Positions 1 through 64,000 are shown, counted from the stretch's first letter. The stretch is 64,000 nt of DNA from Pseudomonadota bacterium (GCA_005776585.1 SXOX01000103.1:137410-201409); one strand, 5' to 3'. Notes: generated from the letters alone by a model not told the origin. Translations and numbers: made by a program.

Positions 1-2
1 GC

Positions 3-1232
3 AACGACGGCACGAGCTGCACGACCGGAGACACCTGCCAAGCGGGTCAATGCAAGGGCACACCGAAGAACTGCGACGATGAGAACCCCTGTACGGCCGA
101 CTCCTGCACTGGGAACGGCCAGTGTGTCCACACATCGCAAGCAGGTGCCTGCCCCGGCGGGACGTGCGTGAATGGCGGCTGTTGCCAGCCCAAGTGCGAG
201 GGCAAGACCTGCGGATCGGACGGCTGCGGCGGGGCGTGCGGCGAGTGCGTCGCCGGCCAGTTCTGCAGCGCCACCTTCTCGTGCAAGGCGTGCTCCTGCG
301 ACGGCAAGCAGTGTGGCGAGGACGGCTGTGGCAAGCTCTGTGGGTCCTGCGCCGCGGGGACCACGTGCTCGGCGGGCGGGACGTGCGTCGCGTTCAATCA
401 GCCGTGTACGGGACCGTGCACCGGGTCGGACGTCAACGCGCTGCTGTGCGCGCTCGACGTCTGCGACGCGACGCTCATCGGCGAGAAGTCTCTCGGCTCG
501 CCGCATACGTTCAGCAACATCGCTGGCGCGGCGGTGGCCGTCGAGCACCTCGGGGCGGCGACGAACGCGCTGGGACCCAAGAAGGGCACCTCGCTCGCCG
601 TCATCTCGACGGGGTCGGCCGTAGGCCCCGAACACAGCGTCGACCTGCCGGGCGGGCAGCAAGCCGCCGACCCGCACGTGCCGACGAGCAATCAGTCGAT
701 CCACGACGAGGTGGAGCTCACGGTCACGCTCACGGCACCCGCGGGGGCGACCGGCTTTGCGTTTCGCTCGGTGTTCCTGTCGGTCGAGTGGGAAGAGTAC
801 ATCGGCCAGACGTATACGGACCGCTTCTACGCCGTGCTCAAGGCACCGGTGACGACGAGCGGGCAGGCCAAGATCATCAACCTTGGGCCGTGCCTCGGCA
901 GCGCCAACGAGGTCGTCGTGCCCAACGCCCCGCCGCTCTGCTACATCGGCGTGAACTCCGGCTTCGAGGAGCCGTGCTCCGGACCCGTGACCGACATCTC
1001 GGGGACAGGCTTCCAGTGTGGCGCGGGTGGTGGAGGCCCCGGCGGTCAGGGCAATGGCGGTAGCAGCACGGGCTGGCTCATCACCCGCTGGCCGATCGCT
1101 CCGGGTGAGACGTTCACGCTCACGTTCCACATCCACGATGCGGCAGACGCGATCTACGACTCCGCTGCCGTCCTCGATGGCTTCGAGTGGCTCACCGGCG
1201 CGTTTTTGGCCGGTACCGCGAAGCTAAACTAG
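3..1232 (+). CDS. Secreted cysteine-rich repeat protein with choice-of-anchor-L-like C-terminal domain (5' end lies upstream of the window)
   Basis: The frame of the listed 168..1232 ORF stays open back to the window edge (NDGTSCTTGDTCQAGQCKGTPKNCDDENPCTADSC...). It has repeated CGxDGCGGxCGxC modules. The C-terminal block GFAFRSVFLSVEWEEYIGQTYTDRFYAVL resembles choice-of-anchor L domains. GC3 bias is strong. Confidence 0.7.
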   Translation, partial: NDGTSCTTGDTCQAGQCKGTPKNCDDENPCTADSCTGNGQCVHTSQAGACPGGTCVNGGCCQPKCEGKTCGSDGCGGACGECVAGQFCSATFSCKACSCDGKQCGEDGCGKLCGSCAAGTTCSAGGTCVAFNQPCTGPCTGSDVNALLCALDVCDATLIGEKSLGSPHTFSNIAGAAVAVEHLGAATNALGPKKGTSLAVISTGSAVGPEHSVDLPGGQQAADPHVPTSNQSIHDEVELTVTLTAPAGATGFAFRSVFLSVEWEEYIGQTYTDRFYAVLKAPVTTSGQAKIINLGPCLGSANEVVVPNAPPLCYIGVNSGFEEPCSGPVTDISGTGFQCGAGGGGPGGQGNGGSSTGWLITRWPIAPGETFTLTFHIHDAADAIYDSAAVLDGFEWLTGAFLAGTAKLN

Positions 1233-2552
1233 CCGCTCCATCCAGCTGGTGCGCCACTCTTCGAAGGCGACGCGCGCTCGGGCGACGTAGGCGGCCTTGC
1301 GGTCGTCCTTTTTGCCGCGCAGCTCGACGGCTGGAAACAGGCCGAAGTTCACGTTCTGGGGCTGAAATCGCCCAGTATAGCTCTCCCGTAGATGGCCCAT
1401 CATCGCGCCCAAGGCCGTCTCGGGGGGGGGGCCGTCGAGCGCGAGGCCCCGTCGTTCGGCGATGAGCGCCAGCGCGACGAACAGGCCACACGCCGTGGAC
1501 TCCACGTACCCTTCGACGCCGGTGAGCTGGCCGGCAAACCGCAGGCGCGGCTCCGTGCGCAGGCGCAGCGCGGCGTCCAACAGTCGCGGGCTGTCGATGA
1601 AGCTGTTGCGATGCACGGAGCCAAACCGGAAGAATGCGACCTGCTCGAGGCCAGGGATCGTTCGGAGGACCCGGAGCTGCTCGGGGTACTTCATGCGGGT
1701 CTGAAAGCCGACGAGGTTGTAGGCCGTGCCCGCGCGGTTCTCCTTGCGCAGCTGCACCACCGCCCAGGGACGCCGTCCGGTGCGCGGATCCGTGAGACCG
1801 ATGGGCTTCATGGGCCCAAAGCGGAGCGTCTCGCGGCCCTGTTCGGCCATGACCTCGATGGGCAGGCATCCCGGGAAATAGTGGACGTCCTTCTCGAAGT
1901 CCTTGGGCGCGACCTTCTCGGCCCCGAGCAACGCGTCGACGAAGGCCTCGTACTGCGGCTTGTCCATGGGGCAGTTGAGGTAGTCGGCGCCGTCGCCCTT
2001 GCCCCAGCGGCTCTCCGCGAAGATGACCCCGAGGTCGAGTGTGTCGGCGTCCACGATGGGTGCGATCGCGTCATAGAACGCGAGATGCTCCTGCCCGAGC
2101 CAGCGCTGGAGCTCGGCGGTGAGCGACGGGCTCGTGAGCGGCCCGGTGGCGATGACGACGTCCCCCGTTTCCGGGAGCTGCGTGACCTCGTCGCGACGGA
2201 CGGTGATGGCCGGGTGGTTCGAGATGAGCGTCGTCATCTCCGTGGCGAACGCGTCCCGGTCCACGGCCAGCGCGTCCCCGGCCGGCACGCGATGCTTGTC
2301 TCCCACGGCGAGCACGAGGCTGTGGAGCGCGCGCAGCTCCTCGTGCAGGAGCCCAATGGCGTTGTGTGGGTTGTCCGAGCGAAACGAGTTGGAACAGACG
2401 AGCTCGGCGAGCCGGTCGGTGAGGTGGGCCTCCGTCGAGCGCGTGGGACGCATCTCGTGCAGCGTGACGGGGATGCCGGCTCGGGCGAGCTGCCAGGAGA
2501 TCTCGCAGCCCGCGAGCCCGCCGCCGATGACGGTGACCGGCGCCTGCGTCAT
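1224..2552 (-). CDS. trmFO: Methylenetetrahydrofolate--tRNA-(uracil-5)-methyltransferase TrmFO
   Basis: Starts MTQAPVTVIGGGLAGCE (FAD GxGxxG) and shows full-length TrmFO/Gid-like sequence (...LVGFQTRMKYPEQ...FAGQLTGVEGYVES...), 442 aa. The ATG at 2552..2550 overlaps the dprA stop (ATGA). The N-terminal extension of the 611-aa track ORF is rejected. Confidence 0.9.
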   Translation of the reverse strand: MTQAPVTVIGGGLAGCEISWQLARAGIPVTLHEMRPTRSTEAHLTDRLAELVCSNSFRSDNPHNAIGLLHEELRALHSLVLAVGDKHRVPAGDALAVDRDAFATEMTTLISNHPAITVRRDEVTQLPETGDVVIATGPLTSPSLTAELQRWLGQEHLAFYDAIAPIVDADTLDLGVIFAESRWGKGDGADYLNCPMDKPQYEAFVDALLGAEKVAPKDFEKDVHYFPGCLPIEVMAEQGRETLRFGPMKPIGLTDPRTGRRPWAVVQLRKENRAGTAYNLVGFQTRMKYPEQLRVLRTIPGLEQVAFFRFGSVHRNSFIDSPRLLDAALRLRTEPRLRFAGQLTGVEGYVESTACGLFVALALIAERRGLALDGPPPETALGAMMGHLRESYTGRFQPQNVNFGLFPAVELRGKKDDRKAAYVARARVAFEEWRTSWMERLV

Positions 2553-3643
2553 GCCGCGGCCTGCGTGAGCACGTAGCAGTCGGCGCCCGTGCGGGTGACC
2601 TGGCCCTTGAGCTCGAGATCGAAGAGCACCTCCGAGAGCGCCCCGACCTCGAGCGGGACGCGCGAGAGCAGCGCGTCGAACGCGAGGGCGCCGCTCCGGA
2701 GGGCGTCCAGCACGCCGCTCGCGGCTCCGAGATCGGCCGAGCCCGTGCCACGCGGAGCCAACATGGGTGGGACGCCGCGGCTGCCGCTTGGCCAGGCGGC
2801 CGACGACAGCACTTTGAGCCCCAGGACGTCCAGGAGGTCCCGCGGGTGCGTGAACACGCGGGCCTTGCCTGCTCCGAGCAGGGCGTTCGTGCCCGAGGAC
2901 AACGGGTAGAGCACGTCCCCGGGCACGGCAAAGACCGGGCGGCCAAGCTTGGTGGCGTGCTCGGCCGTGATCAGTGAGCCGGACCTCTTGGCCGCCTGAA
3001 CGACGACCGTGGCCACGCCGAGCGCCGCGATGATGCGGTTGCGCGGCGGGACGGTCCACGTGGCGCCGTGCGCGTCGAGCAGGTACTCCGAGACGACCGC
3101 TCCCCGGTCGGCGATGGCGTCGAGGAACGCGCGCTTGCCCGGGTCGCGTTCGCCGAGCAGGCCGGTGCCGAGCACCGCGACGACCCGCCCGCCCGCAGCG
3201 AGCGCCCCGCGCATGGCCGCCTCGTCGATGCCGCGCGCTGCGCCCGACACGACGCCGACGCCGGCCTCGGCGAGCGCCCGGCCGAGCGACTCGGCGACGA
3301 GAAGGCCATAGGGGTCCGCCTCGCGCGAGCCGACAATGGCCACCATGGGCCCGCCCGGGAGCTGCCCACGGAGACTCAGGAGCGCGGCGTCGGCGACGTT
3401 GCGGCTACCGTCCGGCACCCACCAGCGCACGCCGTGCTCGGCGGCCTGGGCGAGCTGCCGCTCCGCTTCCTTGACGGTCTGCGGTTGACGCGTCCCCTCT
3501 CGAAGGCGCGCGCGGAGGCTGGTCGACTCGAGCGCAGCGACGCCGCCTTTGGCCTCGATGACCGCGGGGCACACGAGCCGTGGATCGCCGCCCGCGGCGA
3601 CGAGCAGCGTCAATCGAGCCAGCACCTCGGGGTCGGAAGCCAT
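2549..3643 (-). CDS. dprA: DNA-processing protein DprA/Smf
   Basis: 364 aa from ATG 3643..3641 (MASDPEVLARL...). The DprA core is present: MVAIVGSREADPYG, GVVSGAARGIDEAAMRGAL, PPRNRIIAALG, SGSLITAEHA, and a C-terminal winged-helix-like tail. The stop overlaps the trmFO start. Confidence 0.85.
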   Translation of the reverse strand: MASDPEVLARLTLLVAAGGDPRLVCPAVIEAKGGVAALESTSLRARLREGTRQPQTVKEAERQLAQAAEHGVRWWVPDGSRNVADAALLSLRGQLPGGPMVAIVGSREADPYGLLVAESLGRALAEAGVGVVSGAARGIDEAAMRGALAAGGRVVAVLGTGLLGERDPGKRAFLDAIADRGAVVSEYLLDAHGATWTVPPRNRIIAALGVATVVVQAAKRSGSLITAEHATKLGRPVFAVPGDVLYPLSSGTNALLGAGKARVFTHPRDLLDVLGLKVLSSAAWPSGSRGVPPMLAPRGTGSADLGAASGVLDALRSGALAFDALLSRVPLEVGALSEVLFDLELKGQVTRTGADCYVLTQAAA

Positions 3644-3675
3644 GGGGCGGCAAGGTAGGGCGAGGCCAGGCGGTG

Positions 3676-4791
3676 TCAAGGTCCGTAGACGAACGGCATC
3701 GGCCCCTCGGGGGTCGTCCCAAGCACGAAGGCGACCAGCGCCACGACCAGCACGACGAGCGGCAGGAGCCAATACGGCCACTGGTCGCGGAGCACGCGAA
3801 ATACAACTGGCACGGGTCGCGCCGGCGCGCCCGACGGGAGGCCCGCGAGAAAGGCCGGCAGGACCAGGGTCCCAGCCAGCGCCGGGAGCAGGAACTCGAG
3901 CGTCGTGAAGAGGAGCGCGGTCGCCAGCAGCGCTTCGGGCGGGGCGAAGGAGCCGAGCAGCGTGAGGATGGCCAGCTCGCGTGTGCCGAGGCCCGAGATC
4001 GTGACCGGCAGCAGCGTAATGCCCATGACGACCGGCATGGCCGCAAAGACCGCCCAGGTCGGGACCGGGACGCCGAGGGTGCGCAGGCAGAGCACCATCG
4101 CGAGGATCTCGGTGAGCTCGACGAGCAGGCTCAGGCCGAGCAGGCCGGTCTTCGTCGAGAGCGGGAGGTCCAAGAAGCCCCGCGCGAGCTGCTCCAGCGC
4201 GCGACCGGCCCGGCCGGAGACGCGGGTCGCGAGCCGAAGCCCCAGGCGCTGGACGAACGACGAGCCCAGCGCGAGCACGACGCCCAGCACCGCGACCGAG
4301 GGGAGGAGCGCCGTTGCAAGCTGCGAGCGCGCGAGGGAGAGTCCCATGACCAGATAGAGCAGCTGTGCGACGCCCACGAGGAACATGTCGAAGACGATGG
4401 TCGCTGCCGCATCGCCGAGCGGGACCGGCGTGCGGCGCGAGAGCCACAGCGCGCGGAAGGCCTCGCCGCCCTTCATCGGGATGGCCAGCTTGAGCGGCTG
4501 GCTGCCGAAGCGGGCGAAGACCAGGGTGCCGAACGGGACGCGGTGGCCAAGCGCCAGCAGCGTGCGCTGCCAACGCAGCGACGGCAGGAGCGCATAGGCG
4601 AGCAGGGAGAAGGCCGCGGTTGCAAACAGCGCCACGGGATCCGCTCCGGCGAGGGCGGAGCGTACTCCAGCGAGGTCGACGCGTGAGACGACGAACGCGA
4701 GCAGCCCCACGGTGACCGCGAGCACCAGCGCGCCGCGGCCCCAATGCGGCGTCGGGCGGTCGGCGTCGGTCCCAAGCGCGGTCCCGCTCAC
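3676..4791 (-). CDS. Polytopic membrane protein, lysylphosphatidylglycerol-synthase TM-region (UPF0104/flippase-like) family
   Basis: About 8 hydrophobic helices. The RWQRTL...FGSQPLKLAIPMKGGEAFRALWLSR motif pattern is typical of LPG_synthase_TM proteins. The only plausible start is GTG 4791..4789, which overlaps the radical SAM stop (GTGA). Confidence 0.7.
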   Translation of the reverse strand: MSGTALGTDADRPTPHWGRGALVLAVTVGLLAFVVSRVDLAGVRSALAGADPVALFATAAFSLLAYALLPSLRWQRTLLALGHRVPFGTLVFARFGSQPLKLAIPMKGGEAFRALWLSRRTPVPLGDAAATIVFDMFLVGVAQLLYLVMGLSLARSQLATALLPSVAVLGVVLALGSSFVQRLGLRLATRVSGRAGRALEQLARGFLDLPLSTKTGLLGLSLLVELTEILAMVLCLRTLGVPVPTWAVFAAMPVVMGITLLPVTISGLGTRELAILTLLGSFAPPEALLATALLFTTLEFLLPALAGTLVLPAFLAGLPSGAPARPVPVVFRVLRDQWPYWLLPLVVLVVALVAFVLGTTPEGPMPFVYGP

Positions 4792-6065
4792 AGCGGCACG
4801 TCCTCCGCCGAACGGCGCGACTCCAGCGGGCGCGTCATCCAGCTCCAGAGGCGGTGGCCCATCTCGGGAAGCTCGTGCGGGCGGACCTCGAGCTTTCGCG
4901 CGACTCGGAGCGCGCGGCCCGGGTGCAGGTAGTAGCCGGCATACGCGGCGGCTCGCAGGCGCGGATCGACCGCGATGGGCGCGCCCGAGAGCTGCGCGCC
5001 TGGCCAGGCCGAGAGCTGGGAGAAGTGCGCCATGTCGAGCTTCAGGTCCGTCGCGAGGCGGAAGGTCGCGAGGCGGTCGGCCGCCGTCTCTTCGGGCAAA
5101 CCGAGCACGAAGTAGCCTGTGACCCCCAGGCCGTGCGTACGACAGGCCGCGATGGTGGCCGTGACGTGCGCGAGCTCGAGGCGGCGGCCCAGCGCTCTCT
5201 GACCGCTCGCGCTCGCGGTTTCGAGCCCCAGGGCAAGCCGGGTGCAACCCGCGGCTGCCAGGGCGGCGACCAGCGGCGGATCGACCGCGTCCGGCCGTAC
5301 GCCGTTGAGCAGCTCGAACGTCACGCCGGGCGGCCGTCGCGCGAGCGCGTCGAGCAGCGCGAGCGAGCGTGCGCGGTCCTCGAGGAAGTGGTCGTCCTCG
5401 ACCAGGACGCCATCGACGCCGTGATCGACCCGCAGGCGGCGCCACTCGTCGAGCACCGCCTCGATGGGCCGAAAGCGCACATGACGACCCCAGAGCGCGG
5501 GCGCCGAGCAATAGCGGCACGCGTGGCGGCAGCCGCGGCTCGTGACCACGGCGGTGTAGCGACGACCGGGCGGGCGATGCTCCCGATGGTAGGCCGGCAC
5601 GGCGAAGACCGTGCGGTCCGGGTGAGGCAGCGTGGCGAGGTCGAGCGGCGCTGCACCGGGGCCCCCGTAGACGCCAGGGACCGCTCGCCAGGCGCCGCCG
5701 GCACGCACCACGGCCGGGAAGCTGGCCTCGCCCTCGCCCAGCACGACGACGTCGGCGCCGAGCTCGTCCTCGGGCGCCAGCGTGGGGTGCGGCCCGCCGA
5801 CGACGATGGTGACCCGCGGTGCGGCCGCGCGTATGGCCGCGATGACGCGTCGCCCGGCGTCCGCCCCCGGCGACCAGACCGAGAGCCCGACCAGGTCGAC
5901 GTCCCCGCGCCGCAGCCGCCCCTGGAGTGCGCGCAGGCCGACCCGGCCGACGTCGAGGCCCTCGACCGACGCCCCCGTCGCGACGAGCCCCGGCACGAGC
6001 GCCGCGAGCGCGAGCGGGTAGGCCTCTTCGAAGCCGACCGGGAGGTGGACGAGCAGTACCCGCAC
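4788..6065 (-). CDS. B12-binding-domain radical SAM protein
   Basis: The N-terminal Rossmann-like B12 domain reads MRVLLVHLP...VDLVGLSVW...IVVGGPHPT, followed by the radical SAM cluster motif SRGCRHACRYCS (CxxxCxxC). 425 aa. Confidence 0.85.
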   Translation of the reverse strand: MRVLLVHLPVGFEEAYPLALAALVPGLVATGASVEGLDVGRVGLRALQGRLRRGDVDLVGLSVWSPGADAGRRVIAAIRAAAPRVTIVVGGPHPTLAPEDELGADVVVLGEGEASFPAVVRAGGAWRAVPGVYGGPGAAPLDLATLPHPDRTVFAVPAYHREHRPPGRRYTAVVTSRGCRHACRYCSAPALWGRHVRFRPIEAVLDEWRRLRVDHGVDGVLVEDDHFLEDRARSLALLDALARRPPGVTFELLNGVRPDAVDPPLVAALAAAGCTRLALGLETASASGQRALGRRLELAHVTATIAACRTHGLGVTGYFVLGLPEETAADRLATFRLATDLKLDMAHFSQLSAWPGAQLSGAPIAVDPRLRAAAYAGYYLHPGRALRVARKLEVRPHELPEMGHRLWSWMTRPLESRRSAEDVPL

Positions 6066-6173
6066 CGTCGCATCATCGCGGGATTCGGCCAGGCAAGGAA
6101 GCGCGCGCGCCGGCGGCTCGCAATTGCCGTCCTGACGGGTCTCTGCTATCGCTTCGATGCTCGCGGGAGGGAC

Positions 6174-6254
6174 ATGAAACTCGAGAAGGACGAACTGCTA
6201 AGGCATCTCAGCGCCGGCGAGCCGACCATCGACACCGAAGGCAGGTCGCGATGA
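6174..6254 (+). CDS. Possible 26-codon upstream ORF (MKLEKDELLRHLSAGEPTIDTEGRSR) coupled to ptuA
   Basis: GGGAGGG lies at 6165..6171, but only 2-3 nt before the ATG. The stop TGA overlaps the ptuA ATG (ATGA at 6251..6254). Codons are A/T-ending like the ptuAB islet. There is no homology evidence. Confidence 0.2.
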   Translation: MKLEKDELLRHLSAGEPTIDTEGRSR

Positions 6255-7615
6255 CGCGCTCCACGACGACCCGCATCGAGCGGCTCGAGCTGACGAACTT
6301 CCGCATGTTCGCGCGTTTGACCATCGAGCTCCACCCCGAGCTGACCGTGCTCGTGGCCCCCAACGGCTGTGGCAAGACCACGATTCTGGACGCGCTCGCT
6401 CAGGCGCTGAAGCCGCTGGCCGACGTGCTCGCCGGCGCGCCGCATCGGTCGCTCTGGCAGTCGGGGGACGTGCGTCGTGCTCGAGCCCCCGACGGCCGGA
6501 TGGCCGCAGTCTTGCCGAGCCTCGTTTCGGTCGACGCCGAGATCGTCGGTCGGCCGGTCAGCTGGCAGCAACATCGTCGAACTCTCCTGACACACCCCTC
6601 ATGGAGCGGCGCTCGGCCGCTCCGCAACCTTGCGACCACATTGCATGACGCCCTGATTCGGTCGCTAGAAGAGCCCGGCGTCGTGCCTGCTGAGGTTCCG
6701 GTGTTGCCGGTTCTGGTCTACCACGGGAGTGGCCGCCGCTGGCCACCCTTTCTCTCGGGACCGCTGAAGCCGGTCCTGAAGGACTCCGGGCCATTGGGTG
6801 CCTTCGAAGCGTCCTTCAAGGTCGACAACGCGTTTCACCTGTTTCAGGACTGGTTCTTCCGCCACTGGTTTCAGGTGCAAGCCGACGGTGACCGCACCGA
6901 GCCCCCGGTCGTGCGCAGAAGGCAGCAAGTCGCGGCGGTCGTGCGTGCGTTGAATGTTGCTCTCGAGCCGACGGGATGGCGGGACCCGCGCTGGAACGTG
7001 ACCGACGGACACACCCTGGAGCTGAGCCACTCGCGGTTTGGGACCCTGCCGGTCAATCTCATGAGCGATGGCATCCGCGGTATCGTTGCGATCGTGGGAG
7101 ACCTCGCAATGCGTTGCGCAATGCTGAATTCGCACCTCGGAGAGCATGCGGCCGAGCAGTCGCCGGGAATCGTATTGATCGACGAGGTTGATCTCCATCT
7201 GCACCCCGACTGGCAGCAAGTCGTCCTTGGAACGCTCAGGGCGAGCTTTCCGGCGGTGCAGCTCATCGTCACGACGCACAGCCCGCAGGTCGTCTCAACC
7301 GCGCACCGAGAGTCCATTCGAATCATCGGGCCGGAGGGCCAGGTCGACGTACCGGACCTCCAGACCCGTGGCGTCGAGAGCGCGGCGGTCCTTGCCGAGG
7401 TGATGGGAGTCGACCCTGTGCCGCCGCTCGACGAGTCCAGGCTGGTTATGGATTACCAGGCCCTGATCGAGCAGGGTCAGGCCGGCACTCCACATGCCGA
7501 GCGAATGCGACAGCAGGTCAACGAGCACTTTGGCCCGAGCCACCCCGTCGTATTGGAGTGCGAGCGTCTCGTGCGGTGGCAGAGCTTCAAGCTTGCGCGG
7601 GAAGCCAGAGCCTAG
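6251..7615 (+). CDS. ptuA: ABC/SMC-type AAA ATPase (AAA_15/AAA_21-like), Septu PtuA-like
   Basis: The N-terminus is RecF/SMC-like (RIERLELTNFRMFARLTIELHPELTVLVAPNGCGKTT, Walker A). Walker B/D-loop is GIVLIDEVDLHLHP and the H-loop is VTTHSPQVV. 454 aa. An HNH gene follows 9 nt downstream. GC3 is visibly lower than in the neighbours. Confidence 0.8.
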   Translation: MTRSTTTRIERLELTNFRMFARLTIELHPELTVLVAPNGCGKTTILDALAQALKPLADVLAGAPHRSLWQSGDVRRARAPDGRMAAVLPSLVSVDAEIVGRPVSWQQHRRTLLTHPSWSGARPLRNLATTLHDALIRSLEEPGVVPAEVPVLPVLVYHGSGRRWPPFLSGPLKPVLKDSGPLGAFEASFKVDNAFHLFQDWFFRHWFQVQADGDRTEPPVVRRRQQVAAVVRALNVALEPTGWRDPRWNVTDGHTLELSHSRFGTLPVNLMSDGIRGIVAIVGDLAMRCAMLNSHLGEHAAEQSPGIVLIDEVDLHLHPDWQQVVLGTLRASFPAVQLIVTTHSPQVVSTAHRESIRIIGPEGQVDVPDLQTRGVESAAVLAEVMGVDPVPPLDESRLVMDYQALIEQGQAGTPHAERMRQQVNEHFGPSHPVVLECERLVRWQSFKLAREARA

Positions 7616-7624
7616 GGAGCTCGG

Positions 7625-8260
7625 ATGCGCCGCATCGATCGAACCGCGGTTTCGCCACCAGCTTGCCTGAGCGCTTTCCACCACTCGACCCATGGTTGGC
7701 ATGATGTGCTTCCGTGTAAGCCGGCAATCCGCAAGGCCCTTGCCGAGATTCAGGAATCCCACTGCGCCTACTGCGAGGGTCCGCTTCGTGCCGAGTCCCA
7801 CTTCGAGCACTTTCGGCGCAAGAACCCGGACCACTTTCCGGAGCTGACCTTTGAGTGGACCAATCTGTTTCTCTGCTGTAGCGCTCGCGAGCACTGTGCC
7901 TGGTTCAAGGACCGGCCAAAGGCCACCGCCTACGATCCGGCCGACCTCGTCAAGCCGGATGAGGAGAATCCGGACGACTCCTTGTACTATCACCACAATG
8001 GCGAGGTGCGGCCGCGCACGGGCGCGTCTCGACCGCATCGCGCCAGTTGCACGATAGCGGTGCTGAACCTGAACCATGTCCGGCTGAAGGCAGCGCGCGC
8101 CCAGGCGGTGAGGCGCTATTGGGGTCCCAATGGAAGGGACCTGGAGGAGCTGATGACCTGGTCGGCCGAGGACCGTCGCGCCTACCTCTGTGGTGAGGAC
8201 GAGACGCTGAGGACGACCCCATTTGCCACGACGATTCGTCACTTCCTCATGGCGAGCTGA
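7625..8260 (+). CDS. ptuB: HNH endonuclease of the TIGR02646 / Septu PtuB-like type
   Basis: Motif HCAYCEGPL...SHFEHFRRKNP...WTNLFLCCSAREHC..FKD (Cys pair, H, N, C/H) matches the AYCE-type HNH proteins that pair with PtuA-like ATPases. 211 aa, with many A/T-ending codons. Confidence 0.7.
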   Translation: MRRIDRTAVSPPACLSAFHHSTHGWHDVLPCKPAIRKALAEIQESHCAYCEGPLRAESHFEHFRRKNPDHFPELTFEWTNLFLCCSAREHCAWFKDRPKATAYDPADLVKPDEENPDDSLYYHHNGEVRPRTGASRPHRASCTIAVLNLNHVRLKAARAQAVRRYWGPNGRDLEELMTWSAEDRRAYLCGEDETLRTTPFATTIRHFLMAS

Positions 8261-9748
8261 ATGGACGACCCCACGCTCCGCGACCCGCTCCTCGACCGCG
8301 CGCTGCTCGTCTGGAGCGCCGCGATGGGCGTCCTCGCGTGCGTCGTCAGCGTGCCCGCGGTGGGCGAGGTCCTCTTTCGCGGGACCTTCGTGCAGGACGC
8401 CGACGAGGTCATCCGCGCGTGGTACGGCCGCTGCGCGTTCAAGAACGCCAGCGTCATCCCGCACAGCCACCTGTCGATGCCGGGTTGGACGGCGGTGCTC
8501 GCGCTCGGCGAGGGGCTCGGCCGGCTCCTCGGCCTCCCGCTCACGCTGCCGGGGCGGCTCGTCTCGGTGGCGGCCGGCGCGTGGCTGCTCCGCAACGGCG
8601 CGGGCCTCGTGCGCTCCGCCGGTGGCTCAGTGCGTCTCGGGCGCGTCGCGGCCGCGCTGGTCGCGTGCTCGCCCGCGTTCTTCTTGCTCACCCTGACGGT
8701 CTACGCCGAGGTGGCCTTCGCCGCGCTGCTCGTCGCCGCGTTTCGGGCGCAGCTCGAGGGCCGCGTTCGCGCCGCGGCTCTGCTCGCCGGGCTCTCGCCG
8801 CTCGTGCGATGGGAGGGCGGCCTCGTGCTTGGACTCCTCGCCGCTGTCTTCGCGAGCGAACGCCGTTGGCGCGCGCTGCTCTGGCTCGGCCTCCCATACG
8901 CGGCGTACCTCGCCTCGAACACGCTGCACTTCGGGGACCCGCTGCGTCCGTTGGCCAATCGCACGACGGAGACCGTCTTTGGCGCCTGGCGCGTCCTTAA
9001 CTCCCGCGTCCCGGGCCCGCTCCTGCGCGAGGCGGCCGCGAACCTCGCCATCCTCGTCAGCCCCGTCGTTCTCCTGGGCGGGCTGGCGCTCGCGCCCTGG
9101 TCGCTCCGTCACCCGCGCCTTCGGCCGCTCGCATTCGGGGCTACGGGCCTGTTAGCGACCATGCTCCTCATCTGGCACGACACCGAGGTCTGGTCGCTCC
9201 GCGTCTTCCTGCCGCCGACCGTGCTCGCCGTCCTCGGCTGCTGCGCCGCGATGGCCGCGAGCTCGGCCCGCGTGCGGCGGGTCGGCGTCGGCGTGCTCGT
9301 CGCAGCCACGCTCGTGACCGCGCTCGTGTCGTGGCGCTGGATCGACGGCCTCAAGATCCCCGCACCCGGGCGGTTTCGCTCCGAGCTCGGCTACCACATG
9401 GTCGTCCGCGCCGCCGACGCCACCGAGGCGCTCGAACGGGTCCACGACGAGCTCGCCGATCCGTCCCTGCGCTGGGTCCTCACGAGCCACATGAACGCCA
9501 ATCTCCTGCGCGCCGATCCGACGTGCACCTTGTATGACCACCCGCTGCACCTCGGCGTGCCGCGACTCTCGCTCACGCCGCGCTTCTTGCCGCGGCTCGC
9601 GCTGCCGGACGGCGATGGCCTCTGGGTGAGCCACGCCGGGCCGATCCACGAGCCCGGCTGCACGGAGGTCGCGCGCTTCCCCGAGGCTGGTCAGTGGCTG
9701 GCCCGGTGTCGTGCGACTACGCCGCCCGCGAGCCGCACCGCGGAGTGA
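8261..9748 (+). CDS. Polytopic membrane protein, GT-C (ArnT/PMT-like) glycosyltransferase fold inferred, with soluble C-terminal domain
   Basis: About 10 predicted TM helices with an acidic first-loop motif (FVQDADEV). The ATG immediately follows the ptuB stop (TGAATG). GC3 is high and host-like. Function is inferred from topology only. Confidence 0.6.
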   Translation: MDDPTLRDPLLDRALLVWSAAMGVLACVVSVPAVGEVLFRGTFVQDADEVIRAWYGRCAFKNASVIPHSHLSMPGWTAVLALGEGLGRLLGLPLTLPGRLVSVAAGAWLLRNGAGLVRSAGGSVRLGRVAAALVACSPAFFLLTLTVYAEVAFAALLVAAFRAQLEGRVRAAALLAGLSPLVRWEGGLVLGLLAAVFASERRWRALLWLGLPYAAYLASNTLHFGDPLRPLANRTTETVFGAWRVLNSRVPGPLLREAAANLAILVSPVVLLGGLALAPWSLRHPRLRPLAFGATGLLATMLLIWHDTEVWSLRVFLPPTVLAVLGCCAAMAASSARVRRVGVGVLVAATLVTALVSWRWIDGLKIPAPGRFRSELGYHMVVRAADATEALERVHDELADPSLRWVLTSHMNANLLRADPTCTLYDHPLHLGVPRLSLTPRFLPRLALPDGDGLWVSHAGPIHEPGCTEVARFPEAGQWLARCRATTPPASRTAE

Positions 9749-9764
9749 CACGACTCGCGGTACC

Positions 9765-9892
9765 CCGGGGGGTTCCCCCAAATGAGTCCGAGGTCGGATC
9801 GCCGAACCCTGGGGGGTTCTGGAATCGATCCCGAGGTCGGATCGTGGAACCCGGGGGGTTCTGGAATCGATCCCGAGGTCGGTTCGCCAAAC
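9765..9892. repeat. Three tandem ~43-bp palindrome-containing repeats between convergent genes
   Basis: Units are 9765..9807, 9808..9850 and 9851..9892. Units 2 and 3 are near-identical (CC(T)GGGGGGTTCTGGAATCGATCCCGAGGTCGG(A/T)TCG..GAAC) and unit 1 diverges in the middle. Hairpins are GAACCC-loop-GGGTTC at unit junctions and CGATCC-CGAGGTC-GGATCG inside each unit. Confidence 0.85.
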
Positions 9893-9948
9893 CCCCGGAG
9901 GGCTCCTGCGTGGACCAGGGCTGCACACGGCTCGGGCGAGCCCCAGCC

Positions 9949-10694
9949 CTAACGCCGCGGCAGTACCAGGACGGCGTTGGCGACGGGCTTGCCCGAAATC
10001 CGCGGCACGCCCGCGAGCGGTGACACCAGCTGCGTCGACGAGCCGCCATCCAGATTCAGCGCGAAGGGGCAGCCCAAGCGCTTGGCGAACAGCTCCGCGA
10101 GCGCCGCCGTCGAGAGGCCCGTCGAGGTCACGACCAGGACCAGCGCACGCCCCCCCGGGAGCACGCCCAAGGCCGTTCGGCGCGCGACCTGCGGCTTGAA
10201 CGTGAGCGGCTTGCCGTCCACCACGAGGCGCGGCCCGGCCTCGATCGCAAAGCGCAGCGTGCCGGTCGTGGCAGCCCACTGCTTGGCGTGCACGACGGTG
10301 GCGCGACCCTCGCGGTCGACGGCCAGCACGCCCCACTCCACGCGCCGCAGCCGCGAGAGGATCCGGCCCTTCGACACGAGCAGGCCCATGGGCCGCCCCT
10401 GCGCGTCGAAGAAGCCGCCATTGACCGCCAGCAGCGCGCCGCGACCCCGCGCCAGCGCGTCGACCGTCGCAAGCGGCTTGCCCTCGACGGGCACGAGGTC
10501 GTTCTCGGCCAGGTCGATGCGAAACGCCGTCATGCCCTCCTGGAGCACCGCGTGCGCGAGCCCCTTGGCGAGCGGCTTCCACTCCACCGCGCTGGCACTC
10601 GAGGCGGCGAGCAGCGCGAGCGTCAGGGCGAATGCCCCCCACGAACGTCGGGAACCTTGCCCCGCGCCCGCGCGACGTCTAGGGTCCGCCGCAT
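9949..10694 (-). CDS. Phosphodiester glycosidase (DUF2233/NAGPA-like) family secreted protein; N-terminus apparently frameshifted at a C6/G6 run
   Basis: The core reads ALLAVNGGFFDAQGRPMGLLVSKG...ALNLDGGSSTQL, preceded by a signal-like AFALTLALLAASSASA. That frame has no ATG/GTG/TTG upstream. An ATG at 10694..10692 (MRRTLDVARARGKVPDVRGG) joins the frame if one G is added to the run at 10635..10640. Confidence 0.6.
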
Positions 10695-11493
10695 GACGAG
10701 CGGTCCCATCGGCGTCTTCGACTCGGGCATCGGCGGCCTGACCGTGGCGCGCGCCATTGTCTCTGCGCTGCCCGACGTCGATCTGGTCTATCTCGGCGAC
10801 ACCGCGCGCTTGCCCTATGGCGCCAAGTCGCCGCTGACGGTCACGCGCTATGCCTCGCGCTGCGTGGGCTTCTTGGCAGCCGCGGGCGTGGAGGCCGTCG
10901 TCGTCGCGTGCAACACCGCCTCCGCCTTGGCGCTCCCGGCGCTGCGGGAGGCCTTCCCTGACCTGCCGATCCTCGGCGTCGTTTCGCCCGGTGCCCGCGC
11001 GGCCGTCACCGCGTCGCGCACGGGCCGCATCGGCGTCATCGGCACCGAGGCGACCGTCCGGAGCCACAGCTATCGCGAGGCCATCCACGCGTTGGCGCCG
11101 ACCGCGGAGGTCGTCGAGCTGCCCTGTCCGCTGCTCGTGCCGCTGGCGGAGGTCGGCTGGATCGATCACCCGGTCACGCGGCTGACGCTCGAGACCTATC
11201 TCGCGCCGCTCGTGCGGGACCACGCCATCGACGCCCTGGTCCTCGGCTGCACGCACTACCCGGTGCTCGAAGGGCCCATCGCCGCGGTGCTGGCTGCGTT
11301 GGTCCCCGACCGCCGCATCGCGCTGGTCGACAGCGCTGACGCCGTGACCCGCGAGCTGCAAGCGCTCGGCCTGTCGCTGTCTCTGGGTGGCCGCCGCAGG
11401 TTCGCCGTGACGGACCTGCCCGATCGCTTTCGGTCGATGGCCGAGGCCTTCTTTGGCGGTGGAGGCATCGCGCTCGAGGTCGTCGATCTCTAG
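10693..11493 (+). CDS. murI: Glutamate racemase
   Basis: MTSGPIGVFDSGIGGLTVARAI, VVACNTAS and VLGCTHYP are the two catalytic Cys motifs of MurI. 266 aa. Confidence 0.9.
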   Translation: MTSGPIGVFDSGIGGLTVARAIVSALPDVDLVYLGDTARLPYGAKSPLTVTRYASRCVGFLAAAGVEAVVVACNTASALALPALREAFPDLPILGVVSPGARAAVTASRTGRIGVIGTEATVRSHSYREAIHALAPTAEVVELPCPLLVPLAEVGWIDHPVTRLTLETYLAPLVRDHAIDALVLGCTHYPVLEGPIAAVLAALVPDRRIALVDSADAVTRELQALGLSLSLGGRRRFAVTDLPDRFRSMAEAFFGGGGIALEVVDL

Positions 11494-11504
11494 TTTCGAC
11501 ACGG

Positions 11505-12980
11505 TCATCCCAGCACCAGCAGCCCGACCGTCAGCACCACGACCCCCACGAGGTCCAGCATGGCGCCCGCGCGCACCATGTCACGCATGCGGAGGTGGCC
11601 GCTCGCGAACACGATGGCGTTCGGTGGTGTACCCACAGGCATCATGAAGCCGCAGCTCGCGCCCATGGCAGCCGGCAGCATGAGCGTCAGCGGCGGGATG
11701 TCATAGCGCTTGCTGACCGCGGCGAGCAGCGGCATCAGGATGGTCGTGAGCGCGATGTTGCTCGCGATCTCCGTCAGGAGCGTGGCGGCGAGGCACACGG
11801 TCCCCACGAGGAGCCAGGTCGGGAGCGTGCCCAGTCCGCCGATCTGGTTACCAATCCAGAGCGAGAGCCCCGAGCGCTCGAACGCGTCGGCCAGCGCGAG
11901 GCCGCCGCCGAAGAGGATGAGGATGTCCCACGGAATCTTGATGGCGTGCCGCCACTCGAGCAGGCTCGGGGACTCGCCGTCGGGCGTGGGCGGCAGTCCG
12001 CTCGGGAGCAGAAACAAGAGCACCACGACCGCGAGGGCGACCGTGCTGTCGTCGACGCGCGCGCCCATGCCGAGCCACGGTGCCCAGCCGCCGATGGACA
12101 CGGCGCCGAGCTCCATCGGCTGACGGAAGATCCAGAGCCCCGCGATGACCACGAAGGCCAGGCTCATGCGGCGCTCGTAGGAGGTCATGGGCCCCAGCGC
12201 CCGCAGATCCTCGTCGAGCAGCCCGCGGTCGTCGGGGCGAAACGTGGGATCCACGCGGTTGGCGAGGCGCGTGAGGATGAGCCACGCGGCACCGAGGAGA
12301 ACGACGACGATGGGGACCGCGCGCTTCATCCAGCCCAGGAACGTGATGGGCTCGGCGTCTGGAAAAGCCGCGCGGTACTGGCCGAGGAAGATGAGGTTCG
12401 GGCCCGTGCCAATCGGCGTGCCCAGGCCGCCGATGCTGGAGGCGTAGGCCACCGCGAGCAGCAGTGCGATCGCCACGGGGCGGAGGCGCGGATCGTCGGG
12501 TGCGCGCTCCTCGAGGCGGCGGAGCACGGCGAGCGCGATGGGCAGCATCATGAGCGCCGTCGCCGTGTTCGAGATCCACATGCTGATGAAGGCCGTGGCG
12601 ACCAGGAAGCCCAGCACCAGCCGATCGGGGCGAGTACCCACGACGCGCAGCACGTGCAGCGCGATGCGCCGATGGAGCTCCGAGCGCTCGATGGCCACCG
12701 AGAGGAAGAAGCCGCCCATCATCAGGAGGATGAGCGGATCGGCGTAGGAGGCCGAGACCGTGCGCGCGGTGCCCACGTCGAGGCACGGGAAGAGCACCGC
12801 CGGGAGCAGCGAGGTCGCGACGATGGGCGCGGCCTCTGTCATCCACCAGATCGCCATGAGGACCGCGACGCCAAGGACGGTCGCGGCCGCGGGCGTCAGC
12901 GATCCAAGCGCTCCGGCGCGGCCGAGAACCACGATCGCGACGCCCAGCACGGGCGCGAGCCACAGCGCCGCGCGCCGCAC
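11505..12980 (-). CDS. SLC13/DASS family anion:sodium symporter
   Basis: 491 aa and highly hydrophobic. Shows DASS/CitT-like motifs (WWMTEAAPIVATSLLP, ISMWISNTATALMMLP, ASNIALTTILMP, GFMMPVGTPPNAIVF). Confidence 0.8.
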   Translation of the reverse strand: MRRAALWLAPVLGVAIVVLGRAGALGSLTPAAATVLGVAVLMAIWWMTEAAPIVATSLLPAVLFPCLDVGTARTVSASYADPLILLMMGGFFLSVAIERSELHRRIALHVLRVVGTRPDRLVLGFLVATAFISMWISNTATALMMLPIALAVLRRLEERAPDDPRLRPVAIALLLAVAYASSIGGLGTPIGTGPNLIFLGQYRAAFPDAEPITFLGWMKRAVPIVVVLLGAAWLILTRLANRVDPTFRPDDRGLLDEDLRALGPMTSYERRMSLAFVVIAGLWIFRQPMELGAVSIGGWAPWLGMGARVDDSTVALAVVVLLFLLPSGLPPTPDGESPSLLEWRHAIKIPWDILILFGGGLALADAFERSGLSLWIGNQIGGLGTLPTWLLVGTVCLAATLLTEIASNIALTTILMPLLAAVSKRYDIPPLTLMLPAAMGASCGFMMPVGTPPNAIVFASGHLRMRDMVRAGAMLDLVGVVVLTVGLLVLG

Positions 12981-12984
12981 GCGC

Positions 12985-13932
12985 TCAGCTCAAGGAGCCG
13001 CGGTAGAACTCTTCGATGGACTCCTTGCTGGAGTATTGCGGCTGAAACCCGAGCTCGTCGCCCGCCTTGCCGCCGTCGGCGACCCAGACGTAGTGGAACA
13101 GGTCGCGCATGACGGGGGCCGTCTCGACGATGTCCTTGTCCCAGAGCAGCTGCGTGATGGGCGTGCGGCCGATCTCGGGGAGCACCGTGGTGCGCCGCCG
13201 GCCGACGCGCAGCGCGACCGACAGCGGGAGCGCGCCGTCACCCACGACGTTGTAGACGCCCATGCCGGACCGCTTGATGGCCGTCTGATACGCCTTGACG
13301 GCGTCCGTCTCGTGCAGGAGCTGAATCGGCGGGTCGTAGTCTTGGACGATGGGCACCGCCGGTCGACCGAGGTACTCCGTCATGAAGTTCTGCACGTTGG
13401 GCCCGATGAGCACTGCAAGCCGGAGCACGGTGACCTGCGTATCCACGTCCAGCGCGAAGCGGTTGATGAGCTGATCGCAGGCGACCTTGTCCTTGACCCA
13501 GTCGGACTCCGCCGAGAGCGCGAGCGGCGCGTCCTCCTCGAAGTGGGACGGATCGCCGGGGAGCACGCCGTAGACCGCCGTAGAGCTCGTGTAGACGAGC
13601 CGGGGCACGGGCCGCCGCGAGAGGGCCTCGATGAGGACGCGCGTCTCGGTGAGCTGGTCTTCCTGGTTCTGGAGGCGTGCCGAGAGGTAGCCCAGGTAGA
13701 TGAGGGTGTCGAAGTCCTCCTCCACGATGAGGTCCGACAAGGCCCGAACCCCGCCCACGCTGCGCAGATCCACCGCGCGATGCCGCACCGACGCCGGCGC
13801 CCCGTCCGGCGGGATGGGATCGATGCACGTCACGCGCTTGAGCGACGTGTCCGCCGCAAGCGCCGCAAGGAGCTGGCGCCCGATGATTCCATCCGCACCG
13901 CATACCGCAACCGAACGTGACCCGACTGGCAT
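12985..13932 (-). CDS. NAD-dependent epimerase/dehydratase (SDR) family protein
   Basis: N-terminal VAVCGADGIIG Rossmann motif, STAVYG, 315 aa. Lies 4 nt upstream of the DASS gene on the same strand. Confidence 0.7.
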   Translation of the reverse strand: MPVGSRSVAVCGADGIIGRQLLAALAADTSLKRVTCIDPIPPDGAPASVRHRAVDLRSVGGVRALSDLIVEEDFDTLIYLGYLSARLQNQEDQLTETRVLIEALSRRPVPRLVYTSSTAVYGVLPGDPSHFEEDAPLALSAESDWVKDKVACDQLINRFALDVDTQVTVLRLAVLIGPNVQNFMTEYLGRPAVPIVQDYDPPIQLLHETDAVKAYQTAIKRSGMGVYNVVGDGALPLSVALRVGRRRTTVLPEIGRTPITQLLWDKDIVETAPVMRDLFHYVWVADGGKAGDELGFQPQYSSKESIEEFYRGSLS

Positions 13933-14043
13933 GGCGGCGGACTCTAGTGAGAGCGAGCCTGCCCGTCAATGGTTTACGGGTGGTGCCCGCGGTCGATTCG
14001 TCGCGCGCTGCGGCGGGATCCGCGGGCAACTTCGGCGACTTTC

Positions 14044-14073
14044 TTGACCCTCTCAACAGGGGACCACCATAAT
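14044..14073 (+). promoter_or_regulatory. Sigma-70-like promoter candidate upstream of pilM
   Basis: TTGACC (14044..14049), an 18-nt spacer, then CATAAT (14068..14073), about 50 nt before the pilM GTG. Confidence 0.45.
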
Positions 14074-14121
14074 CTCCCGGTTGGGCCAGGCCTCAGGCCG
14101 TGTTGGGTCCAAGGAGTGCGC

Positions 14122-15180
14122 GTGGCGAAGAAGAAGCTTGCCGTCGGCCTCGACATCGGCTCGTCGTCGATCAAGGTCGCGCAGGTCAAGGAGACCGGCA
14201 AGGGCTATGAGCTCGCCGCGTTCGACATGGCGCTGCTGCCTCCGGAGGCCGTCGTGGACGGCGCGCTCATGAACTTCCCGGCGATCGTCGAGCACATCAA
14301 AGAGCTCTGGGCGTCGAACAAGATCAAGAGCAAGGACGTTGCGCTCAGCGTGTCCGGTCACTCCGTCATCATCAAGAAGGTCAGCCTGCCCGAGATGACG
14401 CCCGAGGAGCTCGACGAGAGCATCCAGTGGGAGGCCGAGCAGTACATCCCGTTCGACATCAAGGACGTCAACGTCGACGTGCAGATCCTCAACCCCAAGG
14501 CGGGGCAGGGCCAGATGGACGTGCTGCTCGTGGCGGCCAAGAAGGACGTCATCGACGAGTACGTCTCGGTCGCCTTCGAGGCCGGGCTCAAGCCCGTCGT
14601 CGTGGACGTGGACACCTTCTGCATCCAGAACATGTTCGAGATGAACTACGGCTTTCCGGCCAACGAGACGGTCGCGCTCATCAACGTGGGTGCCGCGGTC
14701 ATCAACATCAACGTGGTCTACAACGGGCTGACCAATTTCACGCGCGACATCTCCATGGGCGGCCGCCTTCTGACCGAGGAGATCCAGAAGCAGTTCAACG
14801 TGTCGTTCGAGGAGGCGGAGCACTACAAGACCGGTGGCGACGGCAACTTCTCGAACTCGTCGATTGCACGCGAGGTCAGCAAGCTGTCCGAGCGGGTCTC
14901 CGAGACGCTCGTCACCGAGATTCAGCGCTCGCTCGACTTCTTCGCCGCGACGACCATCAACGCCGACATCAGCCGCATCTTCCTGTCGGGCGGGGCCAGC
15001 CAGCTTCCGCACCTCGTCCGCGCGCTCGAGCGACGGCTCGAGGTGCCCGTCGAGTACGCCAACCCCTTCAAGAACATCATCGTTGACACCGCCAAGTTCG
15101 ACATGGATCGCCTGCACCGTATGGCGCCCATGGCGGCCGTCTCGATCGGCCTTGGGCTCCGCGGGCAGAAGGACAAGTAG
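14122..15180 (+). CDS. pilM: Type IV pilus assembly ATPase-fold protein PilM
   Basis: VAKKKLAVGLDIGSSSIKVAQV is an actin-like ATPase N-terminus. 352 aa from GTG 14122, preceded by AAGGAG (14111..14116). pilN/O/P/Q follow. Confidence 0.9.
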   Translation: MAKKKLAVGLDIGSSSIKVAQVKETGKGYELAAFDMALLPPEAVVDGALMNFPAIVEHIKELWASNKIKSKDVALSVSGHSVIIKKVSLPEMTPEELDESIQWEAEQYIPFDIKDVNVDVQILNPKAGQGQMDVLLVAAKKDVIDEYVSVAFEAGLKPVVVDVDTFCIQNMFEMNYGFPANETVALINVGAAVININVVYNGLTNFTRDISMGGRLLTEEIQKQFNVSFEEAEHYKTGGDGNFSNSSIAREVSKLSERVSETLVTEIQRSLDFFAATTINADISRIFLSGGASQLPHLVRALERRLEVPVEYANPFKNIIVDTAKFDMDRLHRMAPMAAVSIGLGLRGQKDK

Positions 15181-15182
15181 CG

Positions 15183-15893
15183 ATGATTCGCATCAACCTC
15201 CTCCCAGCGAAGGACACCAAGCGCAAGCAATCCAAGGGCCCGTCCGGTCCCGGTGCAGGGCCGCTCGGCACGCTGTTCATCGTGCTCCTGCTGCTGGAGC
15301 TCGGCGGCATGGGCTACTGGTACATGCAGGCGCAGAGCGCGGTCGAGACCGCCGCGGCCGCCGAGGCCGAGGCCAAGAAAGAGGTCGACCAGTTCAAGAA
15401 GATCGACGGCGAGATCAAGGCGCTCGAGGCGCTCGATCTGGAGATGGGCAAGCAGCGCACCGTGTTTCGCGCGCTGGAGAACGGCAAGACCGGCCCGCTC
15501 GATATGCTGCTGTTCCTGTCCTACGTGCTCCGCAGCATCGACACGCAGCTGCCAGAGGACGAACTCAAGGATCTCACCGACATCTGGGGTGAGGACCGCA
15601 AGAAGAACTCGATGGACGACAAGAAGTGGAGCCCGGACCGCGTGTGGATCCGGCGGCTCGTCGACACCGACGGTGCGGTCGTCATCGAGGGCGCGGCCAA
15701 GGACCACGAGGACGTCATGACCTTCATGCGGCGCCTGCGCAGCTCCGTCTTCTTCGAAGGTCTTGACGTTGTCCAGCAAAAGGTGAACGACAAGTCGCCG
15801 CTCGGCCAGTCGTATGTGGAGTTCAAGCTCAAGGCGGAGCTCAACTACGATCCGGAAGGTTTCCCACCCATCGAAGAAGCGGTGAAGAAGTAG
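15183..15893 (+). CDS. pilN: Type IV pilus assembly protein PilN
   Basis: MIRINLLP N-terminus (conserved PilM-binding motif), a single TM helix and a coiled-coil periplasmic part. Gene order supports the call. Confidence 0.85.
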   Translation: MIRINLLPAKDTKRKQSKGPSGPGAGPLGTLFIVLLLLELGGMGYWYMQAQSAVETAAAAEAEAKKEVDQFKKIDGEIKALEALDLEMGKQRTVFRALENGKTGPLDMLLFLSYVLRSIDTQLPEDELKDLTDIWGEDRKKNSMDDKKWSPDRVWIRRLVDTDGAVVIEGAAKDHEDVMTFMRRLRSSVFFEGLDVVQQKVNDKSPLGQSYVEFKLKAELNYDPEGFPPIEEAVKK

Positions 15894-15895
15894 CC

Positions 15896-16672
15896 ATGGA
15901 CCGATTCAACAAGCTCCCGCCGGTCCAGAAGCTCGCCGTCATGATTGGCACGATGGCTGCGCTGGGCGGGCTCATCTGGTTTGCGCTCATCTCGGACCTG
16001 TCCGACCAAAAGCTCAATCACGAGGGCCAAGTCCAAACGATGAAGGCCGCTGCGGCCAAGCTCAAGGGCCAGCTCTCCAAGGAGAAGATTGAGTCGCGTG
16101 ACAAGGACAAGCAGCGCCTGGAGGACGAGAAGAAGCGCTTCGAGTCCATGCTCCCGACGCAGACCGAGATCGAGAACTTCATCACGGGCATCAGCGAGAC
16201 CGCCAAGAACGCGGGCCTCTCGCTGCTCTCGTTCGAGAAGGGGAACCCGATCGACCAGGACTTCTACGTCGAGATCCCGCTGACCATGGAGGTCAAGGGC
16301 ACCTATCGCGTGCTCATCGGGTTCCTGCGCCAGATGGCCGACAAGGATCGCCGCGTCGTCAACGTCCGCAACCTCAACCTGGAGGTCGCGACGCTGCCGG
16401 TCGAGGACTACCTCAAGAAGTACGAGGATGAGCGCACGCGCTCGGTCCCCGACGGCCAGGCGCCGCGCCCGCTCACGGACGTGCAGAAGCTCATGCAGCT
16501 CGTGCGCGCCAATGAGGAGGCCGTGCAGGAGGGCGCCCAGCTCACCGCCAAGTTCCAGACCTTCGTGTTCATCTACACGGGCAAGCCCGTTCCGCCGGAG
16601 ATGGCGCAGCGCAATGCCCAGAAGCTCGAGGAGCGTCGTCGTCGGCGCCTCACGTCGGTGCGAGTCCTATGA
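15896..16672 (+). CDS. pilO: Type IV pilus assembly protein PilO
   Basis: Single N-terminal TM helix, a coiled coil, and a ferredoxin-like C-terminal region (FYVEIPLTMEVKGTYRVLIGFLRQM). Positioned between pilN and pilP. Confidence 0.85.
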   Translation: MDRFNKLPPVQKLAVMIGTMAALGGLIWFALISDLSDQKLNHEGQVQTMKAAAAKLKGQLSKEKIESRDKDKQRLEDEKKRFESMLPTQTEIENFITGISETAKNAGLSLLSFEKGNPIDQDFYVEIPLTMEVKGTYRVLIGFLRQMADKDRRVVNVRNLNLEVATLPVEDYLKKYEDERTRSVPDGQAPRPLTDVQKLMQLVRANEEAVQEGAQLTAKFQTFVFIYTGKPVPPEMAQRNAQKLEERRRRRLTSVRVL

Positions 16673-17361
16673 AGCACGCGTCCATTACGTCCCTCTTGTT
16701 GCTCGCGCTCGCGCTCGGTGGCCTCGGCTGCGGAGGCGACGAGCCTCAGCAGGCACCTCTTCCCGGCGGACCGGGTGGCCCCAAGCCCGCGGCTGCGGCG
16801 GCCGCCGCGGCGCCCGCTCCGGAGAAGCGCAAGAACCCGAGCTGGGACAAGGTCAAGAAGCACTTCCATGGTCTCCCGAACGATCCGACCGCGGGCTTCG
16901 TCAAGGGGACCATCGGCAACCTGCGCGATCCGTTCGAGCCGCAGCTCGTGAAGTTCGTGCCCAAGGTCACCGTGGCCGAGGACAAGCCGACCAAGCCCGA
17001 GGACAAGCCGGGCGGCATGCTCGACGCGCCCGATCCGCCGCCGGGGCCGCCCGTCGAGAAGACCGAGATGGAGCGCTTTCGGACCCAGGATTACCGCGTG
17101 CTCATGATTCGCTGGGGCACCTCGGTCAACAAGGCCGTCGTCCAGGATCCCGAGGGCAACGAGTTCATCCTCACCAAGGACATGAAGCTCGGCAGCAACA
17201 ACGGCCGAGTCACCGAGATCACGCAGTACGAGGTCCGCGTCCAGGAGGACAATCGCGAGGACCCGATCGTCATCTCGATCGAGCCGGAGATCCTCAAGAT
17301 TCGGGAGACAGAAGGTCTGACTGATCGGCTGTACACCACACAGCGCGGCCGCCAGAAGTAG
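16669..17361 (+). CDS. pilP: Type IV pilus assembly lipoprotein PilP
   Basis: Lipobox LALGGLGC, a Pro/Ala-rich linker and a C-terminal beta domain (VLMIRWGTSVNKAVVQDPEGNEFILTKDMKLG). The ATG overlaps the pilO stop (ATGA). Confidence 0.8.
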   Translation: MKHASITSLLLLALALGGLGCGGDEPQQAPLPGGPGGPKPAAAAAAAAPAPEKRKNPSWDKVKKHFHGLPNDPTAGFVKGTIGNLRDPFEPQLVKFVPKVTVAEDKPTKPEDKPGGMLDAPDPPPGPPVEKTEMERFRTQDYRVLMIRWGTSVNKAVVQDPEGNEFILTKDMKLGSNNGRVTEITQYEVRVQEDNREDPIVISIEPEILKIRETEGLTDRLYTTQRGRQK

Positions 17362-17444
17362 TCTCGTCGTGCGCTCCGGCGCCCTGCTCGCCGGCAACCC
17401 GCCCCGCTGGGCAGAGCATGGCCCCGCTCAAATCAGCGAAATTT

Positions 17445-17473
17445 TTGACCGCTTGCTGGCTTGCTCTTACGGT
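17445..17473 (+). promoter_or_regulatory. Sigma-70-like promoter candidate in the pilP-pilQ gap
   Basis: TTGACC (17445..17450), a 17-nt spacer, then TACGGT (17468..17473), preceded by the A/T tract GAAATTT. The 10-mer AATTTTTGAC recurs at 37180..37189. Confidence 0.35.
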
Positions 17474-17553
17474 CCATGAAATGAACCGGGGGTCCCCTCG
17501 CCTCGCCTTCGAGTCGGGAGCCCCTCAGTCATGGGTTTTTGAGGAGGCTCTTC

Positions 17554-20500
17554 ATGCACCGCCCCCTGCGCTGCTGCGCGCTGCTACTGCTTCTCGCGGC
17601 GCCCGCGAGCTGGGCCGACGACAACCGAATCGCCAAGATCTCGGTTGACGAAGGTCCCAACAACACGGTCGTGACCATCGAAGGTAGCGCGACCCCGACG
17701 TTCACGGTGTTCAAGCTGCTGGATCCCGTGCGGCTGCTCATCGACGTCGTTGGCGGGGACATCACCTCCGTCGCCACCACGATGCAGGTCCGCAATGGCG
17801 TCATCCACGACATCGAGACCGTGCGGTTTGCCTCGAGCGGGCAGAAGGTAGGGCGCATCGTCATCGGTTTCGACCGAGACGCCCCGTACACCGTCAAAGC
17901 CGACGGGACGCGCATTCGCGTCGTCGTCGATGGCACCGACCGGCGCTCTCCCAGCATCGAGAGTGAGAAGGAAGTCCAGAAGCGCATCCAGGCGGTCATC
18001 GAGTCCGAGAAGGCGCTCAAGGCGGAGCTCGGTCAGGCCAAGGACCGCGAGCTCAAGCTGCGCGCGACGCATGAAGCGACCATCGCCGACCAGAAACGGC
18101 TGGCCGAAGCGTTGGCCACGAGCAAGGCCGACGTGGCGCGGCTGAAGCTGGCGCTCGAGGCGCGCACGACGGACGTGGCGAAGGACGCCGACGCCGCGCG
18201 GCTCGCGGAGAAGCGGCTGCTCGAGGAGCAGAAGCGGCTGGCGCAGTCCGAGGTCGATGCGCTCAAGCGCGAGAAGCTGCGTGCGAGCGAGGAGAAGGCC
18301 GCGGTCGACGCTGCGCTCGCGACGGCAGAGGCCCGCCGCACCGCGTTGGAGAAGGCGCTGGCAGCCGAAGAGGCCCGGCGCAAGGCGGCAGAGCAGGCCC
18401 GGCTCGAGGAAGAGGAGCTCGTCCGCAGCGTGCGCAAGGCGCGCGAGGCCGAGGAGAAGCGGCTGGCGGAGGCCAAGAAGCTCGGCGTCGTGCAGGGGGA
18501 CCGCGAGGTCGCGATGAACGACGTGCGCAAGGCCGCCGACGCCTACCGCGGGCGCGCCGAGAAGGCCGAAGCGGAGCTCGAGGCCGCGCGCACGGCGCTG
18601 GCCAAGGCGCGCTCGGACCGGACGGACGGCGCGAAGGTGGGCGCGTTGCAGGACGCACTCGAGCGCAAGGAGCGGGAGCACAAGGCGACGCTGGCGGACC
18701 TCGATCGGGCGCGCAAGGCCGCCGAGGCCAAGGCCACGGAACTGCAACGGGCGTGGGAGCTCGCCAAGGCGGAACTCGCGACTGCGGAGAAGCGGGCCGA
18801 GCGCGAGTCCACGGCCAAGGACGCCGCCGTGGCGCGCGAACGTGCCGCCAAGGAGGCCGCGCTGGCCAAGGCCAAGGCGAAGGGAGACGCCGTCGCCGAG
18901 CTCGAGAAGCGCGAGCAGGAGCGGGTCAAGGCCGAGAAGATCGCGGAGGACGTCGCGACCGCGCGCGCCGTGCTGGCCGAGCAGCTCAAGCTCATCGCGA
19001 GCCGCAAGGCCGATCTCGCCGAGGCGCAGAAGGCGCTCGCGGCCGAGCGGCACGCGCTCGACGAGGTCGTCAAGGCGCGGGCGCGGGCGAAGTCCGACGT
19101 CGAGGCGGCCGCAAAGGCCAAGGGCGCGCTCGATCAGGCGATCCAGGCGCGGTCGACCGAGATCGCCCGTCTCGAGGGTCGACTCCAGAAGGCCGCGGCG
19201 TCGCGCGGCACGCTCGATCGGGACCTTGCCAAGCAGGAGCAGGCCGTCCTCGCCGTGGGTGCGCGGCTCGCGCGCGAGAAGGAGGACCTTGCGGCGGTCC
19301 TGGCGCAGAAGTCGCTGTTCAAGAAAGAGATCAACGCGCTCAAGGCCGAGGTCGGGAAGTCGCGGGCAGAGCTCTCCGCCATCGAGAAGGTGCTCGCCAA
19401 GGACAAAGACGAGGTCAAGCGCCTCGCCGCCGAGCGACTGGCGACCGAGAAGCGCGTGCAGACGCTGACAGCCGACCTCGCCCGCCTCGAGCGCGGGATC
19501 CATGACGGCGGAGACCGTCTCGCGCTCCAGCGGCTGCTGGATGAGCGCAAGGCCGAGATCGTCACGCTCAAGCGGTCGCTCGACAACGCGAAGTCCGAGG
19601 GCGGCGCCGAGCGCCTGGCTCAGGAGAAGCGGCTCGAGGCTGCGCTTGCCACCGCGCGGGCCGAGGCCGCCAAGACCAAGGAGGGGCGCGAGAAGATCGC
19701 GGCGCTCGAGAAGTTCCTGGCCGCCCAGAAGGCGGCGCTCAAGAACGCCGAGACCGGACAGATCGCGTCTTCGGCCGACAAGAAGGCCGCGGAGAAGCGG
19801 CTTGCGCAGCGCGAGGCTCAGGTGAAGGAGCTCGAGGCGGCGCTCGGAGCGGCGACCGCGCAGAAGCGGGAGGCCGTGGATCTGGCGCGGCTCAAGGACA
19901 AGGAGCTCAAGCACGCGCTCGCCCAAGCGACGAAGGAGTCCGGCAAGACCCAGAAGGACGCGGCCAAGGCAATCGCGGCCGCCAAGACAGAGCTTGCGAC
20001 GGCCACGGCGCGGCTCGCCAAGATCGAGTCTCACCTCAAGGAGGCTACGGCCTTGCAGCTCGCGACCGAGAAGAAGCTAGGCGTCGCTCAGCACGACCTC
20101 ACCACGGAGCGTCACCAGCACGCGGACACGCGCAAGGAGCTGGCGCGCACGGCGGAGCAGCGTGCGGCGGCGCTCGCTGCGGCCGAGAAGCTCGACAAGG
20201 CGCTCGGCACCGCGCGTGCGGAGCTGGCGGAGTCCCGGCAGCGGATTCAGGGGCTGTCGGCGCGTCAGACGGCAGCCGATCGCGAGATCGCACGGCTCGA
20301 GCGGTCGCTGGAGCAGGCTCGCGCCCAGGGAGGCAACGCCGGCTCGGCGGCGAAGGCGCTCGAGGCGGAGCTGGCCAAGGCGCGGAGCGAGCGCAAGGCG
20401 GCGGAAGAGGCGCTCGCGGCCGATCGGGCTCGGAGCGCGCGACAGGTCGCCGAGGCCAAGAGCGCGCTCGACAAGGCCGAGCAGCGGCGCAAGGCGCTCG

Positions 20501-23500
20501 AGGGCGAGCTAGAGACGGCCTCGGCCAAGCTCAGCGACGTCATCGCCCGGGAGCGCAAGGCTACGGCGGCGGCGCAGACGGCGGTCAAGGCCGAGCGCGC
20601 CCGCCACGAGAAGGTGCTGGCCGACAAGCTTGCGGCGATCGCCGCGCTGGAGAACGAGCTGCGCACGAAGGACGCTTCGGCGACGGCGGCCGCCGAGCTT
20701 GCGCGCCTGGCTGAGCGGGCAACTGCGCTCGCGACGGAGGCGGCGGAGGCCAAGAAGAGCCTGGCCAAGGCCGCTCGGGACGCCAACAAGCTGCGGACCG
20801 ACCGCGACAAGGCCAGGGCCGAGACGGCTCGATTGCGGACAGAGCTCACGGCGGCCCGGTCCAAGGGCAGCGAGCGCAAGGATCTCGCCGAGGCGCTCGC
20901 CGCGTCGGAGAAGGCCAAGGCGCGGCTGGAAGCGCTGCTCGCCACCGCCGCGCAAGAGCGCAAGAAGGACCGCGCCGAGGCACACGCCAGCGTCAAGGCA
21001 CTGGAGACGCGTCGCTCCGAGCTCGAAAAGCAGCTCGCGACCGACCGAGCCATGCGCGTCGCCGTCGAGGCGGACCTCGCGCAGGCGCGCAAGGGGCTCG
21101 GCTCGGCGACGGTCTCCCAGGCCCAGCTCACGGCGCTCGAGGCCGAGCGCGATCGGCTCACCAAGGCGTTGGCCACGCGCGACGCGACGGTCGCCGGGCT
21201 CGAGCGCGAGCTGGTCAAGGCACGCGCCGTCGCCGACGTGCAGACGGAGCTCGCCCGCGCCCTCGCGGACGTCGCCGAGGCGAAGAAGGAGACGAGCGCG
21301 GTCAAGGCGGAGCTGGCGAAGGCTGCCGCACGGCTAGAGGCCTTGCAGCACGACAAGCAAGCCGCCGAGCGGGAGGTCGCGCGCCTTCAGAAAGCGGTGG
21401 CGCTCGCGCCGCGCGGTGATGATGCCGCGCTGCGACGGGAGCTCGAGTCCGCGCGGGGTCAGGTCGCGCAGCTCGAGCGTCAGCTCTCGACGGTCAAGGA
21501 CAGCTCACGCGAGCTCGAGTCGCTCAAGACCAAGCTGGGCGAGGCCAATGACCGCATCGCGTCGCTCGTGCAAAAGAACGTGGACGCCACCGAGCGCGTC
21601 ACGTCACTCGAGGCCGCAGTCGCCGCCGCCAAGCGGTCGGGACAGCCGGACTCGGCGCTTCAGCGCGACTTGGCCGAGGCCCGGACACAGCTTGCCGCGC
21701 TCGGCAAGGCGCTCGACACCGAGCGCCAGGCGCGCCATGACGAGAAGGCGCAGGCCTCGGCGCAGATTCGGGACCTGGAGTCGCGCAAGACGACCCTCGA
21801 GCGGGAGCTGAGCGAGCGGCGCGCAGAGGCGGCCCGGATGGCCGCCAAGGACGCGGGGGCCGAGCGTGCGGCGCTCGAACGCGCCGTCGCGGACAAGACG
21901 GAGGCCATCGGACGGCTCGAGAAGTCGCTGTCGGAGGCGCGCGCTCGGGAGGGGGCCGCCGCCGAGCTCGAGTCGCGCCTCGTCGAGGCGCGCGATGCTG
22001 AGCGCAAGGCGTTGGCCAAGGCCGACGATGCGGAGCGGCGCGCCAAGTCCGCCGAGTCGCAGCTCGGCGAGGTGAAGGCACGCGTGGCGGTCCTCGAGAA
22101 GGGCAAGGCCGAGGCGGACGCCGAGGCGCAGCGGCTCGCTACTGCACTGAAGGATCGGGAAAAGCCGGCGACCAAGGACATCGCAACCAAGGACGCCGCG
22201 AAGGAGACGAGCAAGCTCACCCGGATCACCAACGTGGCGTTCAACGAGAAGAACAACGTCAGCCGCCTCGAGATCGAGCTCGATGGCTCCGACGCCACCT
22301 ACGAGGTGGTCGAGAAGACCGACCAACGCATCGTGCTGGTGGTCGACAAGGCGCGCATCCCGAAGGTGCTCGAGCGGCGGCTCGACGTGAGCGACTTCTA
22401 CGGCCCGGTGCGAATGGTCTCGACCTACGCCGATCCGCAGGACGAGTCCAAGGTGCGTGTCGTCGTGGACCTCGCCGAGTCCGTGCGGAACACGCTGGCC
22501 AAGAAGGGCAACCGGCTCGTGTGGGAGTTCATGAATGGCGAGCGCGTTCACTCCGGCACTGCGGTGGCCAAGGCGGACACAAAGTCAGACACTCGGGCTG
22601 AGAGGCCCGGCAAGGCGAAGACCCGCGAGCCGTGGACCAAGGAGCCCAACGTCCGCTACGAGCCGACCGCGGTCGGCGGCGACCAGACCGGGCCGACCGG
22701 CGGTGGTGGCGTGAACATGCCCGGCGGTGGCACCGACTTCGGCGTGCTCGATCCGTTCCCGAAGCGCGCCCAAAAGCGCAAGTACAAGGGCCGCAAGATC
22801 AACCTGACCATCAAGGACGCCGACATCCAGCAGGTGCTCACGTTCCTGGCGCGTGAGGGCGAGGTCAACATCATCGCGTCCGAGAACGTCCAGGGTGCCG
22901 TGACCGTCCACCTGAAGGACGTGCCGTGGGACCTGGCGCTCGACATGATCCTCAAGTCCAAGGGCCTCGACTACGTCGTGGAGGACGGCGTCTATCGCGT
23001 GGCGCCGGTTGATGTCATCCAAAAGGAGTTCGACCAGGAGCTCGAGAAGCGCAAGAAGCTCACGGAGCTCAAGCGCCTCGTGGTGAAGCTGGTCACGGTG
23101 AACTACGCCGACGCCGACAACCTGAAGGCGCGGCTGAAGGACATCCTGTCGCCCAAGGGCACCATCGACACCGACGTGCGCACCAATACGCTCATCATCA
23201 AGGACATCGAGGAGCACGTCATGGCCGCCGAGGATCTGGCGCGCCGGCTCGACACGCAGACGCCGCAGGTGCTCATCGAGGCGCGCATCGTGGAGGCCTC
23301 CAGCAACTTTGCGCAGGACGTGGGCATCCAGTGGGGCGGCAACTACACGGCCTCGCCTGCCTTCGGCAACGAGACCGGGCTGGTGTTTCCGGGCATCCTG
23401 GGTCTCTCGGGTGCGGCGGACGACGTCAACGCGCCCTCCACGGGGTTGCTCGACCCGACTCCTGGTTACGCTGTAAATCTTCCCGCTGCCGTTGGCGGCG

Positions 23501-24075
23501 GTAAGGGCGGTGCCCTCGGCCTGACGCTCGGCACGCTCACGGGGTCCGGCAGCATCAGTCTGCGTCTCTCGGCGGCGGAGGAGCGCGGCACGGTGAAGAT
23601 CATCAGCTCGCCGCGCATCGCGACCCTCGACAACACCGAGGCGACCATCAACCAGGGCATCTCGATCCCGATCTCGGTCGTCAGCTCGCTCGGCGTCAAC
23701 ACGCAGTTCTTCAACGCGTCGCTCGAGCTGCGCGTCAAGCCGCACGTGACGCAGGACGGGCACGTGGCGATGAAGATCGACATCACGAAGAACGAGCCGA
23801 ACTTCAGCCAGACGGCTGCCGCCGGTAACCCGACCATCGAGCGCAAGGAGGCGCACACGCAGCTGCTGGTCAAAGACGGCGACACCGCGGTCATGGGCGG
23901 CATCTTCACCCGCAACTCGTCACAGTCGTTCAAGAAGGTGCCAGGTCTCGGCGACATCCCGTTCCTCGGCTGGCTGTTCAAGAGCCGCGTCTCGACGGAC
24001 AAGCGCACCGAGCTCATCCTCTTCATCACCCCGCGAATCATCAACCGCGCCGCCGCTCGCGTGCGCGTGGACTGA
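17554..24075 (+). CDS. pilQ: Type IV pilus secretin PilQ with a giant (~1400 aa) coiled-coil insertion between two AMIN domains
   Basis: ATG 17554 follows GAGGAGG (17541..17547). The signal peptide ends ASWA-DD. AMIN-like domain 1 is about 17620..17940. A continuous A/E/K/R/L-rich helical region spans about 17960..22200. AMIN-like domain 2 is about 22215..22530. The N0/N1 and secretin core follow (INLTIKDADIQQVLTFLA...VLIEARIVEAS...ISSPRIATLDN...VPGLGDIPFLGWLFK...ELILFITPRII). Confidence 0.9.
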   Translation: MHRPLRCCALLLLLAAPASWADDNRIAKISVDEGPNNTVVTIEGSATPTFTVFKLLDPVRLLIDVVGGDITSVATTMQVRNGVIHDIETVRFASSGQKVGRIVIGFDRDAPYTVKADGTRIRVVVDGTDRRSPSIESEKEVQKRIQAVIESEKALKAELGQAKDRELKLRATHEATIADQKRLAEALATSKADVARLKLALEARTTDVAKDADAARLAEKRLLEEQKRLAQSEVDALKREKLRASEEKAAVDAALATAEARRTALEKALAAEEARRKAAEQARLEEEELVRSVRKAREAEEKRLAEAKKLGVVQGDREVAMNDVRKAADAYRGRAEKAEAELEAARTALAKARSDRTDGAKVGALQDALERKEREHKATLADLDRARKAAEAKATELQRAWELAKAELATAEKRAERESTAKDAAVARERAAKEAALAKAKAKGDAVAELEKREQERVKAEKIAEDVATARAVLAEQLKLIASRKADLAEAQKALAAERHALDEVVKARARAKSDVEAAAKAKGALDQAIQARSTEIARLEGRLQKAAASRGTLDRDLAKQEQAVLAVGARLAREKEDLAAVLAQKSLFKKEINALKAEVGKSRAELSAIEKVLAKDKDEVKRLAAERLATEKRVQTLTADLARLERGIHDGGDRLALQRLLDERKAEIVTLKRSLDNAKSEGGAERLAQEKRLEAALATARAEAAKTKEGREKIAALEKFLAAQKAALKNAETGQIASSADKKAAEKRLAQREAQVKELEAALGAATAQKREAVDLARLKDKELKHALAQATKESGKTQKDAAKAIAAAKTELATATARLAKIESHLKEATALQLATEKKLGVAQHDLTTERHQHADTRKELARTAEQRAAALAAAEKLDKALGTARAELAESRQRIQGLSARQTAADREIARLERSLEQARAQGGNAGSAAKALEAELAKARSERKAAEEALAADRARSARQVAEAKSALDKAEQRRKALEGELETASAKLSDVIARERKATAAAQTAVKAERARHEKVLADKLAAIAALENELRTKDASATAAAELARLAERATALATEAAEAKKSLAKAARDANKLRTDRDKARAETARLRTELTAARSKGSERKDLAEALAASEKAKARLEALLATAAQERKKDRAEAHASVKALETRRSELEKQLATDRAMRVAVEADLAQARKGLGSATVSQAQLTALEAERDRLTKALATRDATVAGLERELVKARAVADVQTELARALADVAEAKKETSAVKAELAKAAARLEALQHDKQAAEREVARLQKAVALAPRGDDAALRRELESARGQVAQLERQLSTVKDSSRELESLKTKLGEANDRIASLVQKNVDATERVTSLEAAVAAAKRSGQPDSALQRDLAEARTQLAALGKALDTERQARHDEKAQASAQIRDLESRKTTLERELSERRAEAARMAAKDAGAERAALERAVADKTEAIGRLEKSLSEARAREGAAAELESRLVEARDAERKALAKADDAERRAKSAESQLGEVKARVAVLEKGKAEADAEAQRLATALKDREKPATKDIATKDAAKETSKLTRITNVAFNEKNNVSRLEIELDGSDATYEVVEKTDQRIVLVVDKARIPKVLERRLDVSDFYGPVRMVSTYADPQDESKVRVVVDLAESVRNTLAKKGNRLVWEFMNGERVHSGTAVAKADTKSDTRAERPGKAKTREPWTKEPNVRYEPTAVGGDQTGPTGGGGVNMPGGGTDFGVLDPFPKRAQKRKYKGRKINLTIKDADIQQVLTFLAREGEVNIIASENVQGAVTVHLKDVPWDLALDMILKSKGLDYVVEDGVYRVAPVDVIQKEFDQELEKRKKLTELKRLVVKLVTVNYADADNLKARLKDILSPKGTIDTDVRTNTLIIKDIEEHVMAAEDLARRLDTQTPQVLIEARIVEASSNFAQDVGIQWGGNYTASPAFGNETGLVFPGILGLSGAADDVNAPSTGLLDPTPGYAVNLPAAVGGGKGGALGLTLGTLTGSGSISLRLSAAEERGTVKIISSPRIATLDNTEATINQGISIPISVVSSLGVNTQFFNASLELRVKPHVTQDGHVAMKIDITKNEPNFSQTAAAGNPTIERKEAHTQLLVKDGDTAVMGGIFTRNSSQSFKKVPGLGDIPFLGWLFKSRVSTDKRTELILFITPRIINRAAARVRVD

Positions 24076-24097
24076 GCGGAGCGGTATCCTTCCGACG

Positions 24098-24646
24098 ATG
24101 AGCGCTACCTCCCCACGACACCTGGTGCTGGTCGGCCTGATGGGCGCCGGCAAGTCGACCGTTGGCCGCCTCGTGGCCACGCGGCTGGCGAGGCCGTTCA
24201 TCGACCTCGACGCCGAGATCGTCGCTCGTGCGGGCGCGACCGTCGCCGAGCTGTTTCGCAGCCGTGGCGAGGAGGGGTTTCGCGACATCGAGGCCCAGAT
24301 GCTCGCCGCCGTCTTGGACCGGAGCGAGCCGCACGTCGTGGCGGCGGGCGGCGGCGCGCTGAGCCGACCGGAGAGCCTGGCGCGTGTCGTTCGGCAGTCG
24401 GACATGGTCTGGCTCCGCGTGAGACCCGAGGTCGCCGCCGCGCGATGCCGGTCACAGGGTGTCGGCGTGCGTCCGCTGCTCGACCACGTCGAGCCGGTCG
24501 ACCGGCTGCGTGCGTTGCTCCAGGTCCGCGAGCCGGCGTACTCCAAAGCGCCGCTCGTCCTGGACACCGACGACGCCACGCCCGACGTGATCGCAGAGCT
24601 GCTGCTGAGTCGCCTCCGCCTCGGCATGAGCGCGGTCGAGGCATGA
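24098..24646 (+). CDS. aroK: Shikimate kinase
   Basis: LVLVGLMGAGKSTVGR is the Walker A motif, followed by FIDLD and FRDIE. 182 aa. Confidence 0.9.
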   Translation: MSATSPRHLVLVGLMGAGKSTVGRLVATRLARPFIDLDAEIVARAGATVAELFRSRGEEGFRDIEAQMLAAVLDRSEPHVVAAGGGALSRPESLARVVRQSDMVWLRVRPEVAAARCRSQGVGVRPLLDHVEPVDRLRALLQVREPAYSKAPLVLDTDDATPDVIAELLLSRLRLGMSAVEA

Positions 24647-25779
24647 CCGTGCTCACCCACCGGCTCACGGTGCGACACGCCGCCGGAAGCTATCCGGTCG
24701 TCGTCACGCCCGACGACCTCGCCGGGCTCGGTCCCCTGACCCGCGAGCTGCTCGGGGTACGGCGCATCGCGCTCGTGACCGACGAGAACGTCGCGCGGTT
24801 TCACCTCGAGGCGGCCGAGCACGCTCTCCGCGGAGCCGGGCACAGCGTCGAGGTCCTCGTGCTGCCGCCCGGTGAGGCGAATAAGACGCCGGCCAGTCTG
24901 GAGCACCTGTGGCTCTCGATGGCCTCGCTTGGCTTCGATCGGGGCGCGGTCGTGTGCGCCCTCGGCGGCGGCATCGTCGGTGACGTCGCCGGCCTGTGCG
25001 CCGCGACGTGGCACCGCGGCGTGGATCTGGTCCAGGTGCCGACGACGCTGCTCGCTCAGGTCGCCTCCAGCGTCGGCGGCAAGACCGCGGTCAACTTGGG
25101 CGGCACCAAGAATGTCATCGGCGCGTTCCACCCGCCGCGCCTCGTGTACGCAAGTCTTGCGACGCTCACCACCCTGCCTGTGCGCGAGCTCCGTGCCGGC
25201 CTCGGCGAGGTCGTCAAGCACGCCGTCATCGGGCGGCCGGAGCTGTTGAGTCAGCTCGAGGCCGAGGCCGAGGAGCTCGTCGGCGCGCGGCCGCAGACGC
25301 TTGCGCCGCTGGTCGCGGCCTGCATCGAGGTCAAGCGCGACATCGTGGAGCGCGACGAGCGCGAAGCGGGCCCGAGACAGGTCCTCAACTTCGGCCACAC
25401 CTTTGGCCACGCGATCGAGACGGTCACCAATCACGCCCTGCTGCACGGCGAGGCCGTCGCGGTCGGCATGGTCGCCGCGTGCCGCCTCGCCGAGGCTCTC
25501 GGGCTGTCGACTCCGCACGTCCGAACCGCGATCGTCTCGGCCCTCCGCGCCTGTGAGCTGCCGCACGACGACCGCGCCTATTGGACGCAAGCGGTCCTCA
25601 ACGCGATCCTGCGCGACAAGAAGGTCCGCGGCGGACAGGTCCAGTTCGTCATCGCCGCCGACCTCGGCCACGTCGCGACGACACCTATCGATCTCGACGT
25701 CTTGCACCGATTCTTCGTGAAACCGCCTGCGTCGACCGAGCCCGAATCGACGTACGACGCTGTGAGGAGCGACCCATGA
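24643..25779 (+). CDS. aroB: 3-dehydroquinate synthase
   Basis: 378 aa from ATG 24643, which overlaps the aroK stop (ATGA). AroB motifs are present: GGGIVGDVAG, TTLLAQVASSVGGKTAVN, LNFGHTFGHAIE. Confidence 0.9.
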   Translation: MTVLTHRLTVRHAAGSYPVVVTPDDLAGLGPLTRELLGVRRIALVTDENVARFHLEAAEHALRGAGHSVEVLVLPPGEANKTPASLEHLWLSMASLGFDRGAVVCALGGGIVGDVAGLCAATWHRGVDLVQVPTTLLAQVASSVGGKTAVNLGGTKNVIGAFHPPRLVYASLATLTTLPVRELRAGLGEVVKHAVIGRPELLSQLEAEAEELVGARPQTLAPLVAACIEVKRDIVERDEREAGPRQVLNFGHTFGHAIETVTNHALLHGEAVAVGMVAACRLAEALGLSTPHVRTAIVSALRACELPHDDRAYWTQAVLNAILRDKKVRGGQVQFVIAADLGHVATTPIDLDVLHRFFVKPPASTEPESTYDAVRSDP

Positions 25780-26837
25780 CCCGCCGCAACAAGATGCTGT
25801 TTGGACTCGCGATTGTCGTCCTCGTGGGCTGCCCGCGCCAGGAGCCGACGGTGCTGGTCGCGCAGGCCAACCTGCCGCTGAACGACCAGTGCCTCGCGAC
25901 GCCGTCCGCCAGCCAGTACGTCTACCTGCCCGAGGGAACGCTGGACCTCTCCGCCAACCGCGACGGCTACCTGGCGGCGGTGCAGCTCTTCAACAACATG
26001 TCCTTCTCCAACCAGGTGACGGGTCTCGGCGCCACGAACGCGCGCCTCGACACGTCCATGATCCGCATCGTGGGGGCGATGGTGAGCTACGAGGTCTCCG
26101 GCCTCGACGTGTCGCTGCCGAGCGAGTTCTTTGCTCCAACGACGGTCACCATCAACCCGACGCAGGCCAGCATCGCTGCTGTACGCATTATTCCGTCGGA
26201 GGTCGTGCAGCTGCTGCGCACCGACAAGTGGTTCACCGGACCCAAGAGCAGCCGCGATCCGATGCTCAACGACTGCCGGCGCGTCGTGACGGGGGAGGAC
26301 AAGGACGTCAGCTGGAGCAGCGCGCCGATCGGCGGACGTGAGGCGCGCATCCTCGTGCGGATGACCTTCGAGGGCCGCATCGGCGATGGCACGCAGGTGC
26401 TCTCGAACGAGCTGCGCTACCCGATTCGGATCTGCAATGGCTGCCTCATGCCCAAGTCGTTCGGCGCGTGTGAGCTCGCTCGCCAAATCAACTTGGGTAA
26501 ATCGGTCATGTGCGACAAGAAGATCTGCGTGGCCGGGCAGGACACGTGCGTCGACCAGTTCTCGTGCTTCAACGACTACTACTACGTGGACGCCAAGGAC
26601 TTCCAGATGCTGAACGACTGCGCGAAGGACCCGGTGTTCCTCGACGCACACAAGGGCGAGGTCATGGCCGGCTGCGACGACCTCCTCTATCCGTTCGGCG
26701 GGCCCGGTGCCGCGACCCCTGGCGAGCGGTTGAATCATCTGCTGATTCGCCACGCCCTGTCTCAGGTACAGACCTACTGCGGGCTAGCGGGGGACTCGCC
26801 CCTGTACGAGACCTCGACGAACATCCCCAAGCCGTAA
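25776..26837 (+). CDS. Cysteine-rich lipoprotein of unknown function
   Basis: MTRRNKMLFGLAIVVLVGC provides the lipobox. GAGGAG lies at 25764..25769. The ATG overlaps the aroB stop (ATGA). The C-terminal third has about 10 Cys. I recognise no family. Confidence 0.7.
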   Translation: MTRRNKMLFGLAIVVLVGCPRQEPTVLVAQANLPLNDQCLATPSASQYVYLPEGTLDLSANRDGYLAAVQLFNNMSFSNQVTGLGATNARLDTSMIRIVGAMVSYEVSGLDVSLPSEFFAPTTVTINPTQASIAAVRIIPSEVVQLLRTDKWFTGPKSSRDPMLNDCRRVVTGEDKDVSWSSAPIGGREARILVRMTFEGRIGDGTQVLSNELRYPIRICNGCLMPKSFGACELARQINLGKSVMCDKKICVAGQDTCVDQFSCFNDYYYVDAKDFQMLNDCAKDPVFLDAHKGEVMAGCDDLLYPFGGPGAATPGERLNHLLIRHALSQVQTYCGLAGDSPLYETSTNIPKP

Positions 26838-26961
26838 GGCGCGTCATGGGAGGCGGTCACGCGCGCCACTTGACCGCGAGGCGGCTCGGACCTATCAACG
26901 CCACGTTGCAACGGTGCGCCGCGTGGGGCTCACTCTTGACCTGGACGATGCGCAAGCTCCC

Positions 26962-27417
26962 GTGACTACACTGCTCAAGATCGCCGTCGTGCACGGCCCG
27001 AACCTGAACTTGCTCGGGACGCGAGAGCCGTCGACGTACGGGCGCGCGACCTTGGCGGACATCGACCGCGAGCTCGTGGCGCTGGGCCGTCAGGAGAACA
27101 CCGAGGTGGCGTGCGCCCAGGCCAACGGCGAAGGCGAGCTCGTCGCGCTGATTCAGTCGCTTGGCGCGACGCACGACGGCCTCGTTCTCAACCCTGCGGC
27201 GTACACGCACACCAGCGTCGCCATTCGCGATGCCGTCCTGGCCGTCGGGAAGCCGGCCGTCGAGGTCCACCTGAGCAACGTCCATGCGCGTGAGCCGTTT
27301 CGCCACCATTCGTTTCTGGCCGACATCGTCGTGGGCCGCGTGATGGGCTTCGGGGCGCACAGCTATCGCCTCGGCCTGCTCGGGCTGCTGGCGCACCTGC
27401 GCGGGATCGGAGCGTGA
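26962..27417 (+). CDS. aroQ: Type II 3-dehydroquinate dehydratase
   Basis: KIAVVHGPNLNLLGTREPSTYG, NGEGELV, LNPAAYTHTSVAIRDA and EVHLSNVHAREPFRHHS are canonical AroQ motifs. The start is GTG 26962 (151 aa) or GTG 26914 (167 aa). Confidence 0.85.
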   Translation: MTTLLKIAVVHGPNLNLLGTREPSTYGRATLADIDRELVALGRQENTEVACAQANGEGELVALIQSLGATHDGLVLNPAAYTHTSVAIRDAVLAVGKPAVEVHLSNVHAREPFRHHSFLADIVVGRVMGFGAHSYRLGLLGLLAHLRGIGA

Positions 27418-27424
27418 CGTCGCC

Positions 27425-29008
27425 ATGACCATGCCTGAGGCTCAGAAGATCTCGGCGGAGGCCAAGCGGCTGCTCGAGCGCGGCCAGTTTCGCAAGGCGT
27501 TGCCGCTCTTTCAGCGCGCTGCCGAGGAAGATCCCAACGATCTTCGTCATTTGCTGCGCGTCGGGGACGTGCTGCATCGCATGGGGGACCTGGGCCCGGC
27601 GCTCACGACGTACCTCGACGCCGCACGCAAGCTCACCGATCACGGCTTCCTGCTCCGGGCGGTCGCAGTCTATCGGCAGATGCTGCGCATCGATCCAGGC
27701 CTGCATCCGGTGCACGCGGAGCTGGCGCGCGTCTACGCGATGATCGGGCTCGTCAACGACGCCATCTCGCAATACCAGGAGGGCATCCGGGTCCTCCAGG
27801 CCCGGGGGCGCCCCCGCGACCGGCTCGAGCTCATTCGCGAGCTGCTGGAGCTCGATCCGGACAACGTTCGCGCGCGTGTGCGGCTGGCCGAGGACTTCCT
27901 CGCCGAGGGGGCGGTCGCCGAGGGCGTCACCGAGTTGCGCCTCTGCTGCGAGACCCTCAACCGCATCGGCCGCCATGAGGAGTTCCTGCGCGTGGCGGAG
28001 CGCGTCCTGCACCACGAGCCGGAGGACCTCATCTTGAGCCGGCAGCTCGCGGAGACCTACCTCGAGCACCAGGATCCGCAGCGGGCCTTGCCGCGCATCC
28101 AGGCGTGCTTTCGCGCTCAGCCCAACGACCCCGACCTCCTGAGGCTGTTGGCGACCTGTTTTCGCCTGCTCGGCCAGTCCCACAAGGCCGTCACCGTGCT
28201 CAAGGAGCTGGCACGCCTGCATGAGCGGCAAGGACGGCTGGAGGCGATTCCGGCGCTCTTCGAGGAGATCCTCACGGTGGATCCGAGCGATCAATCCGCG
28301 CGGCGCATCGTGGGCGACCGGATGAAGCGCACAACCGGGCCTGCCGAGCTCGGCTTCGACGAGATCGCGTTCGACGAGCTCGATGACCGCGACCTGTCGA
28401 CCGGCAGTCGGACGCCGTCCCAGATGCGGCGGCTGCGCGATCACACCCCCACGCCGGCGGCCTTCGACAACTTGGACCAGCTCGTCGAGATGGTCGCGTC
28501 CGAGCCCGTCTCCAACGCCGACATCCGCCTGCCGGACCGCCCCGCCGTCAGCCGCGAGGCGACGCGTCCGCCCAAGCCGCCTCCGGTCACGCCCAAGGCG
28601 CCCCTCGTGCCGCCGCCCCTGCCGCCGCCGTCGCGCGTCGAGGCCAAGCCCGAAGCGGCGGCGCCCGTGTCCATCACGCCCGCGGAGCTGCGATCCCAGG
28701 GACCGGCCCGCGTCACTCGGACGACGGACAACTCGTTGGAGTTCGAGCTCGACGTCGGTCAGCTGGACACCGGGTCTCTCGGCGGGCCATCGGGCGACAA
28801 CGATCGTGCGGCGGGTGGCGCGCCTTCGCCACTGGAGTCGTCGCTCGCGGGTGACGTGCCAATCGAGCTCGCCGGCGAGCTGCGCGAGTTCGACTTCTAT
28901 CTCCGAAATGAGCTCCCCGACGCAGCCCGGCTCGTGCTCGAGGAGCTGCCGGCGGAGTTCCATAATCATCCGGAGGTCTTGCGACGCCGGATCATGCTCC
29001 CCCGCTAG
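27425..29008 (+). CDS. TPR-repeat protein with Pro-rich linker and FimV-C-terminal-like tail
   Basis: The N-terminal ~290 aa form TPR-like helical hairpins. A Pro/acidic low-complexity region follows. The C-terminal ELREFDFYLRNELPDAARLVLEELPAEF is reminiscent of the FimV C-terminal motif (inference). The gene starts 7 nt after aroQ. Confidence 0.7.
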   Translation: MTMPEAQKISAEAKRLLERGQFRKALPLFQRAAEEDPNDLRHLLRVGDVLHRMGDLGPALTTYLDAARKLTDHGFLLRAVAVYRQMLRIDPGLHPVHAELARVYAMIGLVNDAISQYQEGIRVLQARGRPRDRLELIRELLELDPDNVRARVRLAEDFLAEGAVAEGVTELRLCCETLNRIGRHEEFLRVAERVLHHEPEDLILSRQLAETYLEHQDPQRALPRIQACFRAQPNDPDLLRLLATCFRLLGQSHKAVTVLKELARLHERQGRLEAIPALFEEILTVDPSDQSARRIVGDRMKRTTGPAELGFDEIAFDELDDRDLSTGSRTPSQMRRLRDHTPTPAAFDNLDQLVEMVASEPVSNADIRLPDRPAVSREATRPPKPPPVTPKAPLVPPPLPPPSRVEAKPEAAAPVSITPAELRSQGPARVTRTTDNSLEFELDVGQLDTGSLGGPSGDNDRAAGGAPSPLESSLAGDVPIELAGELREFDFYLRNELPDAARLVLEELPAEFHNHPEVLRRRIMLPR

Positions 29009-29014
29009 GTCGCG

Positions 29015-29875
29015 ATGCGAACCCCGCCTCGCGACCAGGACACCGACGAGATTCGCGCGCGCGAGCGGGCCCTCGATCTCCGCGAGCAGGAGCTGTCGTC
29101 GCTCGACAGGCTCGTGGACTCGCGCGTCGAGGCCGTCACGCGGCGGCTCGGCGTCACGCGCGAGCTGGAGGACTACGTCGCGGAGCGGACGCGCACCATG
29201 CGCGCGCGCATCGAGCGGCTGGGCGTGGACGTCGAGCTGCCCGACTTCGCCACGTCGGTAGAAGCGGCGCAGACGCTCACCTCGTCGGTCCCGGGATGGG
29301 ACGAGCGTCTGGAGGTCGTCACGGCGCGCGAGGCGCTGTGCGCGCGTCGGGCGGCTTCTGCCGAGGACCGGCGGCTCTGGGCCGATGAGCTCGACGCTGT
29401 CGTGGCCGCCCGTGAGGCCGAGCTGCTCGAGCGCGAACAGGCGTTGGCGGGTCTGCTCCGTCGTGCGATGGGCGCCGCCGCGGACTCGCGCTTCACGCCG
29501 CCGCACGGTGTCCCCGCAGCGGTCGAGAGTGGCGCATCACGCCGCCAGCACCGGCGCATCGGCATCAAGGCGCACCTCGCCTATGGCTCAGCGCACGAGT
29601 TCCTCTACGCCGGCGAGATGGAGAACCTCAGCCTCGGTGGCCTGTTCGTCGCCACCGACAACGTGCTCCCTGTGGGGCGCGAGGTGGATCTCTCGCTCAC
29701 GTTTCCGGATACCGCGCCATTGACGCTCCACGCCGTCGTCGTATGGCGGCGTGAGGCAGATGGGCGCGGCCAGCCGGCCGGCCTCGGCGTCCGGTTCGTG
29801 GACCTCGATCCGGCGACCGAGGAGGCGATCGAATGGCACCTGTCTCGCGCGGAGGCAGTCGCGGACGGCCGCTAG
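29015..29875 (+). CDS. Coiled-coil protein with C-terminal PilZ (c-di-GMP-binding) domain
   Basis: The PilZ signature is RRQHRRIG (RxxxR) followed by ENLSLGGLFV (D/NxSxxG). The N-terminal ~170 aa are helical. 286 aa. Confidence 0.8.
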   Translation: MRTPPRDQDTDEIRARERALDLREQELSSLDRLVDSRVEAVTRRLGVTRELEDYVAERTRTMRARIERLGVDVELPDFATSVEAAQTLTSSVPGWDERLEVVTAREALCARRAASAEDRRLWADELDAVVAAREAELLEREQALAGLLRRAMGAAADSRFTPPHGVPAAVESGASRRQHRRIGIKAHLAYGSAHEFLYAGEMENLSLGGLFVATDNVLPVGREVDLSLTFPDTAPLTLHAVVVWRREADGRGQPAGLGVRFVDLDPATEEAIEWHLSRAEAVADGR

Positions 29876-29971
29876 ACGCGGTCGCGAGCCACGCAAGTTT
29901 TGCGCAGTCTCCGCAGCGAGGGCCACACGCCCCGAAGGCCGTCCACGCACGCGTTCGAAGTGACTTTCACT

Positions 29972-30000
29972 TTGGATCCCCGAGCCATGTCCCGTACTAT
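29972..30000 (+). promoter_or_regulatory. Sigma-70-like promoter candidate upstream of the giant adhesin gene
   Basis: TTGGAT (29972..29977), a 17-nt spacer, then TACTAT (29995..30000), in the 206-bp gap after the PilZ gene. Confidence 0.35.
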
Positions 30001-30081
30001 CGAGCATGGTACGCAGGTTGCAGCCTTCGTCCCTGGGTCGCGCGGCACGAAGCCGTGGCAGCTGCCGAGAGGAGAAAATCC

Positions 30082-33000
30082 TTGTTGCGACAATTGCTTA
30101 CGTCATGGGGCAGCGGCGGCGACGCGCGCAACGATTGCGACCGGCTCCGGAGCATGGCTGCATTCGTCGGGCTCGTCACTACGGCGCTGGTTGGTGTGAC
30201 GGCTCCTGCTGCCGAGTACGCGATGCCGGTCGTGCCCACTCCGGCAGAGGTCTCCGCGGCCGGGCAGTCGGTTGCCATCTCGGGGTCGCTGCTCATCATT
30301 GGAGCCCCATTCGGCACAGGCAAGGTCGCCCAATCAGGTGTCGCGTACGTCCATCGCTACGATACTACGGTCAAGAACTGGGTCTTCGAGGCGGCGCTGC
30401 AGCGCGCGTCTGGCCAGGCTGGCGAGGATTTTGGGCGTTCCGTCGCCATCGATCACGTCAAGGGACTTGCGTTTGTTGGCGCGCCGGGCGTCACCGCGAG
30501 CGGCCTCTCCAGTGCCGGTGTCGTCGCGATTTTCAAGCGGACCGTCACGGGAGCGTGGTCGATCGCGAGCGAGGTCGAGAGCTCGGTTTTTCCGCGACCC
30601 GCCAATGGACGCTTCGGTCACAGCGTCTCAGTGAGCGGAAACACGCTCGTCGTTGGTGAACCCGGCAGCGGCGGCGGCCAGATTCATCAGGTCGACTTCG
30701 ACAACGACGGCGGTAACTTGTCATATGGCGCCGTCATCGTGCCCACTGGCGCGGTCGCGGAGGACGAATGTGGCAGCTCCGTCGCGCTGGCCGATGATCG
30801 CCTGGCCGTCGGCTGTCCTGGCCGCACGGTCGCTGGCCAGTACGCGGCGGGCCTGGGGCTCGTCTATCGCTCGAACGGTTCGAGCTGGAACGAGAAGCTC
30901 GAGATCGACGATGACCCGAGGGCCGGGGCTCGGCTTGGCACGTCGGTCGCGTTGACCTCCGTCGCCGGTACCTATCGGGCTGTGTTCGGAAGTCCGAACT
31001 ACCGCAACGCCAACGACGCTCCGTGCGGCTGCGTGCGCTTTGCTTTCGAGGTTGGTGCGTCGTGGCATGAGAGCAGCACGTTCTTGTCGCCCGGCTGCTC
31101 CGCAGGGGACTTCGGTTACAGTGTCGCGCTGTCGTCCACGCATCTCCTCGTTGGCGCGCCCGGGGCGTCGGTGCCCGGTGTCTTTGGCCCCGTGGGAATC
31201 GCGATGCTCTTCTCATTGACCGCGCCCTCTGCCACCAGTGAGCCTGCCATCGTCACAGAGGTTATGACGTTTCGCGGTGCTGGTGCGGTTTCGTCGGAGG
31301 GATTTGGCACGGCGGTTACCTTGGATGGACAACTGTATGCAGTGGGAGCCCCGAACCACATGTCGGCCGGGAGCATCGGTCGGGCCCATGCGTTCGCCTC
31401 CCGGTGCGGCGATGGCGTGTTCATCTCTACGAAGGAGGGCTGCGATGACGGGGACAACGGCCCGCTCGATGGCTGCGACAATGTCTGCTCCGTCGAGACA
31501 GGTTGGGTCTGCGCCGGTTCGCCGTCGGTGTGCAAGCCCTTCTGCGGTGACGGCGCGCTCGTGGGCCCCGAGCCCTGTGACGACGGTGGCACGGCGTCTG
31601 GCAACGGGTGTAGTAGCACCTGTCAGATTGAGCCCGGTTGGACCTGCGCCGGCGCGCCCAGCTCGTGCACTTTCAACTGCCTGCCTGGCGCCTGCGACGA
31701 CAGCAATCCGTGCACCATCGATACCTGCTCCGCCACCTCCGGCTGCAACGCGGCCCCGCAGACGGGCCTCATGCCGTGCTACTCGGGTCCCCCCGGCTCC
31801 AAGGGACTCGGCGCGTGCACGGGCGGAACGACCGTCTGCCTGGGCGGCCTTCCTGGCCCGTGCCTCGGAGAGACGCTTCCCGCCCTCGAGGTCTGCGACG
31901 GCATCGACAACGACTGCAACACTGCGGTCGACGACGGGCTCCCGGGAGTCGGCGCCGTGTGTGACGGACCGGACGCGGACCAGTGCAAGAACGGCGTGCG
32001 CGTTTGCGCCGTCGGAAGCTCCGGTGGAGGCGCGGTCCTGTGCGCGGAATCTGCGGCTGCGGCGTGGTGGACCTTCGATGGGGTCATCGATGGCACCATC
32101 CGCGATGACAGCGCACACGGCAACGACGCGATCGTCGTCGGCCCTGGCGTCACGCTGTCGGTCCCGGCGATGCCCGGATCGCTCGGCGTCGCGTTCGCCG
32201 GCAAGGGCGGTCGACTGGACGCGGGTACTGCCAACCTGATTGGCGGCAAGGTCTCTGCGACCTGGACCGCGTGGATCAAGCCCAAGTCGATCGCCGATGG
32301 GCTCGCCGTCGTCGTCGCGACGCACGCCCCGACCGAGACCGGGGTTGGGCGCACGTGGGCCTTCGGTCGCTCGGGGCGCGGCCTCTTTCTGCGGCTCCGC
32401 AACGGCACCAACACCAATGACCTGCCCCCGACCGTCGTCTGCGACGCCGACTGCGAGCGGGCGCTCGTGGTCGGGGAGTGGCACCACGTCGCGGCCGTCT
32501 GGAGCGGCGGCGTCACGCGCTTCTACATCGATGGCATCTTTTCTGGCGGTGCGGTGCTTCCTGGGCTCGCGATCGCCGGGAAGCTTCCGGCCGAGCGCAT
32601 CACCATTGGTGGCACCGCCGACGGCGAGCTTGGCTCGTTCGACGGAGGCGTGGATGACGTCCGGGTCTATCCGATTGCGCTCTCGGACGCAGAAATCGCG
32701 CTCGAGGCCGCGCGCGGTCAGGGCAAGCTCGTCGACCTGTGCGATGGACTCGACGACGACTGTGACGGCCAGGTCGACGAAGAGTTCACGGCCGCCTTGG
32801 CCGCGCCGTGCGACGGCCCAGACTCCGACAAGTGCCGGCACGGCGTCGCGGTCTGCTCTCCGGACGGCCGCGCGATCCTGTGCCCGACGGAGACCAAGAC
32901 GGACCTGACCGAGTCGTGCGATGGCCTCGACAACGACTGCGATGGCCAGGTCGACGAGGACTTCCCCAACGTCGGCGCAGCGTGCATCGACACGCCGACG

Positions 33001-36000
33001 GACGGGGACGCCGACGCCTGTAACGATGGCATCGTCGCCTGCGCGCCGACCGGTGAGGCGACCAAGTGCTACCCGAGCCCGACGCACCTGTGGCGCTTCG
33101 ACGAGGGCCAGGGCGCCGTGGCCATCGACACCGCGAGCCAGGTCGGCGTCGCGGACTTCGAGCTGACCGGCGCCACCTGGGGCCCTGGACGCTTTGGGCA
33201 AGCCGCCGTATTTGACGGCCTCGGGAGCTTCGGCGCGGTCAACGTGAGCCTCCCGACGTCGTTCACACTCGAACTTTGGGCCAAGACGAACGCGACGACC
33301 CCAGGGACGCTCTACACCTACGCCGTAGGCAACAGTGTGGTGATGCGCGGGGCGCTCGCTGGTGGCCAGCTCACGCACCATCACAGCACGCTCTCCGGTG
33401 GAGCGACCGCTCCCAGCGGTGCATGGTCCGCCGGGCAGTGGCACCACGTCGCGGTGACGGCGTCGGCCTCAGCCGTCAGCGTGTGGATCGATGGCGCCAT
33501 CGTCGGCACGGCCGCGCTGTCTGGGCCCATCTCGGGGACCACCCTCTACCTTGGCAAGTCTCCGACCGGCTCGGAGTACCTCTCCGGAAGCGTCGACGAG
33601 GTCGCGCTGCTGCCGGACGTCTGGCCCGCCGTGGGCATCGTGCGGCACTTCACCGCAGGCATCCCCGTCGCCGACGCCAATCGCGAGCTCTGTGACGGGC
33701 TCGACAACGACTGCCTCGCGGGACCCGATGACACGCTCCTCGGCGCTGTGGGCACGCCTTGCGACGGCGCCGACGAGGATGGGTGCAAAGACGGTTCGTT
33801 TACGTGCAACGCGCTCAAGACCGCGGTCGAGTGCGTCAACGAGGCCACCGTTGGCCACACGGAGATCTGCAACGCCAAAGACGACGACTGCGACGGGGCG
33901 ACCGACGAGGGCTTCACCTGGTATGAGGCCTTCTCGGACGCCACGAAGCTCATCGGGGAGCCGTGCAAGCCGCAGGGTGAGTGCGGGCTTGGCAAGGTCG
34001 AGTGCCTCACGCAGACCCAGGCTGCGTGCTCGACGGGCCCGGGGGGGAGCCTCACGCAGGCCAAGGCCGAGTTGTGCGACCTGAAGGACAACGACTGCGA
34101 CGGTCTCACCGACGAGAATCCCGATGGCACGCGGCTCACCGTCTCGTGCTACTCGGGACCTGCCGGCACCGAAGGGGTCGGAGCCTGCAAGCCAGGAGCG
34201 CGGCTCTGCCTCGACTCGGGCGCGCTGGGTCCATGCGCGGGCGACGTGCTCCCCAAAGCGGCGGACACGACGTGCGATCTCGTCGATGACGACTGCAATG
34301 GCGTCACTGACGACGGCTACAAAGACGCCATCGCGTGCACCGTCGACACGTGCCTGAGCGGGGTGGCGAAGAGCACGCCGGACGACACGAAGTGCGACGA
34401 CAAGAACCCGTGCACCGACGACACCTGCGGCGCCGTCGCCAACAGCAACGGCGGCTGCGTCTTCACGATTGACGACACGAACACGCCCGATCCCGTCGTC
34501 CATGGCAAGCCCTGCAAGAAGCCCGTGTGCACCCTCGGCAAGGTCGTGCTCATCGACGATCCGGGGTCGGTGCCCGATGACGGCCTGTCCTGTACCTCCG
34601 ACGTCTGCAAGGACGGTCTTGCGGTGCACCCGCTCGAGCCCGGAACCTGCCTCATCAACGGCGCCTGCTACGCCGCCACGACCGTCAATCCGAGCAACGG
34701 CTGCCAGGTCTGCGCTCCTGACATCGACACCGTGAAGTGGAGCAAGTACGTCCACCTCTCGGACTTCGACAAGGGCGGCGGCAACGCCGATGGCTGGACT
34801 GCCGAGGAGCTTCAGTACGGCGGCGTGAGCTGGGGGCTCGCGCCCTATCTCCAGGTCACGGGGACCTCGTCGTTCTACTTCGGCAACGGTGCGACGCGGA
34901 CCTACGACACGGGCGCGCGCGTGGCGGCGACCGCCAAGTCGCCCACGTTCATCATCCCGGCGTCGGTCAAAGGGACGCTCACCTTCCACGTCTGGATGGA
35001 CACCGAAGGCTACACGGGTTCCGAGAAGTACGACACGCTCACCCTGTCCGTCGTCGAGTCCGTGGCGGGCACCAAGACCACGGTCTGGGACTCCATGCAC
35101 GGCTTTGGTAACCAGACGGGCAAGGTATTCAAGAAGATCGTGGTCGACCTCTCGCCATTTTCCGGGAAGTCGATTCAACTGGCGTTTACGTTCGACTCGG
35201 GGGACGCCTACTTCAACGACTATGAGGGCGTCTACCTCGACCGCGTGCGCGTCGAGACCGCGTGCTGCACCTCCAGCGTCGATTGCGACGACGGCCTCGT
35301 CTGTACGCAGGACTCCTGCTTCGAGAAGAGCTGTCTGCACACTCAGCTCTGCAGCGACTGCGTGAGCAAGCAGCACTCGGTCGTCCTGCTGCTGGACCGC
35401 TCGGAGACCATGGTTCAGAAGGTGGCTACAGGCGAGACCCAATGGCAGGCGCTTCGCAACGCGCTCGGCACAGTCCTGCCAAAGCACGACCAGTCGCTCA
35501 ACGTGGGGCTCAAGGTGTTCCCCACGAGCGATCCGCTGGACGTCTGCGCCGCGACGACGGGCCTCGACGTGGACTTTCACTCCACCTCCTCGTTGATGAT
35601 CGACTTCCTCAACGCGACGCAGCCGCTCGGGCAGTCGCCGGTGGCCGCGGGCCTCAACGCGGTCGCCGCGGCCTACGCGACGCCGACGGCCAAGGCCCAG
35701 GGCGGAGCCAAGGTGGTCATCCTCGTCAGTGACGGCGTCGACTCCTGCGCCGGTGACGTCAAGGCCGCTATCGCTGCGCTTGGCGTGATGGGCATCCGCG
35801 TCATCGTCCTGGCTTGGGATACGGCGACGACCAAGGCGGTCTTTACCGAATGGGCGCTCGCCGGAGGCTTTGCCACGCCGCGTTCCAACGTGCTGGACAA
35901 GGTCTACACCTCGCTGACAGACGCCGTCGACCTGGCTGCCGCGCTCGATGCCGCGATGACGCGCGCGCGCGCGGAGGTCTGCGACGGTACCGACGACGAC

Positions 36001-37098
36001 TGCAACCTCAGCATCGACGACAAGGTGCCCGCCGTCGCCTGCGAGCTCGCCTGCAACGGCGGTCTCGGCGGTAAGCGCGTGTGCTCCAACGGCAAGCTGC
36101 TCGGCTGCTCCGAGGCCCCGACCGACGAGCGCTGCAACTCGCTCGACGATGACTGCGACGGCAAGACCGACGAGAACTGGCCCGATCTCGGCGCGGCATG
36201 CTCGGTCGGTGGCGGCAACTGCGTCTCGACCGGCAAGTTCGTCTGCCACGAGCTCGGCCTGGACCTCAAGTGCAGCGCGCCGCCCAAGCCGGGGGTCGTG
36301 GAGACGTGCGACAAGATCGACAACGACTGCGACGGTGAGGTCGACGAGGGCCTCGTGCAAAACTGCAAGACCGCGTGCGGCATCGGCGTCGAGAAGTGCG
36401 CCGCCGGCGTCTATCAGGGTTGCACGGCGCCGCCGCCCAAGACCGAGACGTGCAACCAGGTGGACGACGACTGCAACGGGACCATCGACGACATCACCCC
36501 GGTCGCGTGCACCGGCCCCTGCGGTCCTGGGTTCGCGGTCTGCGTCAACGGCGCGATTGGCCCGTGCAGCGCGGAGGCCTCGACGGAGGTCTGCGACGGC
36601 AAGGACAACGACTGCGACGGCAAGACCGACGAGGCCCTCGACAACGTGGGTTCGCTCAAGCAGGCCTGCGCCATCGACGGCAAGACCGGCCCGTGCGCGC
36701 AGGGCTTTCAGACGTGCGCTGCGGGCCAGTTCGGTGTGTGCAACGCGGCGTTCGTCGCTCAGCCCGAGATCTGCGACGGCAAGGACAACGACTGCAACGC
36801 CATCGTCGATGACGGCTTCGACGGGAGCATCACCGAGGTGTGCTACGAAGGCGCGGCGGCGACCAAAGGCGTCGGCGAGTGTAAGGCGGGCACCCGCACG
36901 TGCGTCGCGGGCCAGCTCAACGCATGCGTGGGTCAGGTCCTGCCGGTCGAGGAGCTCTGCAACGGCCTGGACGACGACTGCGACGGCCTCATCGACGAGC
37001 AGCCCGGCGCCATCTGCACGCTCGAGCCCGGCTGCGCTCCGGGCTTCTGCCTGTGCAACAAGGGCGGCGACGGTCAGTATCGCTGTTACCTCGACTAG
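30082..37098 (+). CDS. Giant extracellular multidomain adhesin-like protein (FG-GAP beta-propeller, Myxococcus Cys-rich repeats, 2 LamG, MAM-like domain, VWA, 14 MopE-like CxxxDNDCDG motifs)
   Basis: TTG 30082 follows GAGAGGAGA (30067..30075); the alternative ATG is 30154 (MAAFVGLVTTALVG). There are seven FG-GAP-like repeats (FGxSVAxxG..LxVGAP). Also present: DGCDNVCSVETGWVC repeats, two LamG-like blocks (EWHHVAAVW..FYIDG and QWHHVAVTA..VWIDG), and a VWA domain with LLLDRSET and ILVSDGVDS. The CDGxDNDCDGxxDE motif occurs 14 times. Confidence 0.85.
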   Translation: MLRQLLTSWGSGGDARNDCDRLRSMAAFVGLVTTALVGVTAPAAEYAMPVVPTPAEVSAAGQSVAISGSLLIIGAPFGTGKVAQSGVAYVHRYDTTVKNWVFEAALQRASGQAGEDFGRSVAIDHVKGLAFVGAPGVTASGLSSAGVVAIFKRTVTGAWSIASEVESSVFPRPANGRFGHSVSVSGNTLVVGEPGSGGGQIHQVDFDNDGGNLSYGAVIVPTGAVAEDECGSSVALADDRLAVGCPGRTVAGQYAAGLGLVYRSNGSSWNEKLEIDDDPRAGARLGTSVALTSVAGTYRAVFGSPNYRNANDAPCGCVRFAFEVGASWHESSTFLSPGCSAGDFGYSVALSSTHLLVGAPGASVPGVFGPVGIAMLFSLTAPSATSEPAIVTEVMTFRGAGAVSSEGFGTAVTLDGQLYAVGAPNHMSAGSIGRAHAFASRCGDGVFISTKEGCDDGDNGPLDGCDNVCSVETGWVCAGSPSVCKPFCGDGALVGPEPCDDGGTASGNGCSSTCQIEPGWTCAGAPSSCTFNCLPGACDDSNPCTIDTCSATSGCNAAPQTGLMPCYSGPPGSKGLGACTGGTTVCLGGLPGPCLGETLPALEVCDGIDNDCNTAVDDGLPGVGAVCDGPDADQCKNGVRVCAVGSSGGGAVLCAESAAAAWWTFDGVIDGTIRDDSAHGNDAIVVGPGVTLSVPAMPGSLGVAFAGKGGRLDAGTANLIGGKVSATWTAWIKPKSIADGLAVVVATHAPTETGVGRTWAFGRSGRGLFLRLRNGTNTNDLPPTVVCDADCERALVVGEWHHVAAVWSGGVTRFYIDGIFSGGAVLPGLAIAGKLPAERITIGGTADGELGSFDGGVDDVRVYPIALSDAEIALEAARGQGKLVDLCDGLDDDCDGQVDEEFTAALAAPCDGPDSDKCRHGVAVCSPDGRAILCPTETKTDLTESCDGLDNDCDGQVDEDFPNVGAACIDTPTDGDADACNDGIVACAPTGEATKCYPSPTHLWRFDEGQGAVAIDTASQVGVADFELTGATWGPGRFGQAAVFDGLGSFGAVNVSLPTSFTLELWAKTNATTPGTLYTYAVGNSVVMRGALAGGQLTHHHSTLSGGATAPSGAWSAGQWHHVAVTASASAVSVWIDGAIVGTAALSGPISGTTLYLGKSPTGSEYLSGSVDEVALLPDVWPAVGIVRHFTAGIPVADANRELCDGLDNDCLAGPDDTLLGAVGTPCDGADEDGCKDGSFTCNALKTAVECVNEATVGHTEICNAKDDDCDGATDEGFTWYEAFSDATKLIGEPCKPQGECGLGKVECLTQTQAACSTGPGGSLTQAKAELCDLKDNDCDGLTDENPDGTRLTVSCYSGPAGTEGVGACKPGARLCLDSGALGPCAGDVLPKAADTTCDLVDDDCNGVTDDGYKDAIACTVDTCLSGVAKSTPDDTKCDDKNPCTDDTCGAVANSNGGCVFTIDDTNTPDPVVHGKPCKKPVCTLGKVVLIDDPGSVPDDGLSCTSDVCKDGLAVHPLEPGTCLINGACYAATTVNPSNGCQVCAPDIDTVKWSKYVHLSDFDKGGGNADGWTAEELQYGGVSWGLAPYLQVTGTSSFYFGNGATRTYDTGARVAATAKSPTFIIPASVKGTLTFHVWMDTEGYTGSEKYDTLTLSVVESVAGTKTTVWDSMHGFGNQTGKVFKKIVVDLSPFSGKSIQLAFTFDSGDAYFNDYEGVYLDRVRVETACCTSSVDCDDGLVCTQDSCFEKSCLHTQLCSDCVSKQHSVVLLLDRSETMVQKVATGETQWQALRNALGTVLPKHDQSLNVGLKVFPTSDPLDVCAATTGLDVDFHSTSSLMIDFLNATQPLGQSPVAAGLNAVAAAYATPTAKAQGGAKVVILVSDGVDSCAGDVKAAIAALGVMGIRVIVLAWDTATTKAVFTEWALAGGFATPRSNVLDKVYTSLTDAVDLAAALDAAMTRARAEVCDGTDDDCNLSIDDKVPAVACELACNGGLGGKRVCSNGKLLGCSEAPTDERCNSLDDDCDGKTDENWPDLGAACSVGGGNCVSTGKFVCHELGLDLKCSAPPKPGVVETCDKIDNDCDGEVDEGLVQNCKTACGIGVEKCAAGVYQGCTAPPPKTETCNQVDDDCNGTIDDITPVACTGPCGPGFAVCVNGAIGPCSAEASTEVCDGKDNDCDGKTDEALDNVGSLKQACAIDGKTGPCAQGFQTCAAGQFGVCNAAFVAQPEICDGKDNDCNAIVDDGFDGSITEVCYEGAAATKGVGECKAGTRTCVAGQLNACVGQVLPVEELCNGLDDDCDGLIDEQPGAICTLEPGCAPGFCLCNKGGDGQYRCYLD

Positions 37099-37140
37099 CG
37101 AGGGCTGCGGGCTGCGTCCGTCTCGCGGACGCCTCGCTAG
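37095..37140 (+). terminator. Compound GC-rich hairpin overlapping the adhesin stop codon
   Basis: The outer stem is CTAGCGAG(G) 37095..37103 pairing with (C)CTCGCTAG 37132..37140. The inner stem is GCGTCCG 37114..37120, loop TCTCG, CGGACGC 37126..37132. It is followed by TTGTTCAAAAAAA rather than a U-tract. Confidence 0.35.
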
Positions 37141-37184
37141 TTGTTCAAAAAAATCCGCAGGCTCCCGCCGACACGACAGAATTT

Positions 37185-37213
37185 TTGACTAACCCACAGG
37201 CCTGATCGACATT
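37185..37213 (+). promoter_or_regulatory. Weak sigma-70-like promoter candidate upstream of the OMP gene
   Basis: TTGACT (37185..37190), a 17-nt spacer, then GACATT (37208..37213). Lies in the most A/T-rich patch of the window and shares AATTTTTGAC with the pilQ upstream region. Confidence 0.25.
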
Positions 37214-37303
37214 CCCGCTTGGCCTTCGCTAGTCGCCCTCCGAAGAAGCTGGTAAAGGGGCGCCCGCGAAGGAACGGCATCGATGGTCGATGCTCTGGAC
37301 GGC

Positions 37304-37319
37304 TGGCCCGCCAATCGCA
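37304..37319 (+). promoter_or_regulatory. Sigma-54-like -24/-12 promoter candidate upstream of the OMP gene
   Basis: TGGCCCGCCAATCGCA versus the consensus TGGCACGNNNNTTGCA. GG and GC are correctly spaced, with two mismatches. The GC element lies about 40 nt before ATG 37360. Confidence 0.35.
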
Positions 37320-37359
37320 AAGGGACCGGCCAGGCTGATTAGCGAAGAGGAGGATTTCG

Positions 37360-38631
37360 ATGTCCAAGCGACTCATGACAGCGGCCTTGACGGCCGTGGC
37401 GGTGCTCGCGGTTGCGGGCCCGGCAAGCGCGACGCAGTCTCGCATCAACTCGGTCGGCGGCGGCGTGAAGCAGTTCACCTTCCTGGACGACCGCAACATC
37501 TTCGACCTGCCGGCGGAGCTCGTGAAGTACGGCACGTGGACGGCGATCGAGATCGACGGACCTGGGTACACGTCGTTCGCGATTCACTACAACTTTTCGC
37601 CGTCGGTCGTGCTCGCCCTCTACGGGACGAGCCAGATCCTGCCGGCGCTCACGACCGACGGTCGGGCGAACAACAAGGAGCTGACCGCGGTCGGTCAGTT
37701 CAACAACCAGGCCCCGGGCGCGCCCAACACCGTCGTCGGTGGCGGCTTCGACGCGTTCTCCAACGGCAACTTCCAGACGCAGCTCTCCCACAAGTTCACC
37801 GCGCTCCTCGCGTTCGATCTTGGCTCAGCGCGGCTCGGCCTCAAGGTCGGCGGCTGGGGCGACAAGCACGGTGAGACGGACGACACGGGCAAGGAGACGG
37901 CCAACCAGGGCCCGTTCGTGATCAACGTCGGTCTCGGCGCCGGCTTCTCGATCGGCTCGACCGACCTGGACCTGGGTCTCGACTTCCGGTTCGGCATGGC
38001 GACTGATGAGGCGGGCGGCAACGCCAGGTCGGACAACAACATGTTCGACATCGCGCTCCTCGGCCGGATCACGATTCCCTTCGCCGGTCCGCACGAGATC
38101 GTGCCCTTCTTCAAGTTCGACATCTGGCGCGCGGCCAGCCAGCTCAAGGACGGCTCGCCGCCGGCCTTCTCGGCGCTCCACTTCGACATGGTCATCGGCA
38201 CGGACATCCGCCTCAACCTCGGCGAGGGCATCACGGTCCAGCCCGGCATCGGCCTCGCGTACGGCGTGACCACGTCGACGAACAAGCCGGCCGATGGCGA
38301 CGAGAGCGTCACGACGTTCCACGACGTGATGATCCCGTTCTACAATGTCGCTGTCGACGTCAAGGTCTATGACTGGCTCGACATCCGCTTCGGTGGCGGT
38401 CAAGAGGTCCACTTCCTCATCGAGAACAACCGCACGGGCTCGAAGGACGGCGTCAGCAAGTCCGACCGCGAGGTCAAGCACACGATCTCGACCGGCGTCG
38501 GCTTCAACCTCCCGGCCGGTGTCAGCATCGACATCGAGGTCAACACGGGCTGGTGGAAGCAGGGCCCGTACCTCCTTACCGGCCACGCCGGTAACTTCGG
38601 TGTCAGCGCGGCCCTCAGCAAGGACTGGTAG
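37360..38631 (+). CDS. Outer-membrane beta-barrel protein (porin-like)
   Basis: GAGGAGGA SD. The signal peptide ends GPASA-TQ. Amphipathic beta-strands alternate throughout, and the aromatic C-terminus (...SAALSKDW) is typical of BAM substrates. 423 aa. Confidence 0.8.
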   Translation: MSKRLMTAALTAVAVLAVAGPASATQSRINSVGGGVKQFTFLDDRNIFDLPAELVKYGTWTAIEIDGPGYTSFAIHYNFSPSVVLALYGTSQILPALTTDGRANNKELTAVGQFNNQAPGAPNTVVGGGFDAFSNGNFQTQLSHKFTALLAFDLGSARLGLKVGGWGDKHGETDDTGKETANQGPFVINVGLGAGFSIGSTDLDLGLDFRFGMATDEAGGNARSDNNMFDIALLGRITIPFAGPHEIVPFFKFDIWRAASQLKDGSPPAFSALHFDMVIGTDIRLNLGEGITVQPGIGLAYGVTTSTNKPADGDESVTTFHDVMIPFYNVAVDVKVYDWLDIRFGGGQEVHFLIENNRTGSKDGVSKSDREVKHTISTGVGFNLPAGVSIDIEVNTGWWKQGPYLLTGHAGNFGVSAALSKDW

Positions 38632-38732
38632 CCGCCTCGGGCGGTGAGCCTCGCGCTCGCCGCCGTGCCCTCCCTCCGAGCACCGCCGCTCGCGCCTTCC
38701 CGACCGAATCCAAGACATGACTCTGTACGTCG

Positions 38733-38762
38733 TTGACTTCCCTGACCACGCGGCCGTATGCT
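38733..38762 (+). promoter_or_regulatory. Sigma-70-like promoter candidate upstream of the lipoprotein operon
   Basis: TTGACT (38733..38738), an 18-nt spacer, then TATGCT (38757..38762). Confidence 0.3.
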
Positions 38763-38790
38763 CCCGTGTCTTGGTGGGAAGGATCAGCTC

Positions 38791-40803
38791 ATGCGCACGC
38801 GGTTCAGGCAGCGGATACCAACGCAGCCATCGTTGAAGCGGTGGTTCCTATCGATGGTCTTGGTCTCGGGTGGCCTCACTGTCGGCTGTTCAGGGTCCAC
38901 GGAGCCGCCCGCGGTGGAGCCCGGCAAGACCGACGGCAGTATCCTCGTGGGCGACGAGGGCGGCACCGGCGACGGCGCGACGGGGACCACGACGAACGAC
39001 ATCGTGGGCAAGGTCTGCAACCCCGGCGAGTTCAAGGCGTGCACGCAGGACTTCCGTGGCGCGGTCAACTGCGCCGACGACGGCCTGGGCTACGAGACCC
39101 AGCCGTGCGTTGGCTTCGATGGCAAGTCGTCGATCTGCAACAACGAGCTCGGCTGCCTGGCGTGCAAGCCGCACCAGACGCGCTGCAAGAACGACCTCGA
39201 GTCCGAGGAGTGCGGGCCGGACGGGTTTACCTGGATCCCCAAGGAGAAGTGCTCACAGTTTGCCGATCAGGTCTGTGACCAAGGCCCCGCCGGCGGCAGC
39301 TGCGTGAAGCTGTGCTTCCTCGCGGACAAGGACAAGAGCTACATGGGCTGCGAGTTTTGGGGCGCCGACCTGGACAACGCGTTCGTGCCCGGCGGGAGCC
39401 GCGGCTACTACGATGCGGCCGGCGCGCAGTACTCCATCGTCGTGTCCAACCCGCATCCGTCGCGTACCGTTGAGGTCAAGGTCTTCGACGTCGATGGCCA
39501 GGTCACCCACGACGCCAAGAACGGCCTGCTCCCGACCACGCCGCTCCAGCCCTACGAGCTGCGCGTGTTCAACCTGCCGCGCCGGGACGTCAACTCCACG
39601 GTGCTGGCGCCGCTCGCCTATCGGGTCGAGGCCTCGATCCCGATCCTGGCCTACCAGTTCAATCCGCTCGAGAACGTCGGCGTCTTCTCCAACGACGCGT
39701 CGCTGCTGTTGCCGTACAATGTTTACGACAAGTACTACATCGTCATGACCCGCGAGCAGACGTTCGACGTGCTCCGATCGTACTTCGCCGTGATCGCGCC
39801 GTATGACGGCACCGAGGTGACCGTCACCGTGACCGCGCCGACGCTCGGGGACAACGGGCTCCCGCACCTCGAGCCCGGTGAGTCGCTCACGCGCACGCTC
39901 AACAAGTTCGACGTGCTCAACATCGAGACCAACCGGCCGGGCTCCGACCTCACGGGCTCCCTCGTCTACGCGACCAAGAACGTTACCGTCTTTGGCGGGT
40001 CCGAGGCCTCGAACGCGCCCAACACCGCGCACTGCACGCACCCCGACGGCGACGACAAGCCCGGGTACTGCCAGTGGCCCTGGGAGAACGGCGGGGAGAA
40101 GGTCGAGTGCGACACGCCGGAGAACTGCCTCGACTACAACACCTGCTGCGCCGACCACCTGGAGCACGTCCTCTTCCCGGTCGACACGTGGGGCAAGCAC
40201 TACGTCGCGAGCCGCACCTTCCCGCGCGGCAAGGAAGGCGACCTGTTCCGGATCATCGCAGCCGAGAGCAACACCAAGATCACGACCATCCCGCCGCAGG
40301 CGACGATTCCGGTGCTCAACACGGGGGAGTGGTTCGAGTTCGAGAGCATGGGCGACTTCGAGATCATCGCGACCAAGCCCATCATGGTGGGCCAGTTCAT
40401 GGAGGCGCAGGATGCCCCCAACCCCAACGTGAACGGCATCCCGCAGGTGGGCGACGCTGGCACCGGCGATCCGGCCTTCTGGCTCGTGGTACCCTTCGAG
40501 CAGTACCGGAAGAACTACGTGTTCCTCTGCCCCGACAAGTACGCCTTCAACTACGTCAACATCACGGCGCCGCAGAAGGCCAAGGTCGACCTCGACGGCA
40601 AGACGCTCGACGCGTCCAAGGCCAAGCCCATCGGCACGGGTGAATACGTGGTCTATCGGGTTCCCGCCGACCCGGGCACGCACATCGTGCTTGCCGATGA
40701 CCGCGTCGGGATTATCGTCTACGGGTATGACCAGTACGTGTCCTATGGCTACACTGGCGGCCTCGATCTCCGTTCGCTTCAGAAGCTCGCGCCGCCCAAG
40801 TAG
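38791..40803 (+). CDS. Lipoprotein with Cys-rich N-terminal region and IgGFc-binding-protein-N-terminal-like beta-rich domain
   Basis: ATG 38791 follows GGGAAGGA. The lipobox is GGLTVGC. The large beta-rich domain ends ...GIIVYGYDQYVSYGYTGGLDL, characteristic of the IgGFc_binding family (recognised by eye, not searched). Confidence 0.7.
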   Translation: MRTRFRQRIPTQPSLKRWFLSMVLVSGGLTVGCSGSTEPPAVEPGKTDGSILVGDEGGTGDGATGTTTNDIVGKVCNPGEFKACTQDFRGAVNCADDGLGYETQPCVGFDGKSSICNNELGCLACKPHQTRCKNDLESEECGPDGFTWIPKEKCSQFADQVCDQGPAGGSCVKLCFLADKDKSYMGCEFWGADLDNAFVPGGSRGYYDAAGAQYSIVVSNPHPSRTVEVKVFDVDGQVTHDAKNGLLPTTPLQPYELRVFNLPRRDVNSTVLAPLAYRVEASIPILAYQFNPLENVGVFSNDASLLLPYNVYDKYYIVMTREQTFDVLRSYFAVIAPYDGTEVTVTVTAPTLGDNGLPHLEPGESLTRTLNKFDVLNIETNRPGSDLTGSLVYATKNVTVFGGSEASNAPNTAHCTHPDGDDKPGYCQWPWENGGEKVECDTPENCLDYNTCCADHLEHVLFPVDTWGKHYVASRTFPRGKEGDLFRIIAAESNTKITTIPPQATIPVLNTGEWFEFESMGDFEIIATKPIMVGQFMEAQDAPNPNVNGIPQVGDAGTGDPAFWLVVPFEQYRKNYVFLCPDKYAFNYVNITAPQKAKVDLDGKTLDASKAKPIGTGEYVVYRVPADPGTHIVLADDRVGIIVYGYDQYVSYGYTGGLDLRSLQKLAPPK

Positions 40804-40825
40804 CGACGGCCGAGGGAGGCAGCAC

Positions 40826-43800
40826 ATGCGCACGACCCGACAGGTTCTTGGTTCGCTCACGCTCGTGGCGCTCTTCGCCAACGCGCTCGCGTGCAGTGAC
40901 ATCCCGAACCGCGCGACCAAGACGGCGGACACCGGAGCGGCGACGCAGACCGACACCGGGGCCACCACCGGGCAGCCCGACGTGGCCACGACGGACACCG
41001 GCACGCCGGGGCCGGGCGCGGACGCCACCGCTACGCCCGAGGATGTAGCGAGCGACAAGCTCACCATCACGCTCGTCGATCCCGGGGTCGGGAGCGCCAA
41101 GGGTGGCGAGGTGATCTCGGTCACCGGCTCCAAGTTCGTGACCGGGAAGACGCAGGTCATCATCGGCAAGTCGCAGGCCAGCCAAGTCTTCGTCGTGGAC
41201 TCGCGGCGCCTGACGGCCATCACGCCCCCGGGCGTGCCCGGCCTCGTCGACGTCACGGTCATCAACCCGGATCCCGCGCCCGAGAAGGTGGAGAAGGCCA
41301 CTCTCGCCCTCGCGTTTCGCTATCAGTCCGACGTGCTCGTGACCTCGGTCGAGCCGGCGAGCGGCTTGGTCGCTGGGGGCGAGCCGGTCACCATCACCGG
41401 CAGTGGCTTCAGCCAGGGAGCGCCCAAGCTCGTGTTCGGTGGGCGCGCAGCCATCGATCCCAAGGTCATCGACGACGGCACGATCCAGGCCACGACACCA
41501 CCGTCGGACGACATCGGCCTCGTGGACGTGCACCTCACCAATGACCGCGGCTCCGCCGTGTTGAAGGACGCCTTCCTCTATCACGAGCCCATGGCCATCG
41601 ATTACGTCGCGCCTGCGGCGGGCCCGACCGCCGGCGGGACCGAGGTCACGATCGTCGGCCACGGCTTTGCGCCGGGCATCGTCGTGCACTTCGGTGGCGC
41701 GCAAGCCACCAAGGTCGAGGTCAAGGACTCCAGCCGACTCATCGCCGTCGCCCCCGCGGGAGCGGCGGGTGCGGTCACGGTCGCTGTCGAGAGCGAGCTC
41801 GGCGTCGCGGCGTTGCCAAAGGGCTACATCTACACTGATTCGTTACCGAGCGGTGTGCAGATCCTGTCCGTCCTGCCCTCCAGTGGCCCCATCGCTGGCG
41901 GTACCCTCGTGGCGATCGCCGCGTTCGGCTTGGGCACCAAGCCCGACACCCAGGTCCGCTTCGGAGGCGAGACGGCGACCTTGGTGTCCGTGGACGCGAC
42001 CAAGCTCATCGCGCTCGTCACGGCGCCACCGCACGCCGCGGGGCTCGTGGACGTCACCGTCACCTCGCCTGCGGGTGCCGCGACGGCCAAGAACGCGTTC
42101 ACCTACGACGCGCTCCACAAGGTCCTCACCGTGAGCCCCGTCAGCGGACCGGTCGCCGGCGGGACGCCCATCACCATCTATGGAGACGGCTTCGCGTCGG
42201 GCGCCGACGTGCGGATTGGCGCGCTGCAGTGCGGCAAGGTCACCGTGGCCTCGCCCAAGCAGCTGTCGTGCACGACTCCGGCTGGCAGCCCGGGCGCGGC
42301 CGACGTCACGGTCACCCAGCTCGGCAAGGCGGTCATTCTGCCCAAGGGCTTCCACTACACCTCGGGTGGGGTCGAGCTCTTCGTCGTCGATCCCAGCACG
42401 GGCAGCCAGGCCGGCGGTACGTACGTCCGGCTCATCGGCTCGGGCTTCGAGGCTCCCGTCAAGGTCACCTTCGCGGGGACGCAGGCCACGCACACGAAGG
42501 TCGTCAGCTCCACGCTCGTCACGGTCAAGACCCCACCGGGACCCATTGGCCCCGTCGACGTGACGCTCGCCGCCAAGAGCGGCACCGTCACGCTCCCCAA
42601 GAGCTACACGTACTTCAACCCGGTCAGCCTGTTCGGTGGGACTTGGGGCCCCAAGGTCGAAGGCGCCGTCAACGTCACGGTCCTCGATGGCGGCAGCGGC
42701 GAGCCGCTTCCCGACGCGTTCGTCATGCTCTACGTAAACCCAGATACGCCGTATCAGGGATTCACCAACGTCGGTGGCCAGATCACCTTCAGCGGCCCGG
42801 AGCTGGCCGGCAAGCAGATGGTGAGCGCCTCCAAGCCGGAGTATGCGTCGGAGTCGGTCATCGCGTTCAACGCGACGAACATCACCATCTACCTCATCCC
42901 GCTCAAGCCGCCCTCCCCAGGGCCTCCGCCGGCTGGCGAGGCGCCCATCGTGAGCGGGACGGTCACGGGCCTCGGCAAGTACGTAGTGGTGCCGCCAGGC
43001 GACTGCAAGGTCAAGGTGCCCAACGCCGCTGCGGGGACGGTGTGCGCCAAATGCAAGCTCGATACCGAGTGTCTGGGCGGTGGCGTCTGCACGACCATTG
43101 GCGAGACCGGTTCGTTCTGCACGCTCGGGTGCAAGGCGGACGTCGACTGTGAGAAGGGCTACTCGTGCCTGTCGATCGGCAAGCTCGGCGCGCCGCAATG
43201 CGTTCCGACCCCGGGCAAGAAGCAGGCACGCTGCTTCCACACGATGCCGACCATCTTCAGCCAGCCGCGCCCCGACTGGACGCAGATCCCGTCGCACATC
43301 GCTGACGACGCGGGCCTGTACAGCTTCAGCCCGAGCTATCTGGGCGAGATGGCGGTCGTCTGCCTGGGTGGCTACGTCAGCTGGGACAATCCGGACCTGT
43401 TCACTCCGCTGGCCTTTGGTGTCCGACGGCATCTCAACGTGGCTCCCGGCCCCAACCCTGCTGACGTCGCGCTCAACCATCAGCTCGGTCGCACGGTCAA
43501 GGTGCGGCTCGACGCGCCGCCGTTCGACGCCAAGATTGGTCCGGAGTTCATTGGCGCGCTGCTCTACTGGGACTTCGGCAGCGACGGCGCGTTCGTCTAC
43601 GACGAGTTCCAGGACGTCTTGTACGGTAGCTCCAATGACGTCATGCGCATCGAGCACCAGCCTACGGCGTGGGCCGGCGACGTCTTCGACGCCACCTTCA
43701 GCATTCTTGGCGTCGCCATCAGCTTCAACGACGACGGCACGCAGCTCCCGGCGAGCTTCACGCTCGTGCGCAACCTCAAGGACATCGACACCGATCTGGC

Positions 43801-45010
43801 CTACACGCTGGACGCCGGCCAATGGGCGGCGAACCACTCGGGCGTGACCAAGACGGTCAATACGCTGTGGGGCTTCGCGCAGAACGACGTGTGGGCTGTG
43901 ACCGATGGCGGCGGCATCCTGCACTACAACGGCGGCTGGGGGATGCAGGCCTCGCCCGTCGACACCAACCTGTACGGCATCTGGGGGACCTCTCCGACGG
44001 ACGTCTGGGCCGTGGGCGCCCAAGGCGCACTGCTTCACTTCGATGGCGTGACCTGGAAGGCCACGACGCTACCCAACGCGACCGGCGCCGAGCTTCGGGC
44101 GATTCACGGCTTCGGGCCCAAGGATATCCACGTCGTCTCGGGCGGCTGGGCCGGGGCGTGGCACTTCGATGGCACGGCGTGGACGAAGACGACCGGCATC
44201 TTCGGCGAGCTGCGCGACGTGCATGGCGCCTCCAGCAACGATGTGTGGGCCGTCGGGAGCTACGGGTCCATCTTCCGCTGGGACGGCAAGACCTGGAAGA
44301 ACCAGGCCGTCGCTGTGGCCAATCAGAAGGACCTCATGAGCGTCTTCGCGGTGAGCGCCAGCGAGGTCTACATCGTGGGGACGCAGGGCACCATCCTCGC
44401 GTGGGACGGCGCCGTGTGGGCCGCCATGAAGGCGCCCACCACCCGGAGCCTGCGTGCGGTGTGGGCCATGGGCAACAAGGACGTCTACGCCGTGGGCGAC
44501 GGTGGCGTCGTACTGCACTTCGATGGGAAGGCGTGGCAGGACCAGACGCTGCCGGGCAAGGTCAGCGAGAGCGCGCTCCTGGCGCTGTGGGGCGAGCCCA
44601 CGACCGGCAAGGCCTACGCGCTTGGCTCGAGCGAGGTGCTCATGGGGCCCATGCTCCAGGTGCCCGAACAGCAGGACCCCGCGGACGGCGGAAAGATGGA
44701 CGGCTTCCACGTCGCCTTCCAGACCAAGCCCGGTCCCGCGGCGCACTTCCACTACCTCTCGGTCGCGATTCCGGGACCGTTTGGCGACATCCCGGTGTGG
44801 AACATCACGACGGCGGGCGATGTCTTCGAGTTCGACCTGCCGGACTTCGCCAACATCCAGGGCACGCCGGGCATCGACGCTGGCGCCTACAAGCTGACCA
44901 TCATTCGCGTGTACAAGGACGACTTTGATATCGACAACTACGATCTGTCGGACTTCTCGAACCTCGATTGGCGCTCGTGGTCAATCGACACGACCTTCTT
45001 CACGAAGTAG
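40826..45010 (+). CDS. Lipoprotein with six IPT/TIG domains, Cys-rich module and C-terminal 7-bladed beta-propeller
   Basis: GAGGGAGG SD. The lipobox is NALAC. There are six repeats of the xxPxxGxxxGGxxVTIxGxGF..... type (IPT/TIG). The C-terminal part carries seven ~40-aa repeats, DVWAVGxxGxILHFDGxxW. 1394 aa. Confidence 0.8.
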   Translation: MRTTRQVLGSLTLVALFANALACSDIPNRATKTADTGAATQTDTGATTGQPDVATTDTGTPGPGADATATPEDVASDKLTITLVDPGVGSAKGGEVISVTGSKFVTGKTQVIIGKSQASQVFVVDSRRLTAITPPGVPGLVDVTVINPDPAPEKVEKATLALAFRYQSDVLVTSVEPASGLVAGGEPVTITGSGFSQGAPKLVFGGRAAIDPKVIDDGTIQATTPPSDDIGLVDVHLTNDRGSAVLKDAFLYHEPMAIDYVAPAAGPTAGGTEVTIVGHGFAPGIVVHFGGAQATKVEVKDSSRLIAVAPAGAAGAVTVAVESELGVAALPKGYIYTDSLPSGVQILSVLPSSGPIAGGTLVAIAAFGLGTKPDTQVRFGGETATLVSVDATKLIALVTAPPHAAGLVDVTVTSPAGAATAKNAFTYDALHKVLTVSPVSGPVAGGTPITIYGDGFASGADVRIGALQCGKVTVASPKQLSCTTPAGSPGAADVTVTQLGKAVILPKGFHYTSGGVELFVVDPSTGSQAGGTYVRLIGSGFEAPVKVTFAGTQATHTKVVSSTLVTVKTPPGPIGPVDVTLAAKSGTVTLPKSYTYFNPVSLFGGTWGPKVEGAVNVTVLDGGSGEPLPDAFVMLYVNPDTPYQGFTNVGGQITFSGPELAGKQMVSASKPEYASESVIAFNATNITIYLIPLKPPSPGPPPAGEAPIVSGTVTGLGKYVVVPPGDCKVKVPNAAAGTVCAKCKLDTECLGGGVCTTIGETGSFCTLGCKADVDCEKGYSCLSIGKLGAPQCVPTPGKKQARCFHTMPTIFSQPRPDWTQIPSHIADDAGLYSFSPSYLGEMAVVCLGGYVSWDNPDLFTPLAFGVRRHLNVAPGPNPADVALNHQLGRTVKVRLDAPPFDAKIGPEFIGALLYWDFGSDGAFVYDEFQDVLYGSSNDVMRIEHQPTAWAGDVFDATFSILGVAISFNDDGTQLPASFTLVRNLKDIDTDLAYTLDAGQWAANHSGVTKTVNTLWGFAQNDVWAVTDGGGILHYNGGWGMQASPVDTNLYGIWGTSPTDVWAVGAQGALLHFDGVTWKATTLPNATGAELRAIHGFGPKDIHVVSGGWAGAWHFDGTAWTKTTGIFGELRDVHGASSNDVWAVGSYGSIFRWDGKTWKNQAVAVANQKDLMSVFAVSASEVYIVGTQGTILAWDGAVWAAMKAPTTRSLRAVWAMGNKDVYAVGDGGVVLHFDGKAWQDQTLPGKVSESALLALWGEPTTGKAYALGSSEVLMGPMLQVPEQQDPADGGKMDGFHVAFQTKPGPAAHFHYLSVAIPGPFGDIPVWNITTAGDVFEFDLPDFANIQGTPGIDAGAYKLTIIRVYKDDFDIDNYDLSDFSNLDWRSWSIDTTFFTK

Positions 45011-45020
45011 CGCGGTCGAG

Positions 45021-46892
45021 TTGCGGTCCCTCCTGTCCGTCGTCGTCGCGCTCGCGCTGGCCTCGTGCGCGCGCGACACCCTGCCGACAGACGACGTGTA
45101 CACCACGACGTCCGACGCCAAGAAGACCGATAGCGGCACGACGGGTGGCGACACTGGGCCGCTGGCCGATCCCGGGCCGGTCGGTCCAGACACGCCCAAG
45201 GTAGACGCTGGGCCCTTGCCGGAGTCGCCGTGGGCCCACCTCGCGCTCGGAACGACCGAGACGGTGCGCCGTATCGTTGGCCTCGCCAACGGCACCTTCG
45301 TCGCGGTCGGCGACCACGGCACGCTGTTGAGGTACTCGGGCACGACGTGGGCGCCCGAGCCGCACATGACCGACGCCGATCTCCTCGGCGCCGCCGCCGG
45401 CAACGATGAACGCGTCTATGTCGTCGGCAGGAAGGGCACCTTCCTCGTCCGAGACACGGCCGGTTGGAATGTGGTCGACACCGGCGTGACGGTCGATCTG
45501 TACGGCGTCACGGCGTGGGACGGCCACGCCTATCTCGTGGGAGACGCAGGCACCGTGCTGCGCTTCGACGGCAAGAAGGTCGAGCCCGACGTGGCCAAGG
45601 GTGCCTCGACCGATCTGCGCGCGGTGTTCGCGCCCCCGGGTGGCGTGCCGTTCGCGGGCGGCGCCAAGGGAACGCTCTATAAGCGCACTGGAAACCAGTG
45701 GGTCGCGGCCAAGGTCGCCGACGCGGGCGTCACGTTCACGGACGTCCACGGGACGAGCGGGCAATTCGTCGTCGCCGTCGGCTCCGCAGGGACCATCGCG
45801 CTGACGACCGGCGGCACCTGGTCGCTCCAGGTGTCCAACGACCCGGACAATCGGGACCTGTACGGCGTGTGGGCCCGCTCCGCGACCGAGGTCTACCTTG
45901 CGGGCGATCGGGGGACGGCCATCGCCTACGACGGAAAGAAATGGACCACTCAGACCCTCGAAGGGCCGCTCCACACCATCGCCGACCTGCGGGCCATCTC
46001 GGGCGTCGTCGCGGGTGACAAGGTCCGCGTCGTCGCGGGTGGCACCCACGGGGATGCCGTCACCTTCGACGGCAAAGCGTGGCGCGACACGACGCTCGCG
46101 ACCGACGTGGCGCTCCTGTCGGTTGCGCTTCTCACGGCGAGCGACGCGCTGGCCGTCGGCGAGAAGGGGCTGATGTTGCGATGGACGCCGTACCGCGGCT
46201 TGGGCGCGCTCGCCTCGGGCACGACCAAGGATCTGCGGGGCGTCGCGTCCCTTGGCGGTGGCTCGGCCCTCGTCGTCGGCGAGTCCGGCGTGGCTCTGCG
46301 CGTCGACGACGGCGCCGCTCCGCTCGCGCTCGACAGCGGGTCGCCGCGACACCTCAATGGCGTGGCGGGCGTTGGCGGTGCCGCCGTTGTCGTTGGGGAC
46401 GCCGGGACCGCCCTGCGCTACGACGGCAAGGGGTTCGTCGCCGAGACGACGGGCGCCGTCGCGCGCATCAGGGCCATCGCGCTCGACGACACGGGCGCGG
46501 GCTGGGCCGTGGGCGATGGCGGCGCCATCGTCGCGCGCTCCAAAGACGGCACGTGGACGGCAGAGACGGCCCCGACGGTCGGCAATCTCAACGGCGTGGC
46601 GCGGCGTGGCGCGGAGGCGTGGGCCGTCGGTGACAACGGCCTCGTCTTGCATCGCGATCAGAACGGCTGGACCAAAGAGTTTGAGTCTCCAGGCGAGTTC
46701 CTCTTCGGCGTCTATACCTCGCCCTCACTCACGCTCGCGGTGGGCTGGACCGGGCGCATCCTGCGCCGTGAGACGACGACGTGGGTGGCCGAGCGCAGTG
46801 ACACGGTCAACGTCCTCCAGGCCATCGCCGGCAGCGACGGCGGGCCCGTGTTCATCGTGGGACGCAAGGGCGCCGTTCTCCGGAGGCAATGA
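45021..46892 (+). CDS. Lipoprotein made of about 14 beta-propeller blades (same repeat family)
   Basis: TTG 45021 (MRSLLSVVVALALASC lipobox) lies 10 nt after the preceding stop. About 14 repeats of DLxGVxxxxxxxxxAVGDxGTxLRxDGxxW. Confidence 0.75.
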   Translation: MRSLLSVVVALALASCARDTLPTDDVYTTTSDAKKTDSGTTGGDTGPLADPGPVGPDTPKVDAGPLPESPWAHLALGTTETVRRIVGLANGTFVAVGDHGTLLRYSGTTWAPEPHMTDADLLGAAAGNDERVYVVGRKGTFLVRDTAGWNVVDTGVTVDLYGVTAWDGHAYLVGDAGTVLRFDGKKVEPDVAKGASTDLRAVFAPPGGVPFAGGAKGTLYKRTGNQWVAAKVADAGVTFTDVHGTSGQFVVAVGSAGTIALTTGGTWSLQVSNDPDNRDLYGVWARSATEVYLAGDRGTAIAYDGKKWTTQTLEGPLHTIADLRAISGVVAGDKVRVVAGGTHGDAVTFDGKAWRDTTLATDVALLSVALLTASDALAVGEKGLMLRWTPYRGLGALASGTTKDLRGVASLGGGSALVVGESGVALRVDDGAAPLALDSGSPRHLNGVAGVGGAAVVVGDAGTALRYDGKGFVAETTGAVARIRAIALDDTGAGWAVGDGGAIVARSKDGTWTAETAPTVGNLNGVARRGAEAWAVGDNGLVLHRDQNGWTKEFESPGEFLFGVYTSPSLTLAVGWTGRILRRETTTWVAERSDTVNVLQAIAGSDGGPVFIVGRKGAVLRRQ

Positions 46893-49555
46893 TGCGAAGC
46901 GTGGAGCGAATCACCGTGGCCGTGCTCGCCGCGGGGCTGAGCGCGTGTGGGAGCGCGACCTACGATGGAGGCGCGTACGTGCCGCCCGACGTCGGTCCCG
47001 AGACGTTCCACAAGGACGCGGGTGCGGACCTCGGCGCGGGCGACGTGCGCTCGGACGTCGCGACGGATGGCAATTCGGCCGATGGCGAGACGGCAACCCA
47101 AGCGGATACCGGGCCGGGCTTCGTGCCGCACTGGGAGGCCGAGAGCTTGGACCTCGGCGAGGACTTCGTGTTGCGCGCGGTGTGGGGCACCGGCACCGAT
47201 CACCTCGTCGCGGTCGGCAATAAGGCCACCATCATCGAGCGCCACGTCGATGCGGCTGACGGGGCCTGGACGCTCGAGAACCAGAACGTCGAGCTGGATA
47301 CTTTGAACGGCGTATGGGGTGCCTCGATTGACGACGTCTGGGCCGTCGGTGCCTACGGAGCCATCATGCACCGCACGCCCGCGGGCTGGAACGCCGGCAC
47401 GAGCTGCGCCAGCGATCTGGCCTGTGACCTTGGCGATCCGTGCGTCCAGGGGAAGTGCACGCCCGATGGCAAGTGCTTGCAGACCCCGACGGGCAAGCCC
47501 GGCTGTTGTGGGACGCGCACGCTGGAGAGCCACTGGGACGACGGTTCGCTGGCCGGATGGACGGTGGCTGAGACGGCGAGCCCGAAGACCGGCGTCGTCT
47601 GGAACGTGACGAGCCATGTCGACGACCAGAGCGGCAAGGAGCGGTGGACGAGCCCCAAGCACGCGCTCTACTTTGGCAACCCGGACGCGCCGTGCGCGGG
47701 CAACCCCGCCAAGCGGTGCCCCAACTTCGATGGCAATGGTCAAGTCGTCGGTGCGACGGCCACCTCGACCGCCTTCGCCCTGCCCAAGGGCGCCAAGGTC
47801 AAGGTCGCTTTCCAGGTCTTCGTCGACACGGAGACGGGCTCGACCTATGACCTGCTCGAGCTCCGCGTCGTCAAGCAGGGCGTGGAGTCGGTCGTGTGGA
47901 CCAAGGAGGCCATCGGCGGCACGACCAGCGAAGGCTTCGTCAAGGCGACCGCGGACCTCTCGGCCTTTGCCGGAGACACCATTCAGCTACGACTGTCGTT
48001 CAACTCCGTGGATGGCTCGGCCAACAACACTGAGGGCGTCTATGTGGACGACCTAATCGTCGATACGCAGTGCGGCGCCGGCAATGCGACGGGCTACCCC
48101 ACGCTTTGGGGGGTGTGGGGCACGGCGAGTGACAACGTTTTCGCCGTGGGCAACGATGGGACGGCGCTCCGGTTCGATGGGACCACGTGGCGACGTCAGA
48201 TGGGCGGGGATCAGGGCGACCTGTTCGGGTTGGGCGGTGACGGCACGACCACCATCGCCGTCGGGACGGGCGGCACCGTCTTTGCCGACTTCGGCAAGGG
48301 GCTCGCCAGCGAGACGCTTGGAACCAAGACACTTCGTGGCGTCGCCATGCACGGCGGCGTGGCGTGGGTCGTCGGTGACGAAGGCACGCTGCTGCGGCAC
48401 GACACCAACGGCTGGACGCCGATGGAGAGCGGGACGAAGGCCAACCTGAACGCGGTCTGGACCAACGGTACGCTCACGGTCGCCGGAGGTGCCGGTGGCG
48501 TCACGGTCGTGGACTCCGGTGACGGCTTCAAGACGCAGTCGTTGTCAAACGGCGCGACAGTCTACAGTATTTGGGGATTCGACGCGACGCATGTCTATGC
48601 GGTCGGGTCGTGCGATCTGCATCTCCTCGGCGCGTCCGGCTGGGCGGACAACGGCGACATCACGAACACGAACTGCAAGACCGAGCTCCGCGGGCTCATC
48701 GGCTTCGGCGCCGACAAGCCACTCCTGGCGGTCGGGGGCGGCGGCACCACGGTCGCCAACCCGCTCGTCGGCTGGAGCACGCAGAAGACGCCCACGACCT
48801 CGGCGCTCTTCGGGGTCTGGGGCACCGAGTTCGGCGACCTCTGGGCCGTCGGCAATGGCGGCGTCATCCTGCGCTGGGGCAAGACCGGCTGGACCAGCGT
48901 GACCTCGCCTACGAAGCAGAACCTCTACGCTGTTTGGGGACGCTCCGCTTCGGACATCTTCGCGGCAGGTCAGGGGGGCGTGCTCTTGCACTGGGATGGC
49001 GCACTGTGGTCGACGATTCGCTCATCGACCACGGCGCATCTGCGCGCGGTGTGGGGCCTGGACGCCTCCCATGTCTACGCCGTCGGGACGGACGCCACCA
49101 TCATGATGTACAACGGGCAGTATTGGAGCCAGCAGAAGGTTGAGCCCGAGCCCGTGGGCAACGAGCTCGTGCCGGTGAAGGGCCTCTTCCTCGACGTCTG
49201 GGGCCGCGCCGCGGACGACATCTGGGTCATCGGCGCCGACGGCATCCTGGTCCATGCTGAGATCAGTGCCGAGACCAAGAAGCTCGTCTGGCTCAAGGTC
49301 AACCTGGCCGACCCCAACAAGGTCACGATGTGGGGCGCGACCGGCCACAAGGCCGATACGACCGAGATGCTGCTCGTCGGTCGCGAGGGCACCGTGCTGC
49401 GCTTCAATGGCGTCGGCTACGAGACCCAGAAGACGGGGAGCATCGCCACATTGTACGACACCCTGGCGTTCAAGGACGGTTCGGTGGTCGCGGTCGGCGA
49501 TCTCGGGACCGTCCTGCGCTGGCACGCCAAGCCACCAGCACCACCAAAGCGCTGA
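46889..49555 (+). CDS. Lipoprotein with about 14 beta-propeller blades interrupted by a Cys-rich plus MAM-like domain
   Basis: The ATG overlaps the preceding stop (ATGA). The lipobox is AAGLSAC. Two blades precede an insertion at about 47400..48075 (DPCVQGKCTPDGKC..., YDLLELRVV...IQLRLSFNSVD...EGVYVDDLIV), and about 12 blades follow. 888 aa. Confidence 0.8.
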   Translation: MMRSVERITVAVLAAGLSACGSATYDGGAYVPPDVGPETFHKDAGADLGAGDVRSDVATDGNSADGETATQADTGPGFVPHWEAESLDLGEDFVLRAVWGTGTDHLVAVGNKATIIERHVDAADGAWTLENQNVELDTLNGVWGASIDDVWAVGAYGAIMHRTPAGWNAGTSCASDLACDLGDPCVQGKCTPDGKCLQTPTGKPGCCGTRTLESHWDDGSLAGWTVAETASPKTGVVWNVTSHVDDQSGKERWTSPKHALYFGNPDAPCAGNPAKRCPNFDGNGQVVGATATSTAFALPKGAKVKVAFQVFVDTETGSTYDLLELRVVKQGVESVVWTKEAIGGTTSEGFVKATADLSAFAGDTIQLRLSFNSVDGSANNTEGVYVDDLIVDTQCGAGNATGYPTLWGVWGTASDNVFAVGNDGTALRFDGTTWRRQMGGDQGDLFGLGGDGTTTIAVGTGGTVFADFGKGLASETLGTKTLRGVAMHGGVAWVVGDEGTLLRHDTNGWTPMESGTKANLNAVWTNGTLTVAGGAGGVTVVDSGDGFKTQSLSNGATVYSIWGFDATHVYAVGSCDLHLLGASGWADNGDITNTNCKTELRGLIGFGADKPLLAVGGGGTTVANPLVGWSTQKTPTTSALFGVWGTEFGDLWAVGNGGVILRWGKTGWTSVTSPTKQNLYAVWGRSASDIFAAGQGGVLLHWDGALWSTIRSSTTAHLRAVWGLDASHVYAVGTDATIMMYNGQYWSQQKVEPEPVGNELVPVKGLFLDVWGRAADDIWVIGADGILVHAEISAETKKLVWLKVNLADPNKVTMWGATGHKADTTEMLLVGREGTVLRFNGVGYETQKTGSIATLYDTLAFKDGSVVAVGDLGTVLRWHAKPPAPPKR

Positions 49556-50159
49556 GAAGCGCCGCTCCAGGGAGCGGCCGCGCGCCTGCGTGACAGCCGC
49601 CCCCGCCGGAGAGGCTCGGCGTCGCGCCCGCATCCGTCGCGCTCTGGACGTCCGACTTCGGTGGCGGCAAGCCGCCGGCGTCCGAGGTGACCATCAGCCC
49701 GCTATCCGGGACCGCGGTCGGCGCGACGTCCGAGCCCGACTGGGTCGCGTCACCCGCAGCGTTGCCCGTGTCTGGCGCGGGCCCTGCCGGGAGGCAGTCG
49801 AAGGCGCCGGTCTTCTCGCTCCAACCGCAGGAGGTGCCAATCGCGCACTTGAGCGACCGAACGGTGCCCGCGTCGCACCACTTCACGACCATCAGCTCGG
49901 CTGCGCATCGGCCCGTGACCGGAACGTCGCCGCAGGACGCGTCGACACAGTCGAACGCGCGCAGCGCATCGCTCCAGGCGCAGACCGAGCCCAGCTTGCA
50001 GTCCAGCGTCTTCTCCTCGCCGTGCTCGCACCAGATCACCCGCAACGCCGACTCGCAGTACCCCTGTGCGGTCACCTTCGCGCCGCAAAGCTTGGCGGAC
50101 GCGGGCGTGGCCGTGAGCAGCACCAGGAGGATGAGCCAGAGGGGCGAGGATCGCCGCAT
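49470..50159 (-). CDS. Small secreted protein with two 6-Cys repeats and a MYXO-CTERM-like sorting tail
   Basis: Signal peptide MRRSSPLWLILLVLLTATPASA. Two repeats of CGxxVTxxGxCxxxxxxVxWCxxGxxxxLxCxxGxxCxWSxxxxAFDC. The C-terminal GGGGCHAG plus hydrophobic helix plus Arg-rich tail resembles MYXO-CTERM. The 3' end overlaps the convergent gene by 86 nt. Confidence 0.65.
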   Translation of the reverse strand: MRRSSPLWLILLVLLTATPASAKLCGAKVTAQGYCESALRVIWCEHGEEKTLDCKLGSVCAWSDALRAFDCVDASCGDVPVTGRCAAELMVVKWCDAGTVRSLKCAIGTSCGWSEKTGAFDCLPAGPAPDTGNAAGDATQSGSDVAPTAVPDSGLMVTSDAGGLPPPKSDVQSATDAGATPSLSGGGGCHAGARPLPGAALLSALVVLVAWRASAGRSRDRRPRPPNRP

Positions 50160-50226
50160 GTGGAGAAGTCTATGGTTCGGCTGCCACCGGGGCAATTTTT
50201 CCACTGCGGCGTCGAGGTGTGGCGCG

Positions 50227-51402
50227 TCAGCTTTGCGCGCCGTCGTAGCCGCAGAACTCCTCGTAATCGATGAGCTCCGTGATCGAGGGCGCGTCACCGC
50301 AGACGGGGCACTGGCTGTCGCGGCGGACCCGCAGCTCGCGGAACTCCATCTGGAGCGCGTCGAAGGTCAAGAGGCGGCCCACAAGCGGCGAGCCCACCCC
50401 AAGGAGCACCTTGATGGTCTCGATGGCCTGGAGCACGCCGACGACGCCCGGCAGGACGCCCAGCACGCCAGCCTCTTGGCAGCTCGGCGCCATGCCCGGC
50501 GGCGGCGGCTCCGGGTACAGGCACCGATAGCAGGGCCCCTTGCCGGGCCAGAACACGGTCGCCTGGCCGTCGAACCGAAAGATCGAGCCGTGCACGTTGG
50601 GCTTGTTTAGGAACACGCAGGCGTCATTGACCAGGTAGCGGGTCGCGAAGTTGTCGCATCCGTCGAGGATGACGTCGTACTCGCGAAACAGGTCCATGAC
50701 GTTGCCGCTGTTGAGGCGCTCTCGGTACTTCTTGACCACGACCTCTGAGTTGAGCCCCTTGATCGCCGCCTCGGCCGAATCGACCTTGGCCATACCAACA
50801 CGGTCTTCGCTGTGCAGAATCTGGCGCTGGAGGTTGGAGAGGTCCACCGTGTCGGCGTCGATGATCCCCATCGTTCCGATGCCCGCGGCCGCGAGGTAGA
50901 TCGCAGCGGGACTGCCCAGGCCGCCGGCGCCGATGCAGAGCACTTTTGCGTCGAGCAGCTTGGCCTGACCCGTCTCCCCGACCTCTGGAAGAATGAGGTG
51001 GCGACTATACCGCGCCATCTGGTCGCGGGTGAGCTGACGGCGCCGCTCGACCTTGTGCCCGGCCTGGGCGTACTTGCCAAAGCCGCCCTGAACCGAGCTC
51101 ACGTTCTGGTAGCCGAGCAGCTTGAGGCTGGCGGCGGCGAGCGCGCTCCGCACGCCGCCGGCGCAGTAGATGGCGATGGGCGTGGTGCGATCGGGCACCG
51201 TGTTCTCGATCTTGAGCTCCAGGAGGCCGCGCGGAATCAAGCGGGCGCCGGGCACGACGCCCTGCGCATGCTCGTCTGGCTCGCGCACGTCGATGACCGC
51301 GAGGTGGGGATCGCGTTGCTGCTGCGAGACCAGCTCGTCGGGAGAGATCTCGCGGATGCTGCGCTTGGTCTCCGCGAGGAGATCGCTGAAGCTCATGGCC
51401 AT
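50227..51402 (-). CDS. moeB: ThiF/MoeB-family adenylyltransferase with N-terminal rhodanese domain
   Basis: Rhodanese motif AVIDVREPDE...IAIYCAGGVRS, followed by RYSRHLILPEVGETGQAKLLDAKVLCIGAGGLGSPAAIYLAAAG (E1-like ATP site) and the CYRC...CPVC zinc motifs. 391 aa. Confidence 0.85.
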   Translation of the reverse strand: MAMSFSDLLAETKRSIREISPDELVSQQQRDPHLAVIDVREPDEHAQGVVPGARLIPRGLLELKIENTVPDRTTPIAIYCAGGVRSALAAASLKLLGYQNVSSVQGGFGKYAQAGHKVERRRQLTRDQMARYSRHLILPEVGETGQAKLLDAKVLCIGAGGLGSPAAIYLAAAGIGTMGIIDADTVDLSNLQRQILHSEDRVGMAKVDSAEAAIKGLNSEVVVKKYRERLNSGNVMDLFREYDVILDGCDNFATRYLVNDACVFLNKPNVHGSIFRFDGQATVFWPGKGPCYRCLYPEPPPPGMAPSCQEAGVLGVLPGVVGVLQAIETIKVLLGVGSPLVGRLLTFDALQMEFRELRVRRDSQCPVCGDAPSITELIDYEEFCGYDGAQS

Positions 51403-51488
51403 GGCGGTTGTCCTTGTCTACGTCTGCGGCTCACCCGGCCAGCGCTCCCAACCCGTCGGGGCGCCAGGCCGGTCCGGAAAGGATGCGC

Positions 51489-52262
51489 ATGGTCGGTGCG
51501 GATGACAAGGGTCTCCAGAACGGAATTCCGAACATCGAGGGGACCCGGGAGCGGCTCGCCCTGCCCGGAGGACTCGTGACGCTGTTTCGTGCGATCGTGC
51601 CCCCTACGGGGCGCGTCGCCCTCGCGGAGCCGACGGTCCATGGCGTCACCGACGCCGTCCTCGCCGCGGGTAGGCGCTATGTGGATGTCGGGCGCGATGC
51701 GCGCTTTCGGGTGCACAAGGAGGGGCTCGCCTTTGCGCTTCGGGAGCAAACGACGTCCGCGGTGTATCTGGCCGATCCCGACGACCCGACGAGCACCCGA
51801 CCTCACGCCAGCTGGGTCGCTCGCGCCGCCCGAAGCCGGTGTACTCTAATCGTGGACCGCCGATATGACCTCCCCGATCATGTCGGCCCGGAGGCCATCA
51901 CGATCCTGGGTATCGACCGGAAGGAGGTCGTGCACCTGCTGGCCTCCGAGCCGTGGGTGCCGCTCCTCCGTACGGCGGGTGCGCGCACCTCGACCTACCG
52001 CCAGGGGTACCCCCCACGGGCGTCACCTCGCGGTCTGTGGCTTCTCGCCTCCCAGCGGCCTGGCCTTCAGCTCGAGCGCCCGAAGGGGCCACGCTTCTGG
52101 TTGCGCGTGCCGGGCATCCCGTCTGCGACGATCGCGGCATACGCGTGCTCCACCGCCGTCGAAGGCTCAACCGCCTGGACCTGGCGCGACGCGGTCGCGA
52201 TTCGACCGTTGCCGCTCGTCGCGGCGAAGCGACTGCTGGACGCCTTGGAGGCGTGCCGGTAG
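51489..52262 (+). CDS. Degenerate class-II aminotransferase (HisC-like) homolog, possibly a pseudoenzyme or gene remnant
   Basis: PPTGRVALAEPTVHG, AVYLADPDDPTS, TLIVDRRYD and RFWLRVPG...AVAIRPL...LLDALE are collinear with HisC blocks. No S-x-K PLP-lysine motif is visible. The protein is shorter than HisC and has weaker GC3 than its neighbours. Confidence 0.4.
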   Translation: MVGADDKGLQNGIPNIEGTRERLALPGGLVTLFRAIVPPTGRVALAEPTVHGVTDAVLAAGRRYVDVGRDARFRVHKEGLAFALREQTTSAVYLADPDDPTSTRPHASWVARAARSRCTLIVDRRYDLPDHVGPEAITILGIDRKEVVHLLASEPWVPLLRTAGARTSTYRQGYPPRASPRGLWLLASQRPGLQLERPKGPRFWLRVPGIPSATIAAYACSTAVEGSTAWTWRDAVAIRPLPLVAAKRLLDALEACR

Positions 52263-52274
52263 CATCGGCGCCCA

Positions 52275-52925
52275 ATGCGCTTCGTCCTGGTCACTGCTGT
52301 CGCGTTCGTCGGAGTCGCGGCCTGCGCGCGTCATGCGGAGCCCGAGCCGTCGTCCAGCGCGCCAGCCCCTCCGACGCTCGTGTCGCCGCTTCCGCCCCCG
52401 GCGTCGGCGCCCCCCGAGAAGCTGACGGCGCGGCCCCGCCGCGAGATCCTCGTCGGTGGCTGCATGCGGGAATGCAAGGAGCCCCGCGAGGCCCTCCGCG
52501 CCTTCCTGAGCGCGGTCATCTCCACGCCCGCGCCCGATGTGGCCGTCCTGCGCAGTTTCATCGACACGAGCATGCTCGTGCACGCCGGCACCGACCACGG
52601 GACGCGCTGGGCCGAGCACTTCACGCAGGGGCGCCTGGATACGCGGCGCACCGAGATCGATACATGGATCGGTGACTGGAGCCGCTTTTCGGCGCACGTG
52701 CTCGATCCGCGGGATCGCGGGCGCAGTGACCAGGGCTGGACGATCGTGGAGGAGAATCAGCGCCGGTTCGTCGTGGATTGGAGCCGACCCGACCTGGCCC
52801 CCGATGCCCAAGGGCCGCTTCCCGCCGCAGTCGTCCGCTTCACGCTCCGGCCGCGCGGAATGGAGTGGCTCGTGACCGACGTCGAAGACCGGGCGGCTGC
52901 GCTGCCGGGAGCGAGGAAACCGTGA
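52275..52925 (+). CDS. Lipoprotein of unknown function
   Basis: MRFVLVTAVAFVGVAAC lipobox, a Pro/Ser-rich linker and a ~150-aa globular part. 216 aa. Confidence 0.6.
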   Translation: MRFVLVTAVAFVGVAACARHAEPEPSSSAPAPPTLVSPLPPPASAPPEKLTARPRREILVGGCMRECKEPREALRAFLSAVISTPAPDVAVLRSFIDTSMLVHAGTDHGTRWAEHFTQGRLDTRRTEIDTWIGDWSRFSAHVLDPRDRGRSDQGWTIVEENQRRFVVDWSRPDLAPDAQGPLPAAVVRFTLRPRGMEWLVTDVEDRAAALPGARKP

Positions 52926-53284
52926 GCGAATCACCCGACGATCTCTACAAGAACCGCCGGGAGCACGCGCGCGTCGACGTCGACCTGCGCGCCCTGCTCG
53001 TCCACGACGAGCTCCACGCCGAGGACATCGAGCTCCTGATGAGCAACCTCAGCCTCGGCGGGTGCTTCATCAAGACCGCCATGCCCGAGCCGTCGGGCTC
53101 GATGGTCATGCTGCGCTTCTCGCTGCCCGGCGACGCCCACGCGCCCGTCGTTCGCGCCGTCGGCAAGGTCTGCTGGACCAAGGGCGGTCGCGAGAGCGGC
53201 ATGGGCATCCAGTTCGTCCGCATCGAGGACGAGGACCTGGGCGTGCTCAAGCGCTACATCGCGGGCCTCCTGTCCGACGACTGA
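52922..53284 (+). CDS. Stand-alone PilZ domain protein
   Basis: GTG 52922 overlaps the preceding stop (GTGA). The motifs are RREHARVDV (RxxxR) and SNLSLGGCFI (D/NxSxxG), with GMGIQFV. 120 aa. Confidence 0.75.
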   Translation: MSESPDDLYKNRREHARVDVDLRALLVHDELHAEDIELLMSNLSLGGCFIKTAMPEPSGSMVMLRFSLPGDAHAPVVRAVGKVCWTKGGRESGMGIQFVRIEDEDLGVLKRYIAGLLSDD

Positions 53285-53295
53285 GCCCGCGCTCG

Positions 53296-54660
53296 CTATT
53301 TGCCGATGCAGAAGCTCGAGAAGATGCGGTCGAGCACGTCCTCGGTCGTCGTCTCGCCCGTAATCAGACCCAGCGCGGCCAGCGCTTCGGCCACGTCGAC
53401 TGCGATGAGCTCGGGAGGTGCCCGCTGCTGGGCCGCAGAAGCGGCGTCGCGCAGTGCGCGCGCGGCCGTCTGGAGCGCTTCGGCGTGCCGCGCGGACGTA
53501 ATGACGAGCGCGCTCAGCGCTTCGGCGCCGTGGGGCAGGAGCGCGTCGCGCAGGCGCCTCTGAAGCGCCTCGAGCCCGACTCCGGTCACTGCGGAGATGT
53601 CTCCCGGGGCGAGGTCGGCCTTCGTGCGGATGCGCAGGAGCCGCTCCGACGCGATCGCGGGGTCGGGGAGCGCCTCGGGCTGCGTGGGATCGTCGAGCCA
53701 GAGGACGAGGTCTGCGCTCCCGATGAGCTCGCGCGATCGGTCGATGCCGAGCGCCTCGACGGCGTCGTCTGACGCGCGCATACCCGCGGTGTCGATGAGG
53801 ACGACCGGGACGCCGTCCAAGTCGAGCGTCTCCTCCAGGTAGTCGCGCGTCGTCCCCGGCACCGGCGTCACGAGCGCGCGATTGGTCCGCAGCAGCGCGT
53901 TGAACAGGCTGGATTTGCCAGCGTTGGGAGGACCGGCAAGGACGACGCGCGCTCCGTCGCGCAGCACGCGACCCGTTCGCCAGGTCTCGGCGAGGGCCTC
54001 GACCTCCGTCGCCACGCGCGCCAGCGGCTCGCCTGCATCGGCCGTGAGCGCCGCGCCGAGGTCCTCGTCGATGAAGTCGATTTGGACCTCGAGCCGCGCC
54101 AAGACGTCGACCACGGCCGCCCTCAGCGCCCGTACGCGCTGCCCGAGACCCCCGCGCCGCTGCGCCTGGGCCCGCTCCAGCGCCCCTTCGGTGCGGGCGG
54201 TCACGACGTCCAGCAGACCCTCGGCCTGGGCCAGATCGATCCGCCCCGCGAGAAACGCGCGCAGCGTGAACTCGCCGCGATCGGCGAGCCGTGCGCCCCG
54301 TGCGATGGCCGCGCGCAGCAGGCGCTCCAGGTTGGCGCGGCCGCCATGCGCGTGCAGCTCGGCGACGTCCTCGCCCGTGAACGTTCGCGGGCCCGGCAGA
54401 AACACCGCATAGCCCTCGTCGAGCACGTGGCCGCTGGCGTCACAGAAGCGCCCGAGGTGCAGTCGGCCGGGCTCGAAGGTGGCGCGACCCGGGACCAGGT
54501 CTCCAAGCACCGTGCGCGCCTCGGCGCCGCTGATGCGGACGACGCCAATCCCCGCCGGCTCTGCGCTCGTGGCGAGGCCGACAATCGTGTCACTGAGAAG
54601 CCTCACCCGGTCGACTCCAGACCCGCTCGCAAGCGCAGTTTTTGCTTGACCGGCGGGCAT
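53296..54660 (-). CDS. mnmE: tRNA modification GTPase MnmE (TrmE)
   Basis: DTIVGLAT..GIGVVRISG N-terminal domain, G-domain GPPNAGKSSLFNALL and DTAGMR, and the canonical C-terminal FCIGK. 454 aa from ATG 54660. Confidence 0.9.
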   Translation of the reverse strand: MPAGQAKTALASGSGVDRVRLLSDTIVGLATSAEPAGIGVVRISGAEARTVLGDLVPGRATFEPGRLHLGRFCDASGHVLDEGYAVFLPGPRTFTGEDVAELHAHGGRANLERLLRAAIARGARLADRGEFTLRAFLAGRIDLAQAEGLLDVVTARTEGALERAQAQRRGGLGQRVRALRAAVVDVLARLEVQIDFIDEDLGAALTADAGEPLARVATEVEALAETWRTGRVLRDGARVVLAGPPNAGKSSLFNALLRTNRALVTPVPGTTRDYLEETLDLDGVPVVLIDTAGMRASDDAVEALGIDRSRELIGSADLVLWLDDPTQPEALPDPAIASERLLRIRTKADLAPGDISAVTGVGLEALQRRLRDALLPHGAEALSALVITSARHAEALQTAARALRDAASAAQQRAPPELIAVDVAEALAALGLITGETTTEDVLDRIFSSFCIGK

Positions 54661-54718
54661 TTCCGAGGATATTCCGCCCGCGCCACGAGGCCTCGCGCCC
54701 CGGGAAAGGGAGACCGAG

Positions 54719-54982
54719 ATGCACGGAACAGTCAAGTGGTTCAATGATGCCAAGGGCTACGGCTTCCTCGTGACCGACGACCGTCCGGAGACGGACATCT
54801 TCGTCCACTTCTCGGTCATCTCCGGGGAGGGCTATCGCTCCCTGTTCGAGGGCCAGCGGGTCGAGTTCGCGGTGGACCACGGCCCGCGAGGCCTCTATGC
54901 GACTCAGGTGGTTCGGCCCCCCGTGGACGCACTCGCGAGCACCATGTTCACCGCGTCGGCGCCCGAGTCGCTCGCCGCCTGA
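54719..54982 (+). CDS. Cold-shock domain protein (CspA family) with ~20-aa C-terminal extension
   Basis: GTVKWFNDAKGYGFL (RNP1) and DIFVHFS (RNP2). GGGAGA SD. 87 aa. Confidence 0.9.
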   Translation: MHGTVKWFNDAKGYGFLVTDDRPETDIFVHFSVISGEGYRSLFEGQRVEFAVDHGPRGLYATQVVRPPVDALASTMFTASAPESLAA

Positions 54983-54987
54983 GCGCG

Positions 54988-55878
54988 GTGACGCGGCATC
55001 CTCCGCTTCCGTTCACGACCCCAGGCTGGCACCCGCGGAGCCGCCGCGTCGACGTGGCCGGCTGGCCGGCGCACGTCATCGACACCGGGGGCGACCTCCC
55101 ACCGCTCGTGCTCGTGCACGGCATCCTGGTCTCATCGCGCAGCTTCCGTCACAACATCGAGCCGCTGTCGCGCGCGTTTCGCGTCATCGCGCCGTGCCAG
55201 AAAGGCCACGGGCACAGCGGGCGCGGCCCCGATCCCTACGACCTGGCCTCACTCTCACGCTTTGTGGTGGGGGTCCTCGATCACCTCGGCATCGACCGGG
55301 CACACTTCGCCGGAAACTCTCTGGGCGGCGCCGTCAGCGCGCGCATCGCGCTCGACCACCCGTCGCGCGTCGATCGCCTCGTGCTCATCAACCCGGCGGC
55401 CCGGCCCTTTGCGGCTCCCGTCGAGGCGTTTCTCCGCCTGCAAGGGCCGGTGCTCACGCCGCTCTACCGGGCGGTCGGTCAAGAGGCCACCTACCGCACG
55501 TTCCTGAGGTCGCTCGTCTACGGGAACCTGTCGACCATCGACACGGCCTATATGGCCGAGTTCATGGCCCACGTCCGGACGCCGGGCACGGTCGCCGCGG
55601 CAGCCACGATCGCCGGACAGCTACCCCGCGAGCTCGACGCGCTGTGGCCTCGGCTGCGCGGCCTGTCGCAGGCCACGCTGCTGGTCTGGGGCCAGAAGGA
55701 CCGCATCGTGCCGTTGCGCCATGGAGTCGCCTTGGCTCAGCAACTGCCCAACGCACGGCTCGAGATCCTGCCGCACGTCGGGCACGCCCCCCACGAGGAG
55801 CACCCGGCGCGGTTCAACGCGCTCGTGACCGACTTCCTCTCGCGGCAGATTCCTAGGGCTCGGCACCCAGGCGGGTGA
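54988..55878 (+). CDS. Alpha/beta-fold hydrolase
   Basis: PLVLVHGI, the nucleophile elbow GNSLGG, and a C-terminal HVGHAPHEEHP (catalytic His region). GTG start. 296 aa. Confidence 0.8.
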   Translation: MTRHPPLPFTTPGWHPRSRRVDVAGWPAHVIDTGGDLPPLVLVHGILVSSRSFRHNIEPLSRAFRVIAPCQKGHGHSGRGPDPYDLASLSRFVVGVLDHLGIDRAHFAGNSLGGAVSARIALDHPSRVDRLVLINPAARPFAAPVEAFLRLQGPVLTPLYRAVGQEATYRTFLRSLVYGNLSTIDTAYMAEFMAHVRTPGTVAAAATIAGQLPRELDALWPRLRGLSQATLLVWGQKDRIVPLRHGVALAQQLPNARLEILPHVGHAPHEEHPARFNALVTDFLSRQIPRARHPGG

Positions 55879-57883
55879 GCGCGGCGCGAACGTCCTTGGC
55901 CTTCGGACACTCGCCGCACATCCGGAGGAACTGCTTGTAGACCGTCACGGCATCCGGGGCGCGACCGGCCTTCTCGAGCGCTTTGGCCAGCCCAAGCCAT
56001 GCATCGCGATAGCCGGGGTTCTTGCTCTTGGCCTCTTCGAACTTGAGGATGGCCTCGGTCGCCTTTCCCATGGCGAGGTAGGCGAACGCGATCTTGGCGA
56101 TGGGCTCGACGCTGCGCGGATTGAGCTTGGCCGCCTGCTCCAGGTACGCAATGGCCTTGGCCCCCTGACCCGCCTTGGTCGCCTTGGCGGCGGCGGCCAT
56201 GAAACCGTCATACGTCGTTGGCTCCGCGTCCGCCTCCGCCGGCGGGACCACTTTGGCGGGCTCCTTGCCCTCCCCCTTGGGGTCGTCCTTGGCCACCGGC
56301 TCTTTAGGCTGGTCCTTCGCCAGCTCTTTGGGGCCGACCTTGACGGGCGGCTTCTCGCGGGGCTCGTCTGGAAGCTCGTCCTCGGGCTCCTTGGGCCGTC
56401 GCGCCGTCGCGTCCTTCTTTGCATCGACGGCCGGAAGAGGCGGCGTGGCGTCAGCGACGACCTCGGGCGGACGCGGGCGTTGGCCAAAGACCGGCTGCTC
56501 GATGCCGGCGCGAGCGCGGGCCGTTCCAGCGTCGAACGGGCGCCGAACGCACGTGGGCACGGGGACCTCCGGTGGAGGCCGCACGGGCGCGCTCGCTGCC
56601 TTCGGGCTCGCGTCCGCCGGCTGCGTCTCCGGGGTACCCAAACGACCTACGACGTATCCTCCCACGAGCAGCGCCACGCCGGCGACCCCGCCCAACACCC
56701 AGAGGACGGCACCGCGCTCGTGTGCCGCGCGCCGCTCGGGGACGCCCGCCGCGTCCGGAGGAGGCAGCGTGGCCTGCGCCCGCACGGGCTGGATGTTGCG
56801 CGCCGGATCGATCCGGGGCGACGCGACGGCCGGCGAGGCGACGGGCGCCCGCGGTGCGGACGGGTCCAGTGCGAAGTCCTGGAGCGTGGTCGCTGTCGGA
56901 TCGTGCACCGGCACGAGCGGCGCTGGCGGAGCCGTTACGCCCAACGCGTCGCCCAGGTCGAAGGTGGCCACCGTGGCGGGTCGGCGCATCTCGAGCGTCG
57001 AGCCGAACAAGTCCATCTCGTCGACGTCAGAGGTCTTGACCCCCGAGCCGCCGAGCGCGGCCAACGCGTCGAACGGGAGCTCGAAGCTCCGCTGCGGTGG
57101 CGTTGTCGGAGCGACCTCCGCGGGCGCTTCGCCGGGCAGGGGGACGAGGTCCAAGAGCCCCGGCGTCTTCCTCACGTCGCGGCGGCCTTCGGCGTGCGGC
57201 TCTTCCCGAATCGACGGGACGAGGTCGAGCTGTCCGTCGGAGCCAGACGCTGCGGGACTGGAGCTCAAACCGTCGAACAGCGCGTATCCTTCCGTCGCTC
57301 GGCGTTCCGCCGAGACGGCCAGCTCTCGATCGGTCGCCGTGTCGGAATCGGCTGCTGCCGTGGTCGCCTCGTCCCAAGGCAACGGAGGCGGCGCCAGCAT
57401 GGGCGGAGGCACCGACTGGAACAAGCCCGCGAGCTCGAGGATGTCGGTCAGCGGACGAAACGTGGTCCCATTGCGACTGATCTCGTCCCGTGGTGTGACG
57501 CGCCCGTCCGCAGACCACTGCTTGAGGATGTCCAGCGTCGCGAAGCTGAGCTCGGTCCCATCCGGCTTTCGGACGGTCCAGCGGCGCACTGGGGCCTCGC
57601 CGAGCGGCGGCGCCGACGCGACACGCGTTGGACGCGCGGGGGCTGGCTCCGCTGGTGGCTCAGGAGCATCCCGATGCGGCTCGCTACCCCGCTTGGGCGG
57701 CCGCTCCCCGGGCTTGAGCGCCCGTAGCTCGCGGCTGTCCTGTCTCTCGGAGGACGACCTTCGCTTGCCCTTGACGACGATCCCCGCGCCGCATTTGGGG
57801 CAGGCCACCCGGCGCTGCTCGCCGGGCGCAAGCGCCGTCCCGAGCTCCTGGACTGTCAAGCAGCGCGGGCAGCGAACGTCCAT
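55853..57883 (-). CDS. Zinc-ribbon / GYF-like (DUF4339-type) domain membrane protein with C-terminal TPR domain
   Basis: N-terminal CPRC...CPKC zinc ribbon. GYF-like WTVRKPDGTELSFATLDILKQWSADGRVTPRDEISRNGTTFRPL. A long Pro-rich region, a TM helix VLWVLGGVAGVALLVGGYVVG, and C-terminal TPRs (AIAYLEQAAKLNPRS...). Confidence 0.75.
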   Translation of the reverse strand: MDVRCPRCLTVQELGTALAPGEQRRVACPKCGAGIVVKGKRRSSSERQDSRELRALKPGERPPKRGSEPHRDAPEPPAEPAPARPTRVASAPPLGEAPVRRWTVRKPDGTELSFATLDILKQWSADGRVTPRDEISRNGTTFRPLTDILELAGLFQSVPPPMLAPPPLPWDEATTAAADSDTATDRELAVSAERRATEGYALFDGLSSSPAASGSDGQLDLVPSIREEPHAEGRRDVRKTPGLLDLVPLPGEAPAEVAPTTPPQRSFELPFDALAALGGSGVKTSDVDEMDLFGSTLEMRRPATVATFDLGDALGVTAPPAPLVPVHDPTATTLQDFALDPSAPRAPVASPAVASPRIDPARNIQPVRAQATLPPPDAAGVPERRAAHERGAVLWVLGGVAGVALLVGGYVVGRLGTPETQPADASPKAASAPVRPPPEVPVPTCVRRPFDAGTARARAGIEQPVFGQRPRPPEVVADATPPLPAVDAKKDATARRPKEPEDELPDEPREKPPVKVGPKELAKDQPKEPVAKDDPKGEGKEPAKVVPPAEADAEPTTYDGFMAAAAKATKAGQGAKAIAYLEQAAKLNPRSVEPIAKIAFAYLAMGKATEAILKFEEAKSKNPGYRDAWLGLAKALEKAGRAPDAVTVYKQFLRMCGECPKAKDVRAALTRLGAEP

Positions 57884-57890
57884 CAGCAGC

Positions 57891-58952
57891 TCAGAAAGGC
57901 AGTTTCAGGTCGTAGAAGCCGGCGAGGTACATGCCAAAGTACACGCCCAGTCCGCCGACGAGGACGCCGCCGGCCATCATCGCCACGCGGAGGCCCCAGG
58001 AGTCCGAGCCGGCCTTGCGTTGGATGGCCGAGACCGTCGAGCCCGAGGTCCGGCGCGAACCAGATGGCGAGCGAGGCGCCGACGCTCCCGGCTCGGCCTC
58101 CGCCTCCATGAGCGCGTCCATGAGCGCGTTCTGTCCCGTGGTCGTGCGGCGGCGCTCCGAGGTCGTGGTCGTTGGCGTCGACGCCGCGCGCATCTGAGCG
58201 ACCGTGCCGCGACGTGCGGGAGCCGCGGGCGGTGACGTCGCGGAGCCGGCCTTCGATGCGCGACTCGCCGGAGGCGGAGGCGTACTGCTGGTCGTGCCAA
58301 CTCCCGGTGGCCGCGCGGTGGCGGTATTGGCGATCGCTTCTTCGGCCGACGTGCCCGCCGACAGCTGCTGCTCGAATTGGTCGTACGCCTTCCAAGCCAC
58401 GCCATCGAGAGACACGAGCCGATTCTTCTGGCCGCTGAGGCCCTTGCCCCAGGCCTGGAGCGCATCGACGCTGTAAAAACTGTACGTGAGGCCCGCGTCG
58501 GTCTTCAGTCTCCAGATCTGCTCGGGATCGCGCCGGGTCGCGGTGCTCGGCGGAGCCTCCTCCGCCGTTTCGGCTGCGGCGCTCGCATCCACCATGCGGA
58601 CGCCCGAGCCCTTCTTTCCGCCGTCGTTCGACAGGAGTTGTTCGAGCTCGGCGAGGTCGTCGAACGACATCGGCTCGAGCTTGCCGCCCTTGCGCTTGGT
58701 CGGAGGCCCGCCCTCGGCCCACGGCATGCGCATGTCTTGCATGGTCATGTCCATGTCCGCAGGCTCCGCCGCCGCCGGTTTGGCCTTGGGCGCGGCCGCA
58801 GCACCGTCCTGTCCGGGCTGGACGTAGCCGCAGTGGGGACACGTGATGTCGCCCGAGCCGGCCGTCCCCGAAAACGACGTCCAGCACGAAATGCAGATGT
58901 ACTCGCTGGCCACGACCGCGATGCCTCCCCCGCCCGCTGCTTCGCCCGCCAT
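57891..58952 (-). CDS. Zinc-ribbon / GYF-like domain protein with C-terminal membrane anchor (paralog-like of the downstream gene)
   Basis: CISC...CPHC zinc ribbon, GYF-like WRLKTDAGLTYSFYSVDALQAWGKG....LVSLDGVAWKAYDQF, and a C-terminal TM helix VAMMAGGVLVGGLGVYFGMYLAG. The stop lies 8 nt before the next gene's start. Confidence 0.7.
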   Translation of the reverse strand: MAGEAAGGGGIAVVASEYICISCWTSFSGTAGSGDITCPHCGYVQPGQDGAAAAPKAKPAAAEPADMDMTMQDMRMPWAEGGPPTKRKGGKLEPMSFDDLAELEQLLSNDGGKKGSGVRMVDASAAAETAEEAPPSTATRRDPEQIWRLKTDAGLTYSFYSVDALQAWGKGLSGQKNRLVSLDGVAWKAYDQFEQQLSAGTSAEEAIANTATARPPGVGTTSSTPPPPASRASKAGSATSPPAAPARRGTVAQMRAASTPTTTTSERRRTTTGQNALMDALMEAEAEPGASAPRSPSGSRRTSGSTVSAIQRKAGSDSWGLRVAMMAGGVLVGGLGVYFGMYLAGFYDLKLPF

Positions 58953-59056
58953 GGAGCCGATGGCCCTCCGGCTGGTCAAGCTACCATGCCTCCGTGCGCC
59001 AGGCCAAGCCAGTGCCGCGCAATTCAGAGACGGGCGCGAACGGAGCGGCGTGCGCG

Positions 59057-59086
59057 TTGACAGCGGTCGGCGGGCGTCGTTACATT
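59057..59086 (+). promoter_or_regulatory. Sigma-70-like promoter candidate upstream of the PEGA gene
   Basis: A perfect TTGACA (59057..59062), an 18-nt spacer, then TACATT (59081..59086), about 70 nt before ATG 59157. Confidence 0.45.
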
Positions 59087-59156
59087 GCTCGGCCTCGCCG
59101 CTGCCCGCTCGCATCGGCAGGCCGTGGGCCCTGACCCCATCGAGGAAGCCAACACG

Positions 59157-60116
59157 ATGCTGTCGTTGACCATCAAGCCTCTGGCCAAGCGTCCCGGCGC
59201 GGGGCCGCTCGCGTGTCTCGTCGTTCTGACCCTCGTGATGCCGCGCATTGCCTTTGCGGCAGACAAGCCGAAGGTCCTGGTGCTGCCGGTGCAGTCCGGC
59301 TCGCTCGGCAAGGGCGATCGGGAAGCGGCGACCAAGTCCGCTGCAGACGCCGTCAGCAAGTACAAGGATCTCGCGCTGTTGCCGACACCGCAGGTCGATC
59401 TGCTCGAGGTCATGGTCGATCTCGAGTGCACCGATCTCGATGACGAGTGCCTCGGCAAGATGGGCAAGAAGTGGGGCGCCGATCAGGTCGTGTTCGTCGA
59501 CGTCAAGGGCAAGGGCAGCGCCCTCTCGCTCGATTTCCGCGTCATTGATTCTGCGACGGGCAAGTCCATCAAGCGGCTCACGGGCACCGCCGACGGCAAG
59601 GGTGCCGTGGGAGCGGCGTTGGGCAAGGCGCTCACCGAGGCCTTCGGCGCGCTGCCCGCGGACAAGCCGCCAGACAAGCCTCCCGAGGCACAGAAAGTCG
59701 CGGTCACGCTGAACGCGAGCGTCGAAGGCGCCGAGGTCACGCTGAATGGCGCGCTCGTCGGCAAGACGCCGGTGCGGGCCCAGCTCAAGCCCGGCAAGTA
59801 TGACGCCAAGGTCACGCGCACTGGCTACGTCACGCTCACGCAGACCATCGAGGTCAAGAACGACGGCTCCAAGACGGCCGACTTCGTCTTCACCCTCGTC
59901 GCCGAGGCCGCGCCCATCGACCCGCCGCCTGTGGCCACGTCCGACACGCCCTACTACAAGACCTGGTGGTTCTGGACCGCGATCGGAGTCGGGGTCACGG
60001 CCCTGGGAGTCGGCCTTGGCGTCGGGCTCACCAAGGACACGCCTGCTGCGACCGGCGTGATGTCCTTCGGGATTGGCGCGCCGGACCACGATCCGCTGAT
60101 TCGGAGCGCCAAGTGA
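59157..60116 (+). CDS. PEGA domain-containing envelope protein with C-terminal TM helix
   Basis: The signal peptide ends IAFA-AD. PEGA-like block VEGAEVTLNGALVGKTPVRAQLKPGKYDAKVTRTGYVTLTQTIEV. TM helix WWFWTAIGVGVTALGVGLGVGL. Confidence 0.75.
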   Translation: MLSLTIKPLAKRPGAGPLACLVVLTLVMPRIAFAADKPKVLVLPVQSGSLGKGDREAATKSAADAVSKYKDLALLPTPQVDLLEVMVDLECTDLDDECLGKMGKKWGADQVVFVDVKGKGSALSLDFRVIDSATGKSIKRLTGTADGKGAVGAALGKALTEAFGALPADKPPDKPPEAQKVAVTLNASVEGAEVTLNGALVGKTPVRAQLKPGKYDAKVTRTGYVTLTQTIEVKNDGSKTADFVFTLVAEAAPIDPPPVATSDTPYYKTWWFWTAIGVGVTALGVGLGVGLTKDTPAATGVMSFGIGAPDHDPLIRSAK

Positions 60117-61918
60117 TGCGCGCCGTACGCTCCACGTTGACGTTCGCGCTCATCTCGATGAGCGGCCTCGTCTTTAGCTGCGCCGAGGAGCTCCCGTCCG
60201 GCTACGGTACGCTGCAGCTCGCCCTCGCGTCGTGCCCCAGCACCTCCGGCCTCGCGCTCGACGGCTACGGCGCCTGCGGCTTCCGACTTACGGTCTATGG
60301 CGGTACCTGGCGCGACTCGGCACCCGAGACGGTCTACGCCTCCGACTGCATCGAGTACCGCGGTGATCAGGTCGCTATCCGCAAGTTCCCCACGGGCGAC
60401 TCGATGACGCTGTACCTTGAGATGTACTCGGACAAGGAGTGCACGAAGCCGCGCCTGGTTGGCCTGCGCGGCGGCGTCACGGTTCCCGAAGGCGATGCGA
60501 GCCCCGGCGTGTGGTACGTTCCCACGTTCGAGGTCGGCGGCTTCAAGGCGCTGCCTACGTACACCGACGACGCGCGTGCCAACGCGACCAAGACCACGTG
60601 CGCGACCGACGCGGACTGCTGGAAGCGGGACGCCAAGTCGGGCAACTTCCTCATTAGCCCGGCCGCGCTGTGCAACACCAAGTCCAAGCAGTGCGAGCTT
60701 CCGGCCTCGCTCTTTCCGCTCAACTCCGGCACGCCGCGCGCATTTCACAGTGCTGTCTCCATCGGCGAGGGGCGCATCGCCCTCGTCGGCGGCCTGTCGC
60801 GCGAGGTCAACGACTCCTATCTCGCCACGGACGACACCATCGAGGTCTTCGACCCGGCGACGATGCTCTGGGCCCGTCCCGTCGTGACCGGTTTCTCTCA
60901 GCAACGCTTCGCCTTCAGCGGCGCGGTCGGCTTGGGTGGCAACCGCGTCGGCGTCTTCGGCGGCGCGCGCCAGATGAGCGTGTCGCTCGGGGACGGCGCC
61001 GGCGGCACCAGCACGACGGCCTACTTCAAGCTCCCGGCGACTCCTGCGACCGGCACTGACGTCGTCTCGGATCTGGCCTTCGTCGTCGATCTCGGCACCG
61101 CGACGGCGACCACAACCAAGCTTTCCAGCGCACGGTTTCGGCCCCACGCCGCGCGCGTCGATGCGGGTGGCTCGCGCGTCCTCGTGGCCGGCGGAGCCAT
61201 CGCGAGCGGAACCGGTACCGCGCCGGTGGAGTCGGTCGATCTGTGTGACGTCTCCGTCAGCCCGCCCAAGTGCGCCTCGGCGCCAGACGTCCTCAAAGCC
61301 GGTCGATCCGGGCACTGCGGGCTGTGTCTGGACGCCGCTGGCGGAAGCGGCGACTGCAAGCGGCTCCTGCTCTTTGGCGGCACGGCCGCGGACAAGGGCG
61401 ACAGCACCATCGGCGAGCTCTATGAGGCCGGCAAGTTCACGGCGATCCCATGGAAGCCAGGTGCCAGCCTCGGCGCCATCGGCAACCCCATGTGCGCCGC
61501 CTCGGGCGCGCAGACCTATCTGTTGGGCGGCGCGTCGGCGTCGACAGCGCCCGCAGACATTACGCCCAAGGCGTTCACGTTGCCCGTCGGCAAGCTCGAG
61601 GTCGTCGCGGCCGACCTCACCAATACGGCCAAGGTCGCCGCGCTCGCTCGGGTCCACGGGGCAACGACCGTCTTGAGCGACGGCCGCGTCCTCGTAACCG
61701 GCGGTGTCGACGCGGGTGGCAAGCCCACAGCGTCGGCATACCTCGTCAAGGGTGGCGATCTCACGGAGCAGAAGGCCCTCCAGGTCGCCCGCTTTGGCCA
61801 TACGGCCACCCTGATCACGACCGGTCGCCTCAAGGGCGCCGTGCTCGTTGCAGGTGGCTTCACGCTCAAGGGCGGAAAGCTCGCGCTCACTGACGGCGCC
61901 GAGATCTACGTGCCCTGA
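60116..61918 (+). CDS. Kelch-repeat lipoprotein
   Basis: The ATG shares one base with the preceding stop (TGATG). The lipobox is GLVFSC. There are repeated Kelch-like blades (R..HSAVSIGEGRIALVGG, ARFGHTATLI..G..AVLVAGG, HGATTVLSDGRVLVTGG). Confidence 0.75.
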   Translation: MRAVRSTLTFALISMSGLVFSCAEELPSGYGTLQLALASCPSTSGLALDGYGACGFRLTVYGGTWRDSAPETVYASDCIEYRGDQVAIRKFPTGDSMTLYLEMYSDKECTKPRLVGLRGGVTVPEGDASPGVWYVPTFEVGGFKALPTYTDDARANATKTTCATDADCWKRDAKSGNFLISPAALCNTKSKQCELPASLFPLNSGTPRAFHSAVSIGEGRIALVGGLSREVNDSYLATDDTIEVFDPATMLWARPVVTGFSQQRFAFSGAVGLGGNRVGVFGGARQMSVSLGDGAGGTSTTAYFKLPATPATGTDVVSDLAFVVDLGTATATTTKLSSARFRPHAARVDAGGSRVLVAGGAIASGTGTAPVESVDLCDVSVSPPKCASAPDVLKAGRSGHCGLCLDAAGGSGDCKRLLLFGGTAADKGDSTIGELYEAGKFTAIPWKPGASLGAIGNPMCAASGAQTYLLGGASASTAPADITPKAFTLPVGKLEVVAADLTNTAKVAALARVHGATTVLSDGRVLVTGGVDAGGKPTASAYLVKGGDLTEQKALQVARFGHTATLITTGRLKGAVLVAGGFTLKGGKLALTDGAEIYVP

Positions 61919-61923
61919 GCACG

Positions 61924-64000
61924 TTGGCACCGGAGCCCTCGACCGCTACCACTCGGCGCGTCGGGCTCGGGCTGTCGGGTCTCGTTTTTGGTCTCTATCT
62001 CCTGGCGCTGTGCCCCAACATCTACTTCCGCGACGCCGGGGAGCTCACGGCCTCCGCGTTCGGCCTCGGAGTCGCACACCCGACCGGGTTTCCGGCCTAT
62101 CTCCTGCTGGGTCGGCTCGCGTGCTTCATTCCACTGGGGAACATTGGCTTCCGGTTGAACGTGCTGTCGGCGCTTTGCGCCGCAGCGGCGTTGTACGTTG
62201 TGTACAGTATCTTGGTCCGCCTCGCCCCGCGTCGCTCGCCTGCGGTCCTCGGCGCCGCCGCTGGCTCCGCCCTCGTCCTGGCGCTCGGCGACACCCTGGT
62301 GCTGCACGCGACGACCGCCGAGGTCTACCTTCCCAACCTCCTGCTCGTGCTGCTGCTCGTCCATCGACTCTTGGTCGCGCTCGAGGCCGGTGACCGGCGC
62401 CCCTTGCGCGTCGCGGCGGTCCTGACCGGACTCGCGGCCGGCTTTCACGCCTCGACGGCGCTCGTCGCTGCGATGGGCTGGTCGCTCATCGCCTTTCGCT
62501 GGCGCGGGCCGCGTCGCGTGGTCGAGCTCGGCCTCCTCGGCGCCACCGGCGCGTCGGTCCTCGCCTACCTTCCCATTCGGGCCTTCACGGATCCGTGGCG
62601 GCTGTGGGGCGACCCGACCTCGCTCGATGGGCTCATCGCCCACGTCACGGGCCGGTCCATTCGGAGTAGCTTCGCGGGCGACATGGGTTCAGGCGGCCGA
62701 CTCGACGTCCACCTCGAGACCGCGCTGACCCAGCTCGGCGGCCAGGTGAGCTGGCTCGCGCTCGTCGCCATCATCGGCGTCCCACTGCTCCGAAAAAACG
62801 GTGCCCTCATCCTCGTCACGGGGCTCTTCGTGGCGGACCTGGCCTTCACCACGCTGCTCAACCCGATGGGGATGGACGACCGACAAACCGGTGTCATCGC
62901 GACCGCCGCCTCGGTGCTCGCCGCGGGTCAGGCCTTCGTGGCCCTGGGCCCCGTGCTCTCTCGCGAGCTTCGCCTGACGGCGGCACCCATCGCCTTTGCT
63001 TTCCCCGTGTTGCTCGCCTCTCCCGCGATGCTCGACGGCATGCTCAACGGTGAGCACCGCCGGCTCCAGCATGCGGTCGATCTCGGCGACCAGGTCCTCG
63101 ACCGCGCGCGCCCGGCCGCGTTGGTGCTCGTGTCGAGCGACGACCTGGCCTCCGCTGCGACGTACCTGCAAGGCGTCGAGGACGCGCGGCCCGACGTGGC
63201 AGTCGTCGTCAAGCAGCACCTGGGCGACCCGATCGGCCTTGCCCACACGGAGCGCCACGTCATCCGATTCGGCTCGACCTTGCACACGGCTGTCGCGGCC
63301 CGCGCCCCGCCAGGAGAGCTGCTCCAGGCACTGCTCGTCGATGTCGCGTCTCAGCGGCCGATCGACTACGAGCTCGGAGACCACGTGCAAGACGAGCGCG
63401 TGCGGGCCGAGTTTCAGGGCGACCTCCCCGTCGGTCACCTCGGTGGCCCGCCACATCCGGATTGGGTCGACATGCTCGTGACGTCTCGCTTCCGGTGGGC
63501 GGTCCTCGCCAATGGTCCGCTGCCGCGGGCGGCGGCCGAGGCGCTCGCGGTGCGGCACTCGCTGCTCGGGGCACACGAGGCGCGCATCGGGCACCTCAAG
63601 CGCGCGCTGTTCCTGGCGGGAGAGGCCTATCTCTTGCGTCGGGAGAACGCGCAGGTCGCGGCGAACTACGCGCTCGTGCTCGAGACGCGAGGTGAGATCG
63701 ATCTGGCGGAGAATCGCCTCGAGCAGGTCGTTCGGCTGCGACCCGCCTACGCGCTTGGGTGGTTCAACCTCGGCGTGTTGAAGTTCAAGAAGGACGACCG
63801 ACCGGCCACGGCCGAGGCCTTCACCGAGGCCGCTCGCCTGGGCGCGGGTCCGCGTCGCGCGGTCCGCATGGGTCTGTACCTTGGCATGCTCGAGGCGCGC
63901 CACGGCGATCCGGCGCTTGCGGCGCTGCTGCTCGCCAGGGTCCGCCCTTGGCTGGAAGGTGTGGCCGCGGTCGAAGCTGACGCGGCGCTCGGAACGCTCG
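61924..64000 (+). CDS. DUF2723-type polytopic membrane protein (putative GT-C glycosyltransferase) with C-terminal TPR region; 3' end beyond the window
   Basis: Not in the supplied ORF track because there is no stop in the window. I translated frame 1 from TTG 61924 to 64000 by hand and found no stop. The sequence reads LYLLALCPNIYFRDAGELTASAFGLGVAHPTGFPAYLLLGRL (DUF2723-like), has multiple TM helices, and ends with a TPR-like tail (ANYALVLETRGEIDLAENRLEQVVRLRPAYALGWFNLG). Confidence 0.75.
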   Translation, partial: MAPEPSTATTRRVGLGLSGLVFGLYLLALCPNIYFRDAGELTASAFGLGVAHPTGFPAYLLLGRLACFIPLGNIGFRLNVLSALCAAAALYVVYSILVRLAPRRSPAVLGAAAGSALVLALGDTLVLHATTAEVYLPNLLLVLLLVHRLLVALEAGDRRPLRVAAVLTGLAAGFHASTALVAAMGWSLIAFRWRGPRRVVELGLLGATGASVLAYLPIRAFTDPWRLWGDPTSLDGLIAHVTGRSIRSSFAGDMGSGGRLDVHLETALTQLGGQVSWLALVAIIGVPLLRKNGALILVTGLFVADLAFTTLLNPMGMDDRQTGVIATAASVLAAGQAFVALGPVLSRELRLTAAPIAFAFPVLLASPAMLDGMLNGEHRRLQHAVDLGDQVLDRARPAALVLVSSDDLASAATYLQGVEDARPDVAVVVKQHLGDPIGLAHTERHVIRFGSTLHTAVAARAPPGELLQALLVDVASQRPIDYELGDHVQDERVRAEFQGDLPVGHLGGPPHPDWVDMLVTSRFRWAVLANGPLPRAAAEALAVRHSLLGAHEARIGHLKRALFLAGEAYLLRRENAQVAANYALVLETRGEIDLAENRLEQVVRLRPAYALGWFNLGVLKFKKDDRPATAEAFTEAARLGAGPRRAVRMGLYLGMLEARHGDPALAALLLARVRPWLEGVAAVEADAALGTL

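What the first reader, a model, noticed from the sequence alone, without database searches (positions are those of the whole stretch)
17960..22200. PilQ secretin carrying about 1400 aa of uninterrupted coiled coil between two AMIN domains
The pilQ ORF is continuous for about 2173 codons. It reads signal peptide, AMIN-like domain, then about 1400 residues built almost only from A/E/K/R/L/T/D/Q with essentially no Pro or aromatic residues, then a second AMIN-like domain, N0/N1 and a canonical secretin core. Characterised PilQ proteins are roughly 700-900 aa, and myxobacterial ones carry tandem AMIN domains without such a spacer. As a single extended helix (about 0.15 nm per residue) the insert would measure about 200 nm, far longer than a periplasm. 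It must therefore fold back, bundle with the other subunits of the secretin multimer, or lie along the peptidoglycan. It could be a fused scaffold or ruler with a FimV/TsaP-like role, or an entirely new periplasmic structure attached to the T4P machine.
Basis: partly seen in the sequence, partly recalled or inferred. Interest (0 to 1): 0.85.

Follow-up and report, generated by a model that had tools for sequence, protein, structure and literature searches.

The report
Giant coiled-coil type IV pilus secretin
The outer-membrane pore protein of a type IV pilus machine (PilQ) here carries a real, conserved coiled-coil rod of about 1,400 residues (about 200 nm) between its two cell-wall-binding domains, a feature shared by many uncultured myxobacterial relatives and not found described in the literature searched.

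Summary
Window 17554-24075 (+) is one 2173-codon pilQ in a pilMNOPQ-aroK-aroB cluster. It reads signal peptide, AMIN1, about 1400 aa of A/E/K/R/L-rich helix with 3 Pro and 4 aromatics, AMIN2, N0, N1 and secretin. The insert is a true heptad coiled coil (a=Leu, d=Ala/Leu). It is jointed rather than uninterrupted: about 17 helices of 25-126 aa separated by short hinges, mostly at Gly.

It is neither an assembly artefact nor unique. Thirteen independent MAG loci carry the same single-ORF architecture with coils of 480-1630 aa. Of 75 secretin-bearing cluster representatives related through AMIN1, 53 have a coil of 60-1520 aa. All named ones are uncultured Myxococcota, annotated only as "PilQ". An ~80-aa "neck" helix next to AMIN1 is conserved family-wide. 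The rest of the coil is a fast-evolving spacer of variable length, and a close relative shows 21-bp (one-heptad) tandem repeats.

Best reading (inferred): neighbouring subunits of the secretin ring pair their inserts into long, flexible, parallel coiled-coil tethers. These carry AMIN1 to distant peptidoglycan and anchor or position the pilus machine. A compact fold-back bundle is the main rival. This is a new variant of a known kind.

The parts
13969..15180 (+). pilM
   Evidence: PF11104 PilM_2, E 4e-74
15183..15893 (+). pilN
   Evidence: PF05137 PilN
15896..16672 (+). pilO
   Evidence: PF04350 PilO
16669..17361 (+). pilP
   Evidence: Weak PF04351 match. Position is conserved in relatives.
17554..24075 (+). 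pilQ, 2173 codons plus stop
   Evidence: Continuous ORF. TIGR02515 scores 414 bits against a cut-off of 284.
17554..17616 (+). Signal peptide (residues 1-21, read from the sequence)
   Evidence: MHRPLRCCALLLLLAAPASWA followed by DD. No predictor was run.
17623..17952 (+). AMIN1 (residues ~24-133)
   Evidence: Pfam AMIN, second stretch. 59-68% identical in close relatives. Family motif PTFTVFKLxDPxRL.
17959..18198 (+). Conserved 'neck' helix (residues ~136-215)
   Evidence: Conserved in 13 full-length family members, including short-coil ones. Lies in an unbroken 91-aa heptad run.
18199..22149 (+). Variable jointed coiled coil (residues ~216-1532)
   Evidence: Heptad periodicity. 17 predicted helices in all, including the neck. 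11-35% identity with indels to close relatives in mid-coil.
22219..22533 (+). AMIN2 (residues 1556-1660)
   Evidence: Pfam AMIN at 1560-1656. AF2 beta-sandwich, pLDDT 89-97.
22549..22773 (+). Gly/Lys/Thr/Pro-rich disordered linker (residues ~1666-1740)
   Evidence: Composition. pLDDT about 30.
22795..23268 (+). N0 (STN) and N1 (Secretin_N) domains
   Evidence: PF07660, PF21305 and PF03958. AF2 alpha/beta folds with pLDDT >85.
23269..24072 (+). Secretin core
   Evidence: PF00263, E 1e-46. Foldseek matches V. cholerae PilQ 6w6m (E 3e-26) and P. aeruginosa PilQ 6ve2. Sequence match to M. xanthus PilQ 3jc8, E 1e-149.
24098..24646 (+). aroK (conserved downstream neighbour)
   Evidence: PF01202. Synteny in relatives.
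27344..29008 (+). TPR protein resembling the N-terminal part of SgmX
   Evidence: NF052243 scores 188 bits over profile positions 4-287, below the full-length cut-off. Syntenic in relatives.
29009..29875 (+). PilZ-domain protein
   Evidence: PF07238. Syntenic in relatives.

Best explanation
Shown:
- This is the type IVa pilus secretin PilQ of an uncultured member of Myxococcota.
- The linker between its first and second peptidoglycan-binding AMIN domains has been replaced by a heptad coiled coil of about 1400 aa.
- The coil has two parts. The first is an ~80-aa 'neck' next to AMIN1 that is conserved across the family. The second is a long, fast-evolving, hinge-segmented spacer whose length differs widely between lineages.

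Inferred:
- A secretin is a ring of 12-15 identical, parallel subunits. The inserts of neighbouring subunits therefore most likely zip into parallel, in-register two-stranded (possibly three-stranded) coiled coils.
- This would give each pilus machine several jointed tethers. Each would have a contour length of about 200 nm, or roughly 50 nm end-to-end if the hinges are free, and would end in a small cluster of AMIN1 domains.
- The tethers are far longer than the periplasm is wide, so they must run along the peptidoglycan layer. AMIN2 would hold the secretin locally while AMIN1 grips wall material at a distance.
- The result would be guy-rope anchoring and/or positioning of the machine relative to septal or polar wall landmarks, spreading retraction load over a wide area.
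- Length probably changes through heptad-unit duplication. This is harmless in a homo-oligomer, because every chain changes alike.
For: Identity:
- Pfam and NCBIfam domains, PDB sequence and fold matches to PilQ, and pilMNOP/aroK synteny.

Coiled coil:
- A 3.5-residue Fourier peak more than 20 SD above shuffles.
- a=L73/A28/V23 and d=A76/L59.
- AF2 helix in two runs, which agree on the breaks at 1037-1043, 1104-1108 and 1182-1188.
- Excess of i,i+3 and i,i+4 salt bridges.

Conservation:
- 13 full-length loci with coils of 480-1630 aa. All show locally significant heptad periodicity, near-zero Pro and few aromatics (<=1.7%).
- 53 of 75 representatives have the coil.
- The tree shows a deep clade in which every member has >=480 aa.
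- The neck is conserved and the middle is not alignable.

Parallel homo-oligomer:
- g-to-e'(+5) charge pairs are 35 favourable and 21 unfavourable, against 29/29 expected (p about 0.045).
- Arg/Lys/Glu make up 19% of a positions, typical of two-stranded coils (own knowledge).
- Adjacent helices are not length-matched, as a strict zig-zag would require (p=0.40).
- Extreme indel tolerance.

Growth mechanism:
- 21- and 63-bp tandem arrays in the coil of the closest relative, L023.
- Weak traces of old internal duplications in the window: 57-65 bits against 50.7+-2.8 in heptad-preserving shuffles.

AMIN function:
- AMIN domains target M. xanthus PilQ to septal/polar peptidoglycan (PMC10653833).
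Against: - No multimer prediction or experiment was possible, so oligomeric state and strand orientation are unproven.
- Leu at a with Ala at d also suits antiparallel 'Alacoil' packing (own knowledge).
- The AF2 monomer model gives low-RMSD local Foldseek matches to helical hairpins (colicin R-domain, chemoreceptor, AcrA). These matches are not significant, but they suggest the model folds back.
- The charge-pair signal is marginal.
- Mid-coil sequence conservation is close to the compositional background, so part of the length could be neutral.
- In one marine relative an in-frame TAA separates AMIN1 from the coil. That lineage may do without the link.
- Indels between close relatives are not enriched for multiples of 7, although the alignments are unreliable.
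Confidence: 0.45

Rival explanations
1. Fold-back bundle. Successive 60-125-aa helices reverse at the Gly hinges and pack antiparallel within one chain, or between neighbouring chains. This would give a compact helical domain 10-19 nm long that fits the periplasm and enlarges or stiffens the periplasmic part of the machine.
For: Breaks occur every ~75 aa, mostly at Gly. In the C-terminal third the helix lengths are fairly uniform (62, 60, 73, 96, 73, 64, 98 aa) with pLDDT 75-94. There are local Foldseek matches to antiparallel hairpins at RMSD 2-4 A. The Leu(a)/Ala(d) asymmetry suits mixed a-d' layers (own knowledge).
Against: Over the first 13 helices, adjacent lengths range from 25 to 126 aa and are not matched (p=0.40). 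A hairpin bundle should resist one-sided indels, yet length varies freely. The Foldseek hits are non-significant (best E 0.3). AF2 monomers tend to bury hydrophobic seams by folding back.
Confidence: 0.25
2. Inter-machine cross-linker. Coils from different secretin rings pair with one another. This would weave pilus machines into a periplasmic lattice that sets their clustering and spacing at the pole.
For: The length (tens to 200 nm) is on the scale of spacing between machines. The Leu/Ala core is compatible with antiparallel pairing. The conserved neck could be a docking site.
Against: There is no direct evidence. Within one ring the local concentration of identical parallel chains should out-compete pairing between rings (inference). 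The poorly conserved middle argues against specific register-dependent docking.
Confidence: 0.1
3. Largely neutral, run-away low-complexity expansion. Heptad-unit slippage inflates a tolerated linker. Only 'a flexible helical spacer' is selected, and the extreme length has no specific function.
For: 21-bp tandem arrays occur in L023. Mid-coil identity is 11-35%. The length distribution is continuous from 60 to 1630 aa. A relative carries an in-frame stop. Neisseria PilQ has polymorphic repeats at the same inter-AMIN site (PMC3441751).
Against: Every member of a deep clade keeps >=480 aa. Reading frame, heptad phase, and exclusion of Pro and aromatics are kept over >1000 codons in many lineages. 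The window itself has no recent DNA repeats. Making 12-15 copies of a 230-kDa subunit per machine is costly.
Confidence: 0.12
4. Assembly or annotation artefact: a chimeric contig, or a frameshift that falsely fuses an AMIN-coil gene to pilQ.
For: Coils are hard to assemble. L003 has a 100-N gap, L023 has AMIN1 and the C-terminus in different frames at 6x coverage, and gene callers split or truncate many homologues.
Against: Four independent MAG contigs have uninterrupted ORFs of 2005-2367 aa, and nine more have 1220-1950 aa, all with the same architecture. The window has no repeats, gaps or frame breaks. GC3 is 0.90 throughout the ORF.
Confidence: 0.02

Closest known systems
Myxococcus xanthus PilQ (PDB 3jc8/3jc9; 901 aa, three AMIN domains)
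   Same: N0-N1-secretin region is homologous (E 1e-149). AMIN domains sit at the N-terminus. Same pilMNOPQ context. Its AMIN domains bind septal/polar peptidoglycan (PMC10653833).
   Different: M. xanthus has three closely spaced AMIN domains and no coiled coil. Here there are two AMIN domains separated by about 1400 aa of coiled coil.
Neisseria PilQ small basic repeats between the B1 and B2 (AMIN-type) domains
   Same: A polymorphic low-complexity insertion at exactly the same site, between the first and second beta/AMIN domain, which affects pilus formation (PMC3441751).
   Different: The Neisseria insertion is a few octapeptide repeats (tens of residues) and not a coiled coil. Here the insert is 20-fold or more longer and heptad-based.
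OmpM / SlpA outer-membrane tethers (SLH domain, coiled-coil stalk, OM beta-barrel)
   Same: Same logic: a wall-binding domain, a homo-oligomeric coiled coil, then an outer-membrane barrel (PMC10628300 and PMC9388160, abstracts listed).
   Different: Unrelated domains (SLH and porin against AMIN and secretin). Their stalks span the periplasm over tens of nm (own knowledge). This coil is 5-10 times too long to do that, and a second wall-binding domain follows it.
AMIN fused to a TolA-like charged helix in delta-proteobacteria (de Souza et al. 2008, architecture viii)
   Same: An AMIN domain followed by a long charged alpha-helical region (PMC2572700). Possible stand-alone AMIN-coil-AMIN proteins were seen here (P0121, P0221).
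   Different: That paper lists it as an architecture separate from PilQ. The present insert has a clear hydrophobic heptad seam and no Pfam match to TolA.
FimV / TsaP peptidoglycan-binding accessories of T4P secretins
   Same: A possible shared role of anchoring or positioning PilQ on peptidoglycan.
   Different: These are separate proteins that use LysM domains. No LysM, FimV or TsaP domain is present here. The role would be built into PilQ through AMIN1 and the coil.
Thermus / Deinococcus PilQ with extra periplasmic ring domains
   Same: Lineage-specific N-terminal elongation of a T4P secretin. The D. radiodurans entry 8co1 (DR_0774) appears among the PDB sequence hits.
   Different: Those add globular N-type ring domains stacked along the pilus axis (own knowledge). 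Here the addition is a fibrous coiled coil.

Membership tests
Type IVa pilus secretin PilQ (TIGR02515) | C-terminal secretin domain (PF00263) | tested here: met
   E 1.2e-46 at residues 2007-2163. Foldseek matches PilQ 6w6m and 6ve2.
Type IVa pilus secretin PilQ (TIGR02515) | N0 (STN) and N1 (Secretin_N) periplasmic domains | tested here: met
   PF07660, PF21305 and PF03958. AF2 folds are confident.
Type IVa pilus secretin PilQ (TIGR02515) | Family HMM score above the curated cut-off | tested here: met
   414.2 bits against 284.35.
Type IVa pilus secretin PilQ (TIGR02515) | N-terminal AMIN domain(s) and a signal peptide | tested here: met
   Two AMIN stretches. The signal-peptide-like N-terminus was read from the sequence; no predictor was run.
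Type IVa pilus secretin PilQ (TIGR02515) | Gene immediately downstream of pilM, pilN, pilO and pilP | tested here: met
Type IVa pilus secretin PilQ (TIGR02515) | Forms a heat-stable 12-15-mer in the outer membrane and is needed for piliation | not testable with these tools
   Requires biochemistry or genetics.
Heptad coiled coil | 3.5-residue hydrophobic periodicity with apolar a/d positions | tested here: met
   Power 4.44 against 0.26+-0.17 in shuffles. a=Leu-rich, d=Ala/Leu-rich.
Heptad coiled coil | Predicted alpha-helix with few helix breakers | tested here: met
   AF2 helix over ~139-1532 with short breaks. 3 Pro in 1410 aa.
Heptad coiled coil | Defined oligomeric state and strand orientation | tested here: inconclusive
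   g-e' charge pairing gives p about 0.045 for a parallel in-register arrangement. Hairpin-like local Foldseek hits are not significant.
Single alpha-helix / TolA domain II type charged helix | Charged helix without a hydrophobic seam, or sequence similarity to TolA | tested here: not met
   A clear a/d hydrophobic seam is present. No TolA family appears among Pfam hits at E<=0.01.
SMC-type antiparallel arm | Family HMM above cut-off, with head and hinge domains | tested here: not met
   TIGR02168 scores 41 bits against a cut-off of 567, which is a compositional match only.
FimV / TsaP | LysM peptidoglycan-binding domain | tested here: not met
   No LysM hit.
OmpM / SlpA tether | SLH domain and porin-type barrel | tested here: not met
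   No SLH or porin domain. The analogy is one of design only.

The most novel reading that the evidence does not exclude
The coils of the 12-15 subunits form long radial or networked fibres running in the periplasm along the sacculus. This would be a previously unseen periplasmic 'rigging', nucleated by the conserved neck helix, that ties type IV pilus machines to distant wall landmarks or to each other. Its evolutionarily tunable length (30-240 nm) would set where pili sit, how many there are, and how much retraction force the envelope can bear.
Probability: 0.3. Interest if true: 0.85.

Novelty: new variant of a known kind. Interest (0 to 1): 0.66.

Why it matters
Secretins are among the best-studied outer-membrane machines. 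Their N-terminal variation is thought to consist of globular ring or AMIN domains with short linkers.

A conserved coiled coil of 500-1600 residues built into PilQ means that a whole clade of environmental Myxococcota assembles pilus machines with 12-15 fibrous arms, each far longer than the periplasm is wide. This raises three testable questions:
- How are pilus machines anchored against forces above 100 pN?
- How is their polar position and spacing set?
- Can the periplasm host extended fibrous scaffolds?

It also has practical consequences. Gene callers and assemblers often truncate or split these genes. Surveys of T4P systems in MAGs will therefore under-report or misjudge PilQ.

Tried and rejected
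- A word-indexed homology search with AMIN1 plus the coil start was swamped by coiled-coil words and gave one useless hit. AMIN1 alone found only 2 hits through the word index. The exhaustive HMMER search was needed.
- Foldseek of the single-sequence coil model found nothing significant.
- The PDB sequence search found nothing for the insert.
- SMC and 'helix-rich' NCBIfam hits and the LXG Pfam hit fall far below their cut-offs and are compositional.
- Zig-zag test: adjacent helix lengths are not matched.
- Heptad-quantised indel test: no enrichment of multiples of 7, but the alignments are unreliable.
- Recent DNA repeats or misassembly signatures in the window: none.
- Foreign origin of the insert: rejected. 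The higher GC (72-74% against ~65%) follows from Ala/Arg/Glu codons, and GC3 is uniform.
- Promoter and terminator scan across the operon: the 9 terminator-like sites are no more than shuffles give (7.6+-3.1). The two promoter-like sites lie at the pilM start, not inside pilQ.
- A second secretin or other coil-rich ORFs in the window: none.
- Literature searches for a coiled-coil or giant PilQ: none found.
- Cultured carriers: none among 20 clusters looked up.

Full report
**1.

The window contains one continuous ORF, 17539..24075 on the + strand. From the ATG at 17554 it encodes 2173 residues, beginning with a Sec-type signal-like sequence, MHRPLRCCALLLLLAAPASWA|DD.

Pfam finds two AMIN stretches (the better one at 1560-1656), STN/N0 (1753-1818), Secretin_N (1844-1905) and Secretin (2007-2163). 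NCBIfam TIGR02515 'type IV pilus secretin PilQ' scores 414 bits against a cut-off of 284. The C-terminal 430 residues match M. xanthus PilQ (3jc8) at E 1e-149.

An AlphaFold2 model of residues 974-2173, built with 79 homologues, gives confident AMIN2, N0, N1 and secretin folds. Foldseek places that model with V. cholerae and P. aeruginosa PilQ.

pilM, pilN, pilO and pilP lie immediately upstream, and aroK and aroB immediately downstream. Further downstream come aroQ, a TPR protein resembling the N-terminus of SgmX, and a PilZ protein.

**2. The insert is a real coiled coil, but a jointed one**

Residues 136-1545 are A 25%, E 13%, L 11%, R 11%, K 10%. They contain only 3 Pro, 4 aromatics, no Cys and 42 Gly.

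- The hydrophobicity spectrum of the whole 1410-aa stretch has a single sharp peak at exactly 3.5 residues. Its power is 4.44, against 0.26+-0.17 (maximum 1.25) in shuffles.
- A seven-state register tracker assigns Leu (73), Ala and Val to position a, and Ala (76) and Leu (59) to position d. It finds 23 register shifts and unbroken runs of up to 175 aa.
- Intrahelical i,i+3 and i,i+4 opposite-charge pairs are strongly enriched.
- Two AlphaFold2 runs, one from a single sequence (residues 26-1225) and one with an alignment (974-2173), predict helix almost throughout. They agree on the breaks in their overlap.

Together the two models give 17 helices of 25-126 aa (mean about 77 aa, or about 11 nm) joined by hinges of 1-9 residues.

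The contour length is about 200 nm. If the hinges were free, the rms end-to-end distance would be about 50 nm (my arithmetic from those helix lengths). 'Uninterrupted' is therefore the one word of the finding that needs correcting.

**3. It is not an artefact**

The window's gene has no DNA tandem repeats of note, no gaps and no frame breaks. GC3 is 0.90 along the ORF. The raised GC of the insert follows from its Ala/Arg/Glu codons.

The decisive evidence comes from other assemblies. A scan of one genome per species found 19 related Myxococcota-type loci and one distant Pseudoalteromonas pilQ; the window itself is not in that collection, and its best match is 72% identical.

Reading the frame through each match gives uninterrupted PilQ ORFs of these lengths:
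- L001: 2112 aa
- L004: 2367 aa
- L005: 2233 aa
- L013: 2005 aa
- L016: about 1950 aa
- Eight further loci: 1220-1520 aa

Each has AMIN1, then a helix-former-rich segment nearly free of Pro and aromatics (480-1630 aa), then AMIN2, N0, N1 and secretin. Synteny (pilMNOPQ-aroK-aroB-x-aroQ-TPR-PilZ) is conserved. All these coils show locally significant heptad periodicity and the same composition.

Assembly problems do occur in relatives. L003 has a 100-N gap in the coil. L023, at 6x coverage, has AMIN1 and the C-terminus in different frames. Many database entries are N-terminally truncated. This explains why the architecture is easy to miss.

**4. It is the long end of a large, unrecognised family**

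An exhaustive HMMER search with AMIN1 against 1.84 billion cluster representatives gave 157 hits at E<=1e-10. Among the best 150, 75 contain the secretin domain. Of those 75, 53 have a coil-like segment starting right after AMIN1:

| Coil length | Representatives |
|---|---|
| 60-200 aa | 5 |
| 200-500 aa | 25 |
| 500-1000 aa | 16 |
| >=1000 aa | 7 |

A neighbour-joining tree of the C-terminal domains places coil-less PilQs (for example Sorangium, 791 aa) basally. Next comes a grade with mostly 180-640 aa. Last is a derived clade in which every member has >=480 aa. The window's own subclade has 1356-1627 aa, and other long versions arose elsewhere in the tree.

Every member that carries a name is a metagenome or MAG protein from 'Myxococcales', 'Myxococcota' or 'Deltaproteobacteria bacterium', annotated simply as PilQ. 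No cultured organism appeared.

Full-text searches found no description of a coiled-coil or giant PilQ. The nearest statements in the literature are two:
- De Souza et al. list AMIN fused to a TolA-like helix in delta-proteobacteria as an architecture separate from PilQ.
- Berry et al. note that Neisseria PilQ carries polymorphic 'small basic repeats' between its two AMIN-type domains, calling this 'unprecedented within the secretin family'.

**5. Anatomy of conservation**

Against its three closest full-length relatives, the window shows the following identities:

| Region | Identity |
|---|---|
| AMIN1 | 51-62% |
| First ~200 aa of coil | 41-49% |
| Mid-coil | 11-35%, with many indels |
| Last ~150 aa of coil | 36-52% |
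| C-terminal domains | 65-85% |

Against distant family members, homology covers AMIN1 plus the first 140-290 aa of coil, then resumes only at AMIN2.

An alignment of 13 sequences shows a family-wide conserved ~80-aa 'neck' directly after AMIN1. Its consensus is VDGtxRxxPxL...EAKRxxxAIxRERxLLxxLxaARxxEExL...ARxEAERL. The coil therefore consists of a conserved neck and a variable spacer.

On how the spacer grows, there are two observations:
- The closest relative (L023) has 21-bp and 63-bp tandem arrays, that is one and three heptads, spanning about 500 bp of its coil.
- The window has no recent repeats. It does have internal similarities slightly above a heptad-preserving shuffle control: 57-65 bits against 50.7+-2.8, maximum 55.8.

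**6. How it most likely works**

The following points are shown or established:
- The protein is a PilQ.
- AMIN domains bind peptidoglycan and target M. xanthus PilQ to septal and polar wall (PMC10653833).
- Secretins are rings of 12-15 parallel identical subunits (PDB entries).

The rest is inferred. Identical chains emerge side by side from the ring, so they will most easily pair in parallel and in register. Five observations fit this:
- The marginal excess of favourable g-e' charge pairs (35 favourable to 21 unfavourable, against 29 to 29 expected; p about 0.045).
- The 19% Arg/Lys/Glu at a positions, a feature of two-stranded coils (own knowledge).
- The free drift of length, because an indel is automatically matched in a homo-oligomer.
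- The lack of length matching between adjacent helices.
- The conserved neck, which could act as the nucleation or trigger segment beside AMIN1.

The result would be several hinged tethers per machine, each tipped with two or three AMIN1 domains. At 50-200 nm they cannot stand across a periplasm of about 30 nm, so they must lie along the sacculus. That suggests a wide-footprint anchor ('guy-ropes') against retraction load, and/or a tether to a wall landmark that fixes where machines sit.

I put 0.45 on this mechanism. I am near-certain about the identity and architecture.

**7. Rivals**

- *Fold-back bundle (0.25).* Helices reverse at the Gly hinges and pack antiparallel into a domain 10-19 nm long. 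The Leu(a)/Ala(d) asymmetry, the fairly uniform helix lengths in the last third, and low-RMSD but non-significant local Foldseek matches to colicin, chemoreceptor and AcrA hairpins all favour it. The unmatched helix lengths and the indel tolerance argue against it.
- *Cross-links between machines (0.10).* Untested.
- *Largely neutral repeat inflation (0.12).* Poor mid-coil conservation, the tandem arrays and the Neisseria precedent support it. A marine lineage (L021/L022, from two metagenomes) in which an in-frame TAA sits exactly at the AMIN1/coil junction also supports it. Universal retention of >=480 aa in a deep clade, with frame and heptads intact, argues against it.
- *Artefact (0.02).*

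**8. Comparison with known systems and membership**

It is a member of the PilQ family; all testable defining features are met (see the membership table).

It is not any of the following:
- A member of FimV/TsaP: no LysM domain.
- TolA-like or a single-alpha-helix domain: a hydrophobic seam is present and there is no TolA match.
- SMC-like: 41 bits against a cut-off of 567.
- OmpM/SlpA: no SLH domain or porin.

In design it most resembles OmpM/SlpA, which combine a wall-binding domain, a coiled coil and an outer-membrane barrel (PMC10628300 and PMC9388160). It differs in that its coil is far longer than the periplasm is wide and a second wall-binding domain follows it. The Neisseria small basic repeats show that the inter-AMIN site tolerates polymorphic insertions.

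**9. Verdict**

The finding is real and robust, and is not described in the literature I could search. It is not unique to this genome: it is a clade-wide PilQ architecture, with the window near the long extreme.

The novelty class is a new variant of a known kind. Interest is 0.66. A T4P specialist would be surprised, and clear experiments follow from the finding. Against that, the function is inferred, the orientation of the coil is unresolved, and no cultured carrier is known.

Noticed in passing
L022 10430-10432 (same in L021 9430-9432): In a marine relative seen in two JGI metagenomes, an in-frame TAA sits exactly at the AMIN1/coil junction (...KLEKKRA*EALERV...). The gene is called as a 143-aa AMIN1 ORF plus a 1452-aa ORF that lacks a signal peptide. 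Read through, it would be 1605 codons. This could be a pseudogene, a genuine split or a readthrough.
   Followed up: partly
L023 3230-3727: The closest relative (73% identical in the C-terminal region by tblastn, 74% by BLASTP) has tandem arrays of 21 bp and 63 bp (one and three heptads) inside its coil. AMIN1 (26-376) and the C-terminus (4750-6606) are in different frames at 6x coverage. The gene caller placed two ORFs on the opposite strand over the coil.
   Followed up: partly
L003 (JADMJS010000470.1), inside the coil: A 100-N scaffold gap interrupts the coil of this orthologue, which NCBI annotates as 'partial'. Coil regions appear to break assemblies.
   Followed up: no
window 17584-20034 (-): An 816-aa ORF runs antisense to the coil. 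It is almost certainly a by-product of GC-rich Ala/Glu/Arg codons and could mislead gene callers, as happened in L023.
   Followed up: no
window 27344-29875 (+): A TPR protein matches the first 287 positions of the SgmX (type IV pili formation) model at 188 bits. A PilZ-domain protein follows it. Both are syntenic with pilQ-aroK-aroB-x-aroQ in most relatives.
   Followed up: partly
window 25581-26837 (+): A 418-aa ORF between aroB and aroQ has no Pfam or NCBIfam match. An ORF without Pfam hits occupies the same position in relatives (346-369 aa in L021-L023).
   Followed up: no
window 29755-49555 (+): A run of very large predicted surface proteins. It includes a 2447-aa protein with FG-GAP, Laminin_G_3, VWA and MopE-type metal-binding motifs, an OM beta-barrel protein, an IgGFc_binding-domain protein, a 1525-aa TIG-repeat protein, and BNR/MAM-like proteins.
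   Followed up: no
P0121 (447 aa), P0221 (490 aa): Proteins with AMIN, a 200-250-aa charged coil and a second AMIN end right after that second AMIN (...F[PR]RPG[RK]). They may be stand-alone AMIN-coil-AMIN proteins, as in the 'AMIN + TolA-like helix' architecture of de Souza 2008, rather than PilQ fragments.
   Followed up: no
coils of window, L001, L004, L013, L022: Net charge of the coil differs widely between orthologues, from -25 (L006) to +165 (L004). The window is +44 and L005 is +4. No pattern was found.
   Followed up: no
window 13969-14150 and 24445-24646: The listed PilM ORF has about 59 residues before the PilM_2 domain, and a promoter-like site lies at 14044-14073 inside it. The listed aroB ORF overlaps aroK by about 200 nt. 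Both true starts are probably further downstream.
   Followed up: no
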